Positions 1 to 64,000 of a stretch of DNA of 64,000 bases are shown here, piece after piece (within the stretch, counting starts at the first letter, position 1; every line of letters begins with the position of its first letter). Position numbers and translations under genes: made by a program. The notes beneath the pieces were generated by a model, which saw only the letters and a list, made by a program, of their open reading frames with translations, ran no database searches and was not told the origin of the DNA. Source of the DNA: Schmidtea polychroa (taxonomy: Eukaryota); the NCBI GenBank assembly GCA_044892525.1, contig CM097885.1, forward strand, positions 74,524,001 through 74,588,000, given 5' to 3'.

Positions 1-970
1 TCGAGTTTGCATTTCTGGATTTTTAAGTGCTCCTGATATATATATTCATCATACCGTGTATTATAATATGCTTGAAAACTACGATTTACTGCAACGTCTA
101 AGGGTTGCAGGAGACCTGTCAAATCCGGAGGAACTAGAACAACAAAAATATTGAATTTTTCCAGATATTTAGATTCATGTAATTTTACATGACTTCCTTA
201 AGAATCCATTATCAGAATTACTGGATCACGAGCTAAACTGGTTTGTGGCTTACACAAAATAATTTCTTTAATATATTGTTTCAAGATGTCATCGTTAAAC
301 ATTCCAGTTCTATTCATATCTACAAGGCACTTTTTGTTTACAATTGGTTTTTTTTAATTCGAGAACAGAACGTGTGGTTTTAAAAATTTTCCCTCCAAAG
401 TTATACATAATGTGGTTGTGAAACGTTTATGTGAGGTACCGGCTTTTCTCGTTAAAACTTCTCTGCATCCCTTCTGGGTTATAGTCGTTTTTGGTTCAGA
501 TTCGAAATAGTGTAGTACTTGGTCGACAATAATGATATTGCACATTTCTATTTTTTGTTCCTCAATTTTTTTTAAAAAATTGTTCACGATAGCATTAAAA
601 TTTTCAGGGATTTTTTGTTGTTGTGGTTTGTCGCCGAGATACTAACTCATGGCGATGAATGTTTGAAATTAATCAACTTGGAATTGTTTTCAGTATCTAT
701 CATTTTCAAACGTTCACAAACTTCTTGTGATTTTAATTGGATGTACTTATCTTTAACCCTTAAGCCCTTAGAATTTCTATCAAGTACCCATTGCAATACT
801 TCATTTTCAATTTCAGGAAATTCCAATTTTCGTCCACCACCAAGTAATCTTCGTGCAGCTTTTATTTGCACGGATTGATTGTTTAAAGTTTGAAGAAGTT
901 GTGCTTTTTAATTGTGCCAACCCCTAAGAATTGATGTACCAATGTTGTATTTTTTTGACAATGCCATCCA
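1..970 (-). pseudogene. pogo/Tigger-family (CENP-B HTH + DDE_1) transposase relic, runs off window start
   Basis: ORFs 647-871 (GGGRKLEFPEIENEVLQWV, CENP-B-type HTH) and 354-587. Manual reading further down the minus strand gives LIMDS*GSH and [12 protein letters not shown] (DDE_1 motifs); stops and frameshifts present. Confidence 0.8.
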
Positions 971-3900
971 GCTTATGTTCAATTGAATAATTTTTTCTTT
1001 TTAGGTTATTTGACATTCTATATCATAAAATATAAAATAAATGAAATGATCTTTGTATTAATTAAAATTGAAAGGTCTACCTTTACGAAGTAGCGTGCTA
1101 AAACATTCACTTTGGTTAATTTGTAAGAGGAGTATTAATTTTCTATAATCTTTTTTTAAAAACAAACTCACAATTATATAAAAACAAACTTGAAATTTTT
1201 TCATAAAGTAACATTTATTCATGTGCTGTCAAATTGGAAACATATATTGCTCAGAAAAATTAGAAGTAGTCAAAACAATATATTTTGAATTGTCATTGCT
1301 TACTACGAAAATTAAAAAAATATATAACCAAAAAAATGTAATCAGCAAATCTGAATCGCATCAGATTGGAATTTCGTATAGAAATTTTTATTTTTTAATG
1401 TAAAATACCCAACAAGCAAATGTGTCATATGACACATTAAAAAAAAACTTGGTTGTGTGTCATATTTAAAGTTTTCACACGTTTTATTCGAACATAACGC
1501 CTTGTTTTAAATAATTTTATATTATTTTATTTACATCTTAATATTTACATTGACATTATTTATGTAAGAATTTCATAATATGAAACAATGTCATAGTTTT
1601 AACAATTTTTGCAAAACATATAAAATCTCATAACTTTTTTCAAAATAAGCCATTACACTTTATTTCTAGCTATTCGACTTTATAATGTAGTTTCAACTTC
1701 ATTTTGTGTTTCTAGCTAATTACAATGCTTAACAATTTTAACTTGATTTTTTGTCACACGAAACCATCACAGCCTAGTCAGTGTTTGTTTCCTGATTTAA
1801 TTTCTGCTTTCCAGGTTTAAAATAAAGTTTTATTTTATTTTAATGATATTGTATATTAAAATAATAATGAGATGAAACATATTTCATTTGAAAACACACA
1901 TATATATGATTGAAAACTTATAAAAACAAATACCAATCATAATCAAAAATCCAAAATGAAATCTGGAAAAAAACACGGAAATATATTTATTTTGAAAAAA
2001 TTATAAATTCTCTCCTTTTAAACAAAATTTCAGTTCCTCTAAAATTCCAATAATTTCAGAAAAAACGAAGAATTAATAATCAGCAATCAAAAGCATACAC
2101 TTAATTACCCGCGTCTGCAACCAGGAAATATGTGTACGCACGCAGACACGAGTAGTCAAAATTAACCACTTCTTGAAAAACATCCAGAATTCTGTTGATT
2201 ATATACTTGTAGTCAGTTGACCGGCCCTTACTTAAAATTCAAACTGTATATCTGTAAACTGATTAGGAAGTTTAACATATTTTGTACATTCTTTATACCA
2301 CAAAAATGATGCATGACGACTAAAAAAGCTTTTAGGAACCTACCTCTCATGGTATACTACATATTTCATGAAAGCTTCACAAGATAATATTTGTATGCAC
2401 TTTACCAATTTCCACGATCTTCAGTAATAAATCCCATGATTTGGTTTCCATGGTAAAAAGTAAATACTTCGTATGCATAAAGTTTGCACGTTTTAGGACC
2501 AGTGAACACTCCTTTAATTTTAGCAATGGAAAGCTTGAGAAAAATTTTCGGAAGAAGTTCATTGGAGGACCTTCATTATTAAATAGCTCAGATAGGATTC
2601 TTAATAAGTCCAGATTTTACATGGAGAGGGGAAAGAAATATTTTAGATGATGAAACTAATAGAGCATATTGTAAACAGTGTCAATTAGGGGTATACTCAA
2701 TCCGGACATGCCAATGATTTTAGTACAATTTAGTAAAACCTTTCTGCATACCAGTGAGCAAACCAATTACTTTAAAATCACATCCAACATGCCACTGGTA
2801 TTCCACATAATTCAAGACATGCAAGATAAGGTGCATTGATTCATAACTCTTAATATTTTGTGATTGATACTATCCATTGCATTTATTATAAGTAATCTAA
2901 TACTTAAATTACCTAATTAATAATTATCGTGAATGGTGATGCGTGTGTGTATGTTATTGTATGTCTGAAGAATGTCTCCTATTTTACATAATATTATTAT
3001 TTTCATTATTACATAATAGTCTTCGATCCTAAAGGGATAAATACTTGAACTGTTATGTCATAAAATCGATTTTTTTGACAGAAGGTCAAAATTCAGTGAA
3101 ATCTTTTCTATATCAAAAAATTTGTCAATCATTATCTGAATAATTAAAAAGTGAAAATTGCACGCAAATCTGATTTTTTAGATTGCAAATTTTCCACAAA
3201 AAATACTTAAAATATTGAAACAAATTTTTATTAATGTTCTTTAGTTTTACACGTGTAACAGTTAGTTTTTTGTCGAATCTGTTTCTTTCTGCAAATTTTA
3301 TTAATTTATTAATTAAAACAAAAATCAATCAAAGTTAAACCATAAATTATTAAAAAAAAAGCGTTTACCAGCTTTTCATAGTTTAAATTTTTCTATTAAT
3401 ATGCTCAGTTCTCTCTTCTGTCAGTAATATTTTCAGAAATTTGATTCTGTAATTCTTCATTTAAATTTTCAAATTTATTTATACAAAATAAATTGTAATG
3501 TGGTTTCTAATTGCTTAAATTTGTTAAAATCAAAATGTTGGAGTAACGATCTTAAAATTAATATAATTCAAATGATTAATTATATGAAAATAGAAATAAC
3601 AATATCTGTTTCCTTTTTTTACAACTAATAAGAAGATCGGTTGTCCTATTTAAATCAATTAAGACAATTATTTACTTTATCTTTTATTTATAAGAAAATT
3701 TTACCAGTATCTTTATGTATGTTGTTTCCAAATATCGAATAAATTGTAAGGAACTGGATCAACGAATCCCTGCTTAATGGCCTGAAAAAATTCGACTTAG
3801 CTTAGATTCGAAGAAGGGCAAAACTGTCCTCTGTTTCGAGAACGGTGATTTTAAAATTAACAATTAATTATTTACCCATATAACATGTATACGTATAGCT

Positions 3901-4301
3901 TCATTTACTTAACAAAACCATATTTATATCTATTAACTAAAATCAAGATATAATGTATCCAAGCAACTAAGCTTCTATCCGATTTTCTTCTTCAATTTTA
4001 TGGAAAATCTCCATTTTCTTGTTAATTGCCTGATTTACAAATTTATTTCACTACTGCTGGAAATTGATTTATTTAATAGGAAAAGAATATCAAGCTGCCC
4101 TCTCTTTGAATTGCTGGTGGAAATTTTTTGATAGGAATGATTAAAATTTTAAATACAATCACAAGATATATTCTGTACCAAATAATTTCCTTTTTCTTTT
4201 CTACTTGCTTTTTTTTCATTACTAATTTTCACGGTTAAATATTTTTCGGCCTCTTACATTAAAATACTGGGTCTTAAAGTAAAATAATATTTTTAAAATT
4301 A

Positions 4302-5000
4302 CACCTATCCCTCGTTTTACACGGTAGATACGTTCCTGAAAAAACCGTGTAATTCGAAAAAAATCATTTTTATATGGATAAACCGTGTAAAACGAGAACT
4401 ATTATAAACAAGCTTTTTTAGACATTTATTGAACACAAAATATGACTAATACCCTTAATAAAATATAAAAATATCATTTAAATCATAGAAAACATAAAAA
4501 TAGTTAAATTTATTTTTAAAAAACATAAAAAATCTATTTCATAGAAAAAAATATCAGATAATTCACTTGATAACATAATCTTATTAGAATCTCCTTCTAC
4601 AGTTGTTGTATTGATTTTAGTCGTAGTTTGCTGAGACTTTTCCGGAAAAAAGTCTGAAATAAGCATTTGTGTTTTATTTTTAGTCATCTTTGTAGACTTC
4701 TTCATACTGACTCAAAAGTTTATTGAAATCTCGTTGAAATTTGAGAGCTCGTTCAACATTTGGGTCATGTTCTTGAAAATAGTCCCTCGTGAACGACTTT
4801 TGCTGTGAACACACTGGGTTCAACATCATTTTTGTTTTTATCAATATTTTTTGACAATTTCAATTAAGCCATCTTCATGTAATTCCTGGTCTTCCATTAT
4901 TTCAGCTATATCGTCCCTTTAAACGAATGTGGTCAATTAGCTTTGCTATTTACCAATGGCTTCATAATATGATTGCCAGAAACATTGCTACAAAATATTA
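4302..5000 (-). mobile_element. Tigger-like element right end with transposase C-terminal remnant
   Basis: TA followed by CACCTATCCCTCGTTTTACACGG at 4302, with internal inverted CCGTGTAAAACGAG at ~4383-4396 (Tigger-type terminus). The minus strand encodes FQEHDPNVERALKFQRDF, like Tigger transposase C-termini. Confidence 0.55.
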
Positions 5001-5074
5001 AATTATTATTAAAATATACTATTAGAAAACGTCATTAAACAATTGCTATATTTAGAAAAATTCCAATATAAATA

Positions 5075-6419
5075 CAGTTTGGGACAAAATAAATGTAATT
5101 TTTAAATTTCAATTTTCATTTACGTTTATGCATCAAAAAATCAAAATCAAATATTATATATTACAAATTATCATTATAAACATATATATGACTTAATTAT
5201 AAATTATTTTGTTTAATTTTTAAGATAAAAGATGATTTATTTTGAAATTGAAAAAAAATAAGACAAAATAATTGTAATTTTTTTATTTTTCATAACTAAT
5301 AATCTGTAGCACCTCCTTTGTTTCTAATAACTTCAGATAGACGTTCATATATTTAATCTACAAGTTTTTGTATGAATTCCCGAGGTATTTTTTCCCAGAT
5401 TTGTTTAATTTTAATGAATGCCTCTTAAATTACTAGTGCTGGTAATTCCATCTTCGTAATTCTATTTTCTGCAAAAAACTGTGTTGTTATCTTACTTGTC
5501 GTTTCGGATCATTGTCTTGTTGGAAAACAAATTCACTATGATTCAATTTCTCGACAGAAGGTAGTAAATTTTCCTGTACAATTTGAATATATTTTAGTGG
5601 ACCCATTTTTCCTTTAATTGTAAATAAATTTCCGACTCCATTTTCTCCTATACAGCCCCAAACCATAATACTGTCACCATTGTGTTTGACAGTTTTTAGA
5701 GTACATTTATTTTTTAATTTTTCACCAGCTCTAAGCTATAAATAGGTAATACCATCACTATTAAACAAGTTTATTTTTTGACTCATCAAACCATATAATA
5801 ATTTCCAATAGCTTTTAGGCATCATAATAATTTTTTTTCCAAATTCCAATCTAGCTTTTTTAATCTTTTTTGATATAAAAGGTAGTTTTTTAGGTCTCAT
5901 AGCCTTAAACCCTACAAACTTAGCACATCTTTTCACTGTTTGTGAAGAAATAACCTTTTAAAACTTGTTTTTGACTTTGTTAGCTAGTTTAGACCCGATT
6001 TAAATCAACCTGTTTGAATTTTTTTTAATTCAACTAATTTTTTGTCGGAAAGTGACCTTTTTCTCCAAGAATTGCTTCTTTTTGATTTACAATCTTGTTC
6101 AGTGTATGTATTTAAAACATAACTAATACATCTTGGGGTTACCTGTAGTAGTTCAGCCATTTTATATTGTTTCATTCCTTCTTTTTTCCATCTAAAAATT
6201 GAAGCTCTTTCATTATCAGAAAGTGACTTTTTGAGTGCCATAAACCCTTATTTTAAAATTTTAATTTATAATAATAGATTTTAAAAATGGCGGGATCAAA
6301 TTTTAATATTAATTAATAAAAATTACATTTATTTTGTCCAAGCGATTTTGATTGAGCTTTCAAAATTGAAAAATTTTGCCAATATTGAATGTGACACAGT
6401 CAATTAACCTTAAAAATAT
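5075..6419 (-). mobile_element. Tc1/mariner IR-DR type element (body and right end), interrupted at 6419/6420 by the LTR retroelement
   Basis: TA then CAGTTTGGGACAAAATAAATGTAATTTTT at 5075; inner repeats of GACAAAATAAATGTAATTTTT at ~5261 (+) and ~6320-6342 (-). The matching opposite TIR is at 60796. Confidence 0.85.
5400..6241 (-). pseudogene. Tc1-type DD34E transposase, frameshifted
   Basis: ORFs 6005-6241 (N-terminal HTH) and 5736-5936 (KKLPFISKKIKKARLEF). Manual reading continues TVKHNGDSIMVWGC and FVFQQDNDPK, canonical Tc1 motifs. Confidence 0.85.
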
Positions 6420-7488
6420 TGTTAAGATCGAAAAAACGGGGACTACAGATCTTAACACAAATGACTCCAATAAGTTAACTAAATAAAAATAAATATAAAT
6501 AAGTTATATTTAATGTGGTTGCGCGTTTTAATATTTAAATCACTAAATAAAAAACAACTAACTAACTCCTTTCTATTTTTATAAAAATATATTTAATAAC
6601 TTATAACAGAAATTTACAAAATATGTTCAAAGAGTACAAGTAAACGGATTTATTAATCCTTACTGTTTACCAACAGCCTGCAAGAAATCGATGGCTCCTG
6701 TGTAGCACAACGATCGCTAAATAAACTAGAAAGATAGTGGAAAAAGCAAGAGGGTTGATTTTGGGGCTACCAGGTAACACGAAAGTCGCTATCTGTACTT
6801 TGTGTTCGCTTTATTTAATTCCCTTCCCAAGGATAATAATTTATCCTTACCCAACACAATTAATTAAATCTTTTACCTTGCCTGAATTTAACTGCTCCTT
6901 CTGTTGTCACTAATCTGTTTCAATTTCTCTTTCAAGTCTTCCTTTTTTCTCTGGTCAATTCTCGTCCGTAATTTATAGAAAAGTTTCTGCGATAATTAAT
7001 TCGTAATTTGAGCCGGACTTTCGCCTTGTGAGACTAAAATATTCAAATTTGATCCGAAACCTTGCGATTGTGGTCAAATTCTTGGAATTAATTTATCTCG
7101 GTGATTCTTTAATCACGTTTCTTCGATGGATCAATTAACTACTTTTCTGGTTATTATTCTCTCCAATCTATTCGTTAATTTAACTTTCAATCACAGTTTT
7201 TATCGTCCTCAAGATTATCGTCTCCAATTTTTCTCTCTCTCGTTTTGGTTTTGAAACGGTATTTATATTATTTTTTACTTATTTAATATATTAATAGTAC
7301 TTATATAATTACTATATATAGTAATAGTATTCACAAATATTCCTATATATTACCTAATTCTATTAATAGTAATTAAAAAGACTTATCTTTTATTTTCGGT
7401 AACACTTTATTATTTTTATTTATGGTATTACTAATTATAGTAATTTTTTATTTATTTTGTCACTAAGGCTCCAGGCCTATCCCTAACA
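6420..7488 (-). repeat. 3' LTR (1069 bp)
   Basis: Element-sense TGTTAGGGAT...ATCTTAACA. Near-identical to 60909-61973 (reverse complement) and to 20637-21232. Confidence 0.95.
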
Positions 7489-7490
7489 AG

Positions 7491-7502
7491 TCTTACCCCC
7501 TA
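7491..7502 (-). promoter_or_regulatory. Polypurine tract
   Basis: Minus strand reads AGGGGGTAAGA-CT immediately before the TG of the 3' LTR. Confidence 0.7.
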
Positions 7503-7734
7503 AAAGATTTTCGTCTCGAAAACAAGACCAACAAGACTAAAGAAAGGCTTTTGGTAAACAGCATTACACTAAAACTTAAAAAAAATTAATCAAATAAGAC
7601 AAAACACAAAATTAATGTTTCAGATAACAAATAATGAATGTCAAAACACTGAATTGCACAAAACACATAATAGTTAAGTCATTTTATACACATTTTGAAT
7701 TCGGCGACACATGTTGGGTGGCAACGTTCTTGGA

Positions 7735-9806
7735 TTAGATGTCCAGATCATCGGGATCTGGGTCTGGAACTTTGTACAGGTGCAACTCCTTCGTGCTGTA
7801 GCTATTTGCGACGACGTATTGCTGCAGCAACTTCTTTTTCCTCTTCTGTAGGACTTCTGGCTCAAAACTCACTACCAGAGGCTTGCCATCCAGAGCACTT
7901 GTTAAAATGACTGTAGACACTACGTACGGGATTCCGTCTACGTCATAAACATCATATTTTTGATTATTATTGACTGCCATTCTCGTGATTGGTTGGCAGT
8001 CATACTCCTTGGCTCTGGGTTTCCATTTGCTATCCGGACGTTTGTACCACATTGGTTCGAAACCGTCCACATCAACCGAAACCGGTTTCTTGATAATATT
8101 CTCCTTGGCAATCTTTAACATTTTCTGCCTAACCACAGGTTCAGATTTAACCTTTATTGCTTCCTGCATCTCCTTAACCGGAGGTTGAAAGGCAACTTCC
8201 ATAATGTCATCATCTGGTTCGCTGAATATCTTTTGAGGTTTAATAGTCCTAACTTCCGAACTGCTAGGTGTCTCTTTTGTCGTTCCTTCCGGGGTTTAAC
8301 AACTTTCTTCAACTTTAGCTTCGACTTGTCTCTTTTTATGGGTAACATTTTCTTTAACATCTTTTTCACCTTGCCTCCTTCTGGATTTTCTTTTCTGACC
8401 GCATTATCCAATTTATCCTTTGGCTGATAGGCAGCTCCTGATGGTTGTTTAGGTGATTTTGCTGTCTCTATTTCGCTAGCACATGTTTCATATTCATCTT
8501 CTTCTCCAATAGATATGGCTGGAGGCGGTGGTAGATCCACAGGTGATTTCCTCTTGGGCTGGGGTTGCTCTGATGTAGATGGTTGCTCAGGTAATCTCCT
8601 CTTCTGCGTCATTTCCTGTTCAACTATCGCTGCTGTAGTTGCGGAAATGAATTCCTCCTGAGGTATCGTGATATGGTCTAACCATTCGTTTCTGATATGT
8701 AAATAAACAGCACGTATTGCCAGTGCCTCATTGGTGACCACTAAATTCCTTGGTTCTCCGGGAACCGTACGCAGGAAAGTCTTTGTCAGGAATCCCAATC
8801 TGTAATGACCATGAATCTTTGGGACTCCTCTGGTTTCCAATAGTTTATTTGCAGAAAGATCACGAATACCCAATATTCGCTGCACTGGTAGATTGGCTAC
8901 CAAGATCAGATCTTTAAGTAAAATACCTACAAGTATTTTCTTATCACAGATCTTTCTTATCAAATGATAACAATCGTCTTCATCGAGATTTCCTCTCATG
9001 TCGGGTTCTTTTAACTTATATTGGTGCGTTTGGTAATGTTTTACTGGATCTCTGGGAGTCACTACCGCACTCAATAAATTATTTCCTCTCATATCCATAA
9101 TTGCGATTTGGATAATTGTCTCCTTCAATTCGATTCGGGATTTGGCAAAACCTGCCGATATGAAAATTGTAGCCTCGTCCTCCTCGGCTTTGGATAACTT
9201 CTTCCTCACAAATGATTTACACTGCCGTATATCGTCTTCATTTACATTATAAATCCAAGTTGGCTCGTTTTTGCTAACTATAGAGTATGGCTTCCTGAAG
9301 TCTAAGATTTCTATTGCGATTATGGTGTCCACCGCCGCTGCCTGGATCATAATATTCCGTTCTCGTCCATCAGCGTGGTATATCTCCAGAGTACACTGTT
9401 TTTCTAATTCAACAGGTAACTCTAATCCCGCCATAAACACCGTGAATGGCCTATTGATCGCATGAATCCACAAGTTTTCTATTTTCGGACATGAACCGTA
9501 CTCTCTACATAGTTCCGCCAATTTTAATCTACCTTGGTTATTTATAACCGTTACCATCATTTGCCTTCGAGGCCCTCCTGGAAATTTGAAGTCGTTTGGA
9601 ATATCCACTCTCCTGGGATAATACCAATAGTTTGAGGTGAGGTGATTCATTTTTGCTGCGACCGTGGTTCCGATGAACCGATATACATACTCTTCTTTAT
9701 AGGTGCTATACGCTTCAGTTTCAACTCGAGTTTGGGAATTGTACGTTGCCAATGGGTGTCGTCGATTTGCTTTGACTGGCGGCTTTGATTCTCTGTTATA
9801 ATTCAT
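7735..9806 (-). pseudogene. 3' accessory ORF with REX4/ISG20-like DEDDh-fold domain lacking ExoI acids; one frameshift and one stop (8296-8298)
   Basis: ORF 8154-9950 (likely true ATG at 9806) contains QIAIMDMRGN..VTPRDPV..YQT, KILVGI..DL, IRDL, RLGFLTKTFL, NEALAIRAVY, matching REX4/ISG20 spacing. The -1 frame from ~8370 joins it to ORF 7735-8202. A diverged paralogue lies at 49487-50930. Confidence 0.6.
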
Positions 9807-9810
9807 TTTT

Positions 9811-9830
9811 CTAAAAATAAAATAATTAAC
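9811..9830 (-). promoter_or_regulatory. Candidate splice acceptor for a subgenomic accessory mRNA
   Basis: Minus strand TTAATTATTTTATTTTTAG|AAAAATG, 4 nt before the ATG at 9806. Candidate donor CAG|GTAATA in the short leader at 20520/20519 (62090/62091 in the other arm). Confidence 0.45.
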
Positions 9831-10010
9831 AGCTTTTATCACTTTCGTGATAGACCCTCGCAGGGTAACCAAAGTCGACATACGCTGATGTCTGATTTTA
9901 CCAATGCTCATTTGAGCCCACATTAGTCTACATACTAATATAAATAACATATATATAAAATAAATAACTATATATATTTACACTTCCTAGTATATGGTGA
10001 GACTTTCCCC

Positions 10011-11048
10011 CTATACCTCGGTTTCGTAAATATTTTCCCAATAACGCATATCTCGTATATTTAATCTAAACATCCATAGGGTGGTTAAGAGCAAAATTAA
10101 AATCATGCAAATTACTCCCCCTATCATAATTAACAATAGCCATGTTGGCGTTTTCTCCCTCGCTGCCCCCTTTAACGTATTTTGACAACTACAATTATTA
10201 ATTATTTTAGTTATGCGGGGCTGTTTTACACTCGCTACCTTTCTAATACTAAACCAATCTAAAGCATTTATTCCTTTACAACCAGGAATATTCACTAATC
10301 TAGCCTTTCCTTCTTTGCTAGTTAGTTCTCCTCTTGTGGGAGGTATTAGATTTATTATTTCTTGATATATTGTATACCAACCGGTTCTCTCCGTAAATTC
10401 CAAATACGAAATGTTCGCCTTTGTCACGGTATCTGGTTTGATTTTCCATCTTCCACTTAGATACGCATGGTTGAGCACTAATCTCTCGACTCGCTGGTCG
10501 TCTTCTAATATGACGATTAACGCAATTTTATTATTCGTCCTCCAATCGTGAGTGGAAGATGTATCATTTCTGTTCCACCGTGGATGAGTAAATCTAACTA
10601 TCTGCCCGAGATATGAAATCTCTACTTTTTTGGTAAATTTTGCAGTCTTCAAAATCCATGCTGCTTTATCTACACAATCTCCTCCATCTGCAAAAACGTT
10701 TGGGTCTGCAAAGAATGTCTTGATTTCTAATAGATAACTTGTATTCGGCATAAGTCCCTCTATTACTTTCACTCGATCCCATGTATTCAAGTGAAATGAT
10801 ATCCCTCTTTCAGCAGCTACCAAATATAGATCATATCTATGCCATTGTATATTCGTTAAATGAAATCTGAATGCTCTATCTGTTCGTTGATATTCGATAT
10901 CTGGATGTTGACTGGCTTTAGGTGTGAATACCTCGAATGCCTGTCCAATCATCATGACACAGCTAATCACTGCTAAAAATGTAACTGTTTTCGGGATTTG
11001 TCGAGATCGTAAAGGGTATCGTTATGGTTGTCCCTTTAGGATACTTTT
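10011..11048 (-). CDS. C-terminal polyprotein extension: RYPLRSR, signal-like segment, FN3-like ectodomain, TM helix, short tail
   Basis: In frame with integrase (78 nt = 26 codons between 11048 and the GTG at 10970; stops at 11049-51 and 11022-24). TVTFLAVISCVMMIGQA signal-like; KVIEGLMPNTSYLLEIK FN3-like; WLLLIMIGGVICMILILLLTTLWMF TM. Confidence 0.7.
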
Positions 11049-14000
11049 TTATGATTCTAACGTTTTCTTTTTCGATTTCTTATCTATTTCGAATTCATCA
11101 ATTTCTGATTTTGGTTTCTCCTTTTCTGGTGGGGCTATCTTTTTACATCTGTTTGCATGAACCATTATCGGTTCTGCTTTTCTGTTTGCCACTAACTGTA
11201 AGACTAAATTGGTTTCTGTGACTTTCAAAATTTGATACGGCCCTTTGTAATTTCTCATTAATTTAGGAGATAAACCTTTTTTGTTGTAATGTCCTTCTAA
11301 CATGACATAATCTCCTACCAAAAACCCATGATCTTTCGCTTTACGATCATGATATTCCTTCATTGTTTCTTGGTTATAACGAATGTTCAAACCAGCTTTC
11401 TTCCAGGCTTCTTGCATTCTTTCTCTCATCTCGAATAAGTAGTTTCCCTCATCACAGTTCTGTGATGCTTTTGGATAAAATATAAGATCCACTGGCATCT
11501 TGCTATGCCTTAAATACATCAGATAGAAAGGTGTTTCTCCTGTTACTGAATGAACAGCATTTCTATACGCAAACAAACATGATGGTATGTGTACATCCCA
11601 GTCCGTCTGACCTGAGTTTACGTATGATGATAACATGTTTGCCAAGGTTCCATTGAACCTCTCTACCAATCCATCCGTCTGTGGGTGGTATGGTGAGGTA
11701 TTTAATTTTAAAATACCAAAATAATCATTAATACTTTTTAACAAATTCCTCATGAAATCCTTTCCTCTGTCTGTAAGCAATTTTGCCGGAACACCATATC
11801 TAAATACAATTTGTTCTACAAAAATTCTGGCAATTGTGTCTGCCTTATGGTTCGGAATCGGGAATGCTTCGGGCCACTTCGTTAAGTAGTCGCAAAATAC
11901 TATGATAAATTTATTTCCCATCTTCGATTCTTTAAACGGTCCTAGTACGTCCATAGCTGTCATCTCCATTGGCGAGGACGGTACTGGCATTGGTTTTAAT
12001 GGAACATGTGGTTTCCTGCCTGTGTTCCTTCTAGTTATACATATTTTACACGACTGACACCACTTTTGAACATCATCTTTTATATCGGGCCAAAAGTATT
12101 TCATTTTCAATCTTGACAGTGTATGTCTAGCTGAGAGGTGTCCTCCCAGTGCTCCATCGTGGTATTGTAATAATAGTGATTCTCTGTATTTCTTTGGCAC
12201 TAATATTACATTATCTCTTGATTCCACATATTTGATTAGACCTTCTTCCAATATGAATTTATCTTTATGTTTCTCCCAATACTTCTGAAATTCATTTGGT
12301 ATGGCCTTTGCTTCTATAGCTTGTCTGATCATATTAATTTCGTCATCATTTTTCTGTGCTTCTACTAAATCGCTCAAAGTGTTAGCCTCTCTTGTTAGCA
12401 TGAAGATTGTTCCTTCTAATCTTCCTTCCTTTATATCTTCTAACTCAGGCTCTTGCTCCATTCGTGATAATGCATCTGCATTACCATTAGCTTTGCCTTT
12501 ACGATATACAATTTCAATTTTATATGGCTGTAATCTCAATGCCCATCTTACTAACTTTGATGCTTCGTCTCTATGTTTTAACAGCCATTGCAATGGTCTA
12601 TGATCTGTATAGAAAATTACCTTTCTGCCCCATAGGTAATGACTAAATTTTTCCACTGCAAATACTAATGCTAATGCTTACAATTCTATTACAGCATAAC
12701 TTTTCTCGTGTGGCTTCAATCCACGACTTGCATATGCTACTGCGTACTCATCGCCAATTTCGTCTTTCTGTCCCAAAACTGCACCTATACCTCTTGTGCA
12801 TGCATCGGTCATCACCATGAATTGTCTTTTAAAATCTGGGAATCGTAAAATTGGTGGTTTGCATAGTGCATCTTTTAACTTGTCAAATGCCTGTTGCTGA
12901 TCCTCTCCCCATAAAAATTTTATACCTTTATTTTCTAAGGTAGTTAGAGGAAAAGCAATTGCTGAAAAGTTTCGTATAAATTTCCGGTAATATCCCGTCA
13001 ACCCTAAAAATCCTTTGATTTGTTTCACATTCACTGGTTGTGGGAAATTCTTCACTTTATCCGTGTTTGCCGGATCTGGTCTTACACAATCGTGTGATAT
13101 TACATGCCCTACGTAAATCACTTCCGATTCTGCCCATTTGCATTTGCTTGGCTTTACTTTCAGGTTAGCCATAATCAGTCTTTTGAAAATGTCCTCCAGA
13201 TGTTCCAAATGTTTATCCAAATCTTCCGAGAAGATGATAATATCGTCGATATATACCATTGCGTGATGTGCGTCCATCAACATGATATTCATTGCCCTCT
13301 GAAACGTTGGAGGAGCTCCTTTTAATCCGAACGGCATTACCAAGTATTCAAAATGATCACTACTTGTAGAAAATCCTGTCATAGGAATTGAGTCTTTGCT
13401 CATCTTTATTTGATAAAAACCTTTCTGTGCATCCATCACAGTAAACAACTTTGAATTTTTCATTTTATCATAAATGTAATCTAGCAAAGGTAGCGGGTAA
13501 TTATCACTAACTGTTTGTTCATTTAATTTCCTATAGTCATTGCATAATCTAACTGAGCCGTCTCTTTTAGCTACAACCACCAAAGGTGAGGAATATGGAG
13601 ATTTACTGGGTCTGATTATATTATATTTTTGCATTAATTTAATTTGTTTATCAACGGACCCTTGTATACTTTGAGGTATTCTGTACGGGCGTATTTTTAT
13701 CGGTTTATTTTCTGTTAATTTAATTTCATGCTCTAAAATATTAACTTGCCCTAAGTCATACTCGTGTTTTGCGAAAACTTGGTCATATTTACGTAACAAT
13801 TGGTTAACTCTGATGTTTTCCTTTCTATATAAGGTTTTACTATCGCAGCTCGGTGCGTCGTAATATTCGATATCAGGATCTCGTTCATCCTCTTCTACTG
13901 ATAATATCGATTCAGACTCTTTCTGCATGTTAGATAGTTGTATCACTTTACCCACTCTAGTCTCTGGGTATAATCTCAATGATTTGCTTGCTAGATTCGT

Positions 14001-14560
14001 TAATCTAATCGGGATTCTTCCTCCCCGTACTGTTGCCAAGTTTTGCACCATAGGTGTTTTATACCTATTTACGAACTGCTCACTTGGTTCGAAAATAACA
14101 TCTCCTTCCACCTCTTGGTGTGTTGCTACAAAACAAACTGTTTCGGTCCTCGGTGGTATTGTCACCGTTCTATCCAAAAACACTACATCCACACTGTAGG
14201 TTTTTCGTTTTCTACCCGTCATTTTCATTAATTCGCCTGTTGCACAATCGAATACAATATCTTTTAACTTTTTCAATATATCCATTCCCACGATACATTC
14301 TGCCATACATTGTCTAGTGACTTTGATATCGTGTCTAAATTTTTGATCACACAACCTTAATTCACAATCTAATGTTCCGATAACATTGATAGGTTGTCCA
14401 TTTGCTCCTGATGCAACAGTTAATGTCGGCACTATTGCTTGTAATTCTTTTTCGTTTAATAAATTTGCTTCGATCAAAGTCAAATCTGATCCTGAATCAA
14501 TAATGGCATGTACCGTATGCCTGTTAACTTTTAATTTAATCGTAGGTTTATGAGTCTTTT
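11049..14560 (-). pseudogene. pol: pol: aspartic protease, reverse transcriptase, RNase H, integrase (one in-frame TAA at 12678-12680)
   Basis: AIIDSGS (PR); YIDD (RT); VMTDAC and IEL*ALAL (RH; stop at the conserved Glu); H-x7-H..CQSCKIC, MDVLGP, TDRG, GLVERFN (IN). Confidence 0.95.
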
Positions 14561-15129
14561 TACCCATATTGACCATTAATATTGTTGAGATTCCTCTAAT
14601 ATTATCTCTGAACTTTTGTTGATCATCACTATCTTTGTCATTTTCTGATTTTATTTCATCTTTATACTCTTCCTTTAGCCGTTCCAACGTGCTGAATGGA
14701 TATTTTGGTACCATCTCTAATACTGATGTACCCAAGGGTGGCATTGTCTCGAACTTCATTTTATACGTTGGGTATGAGGTAGATGGTAATATATCTGTAT
14801 TTGTTCTAAACTCGAACCTCTTTAACATTTCCTCTTCAACTCGTTCTGGTATTATCTTTTTTCCACCCTCGTATGGTGACAAATAATTCACAGGCCACTC
14901 CTGCCGTTTCCTTCTTTTTGCTTTAACAGGGTACTGTTGTAAAGTACTATTTTCAAAATTTTTAAATTTCGGTTTTTTGTTGTCTGGTTTTATTGAGGTG
15001 TTGTCTGAGGTCTCATAGCCCTCTAGGTTACCTCCCTCGTCAGAATTGTCATCGTCTCGATGACTAGGTTCATACATTATTAACTCATGTTTCTTTATAG
15101 TTTGTCTCTTCATTCTCTTAATCTCTTTA

Positions 15130-16990
15130 TTATGATGATGAAATACTGCAAAATCTGCACAAACTGGACACATTCCTAATAGCAACTTCCAAGACCATCC
15201 CCCGATCTTGAAGATACTATAGGTGGAAAATAATTGCGATATAATTATTTTCAATATCATCACTATTGCATATATACCTGAACATCCTGCTACAAAAATG
15301 CCAAAGCTTGTAAATCTACCCCAGATTTTCCGTATTACGTTTGATGCAGCTTGTTTGTAATGTTCTGGTCCAAATAATAGATTATAGTCCGGTTTTCCAT
15401 CATATGATTGATAGATTCTTGTTATTATCTCTGTCACTCCCCGATCTCTGATTTGGGGAAATACAATTGCTCTCCGAGCTTCTTCAATATCTTCCGGAGT
15501 ATATACTCCGCCCTTTGACATTTCGTTTAATGGTTGAAACTCCATTTTAGTTTCTAACTTTGTAGCTTGAAGCACTTCAACTGGTTTTGAAGGCGGCTTT
15601 CTGTTTGGCAATGAAATCCAAATATTGTTTATTTTGTATAATGGTGACATTGCTGGATTGCAAATTGCTGTTAATGGTGAGGTATCCTCCTTCAATAATT
15701 GGTGTGATACTGGCATCAGGAATCTCAATTTTCCTTTATATTTCACAGGTAGCTCCAATGTACATCGATCATATTTGGTGATTTCTACCTCTATTGCTTT
15801 GCATTGATAGCTATAAATTGCTTCACCCAAAATTCTACCAAATGTTCCTTCCTCTGTCAACATTGGCATTATTAAATCCGGATTAGCTATAGATATTGCT
15901 AATCTATTTCGTATTATTTCCCGATTCAAACGTCAGTCGTTCAGGATCACTTCCTGATACACATCTAATAATTGTTTCTGCAGATCATGATACAAGAAAT
16001 CAATCTTATTATTGATATACTTGGCTATTTTAATATCTGATAGATGCAATGATTCTGCTGCCGGAACATACTTGTATGCTAAGTATATTCCCTTGTAGTT
16101 GGTTTCAAATATTGGTACACCACATTTTGTTGTCTGTTTTTTTCTGACTAAGCGAATTGCATCTGTGGGATCCTTTGAGACTAATACTACTGCTGTGCTT
16201 TTCTCTGGTACCACTTCCTTTTTCGTTTTGTGAGCTATCTTGTCTCCCCAACCACTTTGTTGTGAATCCTGAGACGTAAAACTTTTCCCATCTAGCCTTG
16301 AAAATACTACCTTTTTCAGGTATCCTAAATCACAAAAATCTCTCATTGATTGGTACGTTAATACTGCTAAACTGGTTTTACAATAACCATATTTCACGTT
16401 GCATTCTGGATGAGACATCATTTTTCCCGTGGATACTTCGAAAGTTCCTTCGTACTCTATCAGCTCTACTGTGTAGTCCTCAACTGTTACCACATAGTTT
16501 ACTACATTAGAACCTCTAACTTTCTTTCTACCATGACAGGAACCATCATCTGCTATCGGTCCTCCCCGGGTAATAGTTATACCCAACTTTTTCCCTTCTT
16601 CTGCGGTAATTGTCACCTCATGATCTATTTTAACTGTTTTTGACCGAAAAGCATTTACACAATCCTCTGGTGGGATGATTAACGGTATCGGAATGAGTTT
16701 AGCTCCTAAAAATGCTGAATAACTATTCGATCCACAGTAATATTCGAACGTCGCTCTCTGTATTCGACATTCCCTCACTCTGGTTCTGTAAAACTCTGTT
16801 TGCTGATAAACATGATATTCCACGTATTCCCTTTTTGCAACTTTATCTGGATATGCTTCCTTGCATTCCACTGTGTCTACTAATGAGTAGATTCGCGATA
16901 ATATTGGTTCACTGCAATCATATGCCGTTAGGGAATTTGTCTGTCGCAATATTCCCATCATTACCAACAACATCATCATCCAACTAGTAA
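15130..16990 (-). CDS. env-like class III (chuvirus/herpes gB-like) fusion glycoprotein embedded upstream of PR; one in-frame TGA at 15933-15935
   Basis: Hydrophobic signal WMMMLLVMMGIL, then LTAYDC, many Cys, CGVPIFETNYKGIY, YINNKIDFLY, CTLELPV, GGVYTPEDI, TM FTSFGIFVAGCSGIYAIVMILKIII and GWSWKLL. ILND*RLNREII is in frame. About 620 aa. Confidence 0.75.
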
Positions 16991-17069
16991 ATCCACCTGT
17001 TCCCCGTGGACTACTTGAAATATTTTCTGTCAACAATTCTTCATTTAATTCATATTTTCCTTTCGTTTC

Positions 17070-17456
17070 TTTTATATCCCAAAACTTATGTTCAGTCATC
17101 CATGTTCTGAAATTCACTTCGATGATATCAGTCAGCTTGTCTATGGCTGCTGGAATTTTCGACGAATCATCTTTAATTATGCTCAATGCATTTTTAAACA
17201 TTAAGGCTAGAATCGTTATCATTTTCCCTTTCGTCAGGCCTTCGTCTATGAATTGCCCTGCTATTTCGAACATCTCCTGCTCCGTGGTGCTTCCTGGAAT
17301 CTTTTCCATAGCTTTCTTGACTTTTTCTGCAATTTTGTCAACATTAACACTTTTATCTTTCTTAATTTGCCAATCAGGCTTGATCAATCGTAAGATTTGA
17401 CTTAGTATTTTCCATGTTTCCGTTTTATCACTAGCGTCTCCAACGCTTTTATCAAT
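17070..17456 (-). CDS. Bcl-2-like helical domain within the polyprotein
   Basis: BH1-like MFEIAGQFIDEGLTKGKMITILALM (cf. F.EVA.ELF.DG.NWGRIVAL) and BH2-like FRTWMTEHKFWD (cf. W.....GGWD), with plausible spacing. Confidence 0.55.
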
Positions 17457-18929
17457 TTAGCTAGCTATCCCTGCTAGAGCCTGCTTAGTTACATTTTGGA
17501 TTGTAACTGGTTTTAAAAGTTCTCTTGGGGGCGGGTTCATTTGACTTTTCCTCGGTCTACCCCTTCTCTCTCTTTTCTTTTTATTCTCGACTAACTTCGG
17601 GCTCACTCTTTCTCTTGGTGGCTCGACTTGTCGCGATGTACTAGCTCCGATGTTTGTTTCATCTTGATTTAATTGTACTTCAATATCTTCCTCTGTAGGA
17701 AATATTTCGACCAACTCGTCTTCCGTGTTATCAAGTTCCTTGAGATATTTGTCTATCTCTTCATCTAAATCTACTGTAGTTACGGGTTCCTGATGAGTAT
17801 TCCCGTCTACTTGTTTTTGCTCAGGATGTACTGTTTCATCCTCCATTTCAGCATTATCTGGCAATCTCAAAGTTGCCCATTGATCCTCTGGAAACTCTAC
17901 CAATAATATTAATACAACTGTTTCCTCATTGGGAAAGCATCCAACATCTACTAGAAATTCGTCGTCATCCACCTGACAACCATGTATCATTATTAGGAAT
18001 GATTCTTTTACTATTTCTGATATTCTTTTTCTCAGTTTCTTTACTCTATGATAACATGAGAATTGTTGTATCAGGTGTCCTCTCCTGGGTATCCTGATAT
18101 CTAACATCACTGGACCTTGTCTACCTTCCAAATGTCTAATAGCATGTCCATTTTTAATCAACAGCATCTTTGCTTGAGTCTGAAATTGTGATGTCTCTTT
18201 TACTAAAGGCACCACCAATGGCATTATCTCTCTAAGAGTATCTACTGGGATTCGCAACTCCAGTATCCAATCCATTATCATCTTAATGGCTTCCCCATCT
18301 CTTGTGTTTTTCATCAGTTCGATTCCCAATCTATGTGGTACGGCTGATATTTGATTTAATTGATCAATTTCAATCTCGCTTATAGTAAGGACATTATCCA
18401 AATCCACTACTGTAACAGTTTCCTTGTGAAACTTTGCTTTTATAACCATATTTTTCCCTGGTAGTATACCACAATCTAACAAGGTTTCTCCCTCTAATAA
18501 TCTTTCTCCCAATAAATATAGTTTGCATCTCTGTTGAGGTTTTACCACAGAAACTCTCTTTGCCAATGCTTCTACCTTTTCACTTGGGTTAATCGTATAT
18601 CTACGAAAACAACCCTTTGGGAAAGATACAAAAATTGTAGAATCCTCCAGATTCTCTCTTTGTTTCCAATTTAGGCCAATATTTCTCAGAATTTCTCTCA
18701 ATTCTGTATAATATTCCTCATTTCTGTCTAACTCTGATATGATATCTATTACTTTGTCAACCTCATTCTCATTAACGGGGTTTAAACGAATATTTTCTAA
18801 TTTCTGTCTCATTTCTCTTTGCCATACGCTCTTGCGTAATAGTATTTTTCTACAGTCATCGATGGGATTTCTTTCCTCTTTCGATGCTTCTCGAACCTTT
18901 ATTGGTTCACTACCCCACTCACCTCGCAT
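17457..18929 (-). CDS. Polyprotein segment with two ubiquitin-like domains (~18429-18641 and ~17892-18110), acidic linker and AT-hook (17547-17567)
   Basis: TIFVSFPKG..YTINPSEKVEALAKRV..QQRCKLYLLGERLLEGETLLDCGI aligns with ubiquitin; MLDIRIPRRG..VKKLRKRI..HGCQVDDDEFLVDVG..TVVLIL is a second UBL; RRGRPRK AT-hook. The TAA at 17457-59 is followed by an open in-frame reading into the next ORF. Confidence 0.7.
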   Translation of the reverse strand: MRGEWGSEPIKVREASKEERNPIDDCRKILLRKSVWQREMRQKLENIRLNPVNENEVDKVIDIISELDRNEEYYTELREILRNIGLNWKQRENLEDSTIFVSFPKGCFRRYTINPSEKVEALAKRVSVVKPQQRCKLYLLGERLLEGETLLDCGILPGKNMVIKAKFHKETVTVVDLDNVLTISEIEIDQLNQISAVPHRLGIELMKNTRDGEAIKMIMDWILELRIPVDTLREIMPLVVPLVKETSQFQTQAKMLLIKNGHAIRHLEGRQGPVMLDIRIPRRGHLIQQFSCYHRVKKLRKRISEIVKESFLIMIHGCQVDDDEFLVDVGCFPNEETVVLILLVEFPEDQWATLRLPDNAEMEDETVHPEQKQVDGNTHQEPVTTVDLDEEIDKYLKELDNTEDELVEIFPTEEDIEVQLNQDETNIGASTSRQVEPPRERVSPKLVENKKKRERRGRPRKSQMNPPPRELLKPVTIQNVTKQALAGIAS

Positions 18930-18940
18930 GGATGATGTGG

Positions 18941-19525
18941 CTATAAGAACTTCCGGCTCACTGACCGAAGCCCATTTTTTTCCAATACTTCTGTTGGAAC
19001 AATTTCATTAGCTACTGGATCCATGTCCATAGCCTTACGATTTTTAACTGGTGAAACCGGTAAACCTTCTATTTCTCTGTCGGCTTCTGGCTCCATGACC
19101 ATAGCCACTAGATTTTTCCTGGGTGAAACCTGTAAACCCTCACAGACCTCTGGTTCTATGACTATAGCCTTTTCCTCTTTGTCCTCCCATGGACTCTCTT
19201 GAAGCATCAACACTTCAAGTTCTACATAATTATTTTTATTTCGCCTTTTTCTGGCTGACGTCATATAAACACCTTCATTTTCATCGTACTCATCCGTTTC
19301 ATTTGTTGTTAGCCTCGCTAACCTGTTTCTCTCTTCTTGAATTTCTAATTCAAGCTGCTGCAAATAAGTTAATTTGTGATCTGAATTCACGGCAAACGTT
19401 GTCTGCTTCGATCGATTATTATTAGCATTGTCACTACCATTGTTATTAGATAACTGATTCTGTGGACAAGAACGCATAATATGACCAAATTTCCCACACT
19501 TATGACATTTAATTTCCCCCCCCCC
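18941..19525 (-). CDS. Gag continuation in the -1 frame: fourth CCHC knuckle, coiled coil, EPEV-type repeats
   Basis: After the G10 run the -1 frame reads EIKCHKCGKFGHIMRSC (C-x2-C-x4-H-x4-C) directly into ORF 18941-19477. Confidence 0.75.
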   Translation of the reverse strand, partial: GGGEIKCHKCGKFGHIMRSCPQNQLSNNNGSDNANNNRSKQTTFAVNSDHKLTYLQQLELEIQEERNRLARLTTNETDEYDENEGVYMTSARKRRNKNNYVELEVLMLQESPWEDKEEKAIVIEPEVCEGLQVSPRKNLVAMVMEPEADREIEGLPVSPVKNRKAMDMDPVANEIVPTEVLEKNGLRSVSRKFL

Positions 19526-20499
19526 GAATTTACTTCATCCCTTTTAATATTATTATTAAAATTACTATTTCTACTCTGAAAGTTATTATTATTATTATTA
19601 TTACCACGAAAATTCCTATCGGGGCTTCTATTTCTATTATTATTATTATTTGAATTATTTCCCCCAAAACTAGCTTTACAAACTGACGCTACATGTCCCT
19701 TGCGCTTGCATTTCTCACAATTTAGGTCCGAAATTCTACAGTTTGATGCCACATGATTATTTCTCCCACACTTGGTACACAATTTGTCCCCTGGAGAATT
19801 ATTCCTACTTTTACAATCTTTTGACATATGTCCCTTTTTATGACAATTAAAACACTCAATGTCTGACTTGTTGCTACTAATAGCAAAATTATTTGATTTC
19901 TCAATGCTACTTTCAATTAAACACGCTTTGCGAGTTAATTCCTCTAAATTATCTCCTATGTGTAAACTGAGTGCATTTCTCATTGCTGACGATAACCCTG
20001 ACCAAAACTGATCTTTCACTAATGCTCTAGTTGCATCATTCCAGGCTGCCCTATTACCAAATGCTCTCTCTGCCAACATCATTATTTGATATGAAAATTC
20101 CCCAACAATCTCACCCGAATTTTGTCGCCTGTTATAAAACTGTTGTCTCAGCACTCTAGTTGCATCCCCCGGTAATATTCTGTTTTGTAACGCTAATCGT
20201 AATACATTCCATTCAACTGGATGCTCGGCTATTATAACATCGTTATATATTTCCCGCGCCATCCCTTTTAAATATAAAGGTAATCTCAAAATCATTACCG
20301 GTTCCGGGAATCCTAATGCTCTGGCTAACTGAAAATATTCGGACATAAATTCTGGAAACTCCCCTGGGTTTCCACTAAATGGTTTAATCGGAATTGTTGG
20401 GTATCTCATAAAATCTACCGCTGGTGGTTGAGCTACTGGCACATTATTATTTTGTAAATTATTCTCATTTAGATTTTGTAAATTATTTATCTCTGCCAT
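19387..20499 (-). CDS. gag: Gag (capsid plus three CCHC zinc knuckles)
   Basis: PFSG..LPLYLKGMAREIY retrotransposon-gag motifs; CFNCHKKGHMSKDC, CTKCGRNNHVASNC, CEKCKRKGHVASVC. Confidence 0.92.
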   Translation of the reverse strand: MAEINNLQNLNENNLQNNNVPVAQPPAVDFMRYPTIPIKPFSGNPGEFPEFMSEYFQLARALGFPEPVMILRLPLYLKGMAREIYNDVIIAEHPVEWNVLRLALQNRILPGDATRVLRQQFYNRRQNSGEIVGEFSYQIMMLAERAFGNRAAWNDATRALVKDQFWSGLSSAMRNALSLHIGDNLEELTRKACLIESSIEKSNNFAISSNKSDIECFNCHKKGHMSKDCKSRNNSPGDKLCTKCGRNNHVASNCRISDLNCEKCKRKGHVASVCKASFGGNNSNNNNNRNRSPDRNFRGNNNNNNNFQSRNSNFNNNIKRDEVNSGGGKLNVISVGNLVILCVLVHRISYLITMVVTMLIIIDRSRQRLP

Positions 20500-20615
20500 T
20501 ATTTGCTGGTTTCTATTACCTGGTCTTAAATTTATTACCCTTCTATTTCTTAACTCAATGATTCAAAAAGATGTTTGCCTTTTATAAATAAAATTCTTAT
20601 TCCCCTTAAATTGCT

Positions 20616-20633
20616 ATCACGTCGGGCTCACCA
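20616..20633 (-). promoter_or_regulatory. Primer binding site, tRNA-Trp
   Basis: TGGTGAGCCCGACGTGAT, 3 nt after the LTR end; one mismatch to the tRNA-Trp PBS TGGTGACCCCGACGTGAT. Confidence 0.85.
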
Positions 20634-20636
20634 AAA

Positions 20637-21232
20637 TGTTAAGATCGAAAAAACGAGGACTACAGATCTTAACACAAATGACTCCAATAAGTTAACTAAA
20701 TAAAAATAAATATAAATAAGTTATATTTAATGTGGTTGCGCGTTTTAATATTTAAATCACTAAATAAAAAACAACTAACTACTTTCTATTTTTATAAAAA
20801 TATATTTAATAACTTATAACAGAAATTTACAAAATATGTTCAAAGAGTACAAGTAAACGGATTTATTAATCCTTACTGTTTACCAACAGCCTGCAAGAAA
20901 TCGATGGCTCCTGTGTAGCACAACGATCGCTAAATAAACTAGAAAGATAGTGGAAAAAGCAAGAGGGTTGATTTTGGGGCTACCAGGTAACACGAAAGTC
21001 GCTATCTGTACTTTGTGTTCGCTTTATTTAATTCCCTTCCCAAGGATAATAATTTATCCTTACCCAACACAATTAATTAAATCTTTTACCTTGCCTGAAT
21101 TTAACTGCTCCTTCTGTTGTCACTAATCTGTTTCAATTTCTCTTTCAAGTCTTCCTTTTTTCTCTGGTCAATTCTCGTCCGTAATTTATAGAAAAGTTTC
21201 TGCGATAATTAATTCGTAATTTGAGCCGGAAT
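20637..21232 (-). repeat. 5' LTR, truncated (first ~470 bp missing)
   Basis: Identical in diagnostic positions to 61378-61973; identity stops at ...TTGAGCCGGAAT (21232). Confidence 0.92.
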
Positions 21233-21762
21233 CATTACCTGAGTATTAAATATAATCCAGGAAATCAAACCTTTTGGATCTATAATTCATCAAATGAAAG
21301 GATTCGCATGGCATGATTAAATAGGTTTCAGGCTCTGGTAATAATAAGTGATCTGAATAGATTGGAATAAGTGCCCCAGAAAATAAAATTGCATTAAATG
21401 GTAAATGAAAATTTAAATACAAATTTAAACCTGACAATCTAAATTTATTTAACAATACAAACTAAATCAGATGTTCAAAGTTTCTTATAAGCTTTAAAGT
21501 CTCTCGAGCACGGATAGCTGCCATTCCTGAAGGTGTGGGTCTCTGCAGTGAATCTAGACCATAAATTATAATTATAAATATTTCATAAAATAGTTATTAC
21601 CCTTTCGTTATTCATCTCATAATTATAGGTGATAAATAAACCTAGGAACCAAAAGCGAACCGCACATGGTGCCGGCCGCTGGTGAGGTTTTTGTCGCATT
21701 CTTGCTTCTAAAAAAAATAATTTACAAAAATTTCTTCATTTATTTAATATTAAAAATTATAT

Positions 21763-22576
21763 TGTTGGGTTTCTTTAATGTAAGTCGGTACTACGGTCTG
21801 ACTCCTTTGTGTTCTTTTCCAAAATAAATAAATAACCCAACACAAAATCTTTATTAACACTGATGCAGTTACACTTTTACAATTTTTATTAGTTTACTCA
21901 CACTTGATACAATCAGGTTTTGTCTGCACTTTTCAATTTGCCAACAAATCTCACGCAGGGGTAGATCTTCCAACGGGAGAAGTCCCTTTCTGGTACGTTC
22001 GATTTTTAAATGGTTTATTTTCTACTAACTTTAACATTTCCTTTTTCGCTCTCGTCAAAATTCTATTTTCTTTTCTTCGACCACTGGCGCTTTGTTTTCT
22101 TGCCAGTTGCTTTTATACCCACTTGCTAATTGACTTTATTTTTGCCAATTATTTTTGGTCTTATTTCCCACCGGGCTTCCTCTTGGAGGTCTAATTCAAT
22201 TTAAGGGAATTGGCTCATTTTCTTTGACGGCGCTTATTACTTTTTATCCGGCTAAATTAATTGCCTTCCCAAAATTGGATTTCTCAATTCGCTCGGGTTT
22301 CCCATTAGCTCGGGTTCTCCATTAGTTAATTAATTTTTAATTAATTTTTTGTTTTTTGTAATTTATTCCTTTTAGGGACCCCCATTGATTTTATTTTATT
22401 ATAGCTGAACTCGTCTCATTATTTAGCATCCGCCCATACCAGTTTCCCCCAGAAAATATTCATTTTTTAAAATTTTGATTTTTAATTAATATTTTGTACT
22501 TTAAATTTTTATTTTGAATTTGGTGTTTTTGTCAATTTTCACATCATTTTTGTGCCTCTCTTGTTGAACCCCAACA
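21763..22576 (-). repeat. 3' LTR of a second, unrelated LTR family (left-arm copy)
   Basis: Element-sense TGTTGGGGTT...AACCCAACA termini, preceded by PPT AAAGGGGGAGATA (22577-22590). Confidence 0.7.
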
Positions 22577-22676
22577 TATCTCCCCCTTTAATTTAGATTC
22601 GACCTCGAATCTGCATGTATATAATAAGTCCAATTTACCATACAATAATAACAATAATAACAATAATCATAATAAC

Positions 22677-22714
<38 letters not shown>

Positions 22715-24329
22715 TAATAATAACGACAAAATANNNNNNNNNNNNNNNNNNNNNNNNNNNNNNNNNNNNNNNNNNNNNNNNNNNNNNNNNNNNNNNNNNN
22801 NNNNNNNNNNNNNNNNNNNNNNNNNNNNNNNNNNNNNNNNNNNNNNNNNNNNNNNNNNNNNNNCTATTTTCCCTTTTTATGGAAAACTAATTNNNNNNNN
22901 NNNNNNNNNNNNNNNNNNNNNNNNNNNNNNNNNNNNNNNNNNNNNNNNNNNNNNNNNNNNNNNNNNNNNNNNNNNNNNNNNNNNNNNNNNNNNNNNNNNN
23001 NNNNNNNNNNNNNNNNNNNNNNNNNNNNNNAAAATCTATTTTCCCTTTTTATGGAAAACTAATTTAATTTTCCAGTTTAAGAATTGAAATTTCCATTGAC
23101 AAAAGTATACAAAAGTATATTTGATTATAAAATCGACTATCTAAGATAACTAGATAATTCGATTTAGTTTTCCATTTTTATAATTTAATATTTTCTTTTA
23201 GGACGAAAGAAAATTGACGGCGAAAACATCAGTGAGTTTCCCCAAATTGTCTTCTGATTGGCTGCTTTTCCTCTAATAGGTAAGAGATTTTATTATATAA
23301 AGTAATTTATTATATTTTGATTCAATACAAACAGCCGCACTGCCACCACACAAACCCCCAACGAAACAACGGGATATTCAAAAGACGGTGATAAAAATTT
23401 TTGAAAAAACTATAGAAAGTAGAATTAAATTGAGAAAAGAAAATTTAATTTTTATATTTACTAATCAGGATCAACTTTTGAATTTTGAAGAATTTCAAGA
23501 ATTATGTGTTGGTTTATGTGAACTTTTTCTAAGCATAAAATAAAAGGTTTAAACTGAATATAATTAAATATTAGTTATTTATTATTATTTTCATATAAAA
23601 TTTTTTTACATGTTTAGCATACTAATAACTTTTTGGAAGAGAATTATGTGCTTTGATTTCCAGTAATAAACGATGCCAAGATTATGTTAATGGAACACCC
23701 TGCTAAATTTCTGGAAATTTTTAAAAGTTTACTAATCTGTATTCAGAAATTTTTTGTAACTAATGCAATTTATTTGCCGGCCCAGTGCCAAAAATTTATG
23801 GAGAAAAGTTTACAAGTTGTTTTAATGAATTATATACATGTTAATGATTCAGGTTTAATTGAAAGTTACTTTTATTTTTAAAAAGTCCTTAGATTGAACA
23901 TTTTAATATCCACGAGGAAAAGCAAAATTTGTCGCGTTTTCAAAAATTTATTTAGAAATACTTTCGATATTTAAAGAAATTAAAAATTTATTTTAAATTA
24001 ATCAAACGTTTTATTTGATTATTCAGAATTACAAAATTGGATCAATTAAAACAAACTCAATATTTTAGGTAGGTTTTAAAATTTATACAATATTTGTCCA
24101 AATTAAAATTAACTTTTTATTCTTTCCAGTTTATCACAGGTCGTATTTTTATCAATTATAAATAATTATCAACAATTAAATAGTATTTATCCATACATCT
24201 TTCGCCTTTTTTTTTAATTAAAACGTTTTAAAAATATATTTTGGATATTATTAATCTTTGATGCTAAATCAAAATTCTGAATGCTTCATAAATTGTTTAT
24301 CACTATAAAAAATCAAGAAAAAGGAATTT

Positions 24330-24462
24330 AAGTCAAAACAAAGACATGTACCCCCCTAGCAAAAATTTTTATGACTCATACTTTTTCAAAATTGTTCTAA
24401 GTCAAAACAAAGACATGTACCCCCCTAGCAAAAATTTTTATGACTCATACTTTTTCAAAATT
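24330..24462. repeat. 69-bp-period tandem duplication (mirror ~40633-40765)
   Basis: AAGTCAAAACAAAGACATGTACCCCCCTAGC... occurs twice. Confidence 0.85.
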
Positions 24463-24994
24463 TTTCATGAAAAAGGAAGTGAATTAATCACAAATATTCA
24501 AATTCTCGTGGATGAAGCCATGAAAATTTACAGAAGGAATCTGTCGATTTTTCGTGGATCCTCACAAGGAAAACCATAAATGAAAGGAAAATGCATTTAA
24601 AAGCATATTTTATTCCTTATTTGAAAATATGAAGTGGCCACGGGTCATCGTAGCTTTCTTATACATGAAAATTATTTTACAAAGATCGGAAGAGAACTAT
24701 GAAAGATACTTTNNNNNNNNNNNNNNNNNNNNNNNNNNNNNNNNNNNNNNNNNNNNNNNNNNNNNNNNNNNNNNNNNNNNNNNNNNNNNNNNNNNNNNNN
24801 NNNNNNNNNNNNNNNNNNNNNNNNNNNNNNNNNNNNNNNNNNNNNNNNNNNNNNNNNNNNNNAAATGAAATTTCGCCATGGGTATCAGAAAATGAATCCT
24901 GGAATGTCATTAATGAAATTGTTGAAAAACGAAAATCTCAAGACAAGACAAAATTAATTTTAATAATGTTTGGAATGTATTTTATATGTAATTT

Positions 24995-25548
24995 ATATTT
25001 TAGATTTTATTATGTTTTTATAAAATAATAACTGTTTTCCAATTGAAATATGTGATTAGAACAATTTAATAATTATGATATATATATTTTCAAGTAATTT
25101 ATATTTTAGTTTTTATTACGTTTTTATAAAATAATAACTGTTTTCCAATTGAAATATATGATTAGAATATTTTATTTAATAATTATGATATATATATTTT
25201 CAAGTAATTTATATTTTAGTTTTTATTATGTTTTTATAAAATAATAACTGTTTTCCAATTGAAATATGTGATTCGAATAATTTATTTAATAATTATGATA
25301 TATATATATATATTTTAAAGTAATTTATATTTAAAATTTATTATGTTTTTATAAAATAATAACTGTTTTCCAATTGAAATATGTGATTAGAACAATTTAT
25401 TTAATAATTAAGATATATATATTTTCAAGTAATTTATATTTTATTATGTTTTATAAAATAAAATTATTTAAGTTGATAACTATTATGAAATTTATTTTCA
25501 AAAATATTATTAAAATGTAAATTTTTCCAATTGAAATATGTGATTCTG

Positions 25549-25625
<77 letters not shown>

Positions 25626-25774
25626 TCAAGTAATTTATATTTTATTACTTTTTATAAAATAAATAATTCAAAATAATTATCGATTTTTTTTTAAATTATT
25701 TTATTTGGAAAAATTTACATTTTATTATTTTTGAAAATAAATTTCATAATAGTTATCAACTTAAATAATTTTAT
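24995..25774. repeat. ~115-120 bp AT-rich tandem array, then a (TA)n tract flanked by a ~70-bp inverted repeat (mirror ~39325-40105)
   Basis: AATAACTGTTTTCCAATTGAAATATGTGATT recurs about 5 times; (TA)n at ~25556-25622; inverted arms at 25458-25530 and 25706-25774. Confidence 0.8.
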
Positions 25775-26099
25775 TTCATAATTTAAAAAATATAATTTAT
25801 TAGTTGTCATTAAAGATATTGTTATAAATAAGGATGAAAAATATTTTTAAACCTTATATTTTACACAGGTAAATTATACCCTGATTGTTGTCAAAGGACA
25901 GATCATGGGCCTGGTTGTCACGATACTATGGATAATTATTATAGTAAAACTTACTATAATAAAAAATATTACATATGTCCAATATGCATGACTCTAAACG
26001 TAAACGAATATATTGATTTTTATAATCAACATAAAAATCATTTATCCTATTTTAAAAGTAATAAAAAAGAAATTTTTCAACATTAATAAAAACATTTAA

Positions 26100-29000
26100 T
26101 GAAATAGTTAAAACCGATAAAAAAATTATAACAAATTCTGAGGAAACTGAAATTATTGCACCAGAACCTATAGTAATTACTGAGGTTATAATAATTTCTG
26201 ATGACGATGAAAATGTACAAGAAGAAGAAGATGGAGCTGAAGATCACGAGGAAGACCGTAGAGAAGATAGGCCAGAAGATGGAGCTGAAGATGGCGGAGA
26301 AGACCGTAGAGAAGATCGCGAGGAAGATCGTGGAGAAGATCGTGAGGAAGATCGTGGAGAAGATGGAGCTAAAGATGGTGCTGAAGATGGGCCAGAAGAT
26401 GGTGGAGAAGGCCTTGGAGAAGATGGTGAAAATTTACCAGTGATCGAATATGATTTGAATCGATCGCATAGAGTAATAAAATTAAACATTGAAAGATATA
26501 ACATGAATACCATTGAATTACCAGTTCCTATTTTACTTGCATTGAGAAATGCTTTAAACGAACTCGGTCGGTCACGCAAAAATCCAATTTGGGGTTAATG
26601 TGGAATTTATTAAAGATGGAGGCACAAAAACTGCGTGGATTTCAAATAAAGCAACAGAATATTCAGAAACATTCCTTGAGCAAGGTATTAAAAAATTATA
26701 CGAAAAAATAAATGTTCAAACTGTTGAGGGAAGCAGTTGGACTGTGAACAAAGTGTTAGAAATAATTTTCACTGACACAAAATATCATCCAATAAGTAGG
26801 CTAAGCGGACATAGCTACTTGAAGACACCAGTGACTTTAGCTAATAAACATGCTATAGTTAATATTAAAAATACGGATAATTTATGCTTTCTTTATGGCA
26901 TACTTTGTATTAAAAATTTGGATGTAATTCGAACAAATAGGCAACGAGTTGAGAATTATGCAGATTATATGGATCAATTGATGTATGACGAGGAAGATTT
27001 TCCTATGCAGTTATCTAACATAAGGAAATTCGAGCGAATTAATCCAGGACTGGCAATCAATGTTTTCAGTTACACTTGCACAAATGTTTTGAACATCGAT
27101 GAAAATGATGAGGAAACCGTTTTTAAACATCCGAATTTGGATATAATACATCGGACTAAAGTAGAGGGCGTAGCACCGATCTATTTGCTAATGTTGGAAG
27201 AAGGTGAAAAGTTTCACTATACTGCTGTTACTAATCTGCAGCGGTTAATGAATTGTCATGAGAGCGAAGATTGCCCAGTTCGGATTCAGTGCAAATGGTG
27301 CGAAACATATCTGAATGGCTTTAGAAAAGATATGGCTTTTGAAAAACACAAAGCAATTTGCAGCAAAAATATTCTCGGTACTACAATGTACACGATGCCT
27401 CAAAATAAAGATTTGGTATTTAGTGATTGGTCCGAAACAGTCACTCCACCATATGTTATTTACGCTGATTTCGAGGCGATCTTACCCGATGATGAAAGAC
27501 ATCATCAAATTCATTTACCAATAGCAGTGGGGCTGTTGTTGATAAATAATTTCACTGGGGTAAGTGAATACCATCAATTTATTGGGCCGGAATGTATTGT
27601 GGAGTTTTTGGCAAAAAATCGAACAACTGGGGCAGCAAGTAGTTTTGCAATACTATTATAGAAATGCAAGGAAAACAATGACAATGTCAGCAGCAGAACG
27701 GATCGCATATAATAGGGTGCGAGTGTGTTATCTGTGCAATAAAAGAAAATATTTAGTCAGAGATCATGACCATTTTACGGACGAATATTTGGGCGCAGCA
27801 TGCAATGACTGCAATTTATCAAGACAAATAAGATATTTATTACCGGTAGTATTTCATAATCTAAAAGGATATGACTTACACCATATTTTGAAATACGGAC
27901 TCAATGAATTTACACATTAGTCCTTAAATTGTATTCCAACAACAACGGAAAAATTTTTATCATTGATGGTGAGAATAAAAAACTTAACCGTGCGTTTCAT
28001 TGAAAGTTTGCAATTTGTCAATGATTCGTTGGCAAAAGCGGTTAAGTCATTGAGTGGATTACCGCTAACTCGTTCAGTATTTGGTGGAACATTGGTAGAA
28101 ACAAAAGGGATTTTCCCTTATAATCATGCGAAAAGCTTAGAAATTTTGGAAAACACAACAGAATTGCCACCGATTTGGGAAAAAGTAACACAAGAAGAAT
28201 ATCAGAAAGCACTGGAAATTTGGGAAGAAATCGGTTGTCAAAATTTACTGGATTACATGAAAATATATTTGAAGCTGGACGTGTATTTACTGGCCGACGT
28301 ATTCCAGCAGTTTCGAGCAAGATCAATAGCGCAAAATAAATTGGAGCCACTAAATTTCTTTGGTATTCCCGGAATGAGTTGGGCATCGGCACTCATGACG
28401 CTAAGGGAACCCATCGAGCTTTTAGTCGACATCGAAATGTACAATTTTTTCGATGGAGGTATACGTGATGGTCTCACATTTGTGAATAAACACTATGCAG
28501 TGTCGTCAGAAAACACTGAGTTGTTGTATATCGACATCAACAACTTATACGGCTGGGCATTGAGTCAAAAATTGCCATGTAAAAATTTTAAATGGATACT
28601 GGAGGAATCGGATTTGGAATCGATTTTGGAACAATGTGTGAATCAAGATTTAGAAACATTGGATTATGGCTATACCATGGAGGTGGACATGGAAATTCCA
28701 GATGATTTACACGACAAATTCGATGATTTCCCAATCGGTGCAGAGAAGATGAAAGTGAATAAGGTCGAAAAGTTAATGCTAACACATTTACCAAAAACAA
28801 ACTATGTTTTACATTGGCGACTCCTGAAAATGTACATGTCATTGGGTGTACAAGTGGAGAAGATACACCGGGCAATAAAATATGAGCAAAAATGTATCTT
28901 TAAGAACTATATAGATACGAATACACAATTGCGGGCAAATTCAACAAATGCTCTGGATAAAAACTACTACAAGTTATTGAACAATAGCTTGTATGGCAAA

Positions 29001-29766
29001 ACAGTAGAAAATTTAAAGAAGCGGTTGAATCTGAGGCTGTGCAACAAACAATCAAAAATGGAAACTTATGCCTCAGCCCACATTTAGGAGGTCGATCAAA
29101 ATAGCAGATGATCTGATAGCAGCAATATTGAATATGGAAACTGTATGTTTAGATAGGCCAAGTTACATTGGGCAAAGTGTACTTGACTTATCCAAACATA
29201 GAATGTATGAATTGCACTATGTAGAACTGGAGAAGTATAGAAAACAATTCAAATGCAGTGTAGATATTTTAGCCGGGGACACGGATAGTTTTTTCCTGGA
29301 ATGTAAGAATGTGAAGTTGAGAACACAATTACTTCCAGCCATGATTGCCGATAATTTATTGGATACAAGCAATTATGATCCGACAGACCCTTTGTACAAT
29401 CAAAACTTGGATTCAGTTATAGGGAAATTCAAGGATGAAAATAAAGGTAAAAAATATAAAGAAATGATATTTCTAAGACCCAAGTGCTATAGCCTCTTGA
29501 ATGAAGATAATGATACAACAAATAAGGAAAAAGGGGTAAATTTAGAGGATAGTATTATAAATCATCAATCATATGTAGTTTGTTATAATGGTATGGTAAT
29601 ACCGCCAATTCCTCAAAGTAATATAAGCACTAGAAATCATCAGCTTTTCACTATAAAAAATAATAAGGTTGCATTAACAAATACTGATGATAAAAGGGTC
29701 TGGGTTGCTATAAATAAAAGTCATGCATATGGGCATTATGCAGTAAATTGGCGGGCTCCTATTTAA
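26100..29766 (+). pseudogene. polB: Polinton/Maverick-type protein-primed DNA polymerase B with endonuclease VII-like insert; 3 frameshifts and 1 stop
   Basis: YADFE (ExoI), VFHNLKGYD (ExoII), YLKLDV (ExoIII), DINNLY, KLLNNSLYGK, GDTDS, RPKCY; CYLC..VRDHDH..G..CNDCN insert. Shifts at A-runs ~26580 and ~27615 and at ~29075; TAG at 27918-20. Acidic EDR/EDG repeat at 26200-26430. Confidence 0.92.
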
Positions 29767-30103
29767 CAACCAGGTTCACAAGAACTTATATCTAATCGGT
29801 AAAAATTATTAATATTATTATTATTAATTTTGTTTCAGTAGTATCATCAGTTTAAATTTCTCCAGATTATTTCAAACCCGATTATGTGCNNNNNNNNNNN
29901 NNNNNNNNNNNNNNNNNNNNNNNNNNNNNNNNNNNNNNNNNNNNNNNNNNNNNNNNNNNNNNNNNNNNNNNNNNNNNNNNNNNNNNNNNNNNNNNNNNNN
30001 NNNNNNNNNNNNNNNNNNNNNNNNNNNNNNNNNNNNNNNNNNNNNNNNNNNNNNNNNNNNNNNNNNNNNCACCACAGTGCTTTCAATTTGAGAACGAAAA
30101 AAC

Positions 30104-30215
30104 GGTCCTCTTTAGGGCCCCAAATATTGATTGTAAAAAAAAACTTTGAGAATGTGTAACGGTCCTCTTTAGGGCTATAATTTGAGAATGTGTAACAGTC
30201 CTCTTAGGGCTATAA
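30104..30215. repeat. Three imperfect copies of GGTCCTCTTTAGGGC
   Basis: Seen at ~30104, ~30161 and ~30198, partly with a shared TTTGAGAATGTGTAAC prefix. Confidence 0.7.
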
Positions 30216-30597
30216 TTTATGATTGTAAAAAATAAGAAGCATTTATTTAAACTGATAAATAATCAATAGCCCCCAATAAACATTGTTGATACGCACAATT
30301 TAGATGAGTTCCATAAATACAGTGAATATTTTCTGGGATTTCCCGAATGGTTTTTATTGATACAATATTTATCGTAAATTCGGGAAGCTTTTCTTTAGTT
30401 TTTGATACTTTCTTTCATCGATAACATAGAAAATACTTTCATTTTTTATTGTTTTCAAATATTCTTCGCGAAATTACGAATTAATGTAAACACAATGTAT
30501 AGGCTCTAAAATATTATTCACATCCATAATACATAATTCAGTAACAGTATCAAATAGAATATCAATGAAAAAACAAGTCATTTTAAAAAACATTTAT

Positions 30598-30950
30598 TTA
30601 GTAATGTTTATACATTAGCCAAGCAAGACAATGTTGACCACATGTTTGAATCAATGGATGTTGAAACTGAATTTTGTTGTATTCAATAGGACCACCATAT
30701 AAGGTTAGTTTTTTGATCAAGAGAGTAATATAATAGAAACCCATAGGTTCGAAAACATATACTTTATCGGGCTTCTTATAGACTGTAATCCAGTGTTCTC
30801 CACCAAGAGTAGACGAATCAGTGTTGACAATAATGGGTTGTTTTTTTAAATAGGGAATTTTATCTAATGGGTACACTCCAACAAACTTATTTCACAGAAT
30901 TTGATAACCAATTCGATTAACCTGAACAGAATGATTATAATAATAACATT
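30598..30950 (-). pseudogene. Adenain/Ulp1-like cysteine protease of Polinton type; in-frame TGA at 30892-30894
   Basis: *NKFVGVYPLDKIP, IVNTD..GEHW, VFEPMG, QHPLIQTCGQHC (His, acid, Cys catalytic pattern). Confidence 0.8.
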
Positions 30951-31103
30951 AGTTATTAAAAACTTACTCCATGACAAGCTAATTTCTTTCTTTACTTCAT
31001 TTATGATCAATAAAAAAAATGTTTGTTCAAACCAACAATGTGGAAACAAACCTAAAGCGGAAAACATACTATTATATTTTTCAAAACTGGAAAATGTTGA
31101 ATA

Positions 31104-31406
31104 ATGGGTTGTAAAGCTACAATAATTACGAATGATTTGCAGTATAAAAATACAAATATAGTGTTACAATCAATTACCGTTACTATAGATCTGGGAAAAT
31201 GTATTAATTTATACAAATTGAGTAAACAAACCAATTGCATGTTCGAACCAGAATTATTTCCAGCTTTGAGACTTTTACAATATAACCCTTTGTGTGTCAA
31301 TGTGTTTTCGAGTGGAAAAGTTGTTGTGTTAGGGCTTAGAAATTTAGGTTACATCTCATTCGTTGATAATTTAGTAAAGGATATCATAAGATTGGTTGAA
31401 AATTGA
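31104..31406 (+). CDS. Single-repeat (half) TATA-binding-protein-like protein, 100 aa
   Basis: ITVTIDLGKCINL..FEPELFPAL..P..VNVFSSGKVVVLG matches one TBP core repeat (YEPELFPGL..P..LLIFVSGKVVLTG); intronless and intact. Confidence 0.8.
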   Translation: MGCKATIITNDLQYKNTNIVLQSITVTIDLGKCINLYKLSKQTNCMFEPELFPALRLLQYNPLCVNVFSSGKVVVLGLRNLGYISFVDNLVKDIIRLVEN

Positions 31407-31536
31407 TTGGTTGAGAAAAGATACTTAATATGGTTATCAAATACGATAATTCATTTTTTTTCACCATGAATAATCTTACTGAAAATGGTATTTTATAATT
31501 AATTATTTTCAATTTTATCATTTATATTTAGAAAAG

Positions 31537-31833
31537 TTGATGTCGATTTTGTTAATGAAAATGGATGAATTATATCCAAAAATATGTTCAGATCTGATGT
31601 GTTGCGCGCCGGAGATTCTTCCATTTCGAATAAAGATGGCAACAGGAATCAATCTAGTTGAAATCCTACAAAAGCATTTGAATACAATCGACAATGATTT
31701 GCCTATTATTTTGCATCCAGGAGTTTGCGCTTACGAGTGCGATGCATGCATGGATCGTCTTCGCGTTTATCATATTTGGGTGTTACATGCGGAACTACGC
31801 AAATACCACTTCAGTTCCATTGTTGATCTATAA
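31537..31833 (+). CDS. Orphan ~90-98 aa Cys/His-containing protein of the Polinton-like module
   Basis: Intact ORF with higher GC than its flanks (ATG at 31561); HPGVCAYECDAC motif; followed by AATAAA. Confidence 0.5.
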   Translation: MMSILLMKMDELYPKICSDLMCCAPEILPFRIKMATGINLVEILQKHLNTIDNDLPIILHPGVCAYECDACMDRLRVYHIWVLHAELRKYHFSSIVDL

Positions 31834-32069
31834 TAAATGTTTTTATGTTTTGTAATGTTTTATTATTTGTTACATAAATTGTAAATTTAATTAGGTTGAC
31901 AATTTTTATTAGTATTTAGTTATTTTATAATATTAAGAATTTTTATAGTGTAATAAATTGTTTTATATTATTAAACCATGCAACACTTAAATAAGGCAAA
32001 GGCAACACAAATGGCCGACCTTTGTTATAAATAAACAATGCTCTTTTTATTATTCATAATTTGTCAAAT

Positions 32070-32295
32070 GTAATCAACGATTTAAACAAATTATATTATT
32101 ACGTATTCGATAATTAAAACAAAAAATTATATAATCAATGATTTAAACAAATTATATAATCAACGATTTAAACAAATTATATTATTACGTATTCGATAAT
32201 TAAAATAAAAAATTATATAATCAATGATTTAAACAAATTATATAATCAACGATTTAAACAAAATTAAATTATTATGTAATCGATAATTAAAACAA
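32070..32295. repeat. Tandem array built on AATCAA(C/T)GATTTAAACAAATTATAT
   Basis: About 5 copies, some interleaved with TATTACGTATTCGATAATTAAA. Confidence 0.8.
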
Positions 32296-32303
32296 AATTA
32301 TTA

Positions 32304-32612
32304 GTTCTAAAAATATTAGGCATCATTCTAAAATTATTAGGCATCGTTCTAAAAATATGACGTAATCTTTCTAAAAATATGACGTAATCATTCTAAAATT
32401 ATGACGCAATCATTCTAAAAATAAGAGGCACCATTCTAAAAATATTATGCATCATTCTAAAAATATTAGGCATCGTTCTAAAAATATTAGGCATCGATTA
32501 CGTAATAGTTCTAAAAATATTAGGCGTCGTTCTAAAAATATGACGTAATCAATCTAAAAATATTAGGCATCGTTCTAAAAATATTAGGCATCGTTCTAAA
32601 AATGTGATGAAT
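32304..32612. repeat. ~14 x 21-22 bp tandem array with two unit types (TTCTAAAAATATTAGGCATC and TTCTAAAAATATGACGTAATC)
   Basis: Direct inspection; no unique spacers, so not CRISPR-like. Confidence 0.9.
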
Positions 32613-32745
32613 CATCGTATGATAAAAATCTATATCTCATTAGAAAGTTCTTGCACAGAGCTCTAAAGAAACTATCGATTAATATAATATGTTGGCGGGA
32701 ACATTAATCTTTGGGATGAAAAAAAGTGTGAGCCCACTGTGCCAA

Positions 32746-33063
32746 TTAATAATATTTTGACAAATAATAATAATTTAACTTTGAAAAGATGGTGGTCATT
32801 AAATGACGAACATTGAAAAACACTGTATTCGTTACTTGGATATTGTTATTGATTTTCGTAAACAACTTCTTTAAAACTTTAACATCTTCTATTGACAAAG
32901 TTGCCATAAGATGGGGATAAGGAGTTTTGCATAACTTGACAGGATTCGTTAACTTTATTTCCATCGGATCTTTTAGGAAATACATTTTGAAATTATGGAA
33001 AAGTTGCTCTGGTTGTAGAGCAGGTTTCTCAACAATTTTGTTTTCACTTATTTTCTTATTCAT
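32746..33063 (-). CDS. Orphan 105-aa protein, single copy in the spacer
   Basis: ATG-initiated ORF starting 5 bp inside the spacer; its upstream region lies in the right arm. Confidence 0.4.
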   Translation of the reverse strand: MNKKISENKIVEKPALQPEQLFHNFKMYFLKDPMEIKLTNPVKLCKTPYPHLMATLSIEDVKVLKKLFTKINNNIQVTNTVFFNVRHLMTTIFSKLNYYYLSKYY

Positions 33064-33296
33064 TTTGAAATTATGAATAATAAAAAGAGCATTGTTTATT
33101 TATAACAAAGGTCGGCCATTTGTGTTGCCTTTGCCTTATTTAAGTGTTGCATGGTTTAATAATATAAAACAATTTATTACACTATAAAAATTCTTAATAT
33201 TATAAAATAACTAAATACTAATAAAAATTGTCAACCTAATTAAATTTACAATTTATGTAACAAATAATAAAACATTACAAAACATAAAAACATTTA

Positions 33297-33593
33297 TTAT
33301 AGATCAACAATGGAACTGAAGTGGTATTTGCGTAGTTCCGCATGTAACACCCAAATATGATAAACGCGAAGACGATCCATGCATGCATCGCACTCGTAAG
33401 CGCAAACTCCTGGATGCAAAATAATAGGCAAATCATTGTCGATTGTATTCAAATGCTTTTGTAGGATTTCAACTAGATTGATTCCTGTTGCCATCTTTAT
33501 TCGAAATGGAAGAATCTCCGGCGCGCAACACATCAGATCTGAACATATTTTTGGATATAATTCATCCATTTTCATTAACAAAATCGACATCAA
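33297..33593 (-). CDS. Mirror copy of the orphan 98-aa ORF
   Basis: Identical translation to 31537-31833. Confidence 0.5.
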   Translation of the reverse strand: MMSILLMKMDELYPKICSDLMCCAPEILPFRIKMATGINLVEILQKHLNTIDNDLPIILHPGVCAYECDACMDRLRVYHIWVLHAELRKYHFSSIVDL

Positions 33594-33723
33594 CTTTTCT
33601 AAATATAAATGATAAAATTGAAAATAATTAATTATAAAATACCATTTTCAGTAAGATTATTCATGGTGAAAAAAAATGAATTATCGTATTTGATAACCAT
33701 ATTAAGTATCTTTTCTCAACCAA

Positions 33724-34026
33724 TCAATTTTCAACCAATCTTATGATATCCTTTACTAAATTATCAACGAATGAGATGTAACCTAAATTTCTAAGCCCTA
33801 ACACAACAACTTTTCCACTCGAAAACACATTGACACACAAAGGGTTATATTGTAAAAGTCTCAAAGCTGGAAATAATTCTGGTTCGAACATGCAATTGGT
33901 TTGTTTACTCAATTTGTATAAATTAATACATTTTCCCAGATCTATAGTAACGGTAATTGATTGTAACACTATATTTGTATTTTTATACTGCAAATCATTC
34001 GTAATTATTGTAGCTTTACAACCCAT
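33724..34026 (-). CDS. Mirror copy of the half-TBP-like gene
   Basis: Identical translation to 31104-31406. Confidence 0.8.
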   Translation of the reverse strand: MGCKATIITNDLQYKNTNIVLQSITVTIDLGKCINLYKLSKQTNCMFEPELFPALRLLQYNPLCVNVFSSGKVVVLGLRNLGYISFVDNLVKDIIRLVEN

Positions 34027-34179
34027 TATTCAACATTTTCCAGTTTTGAAAAATATAATAGTATGTTTTCCGCTTTAGGTTTGTTTCCACATTGTTGGTT
34101 TGAACAAACATTTTTTTTATTGATCATAAATGAAGTAAAGAAAGAAATTAGCTTGTCATGGAGTAAGTTTTTAATAACT

Positions 34180-34533
34180 AATGTTATTATTATAATCATT
34201 CTGTTCAGGTTAATCGAATTGGTTATCAAATTCTGTGAAATAAGTTTGTTGGAGTGTACCCATTAGATAAAATTCCCTATTTAAAAAAAACAACCCATTA
34301 TTGTCAACACTGATTCGTCTACTCTTGGTGGAGAACACTGGATTACAGTCTATAAGAAGCCCGATAAAGTATATGTTTTCGAACCTATGGGTTTCTATTA
34401 TATTACTCTCTTGATCAAAAAACTAACCTTATATGGTGGTCCTATTGAATACAACAAAATTCAGTTTCAACATCCATTGATTCAAACATGTGGTCAACAT
34501 TGTCTTGCTTGGCTAATGTATAAACATTACTAA
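34180..34533 (+). pseudogene. Mirror copy of the adenain-like protease, with an extra +1 A frameshift
   Basis: A8 at ~34283-34290 versus A7 in the left arm. Confidence 0.75.
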
Positions 34534-35334
34534 ATAAATGTTTTTTAAAATGACTTGTTTTTTCATTGATATTCTATTTGATACTGTTACTGAATTATGT
34601 ATTATGGATGTGAATAATATTTTAGAGCCTATACATTGTGTTTACATTAATTCGTAATTTCGCGAAGAATATTTGAAAACAATAAAAAATGAAAGTATTT
34701 TCTATGTTATCGATGAAAGAAAGTATCAAAAACTAAAGAAAAGCTTCCCGAATTTACGATTAATATTGTATCAATAAAAACCATTCGGAAAATCCCAGAA
34801 AATATTCACTGTATTTATGGAACTCATCTAAATTGTGCGTATCAACAATGTTTATTGGGGGCTATTGATTATTTATCTGTTTAAATAAATGCTTCTTATT
34901 TTTTACAATCATAAATTATAGCCCTAAGAGGACTGTTACACATTCTCAAATTATAGCCCTAAAGAGGACCGTTACACATTCTCAAAGTTTTTTTTTACAA
35001 TCAATATTTGGGGCCCTAAAGAGGACCGTTTTTTCGTTCTCAAATTGAAAGCACTGTAGTGNNNNNNNNNNNNNNNNNNNNNNNNNNNNNNNNNNNNNNN
35101 NNNNNNNNNNNNNNNNNNNNNNNNNNNNNNNNNNNNNNNNNNNNNNNNNNNNNNNNNNNNNNNNNNNNNNNNNNNNNNNNNNNNNNNNNNNNNNNNNNNN
35201 NNNNNNNNNNNNNNNNNNNTCGGGTTTGAAATAATCTGGAGAAATTTAAACTGATGATACTACTGAAACAAAATTAATAATAATAATATTAATAATTTTT
35301 ACCGATTAGATATAAGTTCTTGTGAACCTGGTTG

Positions 35335-38300
35335 TTAAATAGGAGCCCGCCAATTTACTGCATAATGCCCATATGCATGACTTTTATTTATAGCAACCCA
35401 GACCCTTTTATCATCAGTATTTGTTAATGCAACCTTATTATTTTTTATAGTGAAAAGCTGATGATTTCTAGTGCTTATATTACTTTGAGGAATTGGCGGT
35501 ATTACCATACCATTATAACAAACTACATATGATTGATGATTTATAATACTATCCTCTAAATTTACCCCTTTTTCCTTATTTGTTGTATCATTATCTTCAT
35601 TCAAGAGGCTATAGCACTTGGGTCTTAGAAATATCATTTCTTTATATTTTTTACCTTTATTTTCATCCTTGAATTTCCCTATAACTGAATCCAAGTTTTG
35701 ATTGTACAAAGGGTCTGTCGGATCATAATTGCTTGTATCCAATAAATTATCGGCAATCATGGCTGGAAGTAATTGTGTTCTCAACTTCACATTCTTACAT
35801 TCCAGGAAAAAACTATCCGTGTCCCCGGCTAAAATATCTACACTGCATTTGAATTGTTTTCTATACTTCTCCAGTTCTACATAGTGCAATTCATACATTC
35901 TATGTTTGGATAAGTCAAGTACACTTTGCCCAATGTAACTTGGCCTATCTAAACATACAGTTTCCATATTCAATATTGCTGCTATCAGATCATCTGCTAT
36001 TTTGATCGACCTCCTAAATGTGGGCTGAGGCATAAGTTTCCATTTTTGATTGTTTGTTGCACAGCCTCAGATTCAACCGCTTCTTTAAATTTTCTACTGT
36101 TTTGCCATACAAGCTATTGTTCAATAACTTGTAGTAGTTTTTATCCAGAGCATTTGTTGAATTTGCCCGCAATTGTGTATTCGTATCTATATAGTTCTTA
36201 AAGATACATTTTTGCTCATATTTTATTGCCCGGTGTATCTTCTCCACTTGTACACCCAATGACATGTACATTTTCAGGAGTCGCCAATGTAAAACATAGT
36301 TTGTTTTTGGTAAATGTGTTAGCATTAACTTTTCGACCTTATTCACTTTCATCTTCTCTGCACCGATTGGGAAATCATCGAATTTGTCGTGTAAATCATC
36401 TGGAATTTCCATGTCCACCTCCATGGTATAGCCATAATCCAATGTTTCTAAATCTTGATTCACACATTGTTCCAAAATCGATTCCAAATCCGATTCCTCC
36501 AGTATCCATTTAAAATTTTTACATGGCAATTTTTGACTCAATGCCCAGCCGTATAAGTTGTTGATGTCGATATACAACAACTCAGTGTTTTCTGACGACA
36601 CTGCATAGTGTTTATTCACAAATGTGAGACCATCACGTATACCTCCATCGAAAAAATTGTACATTTCGATGTCGACTAAAAGCTCGATGGGTTCCCTTAG
36701 CGTCATGAGTGCCGATGCCCAACTCATTCCGGGAATACCAAAGAAATTTAGTGGCTCCAATTTATTTTGCGCTATTGATCTTGCTCGAAACTGCTGGAAT
36801 ACGTCGGCCAGTAAATACACGTCCAGCTTCAAATATATTTTCATGTAATCCAGTAAATTTTGACAACCGATTTCTTCCCAAATTTCCAGTGCTTTCTGAT
36901 ATTCTTCTTGTGTTACTTTTTCCCAAATCGGTGGCAATTCTGTTGTGTTTTCCAAAATTTCTAAGCTTTTCGCATGATTATAAGGGAAAATCCCTTTTGT
37001 TTCTACCAATGTTCCACCAAATACTGAACGAGTTAGCGGTAATCCACTCAATGACTTAACCGCTTTTGCCAACGAATCATTGACAAATTGCAAACTTTCA
37101 ATGAAACGCACGGTTAAGTTTTTTATTCTCACCATCAATGATAAAATTTTTTCCGTTGTTGTTGGAATACAATTTAAGGACTAATGTGTAAATTCATTGA
37201 GTCCGTATTTCAAAATATGGTGTAAGTCATATCCTTTTAGATTATGAAATACTACCGGTAATAAATATCTTATTTGTCTTGATAAATTGCAGTCATTGCA
37301 TGCTGCGCCCAAATATTCGTCCGTAAAATGGTCATGATCTCTGACTAAATATTTTCTTTTATTGCACAGATAACACACTCGCACCCTATTATATGCGATC
37401 CGTTCTGCTGCTGACATTGTCATTGTTTTCCTTGCATTTCTATAATAGTATTGCAAAACTACTTGCTGCCCCAGTTGTTCGATTTTTTGCCAAAAACTCC
37501 ACAATACATTCCGGCCCAATAAATTGATGGTATTCACTTACCCCAGTGAAATTATTTATCAACAACAGCCCCACTGCTATTGGTAAATGAATTTGATGAT
37601 GTCTTTCATCATCGGGTAAGATCGCCTCGAAATCAGCGTAAATAACATATGGTGGAGTGACTGTTTCGGACCAATCACTAAATACCAAATCTTTATTTTG
37701 AGGCATCGTGTACATTGTAGTACCGAGAATATTTTTGCTGCAAATTGCTTTGTGTTTTTCAAAAGCCATATCTTTTCTAAAGCCATTCAGATATGTTTCG
37801 CACCATTTGCACTGAATCCGAACTGGGCAATCTTCGCTCTCATGACAATTCATTAACCGCTGCAGATTAGTAACAGCAGTATAGTGAAACTTTTCACCTT
37901 CTTCCAACATTAGCAAATAGATCGGTGCTACGCCCTCTACTTTAGTCCGATGTATTATATCCAAATTCGGATGTTTAAAAACGGTTTCCTCATCATTTTC
38001 ATCGATGTTCAAAACATTTGTGCAAGTGTAACTGAAAACATTGATTGCCAGTCCTGGATTAATTCGCTCGAATTTCCTTATGTTAGATAACTGCATAGGA
38101 AAATCTTCCTCGTCATACATCAATTGATCCATATAATCTGCATAATTCTCAACTCGTTGCCTATTTGTTCGAATTACATCCAAATTTTTAATACAAAGTA
38201 TGCCATAAAGAAAGCATAAATTATCCGTATTTTTAATATTAACTATAGCATGTTTATTAGCTAAAGTCACTGGTGTCTTCAAGTAGCTATGTCCGCTTAG

Positions 38301-39001
38301 CCTACTTATTGGATGATATTTTGTGTCAGTGAAAATTATTTCTAACACTTTGTTCACAGTCCAACTGCTTCCCTCAACAGTTTGAACATTTATTTTTTCG
38401 TATAATTTTTTAATACCTTGCTCAAGGAATGTTTCTGAATATTCTGTTGCTTTATTTGAAATCCACGCAGTTTTTGTGCCTCCATCTTTAATAAATTCCA
38501 CATTAACCCCAAATTGGATTTTTGCGTGACCGACCGAGTTCGTTTAAAGCATTTCTCAATGCAAGTAAAATAGGAACTGGTAATTCAATGGTATTCATGT
38601 TATATCTTTCAATGTTTAATTTTATTACTCTATGCGATCGATTCAAATCATATTCGATCACTGGTAAATTTTCACCATCTTCTCCAAGGCCTTCTCCACC
38701 ATCTTCTGGCCCATCTTCAGCACCATCTTTAGCTCCATCTTCTCCACGATCTTCCTCACGATCTTCTCCACGATCTTCCTCGCGATCTTCTCTACGGTCT
38801 TCTCCGCCATCTTCAGCTCCATCTTCTGGCCTATCTTCTCTACGGTCTTCCTCGTGATCTTCAGCTCCATCTTCTTCTTCTTGTACATTTTCATCGTCAT
38901 CAGAAATTATTATAACCTCAGTAATTACTATAGGTTCTGGTGCAATAATTTCAGTTTCCTCAGAATTTGTTATAATTTTTTTATCGGTTTTAACTATTTC
39001 A
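35335..39001 (-). pseudogene. polB: Mirror copy of protein-primed PolB (same lesions)
   Basis: ORFs 35335-36033, 36014-37138, 37181-37537 and 37440-38501 are identical to the left arm. Confidence 0.92.
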
Positions 39002-39475
39002 TTAAATGTTTTTATTAATGTTGAAAAATTTCTTTTTTATTACTTTTAAAATAGGATAAATGATTTTTATGTTGATTATAAAAATCAATATATTCGTTTA
39101 CGTTTAGAGTCATGCATATTGGACATATGTAATATTTTTTATTATAGTAAGTTTTACTATAATAATTATCCATAGTATCGTGACAACCAGGCCCATGATC
39201 TGTCCTTTGACAACAATCAGGGTATAATTTACCTGTGTAAAATATAAGGTTTAAAAATATTTTTCATCCTTATTTATAACAATATCTTTAATGACAACTA
39301 ATAAATTATATTTTTTAAATTATGAAATAAAATTATTTAAGTTGATAACTATTATGAAATTTATTTTCAAAAATAATAAAATGTAAATTTTTCCAAATAA
39401 AATAATTTAAAAAAAAATCGATAATTATTTTGAATTATTTATTTTATAAAAAGTAATAAAATATAAATTACTTGA

Positions 39476-39552
<77 letters not shown>

Positions 39553-42383
39553 CAGAATCACATATTTCAATTGGAAAAATTTACATTTTAATAATATTTT
39601 TGAAAATAAATTTCATAATAGTTATCAACTTAAATAATTTTATTTTATAAAACATAATAAAATATAAATTACTTGAAAATATATATATCTTAATTATTAA
39701 ATAAATTGTTCTAATCACATATTTCAATTGGAAAACAGTTATTATTTTATAAAAACATAATAAATTTTAAATATAAATTACTTTAAAATATATATATATA
39801 TATCATAATTATTAAATAAATTATTCGAATCACATATTTCAATTGGAAAACAGTTATTATTTTATAAAAACATAATAAAAACTAAAATATAAATTACTTG
39901 AAAATATATATATCATAATTATTAAATAAAATATTCTAATCATATATTTCAATTGGAAAACAGTTATTATTTTATAAAAACGTAATAAAAACTAAAATAT
40001 AAATTACTTGAAAATATATATATCATAATTATTAAATTGTTCTAATCACATATTTCAATTGGAAAACAGTTATTATTTTATAAAAACATAATAAAATCTA
40101 AAATATAAATTACATATAAAATACATTCCAAACATTATTAAAATTAATTTTGTCTTGTCTTGAGATTTTCGTTTTTCAACAATTTCATTAATGACATTCC
40201 AGGATTCATTTTCTGATACCCATGGCGAAATTTCATTTNNNNNNNNNNNNNNNNNNNNNNNNNNNNNNNNNNNNNNNNNNNNNNNNNNNNNNNNNNNNNN
40301 NNNNNNNNNNNNNNNNNNNNNNNNNNNNNNNNNNNNNNNNNNNNNNNNNNNNNNNNNNNNNNNNNNNNNNNNNNNNNNNNNNAAAGTATCTTTCATAGTT
40401 CTCTTCCGATCTTTGTAAAATAATTTTCATGTATAAGAAAGCTACGATGACCCGTGGCCACTTCATATTTTCAAATAAGGAATAAAATATGCTTTTAAAT
40501 GCATTTTCCTTTCATTTATGGTTTTCCTTGTGAGGATCCACGAAAAATCGACAGATTCCTTCTGTAAATTTTCATGGCTTCATCCACGAGAATTTGAATA
40601 TTTGTGATTAATTCACTTCCTTTTTCATGAAAAATTTTGAAAAAGTATGAGTCATAAAAATTTTTGCTAGGGGGGTACATGTCTTTGTTTTGACTTAGAA
40701 CAATTTTGAAAAAGTATGAGTCATAAAAATTTTTGCTAGGGGGGTACATGTCTTTGTTTTGACTTAAATTCCTTTTTCTTGATTTTTTATAGTGATAAAC
40801 AATTTATGAAGCATTCAGAATTTTGATTTAGCATCAAAGATTAATAATATCCAAAATATATTTTTAAAACGTTTTAATTAAAAAAAAAGGCGAAAGATGT
40901 ATGGATAAATACTATTTAATTGTTGATAATTATTTATAATTGATAAAAATACGACCTGTGATAAACTGGAAAGAATAAAAAGTTAATTTTAATTTGGACA
41001 AATATTGTATAAATTTTAAAACCTACCTAAAATATTGAGTTTGTTTTAATTGATCCAATTTTGTAATTCTGAATAATCAAATAAAACGTTTGATTAATTT
41101 AAAATAAATTTTTAATTTCTTTAAATATCGAAAGTATTTCTAAATAAATTTTTGAAAACGCGACAAATTTTGCTTTTCCTCGTGGATATTAAAATGTTCA
41201 ATCTAAGGACTTTTTAAAAATAAAAGTAACTTTCAATTAAACCTGAATCATTAACATGTATATAATTCATTAAAACAACTTGTAAACTTTTCTCCATAAA
41301 TTTTTGGCACTGGGCCGGCAAATAAATTGCATTAGTTACAAAAAATTTCTGAATACAGATTAGTAAACTTTTAAAAATTTCCAGAAATTTAGCAGGGTGT
41401 TCCATTAACATAATCTTGGCATCGTTTATTACTGGAAATCAAAGCACATAATTCTCTTCCAAAAAGTTATTAGTATGCTAAACATGTAAAAAAATTTTAT
41501 ATGAAAATAATAATAAATAACTAATATTTAATTATATTCAGTTTAAACCTTTTATTTTATGCTTAGAAAAAGTTCACATAAACCAACACATAATTCTTGA
41601 AATTCTTCAAAATTCAAAAGTTGATCCTGATTAGTAAATATAAAAATTAAATTTTCTTTTCTCAATTTAATTCTACTTTCTATAGTTTTTTCAAAAATTT
41701 TTATCACCGTCTTTTGAATATCCCGTTGTTTCGTTGGGGGTTTGTGTGGTGGCAGTGCGGCTGTTTGTATTGAATCAAAATATAATAAATTACTTTATAT
41801 AATAAAATCTCTTACCTATTAGAGGAAAAGCAGCCAATCAGAAGACAATTTGGGGAAACTCACTGATGTTTTCGCCGTCAATTTTCTTTCGTCCTAAAAG
41901 AAAATATTAAATTATAAAAATGGAAAACTAAATCGAATTATCTAGTTATCTTAGATAGTCGATTTTATAATCAAATATACTTTTGTATACTTTTGTCAAT
42001 GGAAATTTCAATTCTTAAACTGGAAAATTAAATTAGTTTTCCATAAAAAGGGAAAATAGATTTTNNNNNNNNNNNNNNNNNNNNNNNNNNNNNNNNNNNN
42101 NNNNNNNNNNNNNNNNNNNNNNNNNNNNNNNNNNNNNNNNNNNNNNNNNNNNNNNNNNNNNNNNNNNNNNNNNNNNNNNNNNNNNNNNNNNNNNNNNNNN
42201 NNNNNAATTAGTTTTCCATAAAAAGGGAAAATAGNNNNNNNNNNNNNNNNNNNNNNNNNNNNNNNNNNNNNNNNNNNNNNNNNNNNNNNNNNNNNNNNNN
42301 NNNNNNNNNNNNNNNNNNNNNNNNNNNNNNNNNNNNNNNNNNNNNNNNNNNNNNNNNNNNNNNNTATTTTGTCGTTATTATTA

Positions 42384-42421
<38 letters not shown>

Positions 42422-42521
42422 GTTATTATGATTATTGTTATTATTGTTATTATTGTATGGTAAATTGGACTTATTATATACATGCAGATTCGAGGTCGAA
42501 TCTAAATTAAAGGGGGAGATA

Positions 42522-43335
42522 TGTTGGGGTTCAACAAGAGAGGCACAAAAATGATGTGAAAATTGACAAAAACACCAAATTCAAAATAAAAATTTAAAGT
42601 ACAAAATATTAATTAAAAATCAAAATTTTAAAAAATGAATATTTTCTGGGGGAAACTGGTATGGGCGGATGCTAAATAATGAGACGAGTTCAGCTATAAT
42701 AAAATAAAATCAATGGGGGTCCCTAAAAGGAATAAATTACAAAAAACAAAAAATTAATTAAAAATTAATTAACTAATGGAGAACCCGAGCTAATGGGAAA
42801 CCCGAGCGAATTGAGAAATCCAATTTTGGGAAGGCAATTAATTTAGCCGGATAAAAAGTAATAAGCGCCGTCAAAGAAAATGAGCCAATTCCCTTAAATT
42901 GAATTAGACCTCCAAGAGGAAGCCCGGTGGGAAATAAGACCAAAAATAATTGGCAAAAATAAAGTCAATTAGCAAGTGGGTATAAAAGCAACTGGCAAGA
43001 AAACAAAGCGCCAGTGGTCGAAGAAAAGAAAATAGAATTTTGACGAGAGCGAAAAAGGAAATGTTAAAGTTAGTAGAAAATAAACCATTTAAAAATCGAA
43101 CGTACCAGAAAGGGACTTCTCCCGTTGGAAGATCTACCCCTGCGTGAGATTTGTTGGCAAATTGAAAAGTGCAGACAAAACCTGATTGTATCAAGTGTGA
43201 GTAAACTAATAAAAATTGTAAAAGTGTAACTGCATCAGTGTTAATAAAGATTTTGTGTTGGGTTATTTATTTATTTTGGAAAAGAACACAAAGGAGTCAG
43301 ACCGTAGTACCGACTTACATTAAAGAAACCCAACA
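42522..43335 (+). repeat. 3' LTR of the second LTR family (right-arm copy)
   Basis: AAAGGGGGAGATA|TGTTGGGGTT...AACCCAACA. Confidence 0.7.
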
Positions 43336-44920
43336 ATATAATTTTTAATATTAATAAAATTTTCAATAATTATTTATATTAAATAAATGAAGAAATTTTT
43401 GTAAATTATTTTTTTTAGAAGCAAGAATGCGACAAAAACCTCACCAGCGGCCGGCACCATGTGCGGTTCGCTTTTGGTTCCTAGGTTTATTTATCACCTA
43501 TAATTATGAGATGAATAACGAAAGGGTAATAACTATTTTATGAAATATTTATAATTATAATTTATGGTCTAGATTCACTGCAGAGACCCACACCTTCAGG
43601 AATGGCAGCTATCCGTGCTCGAGAGACTTTAAAGCTTATAAGAAACTTTGAACATCTGATTTAGTTTGTATTGTTAAATAAATTTAGATTGTCGGGTTTT
43701 AATTTGTATTTAAATTTTCATTTACCATTTAATGCAATTTTATTTTCTGGGGCACTTATTCCAATCTATTCAGATCACTTATTATTACCAGAGCCTGAAA
43801 CCTATTTAATCATGCCATGCGAATCCTTTCATTTGATGAATTATAGATCCAAAAGGTTTGATTTCCTGGATTATATTTAATACTCAGGTAATGATTTGTT
43901 CTCTCCCGCTTTACACATTAGGGTGGAGTGAAAAAAATACTTGTTCACAATCAATTCAGCATAGTGTAGAAAAGACGTACCAATACCAGTTACAAACATG
44001 TGCAAAATATAATAAATCATAAAAATATTTTTAGGCTCCCCAATGTAATCTAAATAAGGTATGTCGAGTTGATTTTTAGAGCACGCGATTGACGACAAGG
44101 GGCATAACTGTATAGTGTTTACTATACAGTGTATAGCGTATACCAACCAGGGCTTCCAGTGCATACATTACGTTTAACTTGATTTTGAACAATCCTAATT
44201 TTTCAGTTACTTGTCGATTTACATATTCTATGACGTCATTTACCTGAAGCGGAAGTTGTGCAACAGTGTTGTTTTTAGGCTATGTAATGTATTTTTTTTT
44301 CATTTGCCAGACAGAGTAGTGTATCCGCTCACTGCATCCGTGTGGACTGTGTTGGAGCAACCGCTGTGTTCACTACACTTAGAACATTATTTTATGAGAT
44401 ATTATAATAATGTTGTTGGTTAAAATAGCACATGACAGTAATTATGAAATAAGACTGAATACTATTCACTGAATATAATCTCTCATATGTAGTTTACATG
44501 GTATTTAGATTGTAGATTTGTAAATAAACTGACTGTTTCGACCAGTCAGAGGGGGATTGCCTCTGACAGGCAGTTTGTTTGGCTTTTTTGTATCGCGTCT
44601 GTGTGCGCGGTATGATTAGATTGAATTTTGTTGGTGTGCGCACACAGACGCGAGAAGTAGGTTGTTTTTTTATATTGTAGTGTGAATTTAATTTTGATTT
44701 AGAATAGAGTAGGTTTGTTTAGCTGAATCAGTTTTCGAATTGTGTTCTTCTGGAATTGTAAAATTTTTGAAATCGATTGGAATTAATTAGAAAACGTTCA
44801 AATAAAGCTTGTGATATCAATTGCAATAAAACTGTTCTGATGTGTCTTAAATTTAAACATTGACTATTACATTTATCAAGCCTTATTATTGATAAAATAA
44901 TTGTAGAGTAATAGTTCAGA

Positions 44921-46253
44921 TTGAGTAATTTCAGATATGGCTCAAAGCACGAGACCGATGATGATGGAGACGACCAAAGTGACAATACCCTGCCTCCCGC
45001 GCCAAAAACACCAAAGACACAGATGACGACACAGATGAGAGTGAACATGGATTGTCCGATCGCGCAGCAGCCTCAATCACAACCGCAGTACTGCAAACTT
45101 CAGCAAGTTGAGTCTGATGCAAGCCTCGCTGGGTTATATTTCGATGGTCGCAAAGACAATACTTTAGTTAACGTTAAAGCTGAGACCGGAAAATATCATC
45201 GTAAAGAAATAACCGAGGAACATATCGTTATGGTCCGAGAGCCTGGATCGACGTACTATTGCCATGTAACGCCAGAAGGTAGCACCAGCAAGAGCATCAT
45301 TAAAGCAATGACAACCGCACTAGTTTGCAACACGGACCTCAAGGAGCTCACCGTCGTCGGTTGTGATGGCACAGCCGTGAATACCGGCCGAACAGGTGGC
45401 GTGATACGTCTGCTTGAACTCAAACTGAAACGCCCCTTGCAATGGCTGGTGTGCTTACTCCATGCCAACGAGTTGCCACTTCGACATCTGTTTCAGTCTC
45501 TTGATGGCGCAACGACGGAACCGCATGGATTCGCAGGAACACTTGGCAAGGCGTTAAACAAGTGCGAAGAGTTGCCTGTCGTCGAATACCGACCGGTCGA
45601 GACTGACCTACCACACGTTGATCCTCGCAACTTGAGTACGGATCAGCGATATCTGTACGAAATCGCTCAAGCGGTTTCGATTGGTGAGTGTTCGAGAGAT
45701 CTGTCACTTAGAAATCCAGGCGCTCTCAATCACTCACGATGGCTGACCACGGCAAATCGCCTGCTGCGATTGTAAGTTGGATACGAAAATCCGTCTGACA
45801 CTTTGGACACCATTGTTACATTCATCGTTCGCATGTATGTTGTGACATGGTTCCACATCAAGCAAAATCCATCGTGCAAGGATGGAGCGAGATACGTGTT
45901 CTTGATGATCCAGAACTCGCGGTACCTGACGGACGAACTGAAGGCCATCGTGGACCCCGTCATCCAGCGCAACAGCTACGTCGCTCACCCAGAAAATCTG
46001 TTGCTGTCCATGATGACCGACGAACGACCAAGCATTCGTGAACTAGCCCTCGTAGAATTCTGAAGGCACGAGACCAGCCGAAGAGGAAGGGCGTTCGGCA
46101 GTTCACAGTGCCGTCGATTAACTTTGACTGCACAGACTACACCGAAATGATTGACTGGTCGACTGTGAGTGTGACCGAGCCACCAGTCACAATGAGTATC
46201 AGTGACAATGACCTCCGACAGTTCATACGTGAACCAACTACGCCCGTGGTCAA
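44921..46253 (+). pseudogene. GC-rich DDE transposase of the hAT-related (C-x2-H, RW) group, truncated
   Basis: LYFDGRKD, GCDGTAVNTG, WLVCLLHANELPLRHL, HSRWLT, HPENLL, EPP. In-frame TAA at 45773-75, frameshift at ~46050; ends abruptly at ~46253. Confidence 0.7.
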
Positions 46254-47255
46254 ATAACTGGAAAAAAGGCATAGAAAAAATCGTTAAACATGAAACTTCC
46301 AATCAACATCAAAGTGCAATATGTCAATATTTGCTGGCTAAATATCGCATTTCAAATGATAAAACTGTGATATCTGGTTTGATCAGTCAGGAGCGTTATC
46401 AAGTAAAAAAATAGAGACGTTTTGAAACGAATATTAGATGCAACGTTGTTTTTAGCAAAACAAGGTTTGCCATTTAGAGGACACAGAGAACATTCTGGCT
46501 CTGACAGGTGTAGTAATACTGGAAATTTTCGTGAATTGCTATTTTTATTGGCTAAATATGATTCCACTTTGGACAATCATCTAAAGTTTGAAAAGAAAAA
46601 TGAACTTTATTTATGTCATGATGTACAAAATGACCTAATTCAATCAATTGCCTCAGAATTATCCACAAATATTGATAATGAAGTTAGGTCTGCACAATTC
46701 TTTTCTCTAATTGTTGATTCAACAATTGATATATCCAGAGTTGATCAGATGTCAGTTTCTTTAAGATTAGTGTTAAAATCAGGACAAGTTGTTGAACGAT
46801 TTATAGGCTTCTACACGTTGGAAAACAGTAATGCTGCAGCATTTTCTTATATATTATTAACGGAGTTACAAAAGCGAAACATTGACATTACACCTTGTAG
46901 AGGACAGGCATATGATGGTGCCTCTGATGTCTGGGATTAAAAATGGTCTTCAAACTAAGATAAAGACACTTTCACCAAATGCCATCTTTGTTCATGCATT
47001 GAATTTGGTGACTATTGAAGCAATGTCTCTTAACAGTGATGTTCAGTTGTTTTTTGGTACAACAGAAAAGTTGTATACTTTCCTTACATCAAGTCTACCA
47101 CGACTACATATTCTCGAAGAACATCCGAAGTCTCGATATGAATCGACCGTAGATACTCTAAAACGATTTTCTGATACAAGATGGGCAAGCCGAAAGCATG
47201 CAGTTGATGCAGTTGTTGGATCATTCTCCGCTATTATATCTACTCTAGAAGATAT

Positions 47256-48355
47256 GGATCATAAGTCAAATTTCCCCCCAGGGGGAAATTTGACCATTGA
47301 TTTTAATTAAATAAATTTTATTAATTTAATAAATTTAAAAATATTGATTGTATTTTTATAATTCCTATTTTTTAATCCTTTCAATGCAAAATTTTTACAC
47401 TGAAATACTGGAACAAATAATAGTTGGTAATGTTGATATCCAATATGAATTTTTGCTGAATATTGGCATTTTGAAACGAGAAATAAAATGTAATTACTGT
47501 AATGAAAGAATGAAGGTGAGGATTTGTAAAAGAGTAAAAGATGGTAGAGTTTTATTTTGTTCAAAGAAAGATTGTTCAAAATATAAAACTACAAAATCTG
47601 TTAGAACAGAAAGTTTTTTGGACAATTTTAACATCACCTTTAAGGATATTTTGAAAAATTTTTGGAAATTTTCTCAAGAAGTATGTTGTTCAACCTTTCT
47701 ATCGGAACTTGATTGTGCAGAAAAGGTATTATATAAATTATATGGAAAATTGCGTGGTTTATTCCATGATTATTATGTGGAAAATATTGAAATGATTGGT
47801 GGTCCTGGACATATTATTAATCTTGATGAATCAATGTTCAGGCATAAACCAAAATACCACAGAGGAAGAGCAACGGATCATGAGATCTGGGTGTTTGGAA
47901 TTGTGGATTCTAGTTATGTGCCTGCAAAAGGTCTAATGTTTGTTGTTCCTAATCGATCTTCTCAAACACTATTGCCTATTATACAACAACATGTAATTCC
48001 TGGATAAATTATTCACACCGACGAATGGCGTGCTTATAATAACATTTCTAATGCCGGATTTGAGTATCATACAATTAATCATAGTTTAATGTTTGTAAAT
48101 CATGAAACTGGAATACATACACAGTTTATTGAATCATATTGGGCGAAGCAAAAGCAACGTCAAAAAAACAATGAAGGGCATAAGAGGTAAAAAATTAAGT
48201 GAATATTTAGCGATGTTTAATTGGTGGGATAATGTTTGTCAAAAAAACTTTCAAAAAGTTATTGAATTAATTAAATTATTTAATTATTTATTATTCTTTT
48301 ATTGGGGGAAATTTGACCATTGATCAAAAAAGGGGGGAAATTTGACTTATGATCC
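47256..48355 (+). mobile_element. Merlin (IS1016/ISXO2-like) DNA transposon, complete ends, 1100 bp
   Basis: Perfect 24-bp TIR GGATCATAAGTCAAATTTCCCCCC (47256-79 and 48332-55); 8-bp TSD GAAGATAT (47248-55 and 48356-63). Confidence 0.92.
47380..48290 (+). pseudogene. Merlin transposase (ISXO2-type DDE), one stop and one frameshift
   Basis: GGPGHIINLDESMF, WVFGIV, PG*IIHTDEWRAY, INHS..FV..TGIHTQFIESYW. Confidence 0.88.
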
Positions 48356-49486
48356 GAAGATATAAATTTTGGGGAATCAAAAGAACACAAAGGAAGTGTC
48401 AGAGCAGAAGCTATGGGACTATCTATTTTTGATAACAAAATATTCTTTTGTTTTTCTGATGCTATTTCTACAAAAGCTGTTAGATAATATATTTGTGTTA
48501 TCAAACTATTTGCAACGAAAGGACATTGATATTGCGTTTGCAAAACAATTGATTTATGTTGCCAGAAATAAGTTTGCTGATATGAGAAGTGATAAAGCTT
48601 TTGAAAGTCTAAATGTTGCTGTAAAATCATTTATTATCAAAAATTGTTACTTACTAGATGTTGAAACAGAATTTAAAGAAAACCGAGTTGAAAAAGGAAA
48701 CGCACGGCAGGTGAACTTAACAGAGATGAAAGGGTTAATGATCCAACTACACGCTTCAAATGTGAAACGTATTTCACTGTCTTGGATACACTTGTAACAC
48801 AACTAGACGAACGTTTTAATGATTTTCATAACACTGTTGCTTTATTCTCCTGTCTTGATCCATCACAAATATCAGAAGAAAATAAAGAATCTTTTAAAAA
48901 TTTATGCGACATTTACAAAAATGATATTAATATTGAAGAAGCAATCCTAGAATATGATACTTTCAAATATGTGTATGCATCAATACGCCCATTACTATCT
49001 TGTGAACTACAACTTAAAGAGGTGCTGCCTTTCTTGGTTGAAAAACAGATGGCACCAGGACTTCCCAATTTGGCAATTCTCTATAAAGTATACTTGACTC
49101 TTCCTGTTACATCTGCTACTGCTTAAAGAAGTTTCAGTAGACTGAAAATCATCAAAAATTATTTGCGATCAACAATGACAAACGAACGTCTGTCTGGATT
49201 AGCATTAATTTCAATAGAACGCGAACTGGCTGAGAACATTGACTTTGAATCGACTATAAATCGTTTTGCTTCAATGAAATCACACAGGAAGCAATTTAAA
49301 TAATAAAAAAACTTGTATGTTTGTTACATCAATAAATTTACTGAATATAATACTTTTAATAATATTAGTATTCACTCAATACTCGCGAAAATAAGTAGTA
49401 CCATCTTCATAATTTGTGGCGCCCTCTGAAAATTTTCCTCGCCCCCCCCCACGCACCAGAATCTAAATCCACCACTGTCCGAAATG

Positions 49487-50930
49487 CTAGTACTTTCTTC
49501 GTTTACGGATCAGCTCGCATTCTACCTCGATCCTTCGTTCGATAAATTTGGGATGGTAGCTGACCACGAAATTTTCACATGTAGAGGCATTTTTATACAC
49601 AATTGACGAAACTACGTAAGTGCTTTCGTTAGCTTCTAAGACATCAGTAATGGGGAAATGAGAGACAGACATTTCATGGATTGGCTGCCCATCATATTCC
49701 AGTTTCCAATCGCTTCTGTGACGTTGCCGCCAGCTTGGGTCTTCCCGATCAATATCTCGTTTCATTTTCTTTGAGCGGTTAAAGCCCACAAAATCTCCTT
49801 CTACAAAAGGTTCCTCTTTTACTTTGAAAGCTTCAACAAGAGTTGGATTTGGTTCCTGGAAACTAATTTCCACTAGTTCGTAGCATCGTCGATTTGTTTC
49901 GATTGCATATCTTTGGGGATTGGAATGGTGATTGTGAATTCATCGTCATCATTATTACAAGTGGCATAATCTTCTTCGTCCGCCATGGTGATGTCTGGAG
50001 GGAATGGTAATGAATCCGTATCTCTGGAATGTTTTGGTTGATTTCCACTGGTGGAAGGTAAGCACTCAATAGTTTTCCTTTTCGAAGAATCTGAAATTGA
50101 ACGAGACTTTGACTTAGTTTTTGAATTCTGATCCTGTAATATTGGGGAAATGTCATCGATCCATTGTTCACGCAGTTTGATATATATTTGTCGAATAAGG
50201 TTTACGTCATCTTGTGCTTTTAGATCTGATTGGCGAGCTTCATCTTTCTCGAGTACAACTTTGCCTAAGAAAGCCAAACGATAATGACCATTGCAGGTTT
50301 TAAATCCGGAATCTCGAAGACACTTGGCTGCTCCCAGATCTCGCAAGCCCAAGGCCCGTTGTATTGGGAAATTTACTGATAATAAGAAATCATTCACTGC
50401 AAGGCCTACTATGATTTTCCCATCGCATATCTTGCTTACTCATTCTTGACAATCGACGCTATCATAATGACCAATAATTTGTTTCTCTGATATCCCGTGA
50501 GTATGGGATTGGTAGTGTTTGATGGGTTCTCGTGGGGTGACCACAGTGTTAATGGGTCCCCGTTGAATTTAAGGGTGGACACTGCAACTAATACCGATTG
50601 CAGGTGTTCTCTTGGCGTGGCATAATGCGCCGCCACAAAAATAGTGGTGGGTTACTGATGATCAATTATTTTGCTCTTTAGTGCTGTTTCCAGCGTAACC
50701 CAGAATACAACGATGGTCCTGCCAATTGATACCCGTTGAGCGATCAATGTTGGTAGTGTATCAACTGGGCGAGTGCTCGCAAAAAGTGAGCGCGTTACCC
50801 GCACTATAATTGTCGGGCACTCCTCTGGGTTCACGGACTGCCGATAGAAGGCTTGTGTCCGATTTTGCCTGGTCCCTATCCCTCTAACCACTTTGCTTGA
50901 TGGTTCGGCTCTTGTTATCGTCCGTTCCAT
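49487..50930 (-). pseudogene. Diverged paralogue of the retroelement accessory DEDDh-like ORF (relic of a related LTR family)
   Basis: TIFVAAH, ICDGKIIVG, PIQRALGLRDL, NGHYRLAFL, WIDDI, PSTS, EEDYATC, MEISFQ..VKEEP, EYDGQPI, YVVSS align with 7735-9806. Confidence 0.8.
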
Positions 50931-52246
50931 TAACTAATGATCTAATGGACCCTATGTCTAATATAGTCGTTGACCATACCGGTGTGCGACTGAGTGTGCC
51001 CGCTATTACCCATCGTTTTGCTTGTCGATTTTAGACCATCAGCATTCTTGTTGATCAGACCTTCTGTCTCAAACATCTTCACACCCATCCCTATTCACAT
51101 ACACCCATAACCATATACAATTGCATCAAGTTATTATAAGCGAACTACGCCTGTTCTATATGCGCCTCACGATTGGTTGTATTCATTGGCATAGTAATTC
51201 TTGTTACTGGTTAAAGCTTCCTATTGTTGGTATCTTCAAAAACTTTTCATATTTAATTTCTTAACTATCGGAATTTCCCTACGGGCAGATACCGAAACAA
51301 AAAATTACTTGAAAATTCAACTAAATTTTAAATTTAATTCTAATTAGTTTAACTATCGATCCTTTAATAACTGTTTCACTTTTTGAAAATAATAATATGG
51401 AAAGAAATTACTACACGATATGCTATGCAAATATTATTTATTAATTAGTAGGATTTTTGAAATGGTTGTATTAAAACTACAATTAAATTTTTAAAAAATT
51501 TTGTTATAACCAATGAAAGTTATATTCTGCTATGTACCCAAATGCCAATAAATTTAAAATTAAAATTTTGAATATATTCTGTTTTACGAAATATTTTTAT
51601 TGCTATTTTAAAAAGTTAATTTTAAATATATATAAAGTTAATTATAATATTAATTAATAAGAAATAAATTATCATTTTTAGAAGGGTATGATCTTTATCG
51701 ACAAACATGACTGGAATAGAGTAGAGAAATAACGTTAATAACGTTGAAGCTGACAAATGATTAGAAAATGAATGCGGAGTTTTAAATGAACAGCCTTATA
51801 CTAATGGTATTATAAAAGTTGAATGTATAATTATTATTATTATTTCTTTTAGGATGGGTATCCAAGAACTTCTCTATCGAAACTCGATGAATTAAAATCT
51901 CTGGTGGATGGAAACAATTATGCCAAGTTTTGGCAGAAGATTAATGACTATCTATGTTGTTATTTATTTGTCAGTTCATATAATAAGTTGATTTGATATT
52001 TATATGTATTTTATCCCGGTGTTGCTAGAATTGTATGACTGTATATTAATCGAGGATCGTTTACCTTTTTTTAAACAAACTCTAGCCGATTTTCCTTTTA
52101 TCATGTCGATCGAAATGGTTACCGTCATCGCCCTGGGAAAAAATAAGAACTTGATTTCGAAAATTTTTCATACATATAGTCTATATTAATAAATGTGATA
52201 TTATCATATAACCTAGGGGGTATTTAAGGAAAACGGGAATTTATAA

Positions 52247-52257
52247 TTTTGAAAATT

Positions 52258-52295
<38 letters not shown>

Positions 52296-52306
52296 AATTT
52301 TCAAAA
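52247..52306. repeat. Perfect palindrome centred on (TA)16
   Basis: TTTTGAAAATTTGA-(TA)n-TCAAATTTTCAAAA. Confidence 0.85.
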
Positions 52307-54299
52307 TCTATATATATCTATATACATGCCAATATACATGTAAAATAATTTGAATTAATGCATTTAGACAATAATGAATGGTTAGGTGATCTGAGGAATT
52401 ATTAAATTTGATAACTAAAACCCGTTCGTCACGCAGATTTTTCCTGTCATAATCACCCAGTATAAATAGAATGACGGTTACCACTTTGCCGATTTAAAAT
52501 GTCCAACGGGTGATAAAATGAACACAGCGAATCTTCTCAAGATATAATTATACTAGGAAAATCGTACCTTCAGAGTAGTTGATATGAGATTTTTAACCAA
52601 GATCCGGGTTTCGTGTCATAAGCTTAATTACACGGCCGAATGTCAATCTAGGTGACTCTGCATAAACACTAACACCCTCATTTTCACACGCAAAATTTAT
52701 TTCATTTTTCGACAAGCGGAAATTCATCCAATGTTAAGTACAATCGCAATGATTCCGTGAATCAGTCACTCGTATAAACACTCATCCAGTCGTTTTGTTT
52801 TCAAATGATAACTAATCGGGCTGAACGCAGCCAAACCGGATATGCAAGACATAAATAATTTCAGTACTGTTTAGAGATATGCAATGTCGACCTCAGGAGA
52901 ATCCGCATAGATTAAATTTGGCGAGACGATATCCTACACTGATAAATAAACATCCTGTCATATCACACTGAATCGGTGGGACTGAAATGTCCCGCTCCGT
53001 CCTATCGACATAAGCTTAGGGAACTTTTGACTAGATGTCCGATCACCTATATTCTCATCTGCTATTTATTAAATCACCTTATAACTCGTTTTCTAAATTT
53101 TCTAGCACATATCTGAACCAAATCTTTCGAAGTCTGGCCCAAGACCATGTTTCTCGTGTGCAGACAAAAATGCAACCATCCGACAATTAAAGGATAATCT
53201 CGGGGTTCTGAAGAAGCGTATCGACACACTAGAAGGCACGTGGTTCTCCCCATCACTCACGAAAGAGGCCAATAGAAAGATCTTGCGTTTGGAGCACTGT
53301 CGAGACAGTTTGCTCGAGGAGAGTAGGTGTCATCGCCTCACGATTAAGGCCCAGTCAGAGGCCCCCATCGCATTTACGCTGAAGCAGAGTCAACGAGTTC
53401 CAGATTATCGACAATTTAAACGTTTCCCCCATCCTACACCGTGACGAAACTAGCGTCCAGATCTGGTGAAATCATGGCCCTGAAATGTTCCTTTCAATTA
53501 CACCTGATCTTCTTGGGTACCAGTGTGCTAGCGACCCAACAATCTAATGCGACGACATCGCTGATAGCTCCTGTGGCTACCACCACCACTCAGCCAACTT
53601 CCCGGAAACGCAAGTCCCTCACTTGTGCCGAGCGCTCGAAGAAACGTCGGGATGAAATCGCAGTCATGGAAGCAACGTTATTTGCTGTCCCAGGCCAGGG
53701 AAGAAGATAATCCGGATTGAACAAAGCCTTGCCTTGTACCCGCTTCTAACACTATTGATTCCTGATCCACAATTGGAGATTGACATCACTGCTCTTTTGA
53801 ATGAACCTGAGGAATTCTAATTACAGGGCGCGTTGATAGACATCTAAGTAGTGTGTATGATTCGATTAGAAATTTTTTCGTTTTGTAATCTTATAGTCTT
53901 GCGTGAATATTCTGTGTAACTTGTTTGGTGTATTTAAATTTATAGGTGTCTTACCTGTAATGGTCTTAATACAATTTCATGTCGTGTATCATTGTTTGTC
54001 TCGACGGCGTCCATGGATGATAGAATATTTCGATCGAGCGGTCGCGGAAAGAAGAAAGAAAGTGATTCGGACACAACCTCAATTGGACCTGAGGTGAATC
54101 AGTATAACGACATGGTTTTATAAGGAAGATGTAAGTCCTTCTATCAGCATTCTAGAACCCGGAAGGAGAAGATCATAAAGAGTAGTCCTAAAACAGGGAC
54201 TCACCTGCTCATGAATTCCAACCCGTGTGTACATCACCAACATGATCAATATCATGGGTACACATGCGGCAGACAGATAATAATCATAATGGGCGTTTA

Positions 54300-55356
54300 G
54301 GATGGAGTCCTTCTAAACGGTAAATCGTCGTCCCTAGCAAACACCATCGTGACACACTCCTAAGCGCCCAACAGTAATAAGAATAAAATAAGTTCTATAA
54401 ATAGATTAAAAATATAAATAGTTTAAATAATATAAATAGTAATAAATAAATACAAATAATTATAAATAGTAATAAATAATTATCAATGAATAAATATAGT
54501 AATCTTAGTTATTAAATTAGAATTTTATACAAAAGAAAATATTTTTTAGCAACAAATGGACAATAAAAATTATAGCAACAGCTTGCAGGAAAGATGAATT
54601 GAGTAGATCAGCAAAGTGAGAATTACCAACAGCTGGAAAACAAATTAAATCTCGTAGAGTATTTAAAGTTAACCCCAGAAGAAAAATTGTAACATTTGCG
54701 GAAAACTAATTACGAACTGAGTGAGAATTGTACTAGAGAAAATCGTTATCAGAAAACTGTTTGAATTTTAAAAGGTAATTAGCGTTTATAGTTATTTTAC
54801 CTAACCAGAGGAACCACATTAAAAGCCATTTACCCAAAACAGAAATCAGTTACGGATTCTATCGATTAAACTAATTGTAACAGTTTTGAGCAAAGCTTAA
54901 AATATCATTGTTTGGGTAATTTCAACAACCGTTTTCAAGGGAAACTGCATTACTAGTTTGTAACATTTAAATATCAGAGGGTAGGTATCTAGGGAACGTT
55001 ACTACCACTTCTGGGTAGTAATCGATCGCGCTAAACTTTGGATATCCCTCGTCTATTACCTTCCATTGTTGGGTGGTGCTGTTGATCAATTAGGATCCTG
55101 TATTCGCCGTTTTAGAAATACCTGAGGACAGTTTGTATAGCCGATATATTTACTTCTGTTTTATCGCGAAAACCTTTTGGGTAACACGTTTTATATTTTT
55201 AAACTGTACAACACAAATCATATTTTGTATTTAAATATTTTATAAATAAAGTTTATTATCGAAAACGGGTTGTATTCTTATTCGTGAAATTAAAATATCT
55301 TTGGAGTCAGATCAAGAAAGCGTGTGTTAGTCGTATACCCATTTACGAACCTAACA
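54300..55356 (+). repeat. Degenerate LTR related to the main family (5' boundary uncertain)
   Basis: Ends ...TTGGAGTCA...GTGTTAG...CGAACCTAACA, resembling the main LTR end TTGGAGTCA...GTGTTAAG...CGATCTTAACA; AT-rich U3-like start; no PBS follows. Confidence 0.45.
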
Positions 55357-57287
55357 TAGCAACCGAATTACTTTTTAACGTGTCTCATATAAAACCAACA
55401 AGGGTATTATAAAAGCACATGAAGTCTCAAGTGACCATATGGGAAAGCCATGCAGTGGGGCATAATCATACAATTAATCTCTGTTTTCAGAAAAATATTT
55501 TCTGTCAAGATTTGACTAGTCGATATCACTCAGTTACGAATCACAGATGAGTCCGCTGAATGCAGTATTGTGATTTTTTAATTTTGTTGTCCATAAATGC
55601 TTGTCCATATTGCTTTATTTATTTAATTACAAAAAATCAATTATGAGATGTCTATAACTCAAATCTAGTGTTTGTTTATTTAAAAAATACACCCACTCAC
55701 CAACAATCACAAGATCCATCGATTCACCATGGAAACACTATACAATAAACGGAAGCACGACATCCAACCATCAATACACAACATCAAACAAATTGACCAT
55801 GAAAAATAAATCAATTATTTCCCAAGAAAAAAATAAAGTCTGTCAAATATTAAAAAAAAATATTGCAATTAAAATGAAGATTTATCATGACTAGATTCAA
55901 AAGTAATGATATCAGAAAAATGAACAGTGAAATATATTTCAAATCACATTTATTCTAATAAAATATTAATTTATTTTATTTATATTATCATTATTATTAT
56001 TTGTTGATAATCAATAAAATAGCTTTTAATCCATAATTAATATTTTATTAACTTCAGAACTAAACCAGCTGTTTTGGTGTCATGTGCTACTTTCTTTGTC
56101 TATTTTGTTTTTTTAAAGACACATTTTGTGTAATCAGTTAATTTTTCATTGATTTTTTTTGGTAGAATTATCAATATCTTTATTGGGCAAAAATTTATAA
56201 ATTCCTTTAATTAGTCGATATTGATATGTGTCGTGCGGGAGCTACCCACACAGAAAGCTAATAATCGGAAAAATAAAAGAGTATTAAATGTAACGTAGTA
56301 TAACATTTTATTAATTCCAAAATTATCTTCAACTCTTTGGATTTCTTCGGTTTGTTCAACTTCAGAAAGGATACCAAATGCTCCATAATACCTGTGTGGA
56401 TTGAAAGTGTTTGAATTTGAAATGTTCGAATAGTTTGAATTGTTAATGTTTATTGTAAATAAGCAACATAGAAATACTTTGATTAGAAATAATTGAATTG
56501 GAAATATCAGGATTCGAAATGTTTGAGTTTATTGTTAGTATGAATCAGATCGTTGTGATGACGATGAAGCATGTTCATTTTGATTGTAAATATCCAACTT
56601 TTGAAATATCTTTTAAATATCTTTTAAGTGTATTAATTTGTAATCTTTCAGTCGATAAACATAAATTATTCCATTTAAGGGAATAAATGATAATAGTGTC
56701 AAAATTACAAGGAATTTTTAATTTTATCACATGAGAATTTAATCGTAAGCCGATAACACAAATAGAATTGACTGAAGAATTTGGAATATTTTTGATATTG
56801 AAAAATCACAAACCGACCATTTAGCCTTTGTTCAATCAGATGACTTTAACAAACGAATAAAAAATGAAGTGAAAAAAACGAGTCGGCATCAAGAGTGATT
56901 GATGTTCAAAATTGAAACAGACGAATTTCATAATGACATGATAACTGCCTCCCAGTAAGAAGGGTCAGAGACAGGTTCGAAAGGGAAGGCTACTAGAGAT
57001 GATTTAGAAAATAAAAAGTAACAATGATTATGTCGAGGATGAGAAAATTAATGGAATCGAGAGTAACAGATACGTCTAAAATAATGACATCGTTAAAATA
57101 ATGACCCAAGTTAGTCAAATGTCACTGAGTGTGATGATACTATTTATTTATTTAATTGATTTGTTGATAATCAATAAAATAGCTTTTAATCAATAATTAA
57201 TATTTTTTTTAAAAAATGGCGTCATCAAATTTTATTTTTTAAATTTGATTCTAATTAGTTCTCTATAGTAAATAAATAACTATAGAG

Positions 57288-58205
57288 CAGGCCTGGGCAA
57301 ACTGCGGCTCGTATGCGGGTCATAACATAAATTTCTACAGCTCGGGAAATAATTTTTTTAATAAACAGCATGCGGTTCGAAGAACAATTCTGACCTTTGT
57401 CTATATACATATGCACTGCTAGTAACTTACTTCACTCACGAGTCAACACTTACATTAAATTAATATTTTGATTTTTTTCCTTTTATATTTAATTTTATTC
57501 TCTCAAAAGGTTTCGACATAAAAAGAAGGTTTAACGTTAATGCCACTACATTTTTAGTACTCTTTTTTTTATTTAAAAATATATGAAAATGACAGATCGT
57601 TAGAAAAAGTTCAAGATTTTTTTCCCACCCTAAATTACCTAACTAAAATTGACATTTAAATTTAAAACTGTTATTCTATCGACAAATACCGTCGCTTTTC
57701 TATTGTTTTTAATTAAGATATTTCACTGTTATCAAGAATTATCAATATTTAAATTTGATAAAAAATCAATACGATTAATATTTTGGATTATAAGTTACAA
57801 ATTTAAATTATTTACGGATATATAAAATATTTTTGAAAAAATAGCGAGGTGGTATTTTGTTGTGATTACCAATATTTTATCTCGGTAAAACAATTTATTT
57901 AATTTTATTAAAATAATTTAATAATTTGGTATTTTTCTAGGTGTAAATTTATTATGACTACAAAGCGAAGACTTAGTGAAGAAAATCGACAATACCAACA
58001 CAGATGGGAATATGATTATTTTTATGCTTTTCATAACAATAATTTGATGTTTAATTTGCAAAATTACAAGTAAAACCATCTAAAACTCAAATGTCCAAAG
58101 ACATTACTTAGAAAAACATTTAGAATATCAGAAATTTGTTGGAATACATCGCAAACACAAATTCCTATCGCTCAAAAATGCTCTGAATATTCAGAAGAAC
58201 CTATT
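57288..58205 (+). mobile_element. Charlie-type hAT left end with GTF2IRD2/EPM2AIP1-like transposase N-terminus relic
   Basis: CAGGCCTGGGCAAACTGCGGCTCG terminus; MTTKRRLSEENRQYQHRWEYDYF at ~57954. Confidence 0.6.
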
Positions 58206-58259
58206 ATCATGGTGGATGGTCCACGAAGACTAGCTTTACAAGTTGCTTTGTAACGTATA

Positions 58260-59750
58260 ATTTCTACAGACAATGGTTTTAACAGTGATACCAGTGAGGA
58301 AAGTGGCGAAGAAGATGACATCAGAAGTGAATCCTTGGATAAAAATGATGCTGCTATTTAAAAAGAGCCAAGTGATGGTAAAATATTTGAAGAGCAGAAT
58401 GACAGTGATAATGACAATGACGAATATGAAAATATGGCTCATGGTGAATTTGAAGGACAATGTGTGTATCCTAACGGCATTTTGTGAAAAAAAACCGTTC
58501 CAGTCTTGCTCGTAATGTAATTTAATTTTCGATCTGGTCCTGTCGTTCAACCTTAAACAGAATGTGAATTATTTTCTCCATTTATAAGTGAAACAATTTT
58601 ACGTAGTATTTTAAGATACACAAATATGAGAATGAGGGCCTTAAAGAAAAAACTTGTTAGTTGCAATGAACTCAAAGCAGGAATAGGTATACTTTTCAGA
58701 GCTGGTGCTGACCACAATAACATGTTGTCACTGTCGTCATTTTTTGACCCTGCGGATAACAAGCCATTCTATAGATGTGCTGGGTCACATAACCACTTGC
58801 AGCAATTCTTACGCCACGTCACTTTGGACAACAAGGTAAGGTGACAGGAACGAGATATGACTGATATACTTGCTGCAATTCGAGAAATAATGGAACTTCA
58901 ATATCAATTTACGTGCGGTCTATGTTCCAACAGACACACTAATAGTAGATGAACAGAATGTATGTAGATTCATGTCTGCAAAGTCAGCCAAATATGGAGT
59001 AAAAATCTTTTGGGTCTGTTACTCTATTAATGACTAAGCATTAAATTCATTCATTTACTTCGAACGTGATGTTGACAGAACAGGTGGACTTAGTCAGTCA
59101 AATGTTATTATGGATAGATACTTCACTTTTCAGTCTTTTTTTGAATTTATTGTCGAAAGGTTTGACAGCCACTGGCACAATATCATTTGTACGTCGAGAT
59201 GTGCCAACTGGTATGAAGACAAGTCATGGTCAAGAGGTGCTCGATTCACGCTTTCTTTGGGACGAGAACAGAATTATTTTGGTGTCAGATGTCCATAAAA
59301 AAGCCAAGAATGTTCTTTTTATGAGCTCTTCTCACACAGGAAATTATATATCAACTCGCGAGGACAAAAATCTACAAGTTATACTCGATTACAATATGGG
59401 AAAAGGTGAAGTAGATACATTGAACTCACGGATTGAGAACTTCACTTGTAGAAAAAAGACCAATCGCTATCCATTAATTTTTTTTTATATGTTGGACGTG
59501 GCCACAATGAATGGCTACTTGCTGAAGGGGATGGTGGATATCAGGAAACGTGCATGGAATACATAAATCAGCCGGTTGATGATCAAACAATCTATGGGGT
59601 GTACAACGATGCTTATGGTTTTCCACTCAAGCCACATATCATCTTTATTATCATCTTTATAGATTTTCGCTACATTTTCTTTGTAGAAAACAATATCAAA
59701 CAAAGTCGGATATAAAAAACGACATCGACTTATTTTTTGCTTCAAAAAAC
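58260..59750 (+). pseudogene. piggyBac (PGBD-like) transposase relic
   Basis: Acidic N-terminus; KSAKYGVKIFWV, GLTATGTI, YNMGKGEVDTL, RKKTNRYP, MLDVA..NGY. Confidence 0.8.
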
Positions 59751-60439
59751 AATGTTTTCTCGAATCAGGTGTCAATAAACTAATTGACAGGTCAAGAATG
59801 ATTGATAAAAAATATTAAGTGTTTTATTTTTGTAATTATTCAACTTGAAAATACAAAACACCTAATATTAATTACCTCGATTATTTAAATAATTATAATT
59901 TTTTTGATATTGCTTCTTAAATATATAACTTTTTAATGAGCTTAATTCAATCAAAAATTTCACGCAATCTCAAAGAAAGTAAATATTTTATGGCATTTTT
60001 ATTCAAATCATGCCAAAGATATGTTAAAAAATTAAACATGATGATATGATAAAAAAGAATCGAAGGAGGCTGAATACTGATTAAGAAATTTATTTCATTT
60101 TAAATTAAATATAACAAAACTATTTTAACAAATTTTAATAAATATCGTCATTGTCTAAAATTATTTTAAATGGTGAAGTTGAAAAAGAAATACAAATTTA
60201 AAAACTGAAATAAGTATAAATCTGTCATTTAAATTTTATAAATAACAAAATATAGATAGAATTCTGTATCATTTGTGGGTAATGCTCGCATCACTGGTAA
60301 GAGGGCGGTGCAGGCAATGCAAATCATCGGGTCATTTTTATATAATTAAATAATTTTAAAAATCTAAGTTTGTGACCATTTAAGTTTATGTTTCATGGAA
60401 TTTCATAAGTAATAAATAAGATAACTAAAACAAATGTTT

Positions 60440-60524
60440 TTTAAAAAATATCAGTTTGTAATTGCAAAGAGGGCCCGAACTGACGAATTGCATCGGGGGC
60501 CCAGCCTGGCTCTTGATGGCCCTG
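60440..60524 (-). mobile_element. hAT-like terminus fragment
   Basis: Minus strand begins CAGGGCCATCAAGAGCCAGGCTGGGCCCCC, with GGGCCC subterminal motifs. Confidence 0.35.
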
Positions 60525-60795
60525 AATGCTTGAAGGAATGGAAAAAGTAATTTTTCGGGAAATTTGCCCATATTACAACAATTTATATATTATATATTAA
60601 TTTTAATATAAATCAATTGATTATAATATACTTATTTACGAAATATTGTGTTTTCAGGTTTTAGCCTCAACCACTCATCCATTGTTTCTATTAATTTAAA
60701 TTGAGTGCAAACTTCTGATACTTCATTAGACATGTTTGAGTTGAATTTTTAGTTTTACATAGATTTTAATATTTTAATAGAAAATGAATTATATA

Positions 60796-60908
60796 CAGTA
60801 TGGGACAAAATAAATGTAATTTTTTAAAACTACTATAAAAAATGAATCAAAATTTATAAAAGAAGTAACTAAGTTTACAATAACCTTACCTGCATATTTT
60901 TAATATAT
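60796..60908 (+). mobile_element. Left end of the Tc1 element whose body lies at 5075-6419
   Basis: TA then CAGTATGGGACAAAATAAATGTAATTTTT, 113 bp upstream of the LTR; ends in ATAT (the TSD). Confidence 0.85.
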
Positions 60909-61973
60909 TGTTAGGGATATGCCTGGAGCCTTAGTGACAAAATAAATAAAAAATTACTATAATTAGTAATACCATAAATAAAAATAATAAAGTGTTACCG
61001 AAAATAAAAGATAAGTCTTTTTAATTACTATTAATAGAATTAGGTAATATATAGGAATATTTGTGAATACTATTACTATATATAGTAATTATATAAGTAC
61101 TATTAATATATTAAATAAGTAAAAAATAATATAAATACCGTTTCAAAACCAAAACGAGAGAGAGAAAAATTGGAGACGATAATCTTGAGGACGATAAAAA
61201 CTGTGATTGAAAGTTAAATTAACGAATAGATTGGAGAGAATAATAACCAGAAAAGTAGTTAATTGATCCATCGAAGAAACGTGATTAAAGAATCACCGAG
61301 ATAAATTAATTCCAAGAATTTGACCACAATCGCAAGGTTTCGGATCAAATTTGAATATTTTAGTCTCACAAGGCGAAATTCCGGCTCAAATTACGAATTA
61401 ATTATCGCAGAAACTTTTCTATAAATTACGGACGAGAATTGACCAGAGAAAAAAGGAAGACTTGAAAGAGAAATTGAAACAGATTAGTGACAACAGAAGG
61501 AGCAGTTAAATTCAGGCAAGGTAAAAGATTTAATTAATTGTGTTGGGTAAGGATAAATTATTATCCTTGGGAAGGGAATTAAATAAAGCGAACACAAAGT
61601 ACAGATAGCGACTTTCGTGTTACCTGGTAGCCCCAAAATCAACCCTCTTGCTTTTTCCACTATCTTTCTAGTTTATTTAGCGATCGTTGTGCTACACAGG
61701 AGCCATCGATTTCTTGCAGGCTGTTGGTAAACAGTAAGGATTAATAAATCCGTTTACTTGTACTCTTTGAACATATTTTGTAAATTTCTGTTATAAGTTA
61801 TTAAATATATTTTTATAAAAATAGAAAGTAGTTAGTTGTTTTTTATTTAGTGATTTAAATATTAAAACGCGCAACCACATTAAATATAACTTATTTATAT
61901 TTATTTTTATTTAGTTAACTTATTGGAGTCATTTGTGTTAAGATCTGTAGTCCTCGTTTTTTCGATCTTAACA
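60909..61973 (+). repeat. Complete 5' LTR (1065 bp) of the main retroelement, right-arm copy
   Basis: TGTTAGGGAT...ATCTTAACA followed by TTT and the PBS. Confidence 0.95.
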
Positions 61974-61976
61974 TTT

Positions 61977-61994
61977 TGGTGAGCCCGACGTGAT
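61977..61994 (+). promoter_or_regulatory. Primer binding site, tRNA-Trp
   Basis: TGGTGAGCCCGACGTGAT. Confidence 0.85.
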
Positions 61995-62110
61995 AGCAAT
62001 TTAAGGGGAATAAGAATTTTATTTATAAAAGGCAAACATCTTTTTGAATCATTGAGTTAAGAAATAGAAGGGTAATAAATTTAAGACCAGGTAATAGAAA
62101 CCAGCAAATA

Positions 62111-64000
62111 ATGGCAGAGATAAATAATTTACAAAATCTAAATGAGAATAATTTACAAAATAATAATGTGCCAGTAGCTCAACCACCAGCGGTAGATTTT
62201 ATGAGATACCCAACAATTCCGATTAAACCATTTAGTGGAAACCCAGGGGAGTTTCCAGAATTTATGTCCGAATATTTTCAGTTAGCCAGAGCATTAGGAT
62301 TCCCGGAACCGGTAATGATTTTGAGATTACCTTTATATTTAAAAGGGATGGCGCGGGAAATATATAACGATGTTATAATAGCCGAGCATCCAGTTGAATG
62401 GAATGTATTACGATTAGCGTTACAAAACAGAATATTACCGGGGGATGCAACTAGAGTGCTGAGACAACAGTTTTATAACAGGCGACAAAATTCGGGTGAG
62501 ATTGTTGGGGAATTTTCATATCAAATAATGATGTTGGCAGAGAGAGCATTTGGTAATAGGGCAGCCTGGAATGATGCAACTAGAGCATTAGTGAAAGATC
62601 AGTTTTGGTCAGGGTTATCGTCAGCAATGAGAAATGCACTCAGTTTACACATAGGAGATAATTTAGAGGAATTAACTCGCAAAGCGTGTTTAATTGAAAG
62701 TAGCATTGAGAAATCAAATAATTTTGCTATTAGTAGCAACAAGTCAGACATTGAGTGTTTTAATTGTCATAAAAAGGGACATATGTCAAAAGATTGTAAA
62801 AGTAGGAATAATTCTCCAGGGGACAAATTGTGTACCAAGTGTGGGAGAAATAATCATGTGGCATCAAACTGTAGAATTTCGGACCTAAATTGTGAGAAAT
62901 GCAAGCGCAAGGGACATGTAGCGTCAGTTTGTAAAGCTAGTTTTGGGGGAAATAATTCAAATAATAATAATAATAGAAATAGAAGCCCCGATAGGAATTT
63001 TCGTGGTAATAATAATAATAATAATAACTTATAATAAGAAATAGTAATTTTAATAATAATATTAAAAGGGATGAAGTAAATTCGGGGGGGGGGAAATTAA
63101 ATGTCATAAGTGTGGGAAATTTGGTCATATTATGCGTTCTTGTCCACAGAATCAGTTATCTAATAACAATGGTAGTGACAATGCTAATAATAATCGATCG
63201 AAGCAGACAACGTTTGCCGTGAATTCAGATCACAAATTAACTTATTTGCAGCAGCTTGAATTAGAAATTCAAGAAGAGAGAAACAGGTTAGCGAGGCTAA
63301 CAACAAATGAAACGGATGAGTACGATGAAAATGAAGGTGTTTATATGACGTCAGCCAGAAAAAGGCGAAATAAAAATAATTATGTAGAACTTGAAGTGTT
63401 GATGCTTCAAGAGAGTCCATGGGAGGACAAAGAGGAAAAGGCTATAGTCATAGAACCAGAGGTCTGTGAGGGTTTACAGGTTTCACCCAGGAAAAATCTA
63501 GTGGCTATGGTCATGGAGCCAGAAGCCGACAGAGAAATAGAAGGTTTACCGGTTTCACCAGTTAAAAATCGTAAGGCTATGGACATGGATCCAGTAGCTA
63601 ATGAAATTGTTCCAACAGAAGTATTGGAAAAAAATGGGCTTCGGTCAGTGAGCCGGAAGTTCTTATAGCCACATCATCCATGCGAGGTGAGTGGGGTAGT
63701 GAACCAATAAAGGTTCGAGAAGCATCGAAAGAGGAAAGAAATCCCATCGATGACTGTAGAAAAATACTATTACGCAAGAGCGTATGGCAAAGAGAAATGA
63801 GACAGAAATTAGAAAATATTCGTTTAAACCCCGTTAATGAGAATGAGGTTGACAAAGTAATAGATATCATATCAGAGTTAGACAGAAATGAGGAATATTA
63901 TACAGAATTGAGAGAAATTCTGAGAAATATTGGCCTAAATTGGAAACAAAGAGAGAATCTGGAGGATTCTACAATTTTTGTATCTTTCCCAAAGGGTTGT
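62111..64000 (+). pseudogene. gag: Right-arm gag and downstream polyprotein start, runs off the window; private stop at 63032-34
   Basis: Identical to 20499-18610 except that TCAGAGT is replaced by ATAATA at ~63031, giving a -1 shift and TAA. Confidence 0.9.

Follow-up and report, generated by a model that had tools for sequence, protein, structure and literature searches.

The analysed window is a 64,000-nucleotide stretch of the Schmidtea polychroa contig CM097885.1 (positions 74,524,001 to 74,588,000). It holds an LTR element at positions 6420 to 21230 on the minus strand; a complete copy of this element measures 15.3 kb. The following features were assigned to it, listed in the reading direction of the element.

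20637..21230, minus strand: 5′ LTR, shortened (598 aligned columns of the 1,070-bp LTR), 99.2% identical to the 3′ LTR
20616..20633, minus strand: primer-binding site for tRNA-Trp, complementary over all 18 bases to the 3′ terminus of a host tRNA-Trp gene with CCA added
19387..20499, minus strand: Gag, with a capsid-like region and CCHC zinc knuckles (PF00098, E 9e-10), a frameshift near 19520; continuous with the polyprotein in unbroken copies
17862..18866, minus strand: two helical plus ubiquitin-like units (PF00240 at E 0.011, below the cut-off, and 6.8e-5 in a sister family; dN/dS 0.13 and 0.22)
17061..17423, minus strand: Bcl-2-like domain, directly before the Env signal (PF00452, E 0.05; dN/dS 0.13; Atlas features 0.91)
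16932..16994, minus strand: internal signal-peptide-like segment of Env (hydropathy peak at the same position in four of four families; cleavage putative)
15318..16931, minus strand: Env ectodomain, class III of the gB/chuvirus G type (PF24664; AlphaFold, Foldseek, VIA; dN/dS 0.04)
15147..15317, minus strand: Env membrane-proximal region, transmembrane helix and amphipathic tail (Kyte-Doolittle 19-residue peak of 2.27)
14247..14561, minus strand: aspartic protease (PF00077, E 2e-7; PF13975, E 7e-7)
13887..14246, minus strand: beta-type insert between protease and reverse transcriptase, likened by position only to the dUTPase-like domain of Burro (no Pfam match; dN/dS 0.08)
12456..13694, minus strand: reverse transcriptase and RNase H, with a stop at 12678-12680 (PF00078, E 4e-31; PF17919; PF17917)
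11127..12224, minus strand: integrase with H2C2 finger, core and SH3-like end (PF17921, E 7e-19; PF00665, E 7e-8)
10011..11000, minus strand: second membrane protein, with a signal-like segment, an ectodomain of about 260 aa with four sequons, a transmembrane helix and a short tail (hydropathy; dN/dS 0.21)
7735..9806, minus strand: ORF2, about 690 aa, ISG20-like DEDDh exonuclease fold (profile and alignment), with a frameshift near 8300
6420..7489, minus strand: 3′ LTR, 1,070 bp, TG...CA, preceded by a purine-rich tract

The preliminary description had assigned the element to Ty3/gypsy, and this assignment held. Gag is of the CCHC type, and the pol domains follow in the order PR-RT-RH-IN; in Pfam they match gypsy-type families and none of the BEL/Pao ones, so that a BEL/Pao identity was rejected. 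The ends are also of the expected kind (TG...CA LTRs, a tRNA primer-binding site, a polypurine tract and a short target-site duplication), and sister copies have TG...CA ends and 4-bp target-site duplications. The copy in the window is broken. Its ORF1 contains five premature stops (17457-59, 15933-15935, 12678-80, 11049-51 and 11022-24) and two frameshifts upstream of env, near 19520 and near 18975, while ORF2 contains one frameshift, near 8300; this copy therefore cannot make Env from the Gag start. To describe the family, the own genome was searched at the DNA level; 40 of 294 candidates were scored (88-100% identity), and 21 of those 40, the window copy and 20 others, were examined. A single stop-to-stop frame of 3,513-3,516 aa was found in 9 of the 21, so that intact multi-copy ORFs are a property of the family and not of the window copy. 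Of 18 stretches examined one by one, 14 had an LTR pair, with 99.0-100% identity, and four had none; the family is therefore young. A sequencing run guessed to be RNA covered all 30 bins, but as contigs with no usable splice joint, and constitutes evidence neither way.

Several arrangements around this and other copies were observed. An inverted duplicate of the window element occupies positions 60908-64000 and continues beyond; it is 99.95% identical over 15,125 bases, shares the 3′ flank and the same breaks, and has a full 5′ LTR. It goes back to a segmental duplication or to a duplication in the assembly rather than to a second transposition. Where the 5′ LTR is cut, a palindrome of about 22 kb (window 21230-43896) starts; it carries broken ORFs in each arm (26065-29766 and 35335-39036), which resemble a family-B DNA polymerase and are possibly Polinton-derived. 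ORF fragments at 44915-49126 resemble hAT-type and other DNA transposases. A fragment at 49550-50553 is homologous to ORF2 of the element but comes from another family (32-37% identity). Elsewhere in the genome, three copies of the element share LTRs in a head-to-tail array with a period of 14,218 bases (contig C2, 100.87-100.91 Mb). Genes for tRNA-Trp, the primer tRNA of this family, form a tandem array with a 284-bp period on contig C4 from 55.02 Mb, for which a pattern count suggests hundreds of units.

The Env coding region extends from 16994 to 15147 on the minus strand and comprises the signal segment, an ectodomain with 14 cysteines and the membrane anchor. All features listed in the preliminary description were present on this strand: the signal, the cysteine-rich ectodomain, the transmembrane segment, the in-frame run into the protease, the premature TGA at 15933-15935 within the ectodomain, and the four motifs AYDC (16925-16914), CTLELPV (15764-15744), GGVYTPEDI (15512-15486) and GWSWKLL (15200-15180). 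Downstream of the TGA, the frame stays open into protease and reverse transcriptase. The signal of this family scored under 1.5 in a 19-residue hydropathy window. The 14 ectodomain cysteines, present in unbroken copies, were kept in four of four families, and 11 cysteines were nearly invariant across 113 homologues. Neither an N-glycosylation sequon nor a furin-like site was found in the ectodomain.

Homology of Env to chuvirus glycoproteins was evident from sequence profiles. Pfam family PF24664 (Monjiviricetes_fusion) matched the two halves of Env with E values of 1.3e-26 and 9e-45; because these scores of 93 and 153 bits stand against a curated cut-off of 27, the reading frame is far beyond chance, and a chance ORF was ruled out as an explanation. 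A profile search with Env retrieved 1,959 proteins with E values up to 0.001, among them the G protein of Tacheng tick virus 4 (E 5.9e-56). A word-indexed homologue search returned two proteins, one of which seems to be a chimeric gene model that joins env to an ion channel. Searching the PDB with the Env profile gave nothing relevant by sequence, and the link to herpesvirus gB comes from the fold search only. For the fold, an unchanged natural copy was modeled by AlphaFold (593 of 600 residues identical to the window Env; 112 homologues in the alignment), which resulted in a model with a pLDDT of 89. The model displays the class III post-fusion fold with a fusion module, a PH domain, a long central helix (48 residues) and a crown. 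As judged by eye from secondary structure and sequence, one hairpin tip of domain I is aromatic/hydrophobic and the other polar. Foldseek against the PDB placed herpesvirus gB on top (E 7e-15, TM-score about 0.4), and the top 13 rows in VIA were all class III fusogens, with a best Z of 10.0 over 394 residues and an rmsd of 8.2. In BFVD, the top matches were chu-like virus glycoproteins (E 2e-35, TM-scores up to 0.72). The preliminary description had read the motifs as those of a gB-related class III fusogen of the chuvirus type, and both the fold and the chuviral homology were thus found. Judged by this model and these profiles, Env is a class III, gB-related fusogen homologous to chuvirus glycoproteins, with predicted fusion activity.

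Env is part of a polyprotein. In unbroken sister copies, one frame runs from Gag past integrase into the second membrane protein, in the order Gag, two helical plus ubiquitin-like units, Bcl-2-like domain, signal, Env, anchor, protease, insert, reverse transcriptase, RNase H, integrase, second signal, ectodomain and second anchor. The proposed location of env between gag and pol is thereby borne out. Three other families in the genome (B, C and D), found via PF24664 and PF00452, have the same layout as the window family (A). Frames of 3,053-3,361 aa were observed in families B and D, and the two C copies examined were broken but collinear. The four hydrophobic segments occur in the same order (signal, anchor, signal, anchor) in all four families, with topology read from hydropathy. 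The Bcl-2-like domain scored under the Pfam cut-off in every family (PF00452, E 6e-6 to 0.012 in the three sister families), while a five-sequence profile matched Bfl-1/A1 (E 6e-5) and Bcl-2 (E 2e-4) in the PDB; its BH1/BH2 motifs are degenerate in the window family. Multi-copy Bcl-2-like matches were also seen elsewhere in the genome, in elements that are apparently Polinton/Maverick and carry them as cargo; neighboring ORFs in these elements are presumably TBP-like and packaging-ATPase-like. Among related database polyproteins, P0004, P0005, P0007 and P0015 each contain two or more aspartic protease domains, and no Bcl-2-like match was found before Env in P0004, P0005 and P0007. P0009, likewise of the Gag-Env-Pol type and with a membrane protein at its end, is assigned in the database to a Flavobacteriaceae MAG and probably represents mis-binned animal DNA.

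Downstream of the polyprotein, ORF2 was present in families A, C and D; since it was not found in the two family-B copies examined, it is not universal. A three-family profile matched ISG20L2 (E 1e-11) and ISG20 (E 5e-8), and the catalytic residues look degenerate in the alignment of the window family. A T-rich tract and AG lie directly before the ORF2 ATG. An acceptor-like motif of this kind occurs in three families as well as in the second subfamily, and ORF2 is likely translated from a spliced RNA.

The second membrane protein lies in frame with integrase in unbroken copies; in the window copy, two of the stops (11049-51 and 11022-24) fall between them. The same place and topology were found in four of four families and in three of three database polyproteins that extend past integrase. 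Its sequence is far less conserved: no similarity was detectable between the terminal proteins of family A and families B/C (hhalign probability 0.3%). No homologue was found among public proteins of near or greater length, the PDB gave no match, and Pfam gave a weak transmembrane match only. A likeness to fn3 was indicated by Atlas (0.91, at low recognition, with 147 shared features, which is weak), with no fn3 match in Pfam or the PDB. The structural model reached a pLDDT of 39 and had no Foldseek match under 0.001; a row for the fn3-containing CD45 (E 0.1) was discarded, as a model of this pLDDT is unusable. A search of the own genome with this protein listed 148 matches, of which many are satellite fragments and 11 lie in frames of the 3,513-3,516-aa type. 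The satellite-like arrays (contig C3, 106.49-106.52 and 107.05-107.23 Mb) have a period of about 2.87-2.88 kb and dozens of units, and contain a fragment of the terminal-protein gene.

Selection was estimated as Nei-Gojobori dN/dS between two subfamilies, with one copy each. The ratio was 0.04 (0.03-0.06) for the Env ectodomain, compared to 0.04 for protease, 0.02 for integrase and 0.00-0.04 for the enzymes, whereas the terminal ectodomain reached 0.21 (0.13-0.30) and the Bcl-2-like domain 0.13. Likewise, the terminal protein was 64% identical between the subfamilies and Env 93%. Synonymous divergence was uneven: within the polyprotein, dS ranged between 0.1 and 1.4, from about 0.1 for gag through 0.2-0.3 for RT-RH to 0.6-1.4 over most of the remainder, and in ORF2 it was saturated. 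This unevenness points to recombination between subfamilies; the two compared copies are therefore mosaics, and the dN/dS ratios are rough. Read with this in mind, the ratios indicate that Env is under strong purifying selection and held as tightly as the enzymes.

Elements of this kind are already known: gypsy elements of flatworms with a gB-type env between gag and pol entered the literature in 2019, and a survey of them followed in 2026. In the available text of Chary and Hayashi 2026 (PMC13524379), Gag-Env-Pol gypsy elements with an HSV/gB-type Env are described from Platyhelminthes as Smed_errantivirus_1-6. They share with the window family the Ty3/gypsy pol, the env between gag and pol, the gB-type fold, the multi-copy state and a similar size. 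The closest, Smed_errantivirus_4, matched domain I-II of the window Env at 164 of 252 residues by hand count (about 65%, ungapped, same cysteines), and the Platyhelminthes C1a cysteine pattern lies at the same positions by eye. The sister families in the genome resemble Smed_1, 2 and 3 by eye, family B being nearly identical to Smed_errantivirus_2. At 65%, the window family is distinct by sequence from all six Smed_errantivirus elements and represents a new family in the published group. The main text of PMC13524379 makes no mention of a polyprotein, Bcl, exonuclease or fibronectin, and lists no primer-binding site for the Smed elements; compared to these elements as described, the window family adds a tRNA-Trp primer-binding site, a single ORF, the terminal membrane protein and ORF2.

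The planarian element Burro (GYPSM1) has the order of ubiquitin-like, BCL2-like, in-frame env and protease parts in common with the window family. As described in the available text of Arkhipova and Yushenova 2019 (PMC6431247, citing Jurka 2007 and Grohme 2018), it has an in-frame env between BCL2 and protease in one polyprotein of Gag, ubiquitin-like, BCL2-like, env, protease, insert and reverse transcriptase. Its env matches mononegavirus glycoproteins of arthropods and fish and is likened there to gypsy/F-type env. Burro exceeds 30 kb and encodes 4,873 aa, compared to 15.3 kb and 3,516 aa for the window family, and Pfam matches to its cargo domains MATH, BIR and ankyrin were absent from the nine ORFs scanned of the window element; the element is thus not Burro itself. 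The available text on Burro makes no mention of a post-integrase membrane protein. More generally, the literature searched, including the text of PMC13524379, contained no description of such a protein; Grohme 2018, Repbase or figures may show it. A further parallel concerns ORF2. In the available text of Rodriguez 2017 (PMC5408684), bdelloid rotifer LTR elements have a DEDDy exonuclease ORF3, which is likewise a DEDD-fold accessory ORF after pol, but it is RNase D/DEDDy-like, whereas ORF2 is ISG20/DEDDh-like and looks catalytically degenerate.

Among viral proteins, the glycoproteins of Jingchuvirales/Monjiviricetes (PF24664; Tacheng tick virus 4 G) share protein family, cysteine pattern and fold with Env but are only about 20% identical to it, and they are stand-alone ORFs with an N-terminal signal, while Env lies within the polyprotein of a gypsy element. 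The post-fusion fold is shared with herpesvirus gB and other class III proteins (rhabdovirus G, thogotovirus GP and baculovirus GP64); their identity to Env is 10-13%, and Env is without a furin site. An endogenous chuvirus (Jingchuvirales EVE) was rejected as an identity, the gene lying inside an LTR-element polyprotein, grouping with other polyprotein Envs and having no stand-alone G context.

Captures of chuvirus glycoproteins have been reported for mosquito BEL/Pao elements (Dezordi 2020, PMC7642597, as far as the available text goes), and the preliminary description had proposed an independent capture by this element, in an unusual upstream position. The homology of Env to chuvirus G is real; however, we consider it very improbable that this element or its immediate lineage took env independently from a chuvirus and put it in a new position. 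In a FastTree phylogeny of 121 Env rows (41 short or partial rows left out), the Envs of the four own families and of 13 database polyprotein-type proteins, most of them with Env followed by protease, formed one side of a branch with support of 100, apart from the stand-alone glycoproteins. This grouping of 17 Envs contradicts a capture at the level of the family and speaks against one private to it. Because the tree is unrooted and its rows were chosen by a profile of these Envs, it cannot give donor or direction; as a flatworm-type clade lies among the chuvirus-like stand-alone glycoproteins in this unrooted tree, one ancient capture from such a virus by the ancestor of the clade may have occurred. 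Env is about 17-24% identical to stand-alone glycoproteins compared to 35-42% to the sister families, and Env and reverse transcriptase diverge in step between families (44 and 35% versus 48 and 43%). The upstream position is not new either, since the Gag-Env-Pol layout stands in the available texts of both PMC13524379, where it covers three phyla, and PMC6431247. Because these two report such env placement and type, the premise that errantivirus env is solely baculovirus F-like is out of date.

A functional model can be built on the computed results, namely the single frame that starts in Gag and spans the whole polyprotein, its four hydrophobic segments, the gB-type fold of Env and the purifying selection; from these we infer the steps after translation. 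Most probably, the locus is the envelope gene, broken here, of a young multi-copy Gag-Env-Pol Ty3/gypsy element, encoding a predicted gB-type class III fusogen that would be cut from a 3,500-residue polyprotein at the ER membrane. The first internal signal would send Env into the ER lumen, where signal peptidase would free its N-terminus. Gag-Ubl-Bcl-2 could stay tied to the membrane through the Env signal segment, by analogy with hepatitis C virus core, which is described as held to the membrane by the E1 signal (PMC5402940, available text). The Env anchor would bring the chain back to the cytosol, where the protease of the element would release PR, RT-RH and IN, and the second signal and anchor would put the terminal protein into the same membrane. 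Since signals and anchors would place Env and the terminal protein there, with Gag tethered, capsids would assemble on membranes with both of them in place and form enveloped particles by budding. Trimers of Env would then fuse membranes, the faster-evolving terminal protein would most likely bind the target cell, and the Bcl-2-like domain would likely delay the death of the producing cell. Being encoded in a single frame, Gag, Env and Pol would be made in equal amounts, unless splicing supplies extra Gag. Equal amounts of the three are unusual for enveloped retroelements.

A different role for Env was also considered. Through the in-frame fusion, each Gag comes with a single Env and is tethered to the membrane, the ectodomain is without furin site or sequon, and errantivirus transmission is, according to the available text of PMC13524379, unknown outside Drosophila. 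Env could accordingly be kept for a cell-bound job (ER anchoring or assembly, direct passage into neighboring stem cells, or blocking of related elements) with no extracellular infection. We regard this as unlikely, as a whole ectodomain with 14 cysteines and a post-fusion fold, kept in all four families at a dN/dS of 0.04, is more than a mere anchor needs. A second alternative leaves Env as proposed and assigns the terminal protein another function: it could be a host-facing accessory, such as a receptor decoy or an immune modulator, captured separately by each family. The lack of sequence similarity between the terminal proteins of families A and B/C and their absence from public proteins and the PDB are consistent with separate captures; the element also bears other host-modulating cargo (Bcl-2-like, Ubl and ISG20-like), and fn3 domains are typical of receptors. 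We consider this possible without favoring it, because the constant place and topology in the four families and in the three database polyproteins rather fit one old, fast-evolving gene made one-to-one with Env. Under the preferred reading of a fusogen released from the polyprotein at the ER membrane, the terminal protein is, by its sequence features, a candidate attachment partner of Env. Its constant place and topology, its four sequons and its evolution faster than that of Env fit this role.

What is added here to the published group is the anatomy around Env, chiefly the terminal membrane protein and the topology of the single polyprotein. The available text of PMC13524379 points out that HSV requires gD, gH and gL in addition to gB in order to enter cells, and that it is unexplained how gB-bearing errantiviruses do so. 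The terminal protein, made in a 1:1 ratio with Env, occupies a constant position in all families examined and evolves about fivefold faster, which makes it a concrete candidate partner for the gB-type Env. RNAi and proteomics can be applied to the host, and the family includes young copies without breaks, so that its expression, its processing and the content of its particles are open to direct observation. We tentatively propose, as a conjecture rather than our expectation, that planarian Gag-Env-Pol elements may be enveloped reverse-transcribing viruses built like a flavivirus: the polyprotein would thread the ER membrane four times, Gag would be tethered via the Bcl-2-like domain and the Env signal, and the entry machine would have two parts, a gB-type fusogen and, encoded after integrase, an attachment protein that is fn3-like and evolves fast. 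If this is true, the terminal protein would supply the partner whose absence had been noted for gB-only errantiviruses.

Follow-up and report, generated by a model that had tools for sequence, protein, structure and literature searches.

A duplicated helix and ubiquitin-like module without a terminal diglycine in planarian GAG-ENV-POL errantiviruses

Introduction

Among described systems, the closest to the locus analysed here are the Burro/GYPSM1 elements, giant gypsy-like planarian elements whose polyprotein combines Gag, a Ubi2/SUMO-like domain (PF11976), a BCL-2-like domain, an in-frame mononegavirus-like Env and PR-RT-RH-IN (Arkhipova & Yushenova 2019, PMC6431247). According to that account, Burro exceeds 30 kb, has an ORF1 of ~4900 aa and carries MATH, BIR and ankyrin cargo, and elements of this type have been suggested to meddle with apoptosis and ubiquitination; the account names one ubiquitin-like (UBL) motif, no helical partner domain and no duplication. 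BURRO1 is derepressed upon PIWI loss (PMC8532177). A second point of comparison is a catalogue of six Schmidtea GAG-ENV-POL errantiviruses, in which Smed_errantivirus_1-4 have listed spans of 14.5-14.9 kb (eLife 2026, PMC13524379). The words 'ubiquitin' and 'Bcl' have 0 occurrences in the accessible text and supplements of this catalogue, where the insert discussed below is undescribed, and the accessible part of PMC11410931 adds nothing further on it. Our literature searches returned no account of the helix+UBL module or of its duplication, although Grohme et al. 2018 with its supplements, Jurka 2007 and Repbase may bear on the smaller families or their UBLs. The UBL itself is thus already known from Burro, and the repeated helix+UBL module is apparently new.

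Here we analyse 64,000 nucleotides of Schmidtea polychroa DNA (assembly GCA_044892525.1, contig CM097885.1, forward-strand positions 74,524,001 to 74,588,000), called the window throughout, with positions counted from its first letter. A sequence-only reading of this DNA had pointed to tandem UBLs without a C-terminal diglycine (GG) and had likened them to di-UBL proteins and to pestivirus ubiquitin inserts, with decoy or adaptor roles in mind.

Results

The UBL stretch is enclosed by an LTR element on the minus strand (6420-21230), a Ty3/gypsy GAG-ENV-POL errantivirus of ~14.8 kb whose two LTRs share 99.2% identity over 598 nt and form both ends of the element (Table 1). The Env match to PF24664 lies above the Pfam cut-off, and in other copies Env stands in frame between gag and pol. 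Between Gag and Env lies an insert in which two modules are followed by an acidic linker, an AT-hook-like motif and a Bcl-2-like domain. In sister families the Bcl-2-like domain has Pfam E-values between 2e-5 and 6e-5, which, like that of the window element, fall short of the curated cut-off; the AT-hook-like motif, which scores E 0.027 against Pfam AT_hook in the outside protein P0010, is absent from families C, F and H.

Table 1 Features of the errantivirus in the window
Feature	Position	Strand	Basis and remarks
3' LTR	6420..7489	-	~1070 nt, from comparison with 60908-61973
Protease, reverse transcriptase, RNase H, integrase	11049..14552	-	Pfam, Ty3/gypsy order; internal stops
Env, Monjiviricetes (chuvirus / HSV-gB-type) fusion glycoprotein	15057..16931	-	PF24664, E 1e-26 and 9e-45; one internal stop
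Short hydrophobic stretch before Env, putative signal peptide	16932..16991	-	inferred; under the hydropathy threshold of 1.6
Bcl-2-like domain	17064..17318	-	Pfam E 0.052
Basic AT-hook-like / NLS-like motif after acidic linker	17544..17579	-	kept in 8/13 proteins examined
UBL2, beta-grasp half of module 2 (predicted)	17898..18113	-	7/73 identical to host ubiquitin; conserved acidic loop; no GG
Helical bundle, module 2	18135..18356	-	homologous to module-1 bundle
Inter-module linker	18357..18425	-	low model confidence
UBL1, beta-grasp half of module 1 (predicted)	18426..18641	-	14/74 identical to host ubiquitin; no GG
Helical bundle, module 1	18666..18866	-	homologous to module-2 bundle; outside the 17892..18641 span of the sequence-only reading
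gag, CCHC knuckles and coiled coil	18980..20562	-	Pfam; frameshifts near 19517 and 18978
5' LTR	20637..21230	-	interrupted at 21230 by large palindrome

The copy in the window is broken by the two frameshifts listed in Table 1 and by in-frame stops at 17457, 15933, 12678, 11049 and 11022, and cannot make the polyprotein. Its relatives are abundant: with 144 of 1191 candidates scored, so that all match counts are lower bounds, the genome search gave at least 145 matches, at least 81 of them to family A, to which the window element belongs (68-100%), and at least 64 to the sister family B (44-45%). Open frames of 3513-3516 codons hold 11 of the 81 listed family-A matches, and in unbroken copies Gag to integrase is therefore one polyprotein. 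At G000:C2:100881208-100910444, three family-A matches lie exactly 14218 bases apart and form a tandem array of the element.

Beyond integrase, some 340 residues encoded at 10011-11021 (-) have a hydrophobic end and no Pfam family above cut-off. A second ORF after pol (7768-10010, -), 775 codons long in another copy, has no Pfam match and by eye resembles what we take to be a decayed DEDD exonuclease; a 37% relative of it occurs at 49948-50553. A near-perfect palindrome of 22.7 kb (21230-43896, centre near 32565) begins exactly at the 5' LTR cut and represents an inverted duplication or an assembly fold-back. It contains, at 27921-29087 and 36014-37180, a fragment of protein-primed DNA polymerase B (PF03175, E 1e-25), likely a Maverick/Polinton piece. 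A weak ISXO2-like transposase match (E 7e-4) lies at 47348-48007 (+). At 60908-64000 and in loci L113 and L114 the full element reappears in inverted orientation together with its 3' flank, at 99.97-99.99% identity; this is therefore a duplication or artefact rather than a second insertion. No RNA dataset was listed as containing the stretch; contigs of four sequencing runs, one guessed to be RNA, cover it, which indicates the presence of the family only.

The window element resembles Platyhelminthes errantiviruses with HSV/gB-type Env in gene order, Env type and size, and its Env matches that of Smed_errantivirus_4 at ~72/98 residues (~73%), counted by eye (PMC13524379). It represents a sister family of Smed_errantivirus_4, not the same element. 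Like Burro, it places a UBL and a BCL-2-like domain, the latter sub-cut-off, before an in-frame Env; the sequence-only reading had not named this Burro-like errantivirus setting, for which a UBL at this position has been described. It differs from Burro in its length of ~14.8 kb, in its 3516 codons in unbroken copies and in its separate RT branch, and it lacks Pfam matches to MATH, BIR, ankyrin and dUTPase. A search for BIR led not to this element but to a 392-codon accessory frame that Burro-type elements carry separately. Elsewhere in the genome, short multi-copy Bcl-2-family frames adjoin polymerase B or A32-like ATPase genes (L057-L059) and make up another source of Bcl-2-like genes among its mobile elements.

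The sequence-only reading had described two UBL-pattern segments separated by helical sequence at 17892..18641. This description is borne out, and a beta-grasp fold is predicted for both UBL1 and UBL2 by modelled structure and structural alignments (single-sequence fold prediction was unusable, with a pLDDT of 40). The nearest profile matches of the fold are ISG15, ubiquilin and NEDD8, and the fold matches include BVDV polyproteins, by fold only. In the ESM Atlas, the best feature matches are mostly ubiquitin-family clusters at 0.81-0.85, which serve as leads only, and no usable match was obtained for the helical half. The repeat unit is larger than the UBL: it is a module of ~160 residues, a helical bundle followed by the UBL as its C-terminal half, and this module is duplicated within the Gag-Env insert of the window element. 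Against a profile of four first modules, the six modules that stand second or alone score 19.9-49.6 bits, with 10.1 as the best of 1200 shuffles, and the reverse test gives 21.0-51.0 bits, with 12.4 as the best of 800 shuffles. Helix and UBL are both spanned in 7/10 of these cross-module matches; those for A2, B2 and C2 start later in the helix (profile positions 57, 32 and 46, respectively). Between families A and B, no other part of the insert is as well conserved as the module-2 bundle (63% identity).

ISG15 and FAT10 are head-to-tail di-UBLs. The module shares the beta-grasp fold with them, with OASL and with pestivirus ubiquitin inserts, and, as in ISG15, FAT10 and OASL, the fold occurs twice per chain. 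The earlier analogy with ISG15 and FAT10 nevertheless does not hold, as each UBL here is one half of a duplicated helix+UBL module: instead of a short hinge, 104 residues that include a helical domain lie between the UBLs, there is no GG, and di-UBL structural alignments reach only 9-19% identity. Integral UBL proteins (ubiquilin/Dsk2, BAG1, Rad23, TBCE/TBCB) offer no sequence-level link to any single one of them and differ in arrangement, the helical domain of the window element preceding the UBL and the unit being repeated.

All eight related families examined in the genome, Burro included, carry the module, in one, two or probably three copies. Families C, D, F and H were found via Env and Bcl-2 profiles and a family-F protein search, and their inserts show a helical bundle ahead of each UBL; the module is double in families A, B, C, F and H and single in family D. 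In a Burro-type element with in-frame MATH, the module profile has a match (E 7e-6) where Burro is described as carrying its UBL, between MATH and the Bcl-2-like part; two further matches upstream are weaker (E 0.002 and 0.06). A second giant element carries the module at E 6e-13, plus one weak upstream match. The RT tree groups A with B, C with F and H, and the two giant elements together, leaving D unplaced; in RT-RH, the window element shares 42-43% identity with the giant pair. Mapping the distinction between last and upstream modules onto the module tree takes 2 changes, and the tree, with its open backbone, does not order the duplications.

Beyond the genome, word-based searches at near and longer lengths returned no homologues, which were found by a full HMMER profile scan of 1.84 billion proteins (546 matches at E <= 0.001). 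Most of the 150 listed matches cover the UBL part only. Fifteen proteins chosen by match span among these 150, together with one cluster member, all carry the module (16/16); they are unnamed metagenomic proteins, and wherever neighbouring sequence is present in them the setting is that of gag, zinc knuckle or Env, with AT-hook as a further companion. Two records checked as controls are poly-UBL proteins. In one outside GAG-ENV-POL relative with the module, P0029, as many as four stretches resembling aspartic protease follow Env.

That the UBLs are non-conjugatable, as had been proposed, agrees with all ends inspected: GG is absent from 18/18 modules of the genome and near 18/18 outside-homologue UBL ends, 5 of which stop <=12 residues after the UBL. 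The 18 modules match the host ubiquitin unit at 7-15 of ~73 positions. A protease-site matrix built from six gag-side octamers, which gives high ranks to some positions within folded domains as well, recovers the RH/IN and pre-protease boundaries in families A and B and finds no protease-like site at either UBL C-terminus. These results bear on whether the UBLs could be processing signals, as pestivirus ubiquitin inserts are, or inert spacers. BVDV polyproteins do appear among the fold matches, by fold only, and a high-scoring protease-like octamer sits in the inter-module linker of family B, but not of family A. Yet GG occurs at 0/36 UBL ends, the GG-ended ubiquitin fusions of this genome belong to an unrelated BEL/Pao family, and helix and UBL are both under purifying selection (see below). 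We regard this possibility as very unlikely. The pestivirus analogy itself is not supported: there is neither a GG for a host DUB nor a protease-like site at the UBL C-termini. The BEL/Pao family in question (L061-L070, DUF1759 Gag) has one or two near-canonical GG-ended ubiquitin units before Gag, with captured host pieces upstream (DSPc, EAP30, proteasome).

Compared with the Rad23/Dsk2-type patch of L8, I44 and V70 with its basic flank, the exact patch residues are each retained in 1/18 modules and R42, R72 and R74 in 0/18, yet position 44 is hydrophobic in 11/18 (a mapping taken from sequence alignment at 10-23% identity). The UBLs might nonetheless imitate ubiquitin, diverting the proteasome, DUBs or ESCRT readers as decoys or serving them as shuttles, a role foreshadowed in the sequence-only reading and now doubtful. 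The fold and the closeness of ISG15, ubiquilin and NEDD8 in profile searches are consistent with it, as are the hydrophobic position 44 and the hydrophobic residues of family-A UBL2 at 44, 68 and 70. The low identity to ubiquitin, the rarity of the exact patch residues and the absence of R42, R72 and R74 argue against it, and the conserved surface feature is instead an acidic loop, found in 7/18 own modules and 11/20 outside module matches. With the basic residues lost and GG missing, the UBLs are unlikely to be cleaved in the pestivirus manner, and their close mimicry of ubiquitin is doubtful; we consider a ubiquitin-mimicking decoy or shuttle improbable.

Variation among copies indicates that the module is maintained. 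In 23 gap-free family-A copies (21 distinct; gapped L036 and truncated L018 excluded), variants present in at least two copies comprise 43 synonymous and 19 nonsynonymous changes, a pN/pS of 0.12 overall and of 0.12, 0.13, 0.04 and 0.16 by domain, the UBLs standing at 0.13 and 0.16. Between families, dN/dS is about 0.13-0.55 where dS is finite: 0.13 for the helix and 0.16 for the UBL between D and D2, 0.21-0.35 between H and F, and a maximum of 0.55 when module 1 is compared between A and B, where dS is near saturation and identity is 21-30% (fast drift). The module is under purifying selection in helix and UBL alike, with constraint looser than in Env or RT.

LEDGF combines AT-hooks with an integrase-binding-type domain (IBD), and we presume from inspection by eye that the helical half resembles TFIIS-N/LEDGF integrase-binding domains. 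It was compared with 11 host TFIIS-N pieces and one host LEDGF-family piece, the latter matching PDB PSIP1 (E 0.002). Four hhalign comparisons with host TFIIS-N gave probabilities of only 0.1, 3.3, 0.7 and 1.7%; the last three show the expected register over 51-57 columns (P 0.013, 0.086 and 0.029). In the last of them, 0/100 column shuffles reach the score, yet the reversed alignment scores higher (14.25 vs 13.45). Two of the 11 host TFIIS-N domains score ~8 bits in register. The LEDGF-family piece scores 0.9 bits, a value equalled by 18/500 shuffles and 30/173 unrelated windows, and the invariant glycine of the host TFIIS-N set is unmatched in the helical half. PDB sequence searches with P0024, with a helix-only profile and with a deeper alignment, which in effect was a profile of 439 positions rather than of the helix alone, brought up no TFIIS-N/LEDGF entry. 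Pfam scans likewise returned no TFIIS-N/LEDGF family, and none is among the 50 listed structure-search matches, a list filled by UBL entries that barely probed the helical half. All of these absences are compatible with such a likeness. At the level of sequence, the likeness to TFIIS-N/IBD thus appears to be in register but weak, with a reversed control scoring as high.

The helical half might accordingly be pictured as a captured TFIIS-N/LEDGF integrase-binding-type domain, the insert as a self-encoded chromatin/integrase tether or elongation-factor decoy, and the UBL as its partner domain. The single register in three of four profile-profile comparisons, the modelled size and helical content of the bundle, which would fit, and the AT-hook-like motif after the last module in 8/13 proteins all lend themselves to such a picture. 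The hhalign probabilities and the reversed alignment that outscores the real one weigh against it, together with the score of the LEDGF piece and the unmatched glycine, and we hold it to be unlikely. Its boldest form, which we think has a slim chance of being right, is that these errantiviruses encode a LEDGF-like cofactor of their own, a TFIIS-N/IBD+UBL unit repeated 1-3 times and then an AT-hook. It would tether integrase to AT-rich chromatin or hijack elongation factors, and would share a single accessory protein with a Bcl-2-like survival domain.

Discussion

Taking as established the fold, the module duplication, its position, its spread across families, the purifying selection and the absence of GG, we lean, by a modest degree, towards an account in which both UBLs, as integral domains that lack GG, form the second halves of a duplicated helix+UBL module and serve as docking surfaces of a protease-released accessory protein. 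The insert would stay on the cytosolic side, in the cytosol or the nucleus, because it precedes the putative signal stretch ahead of Env. The aspartic protease of the element may cut the insert after the nucleocapsid/coiled-coil region, and perhaps also between modules. The product would comprise the module or modules, the acidic linker, the AT-hook-like motif and the Bcl-2-like domain, and would dock host factors, with partners that are probably other than classic ubiquitin readers. The expressing cell would probably be kept alive or permissive. In line with this, further regulators of apoptosis and ubiquitination are known from Burro-type elements (PMC6431247), and those of this genome carry TRAF/MATH, ankyrin and BIR.

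Planarian GAG-ENV-POL errantiviruses emerge as abundant and recently multiplied elements that carry host-like regulatory domains. The module is a compact, well-folding and selected unit, common to small and giant (Burro) families and varying in copy number among them. It can be expressed alone for structure determination and partner searches, whereby the suggestion that such elements meddle with apoptosis and ubiquitination (PMC6431247) becomes testable.
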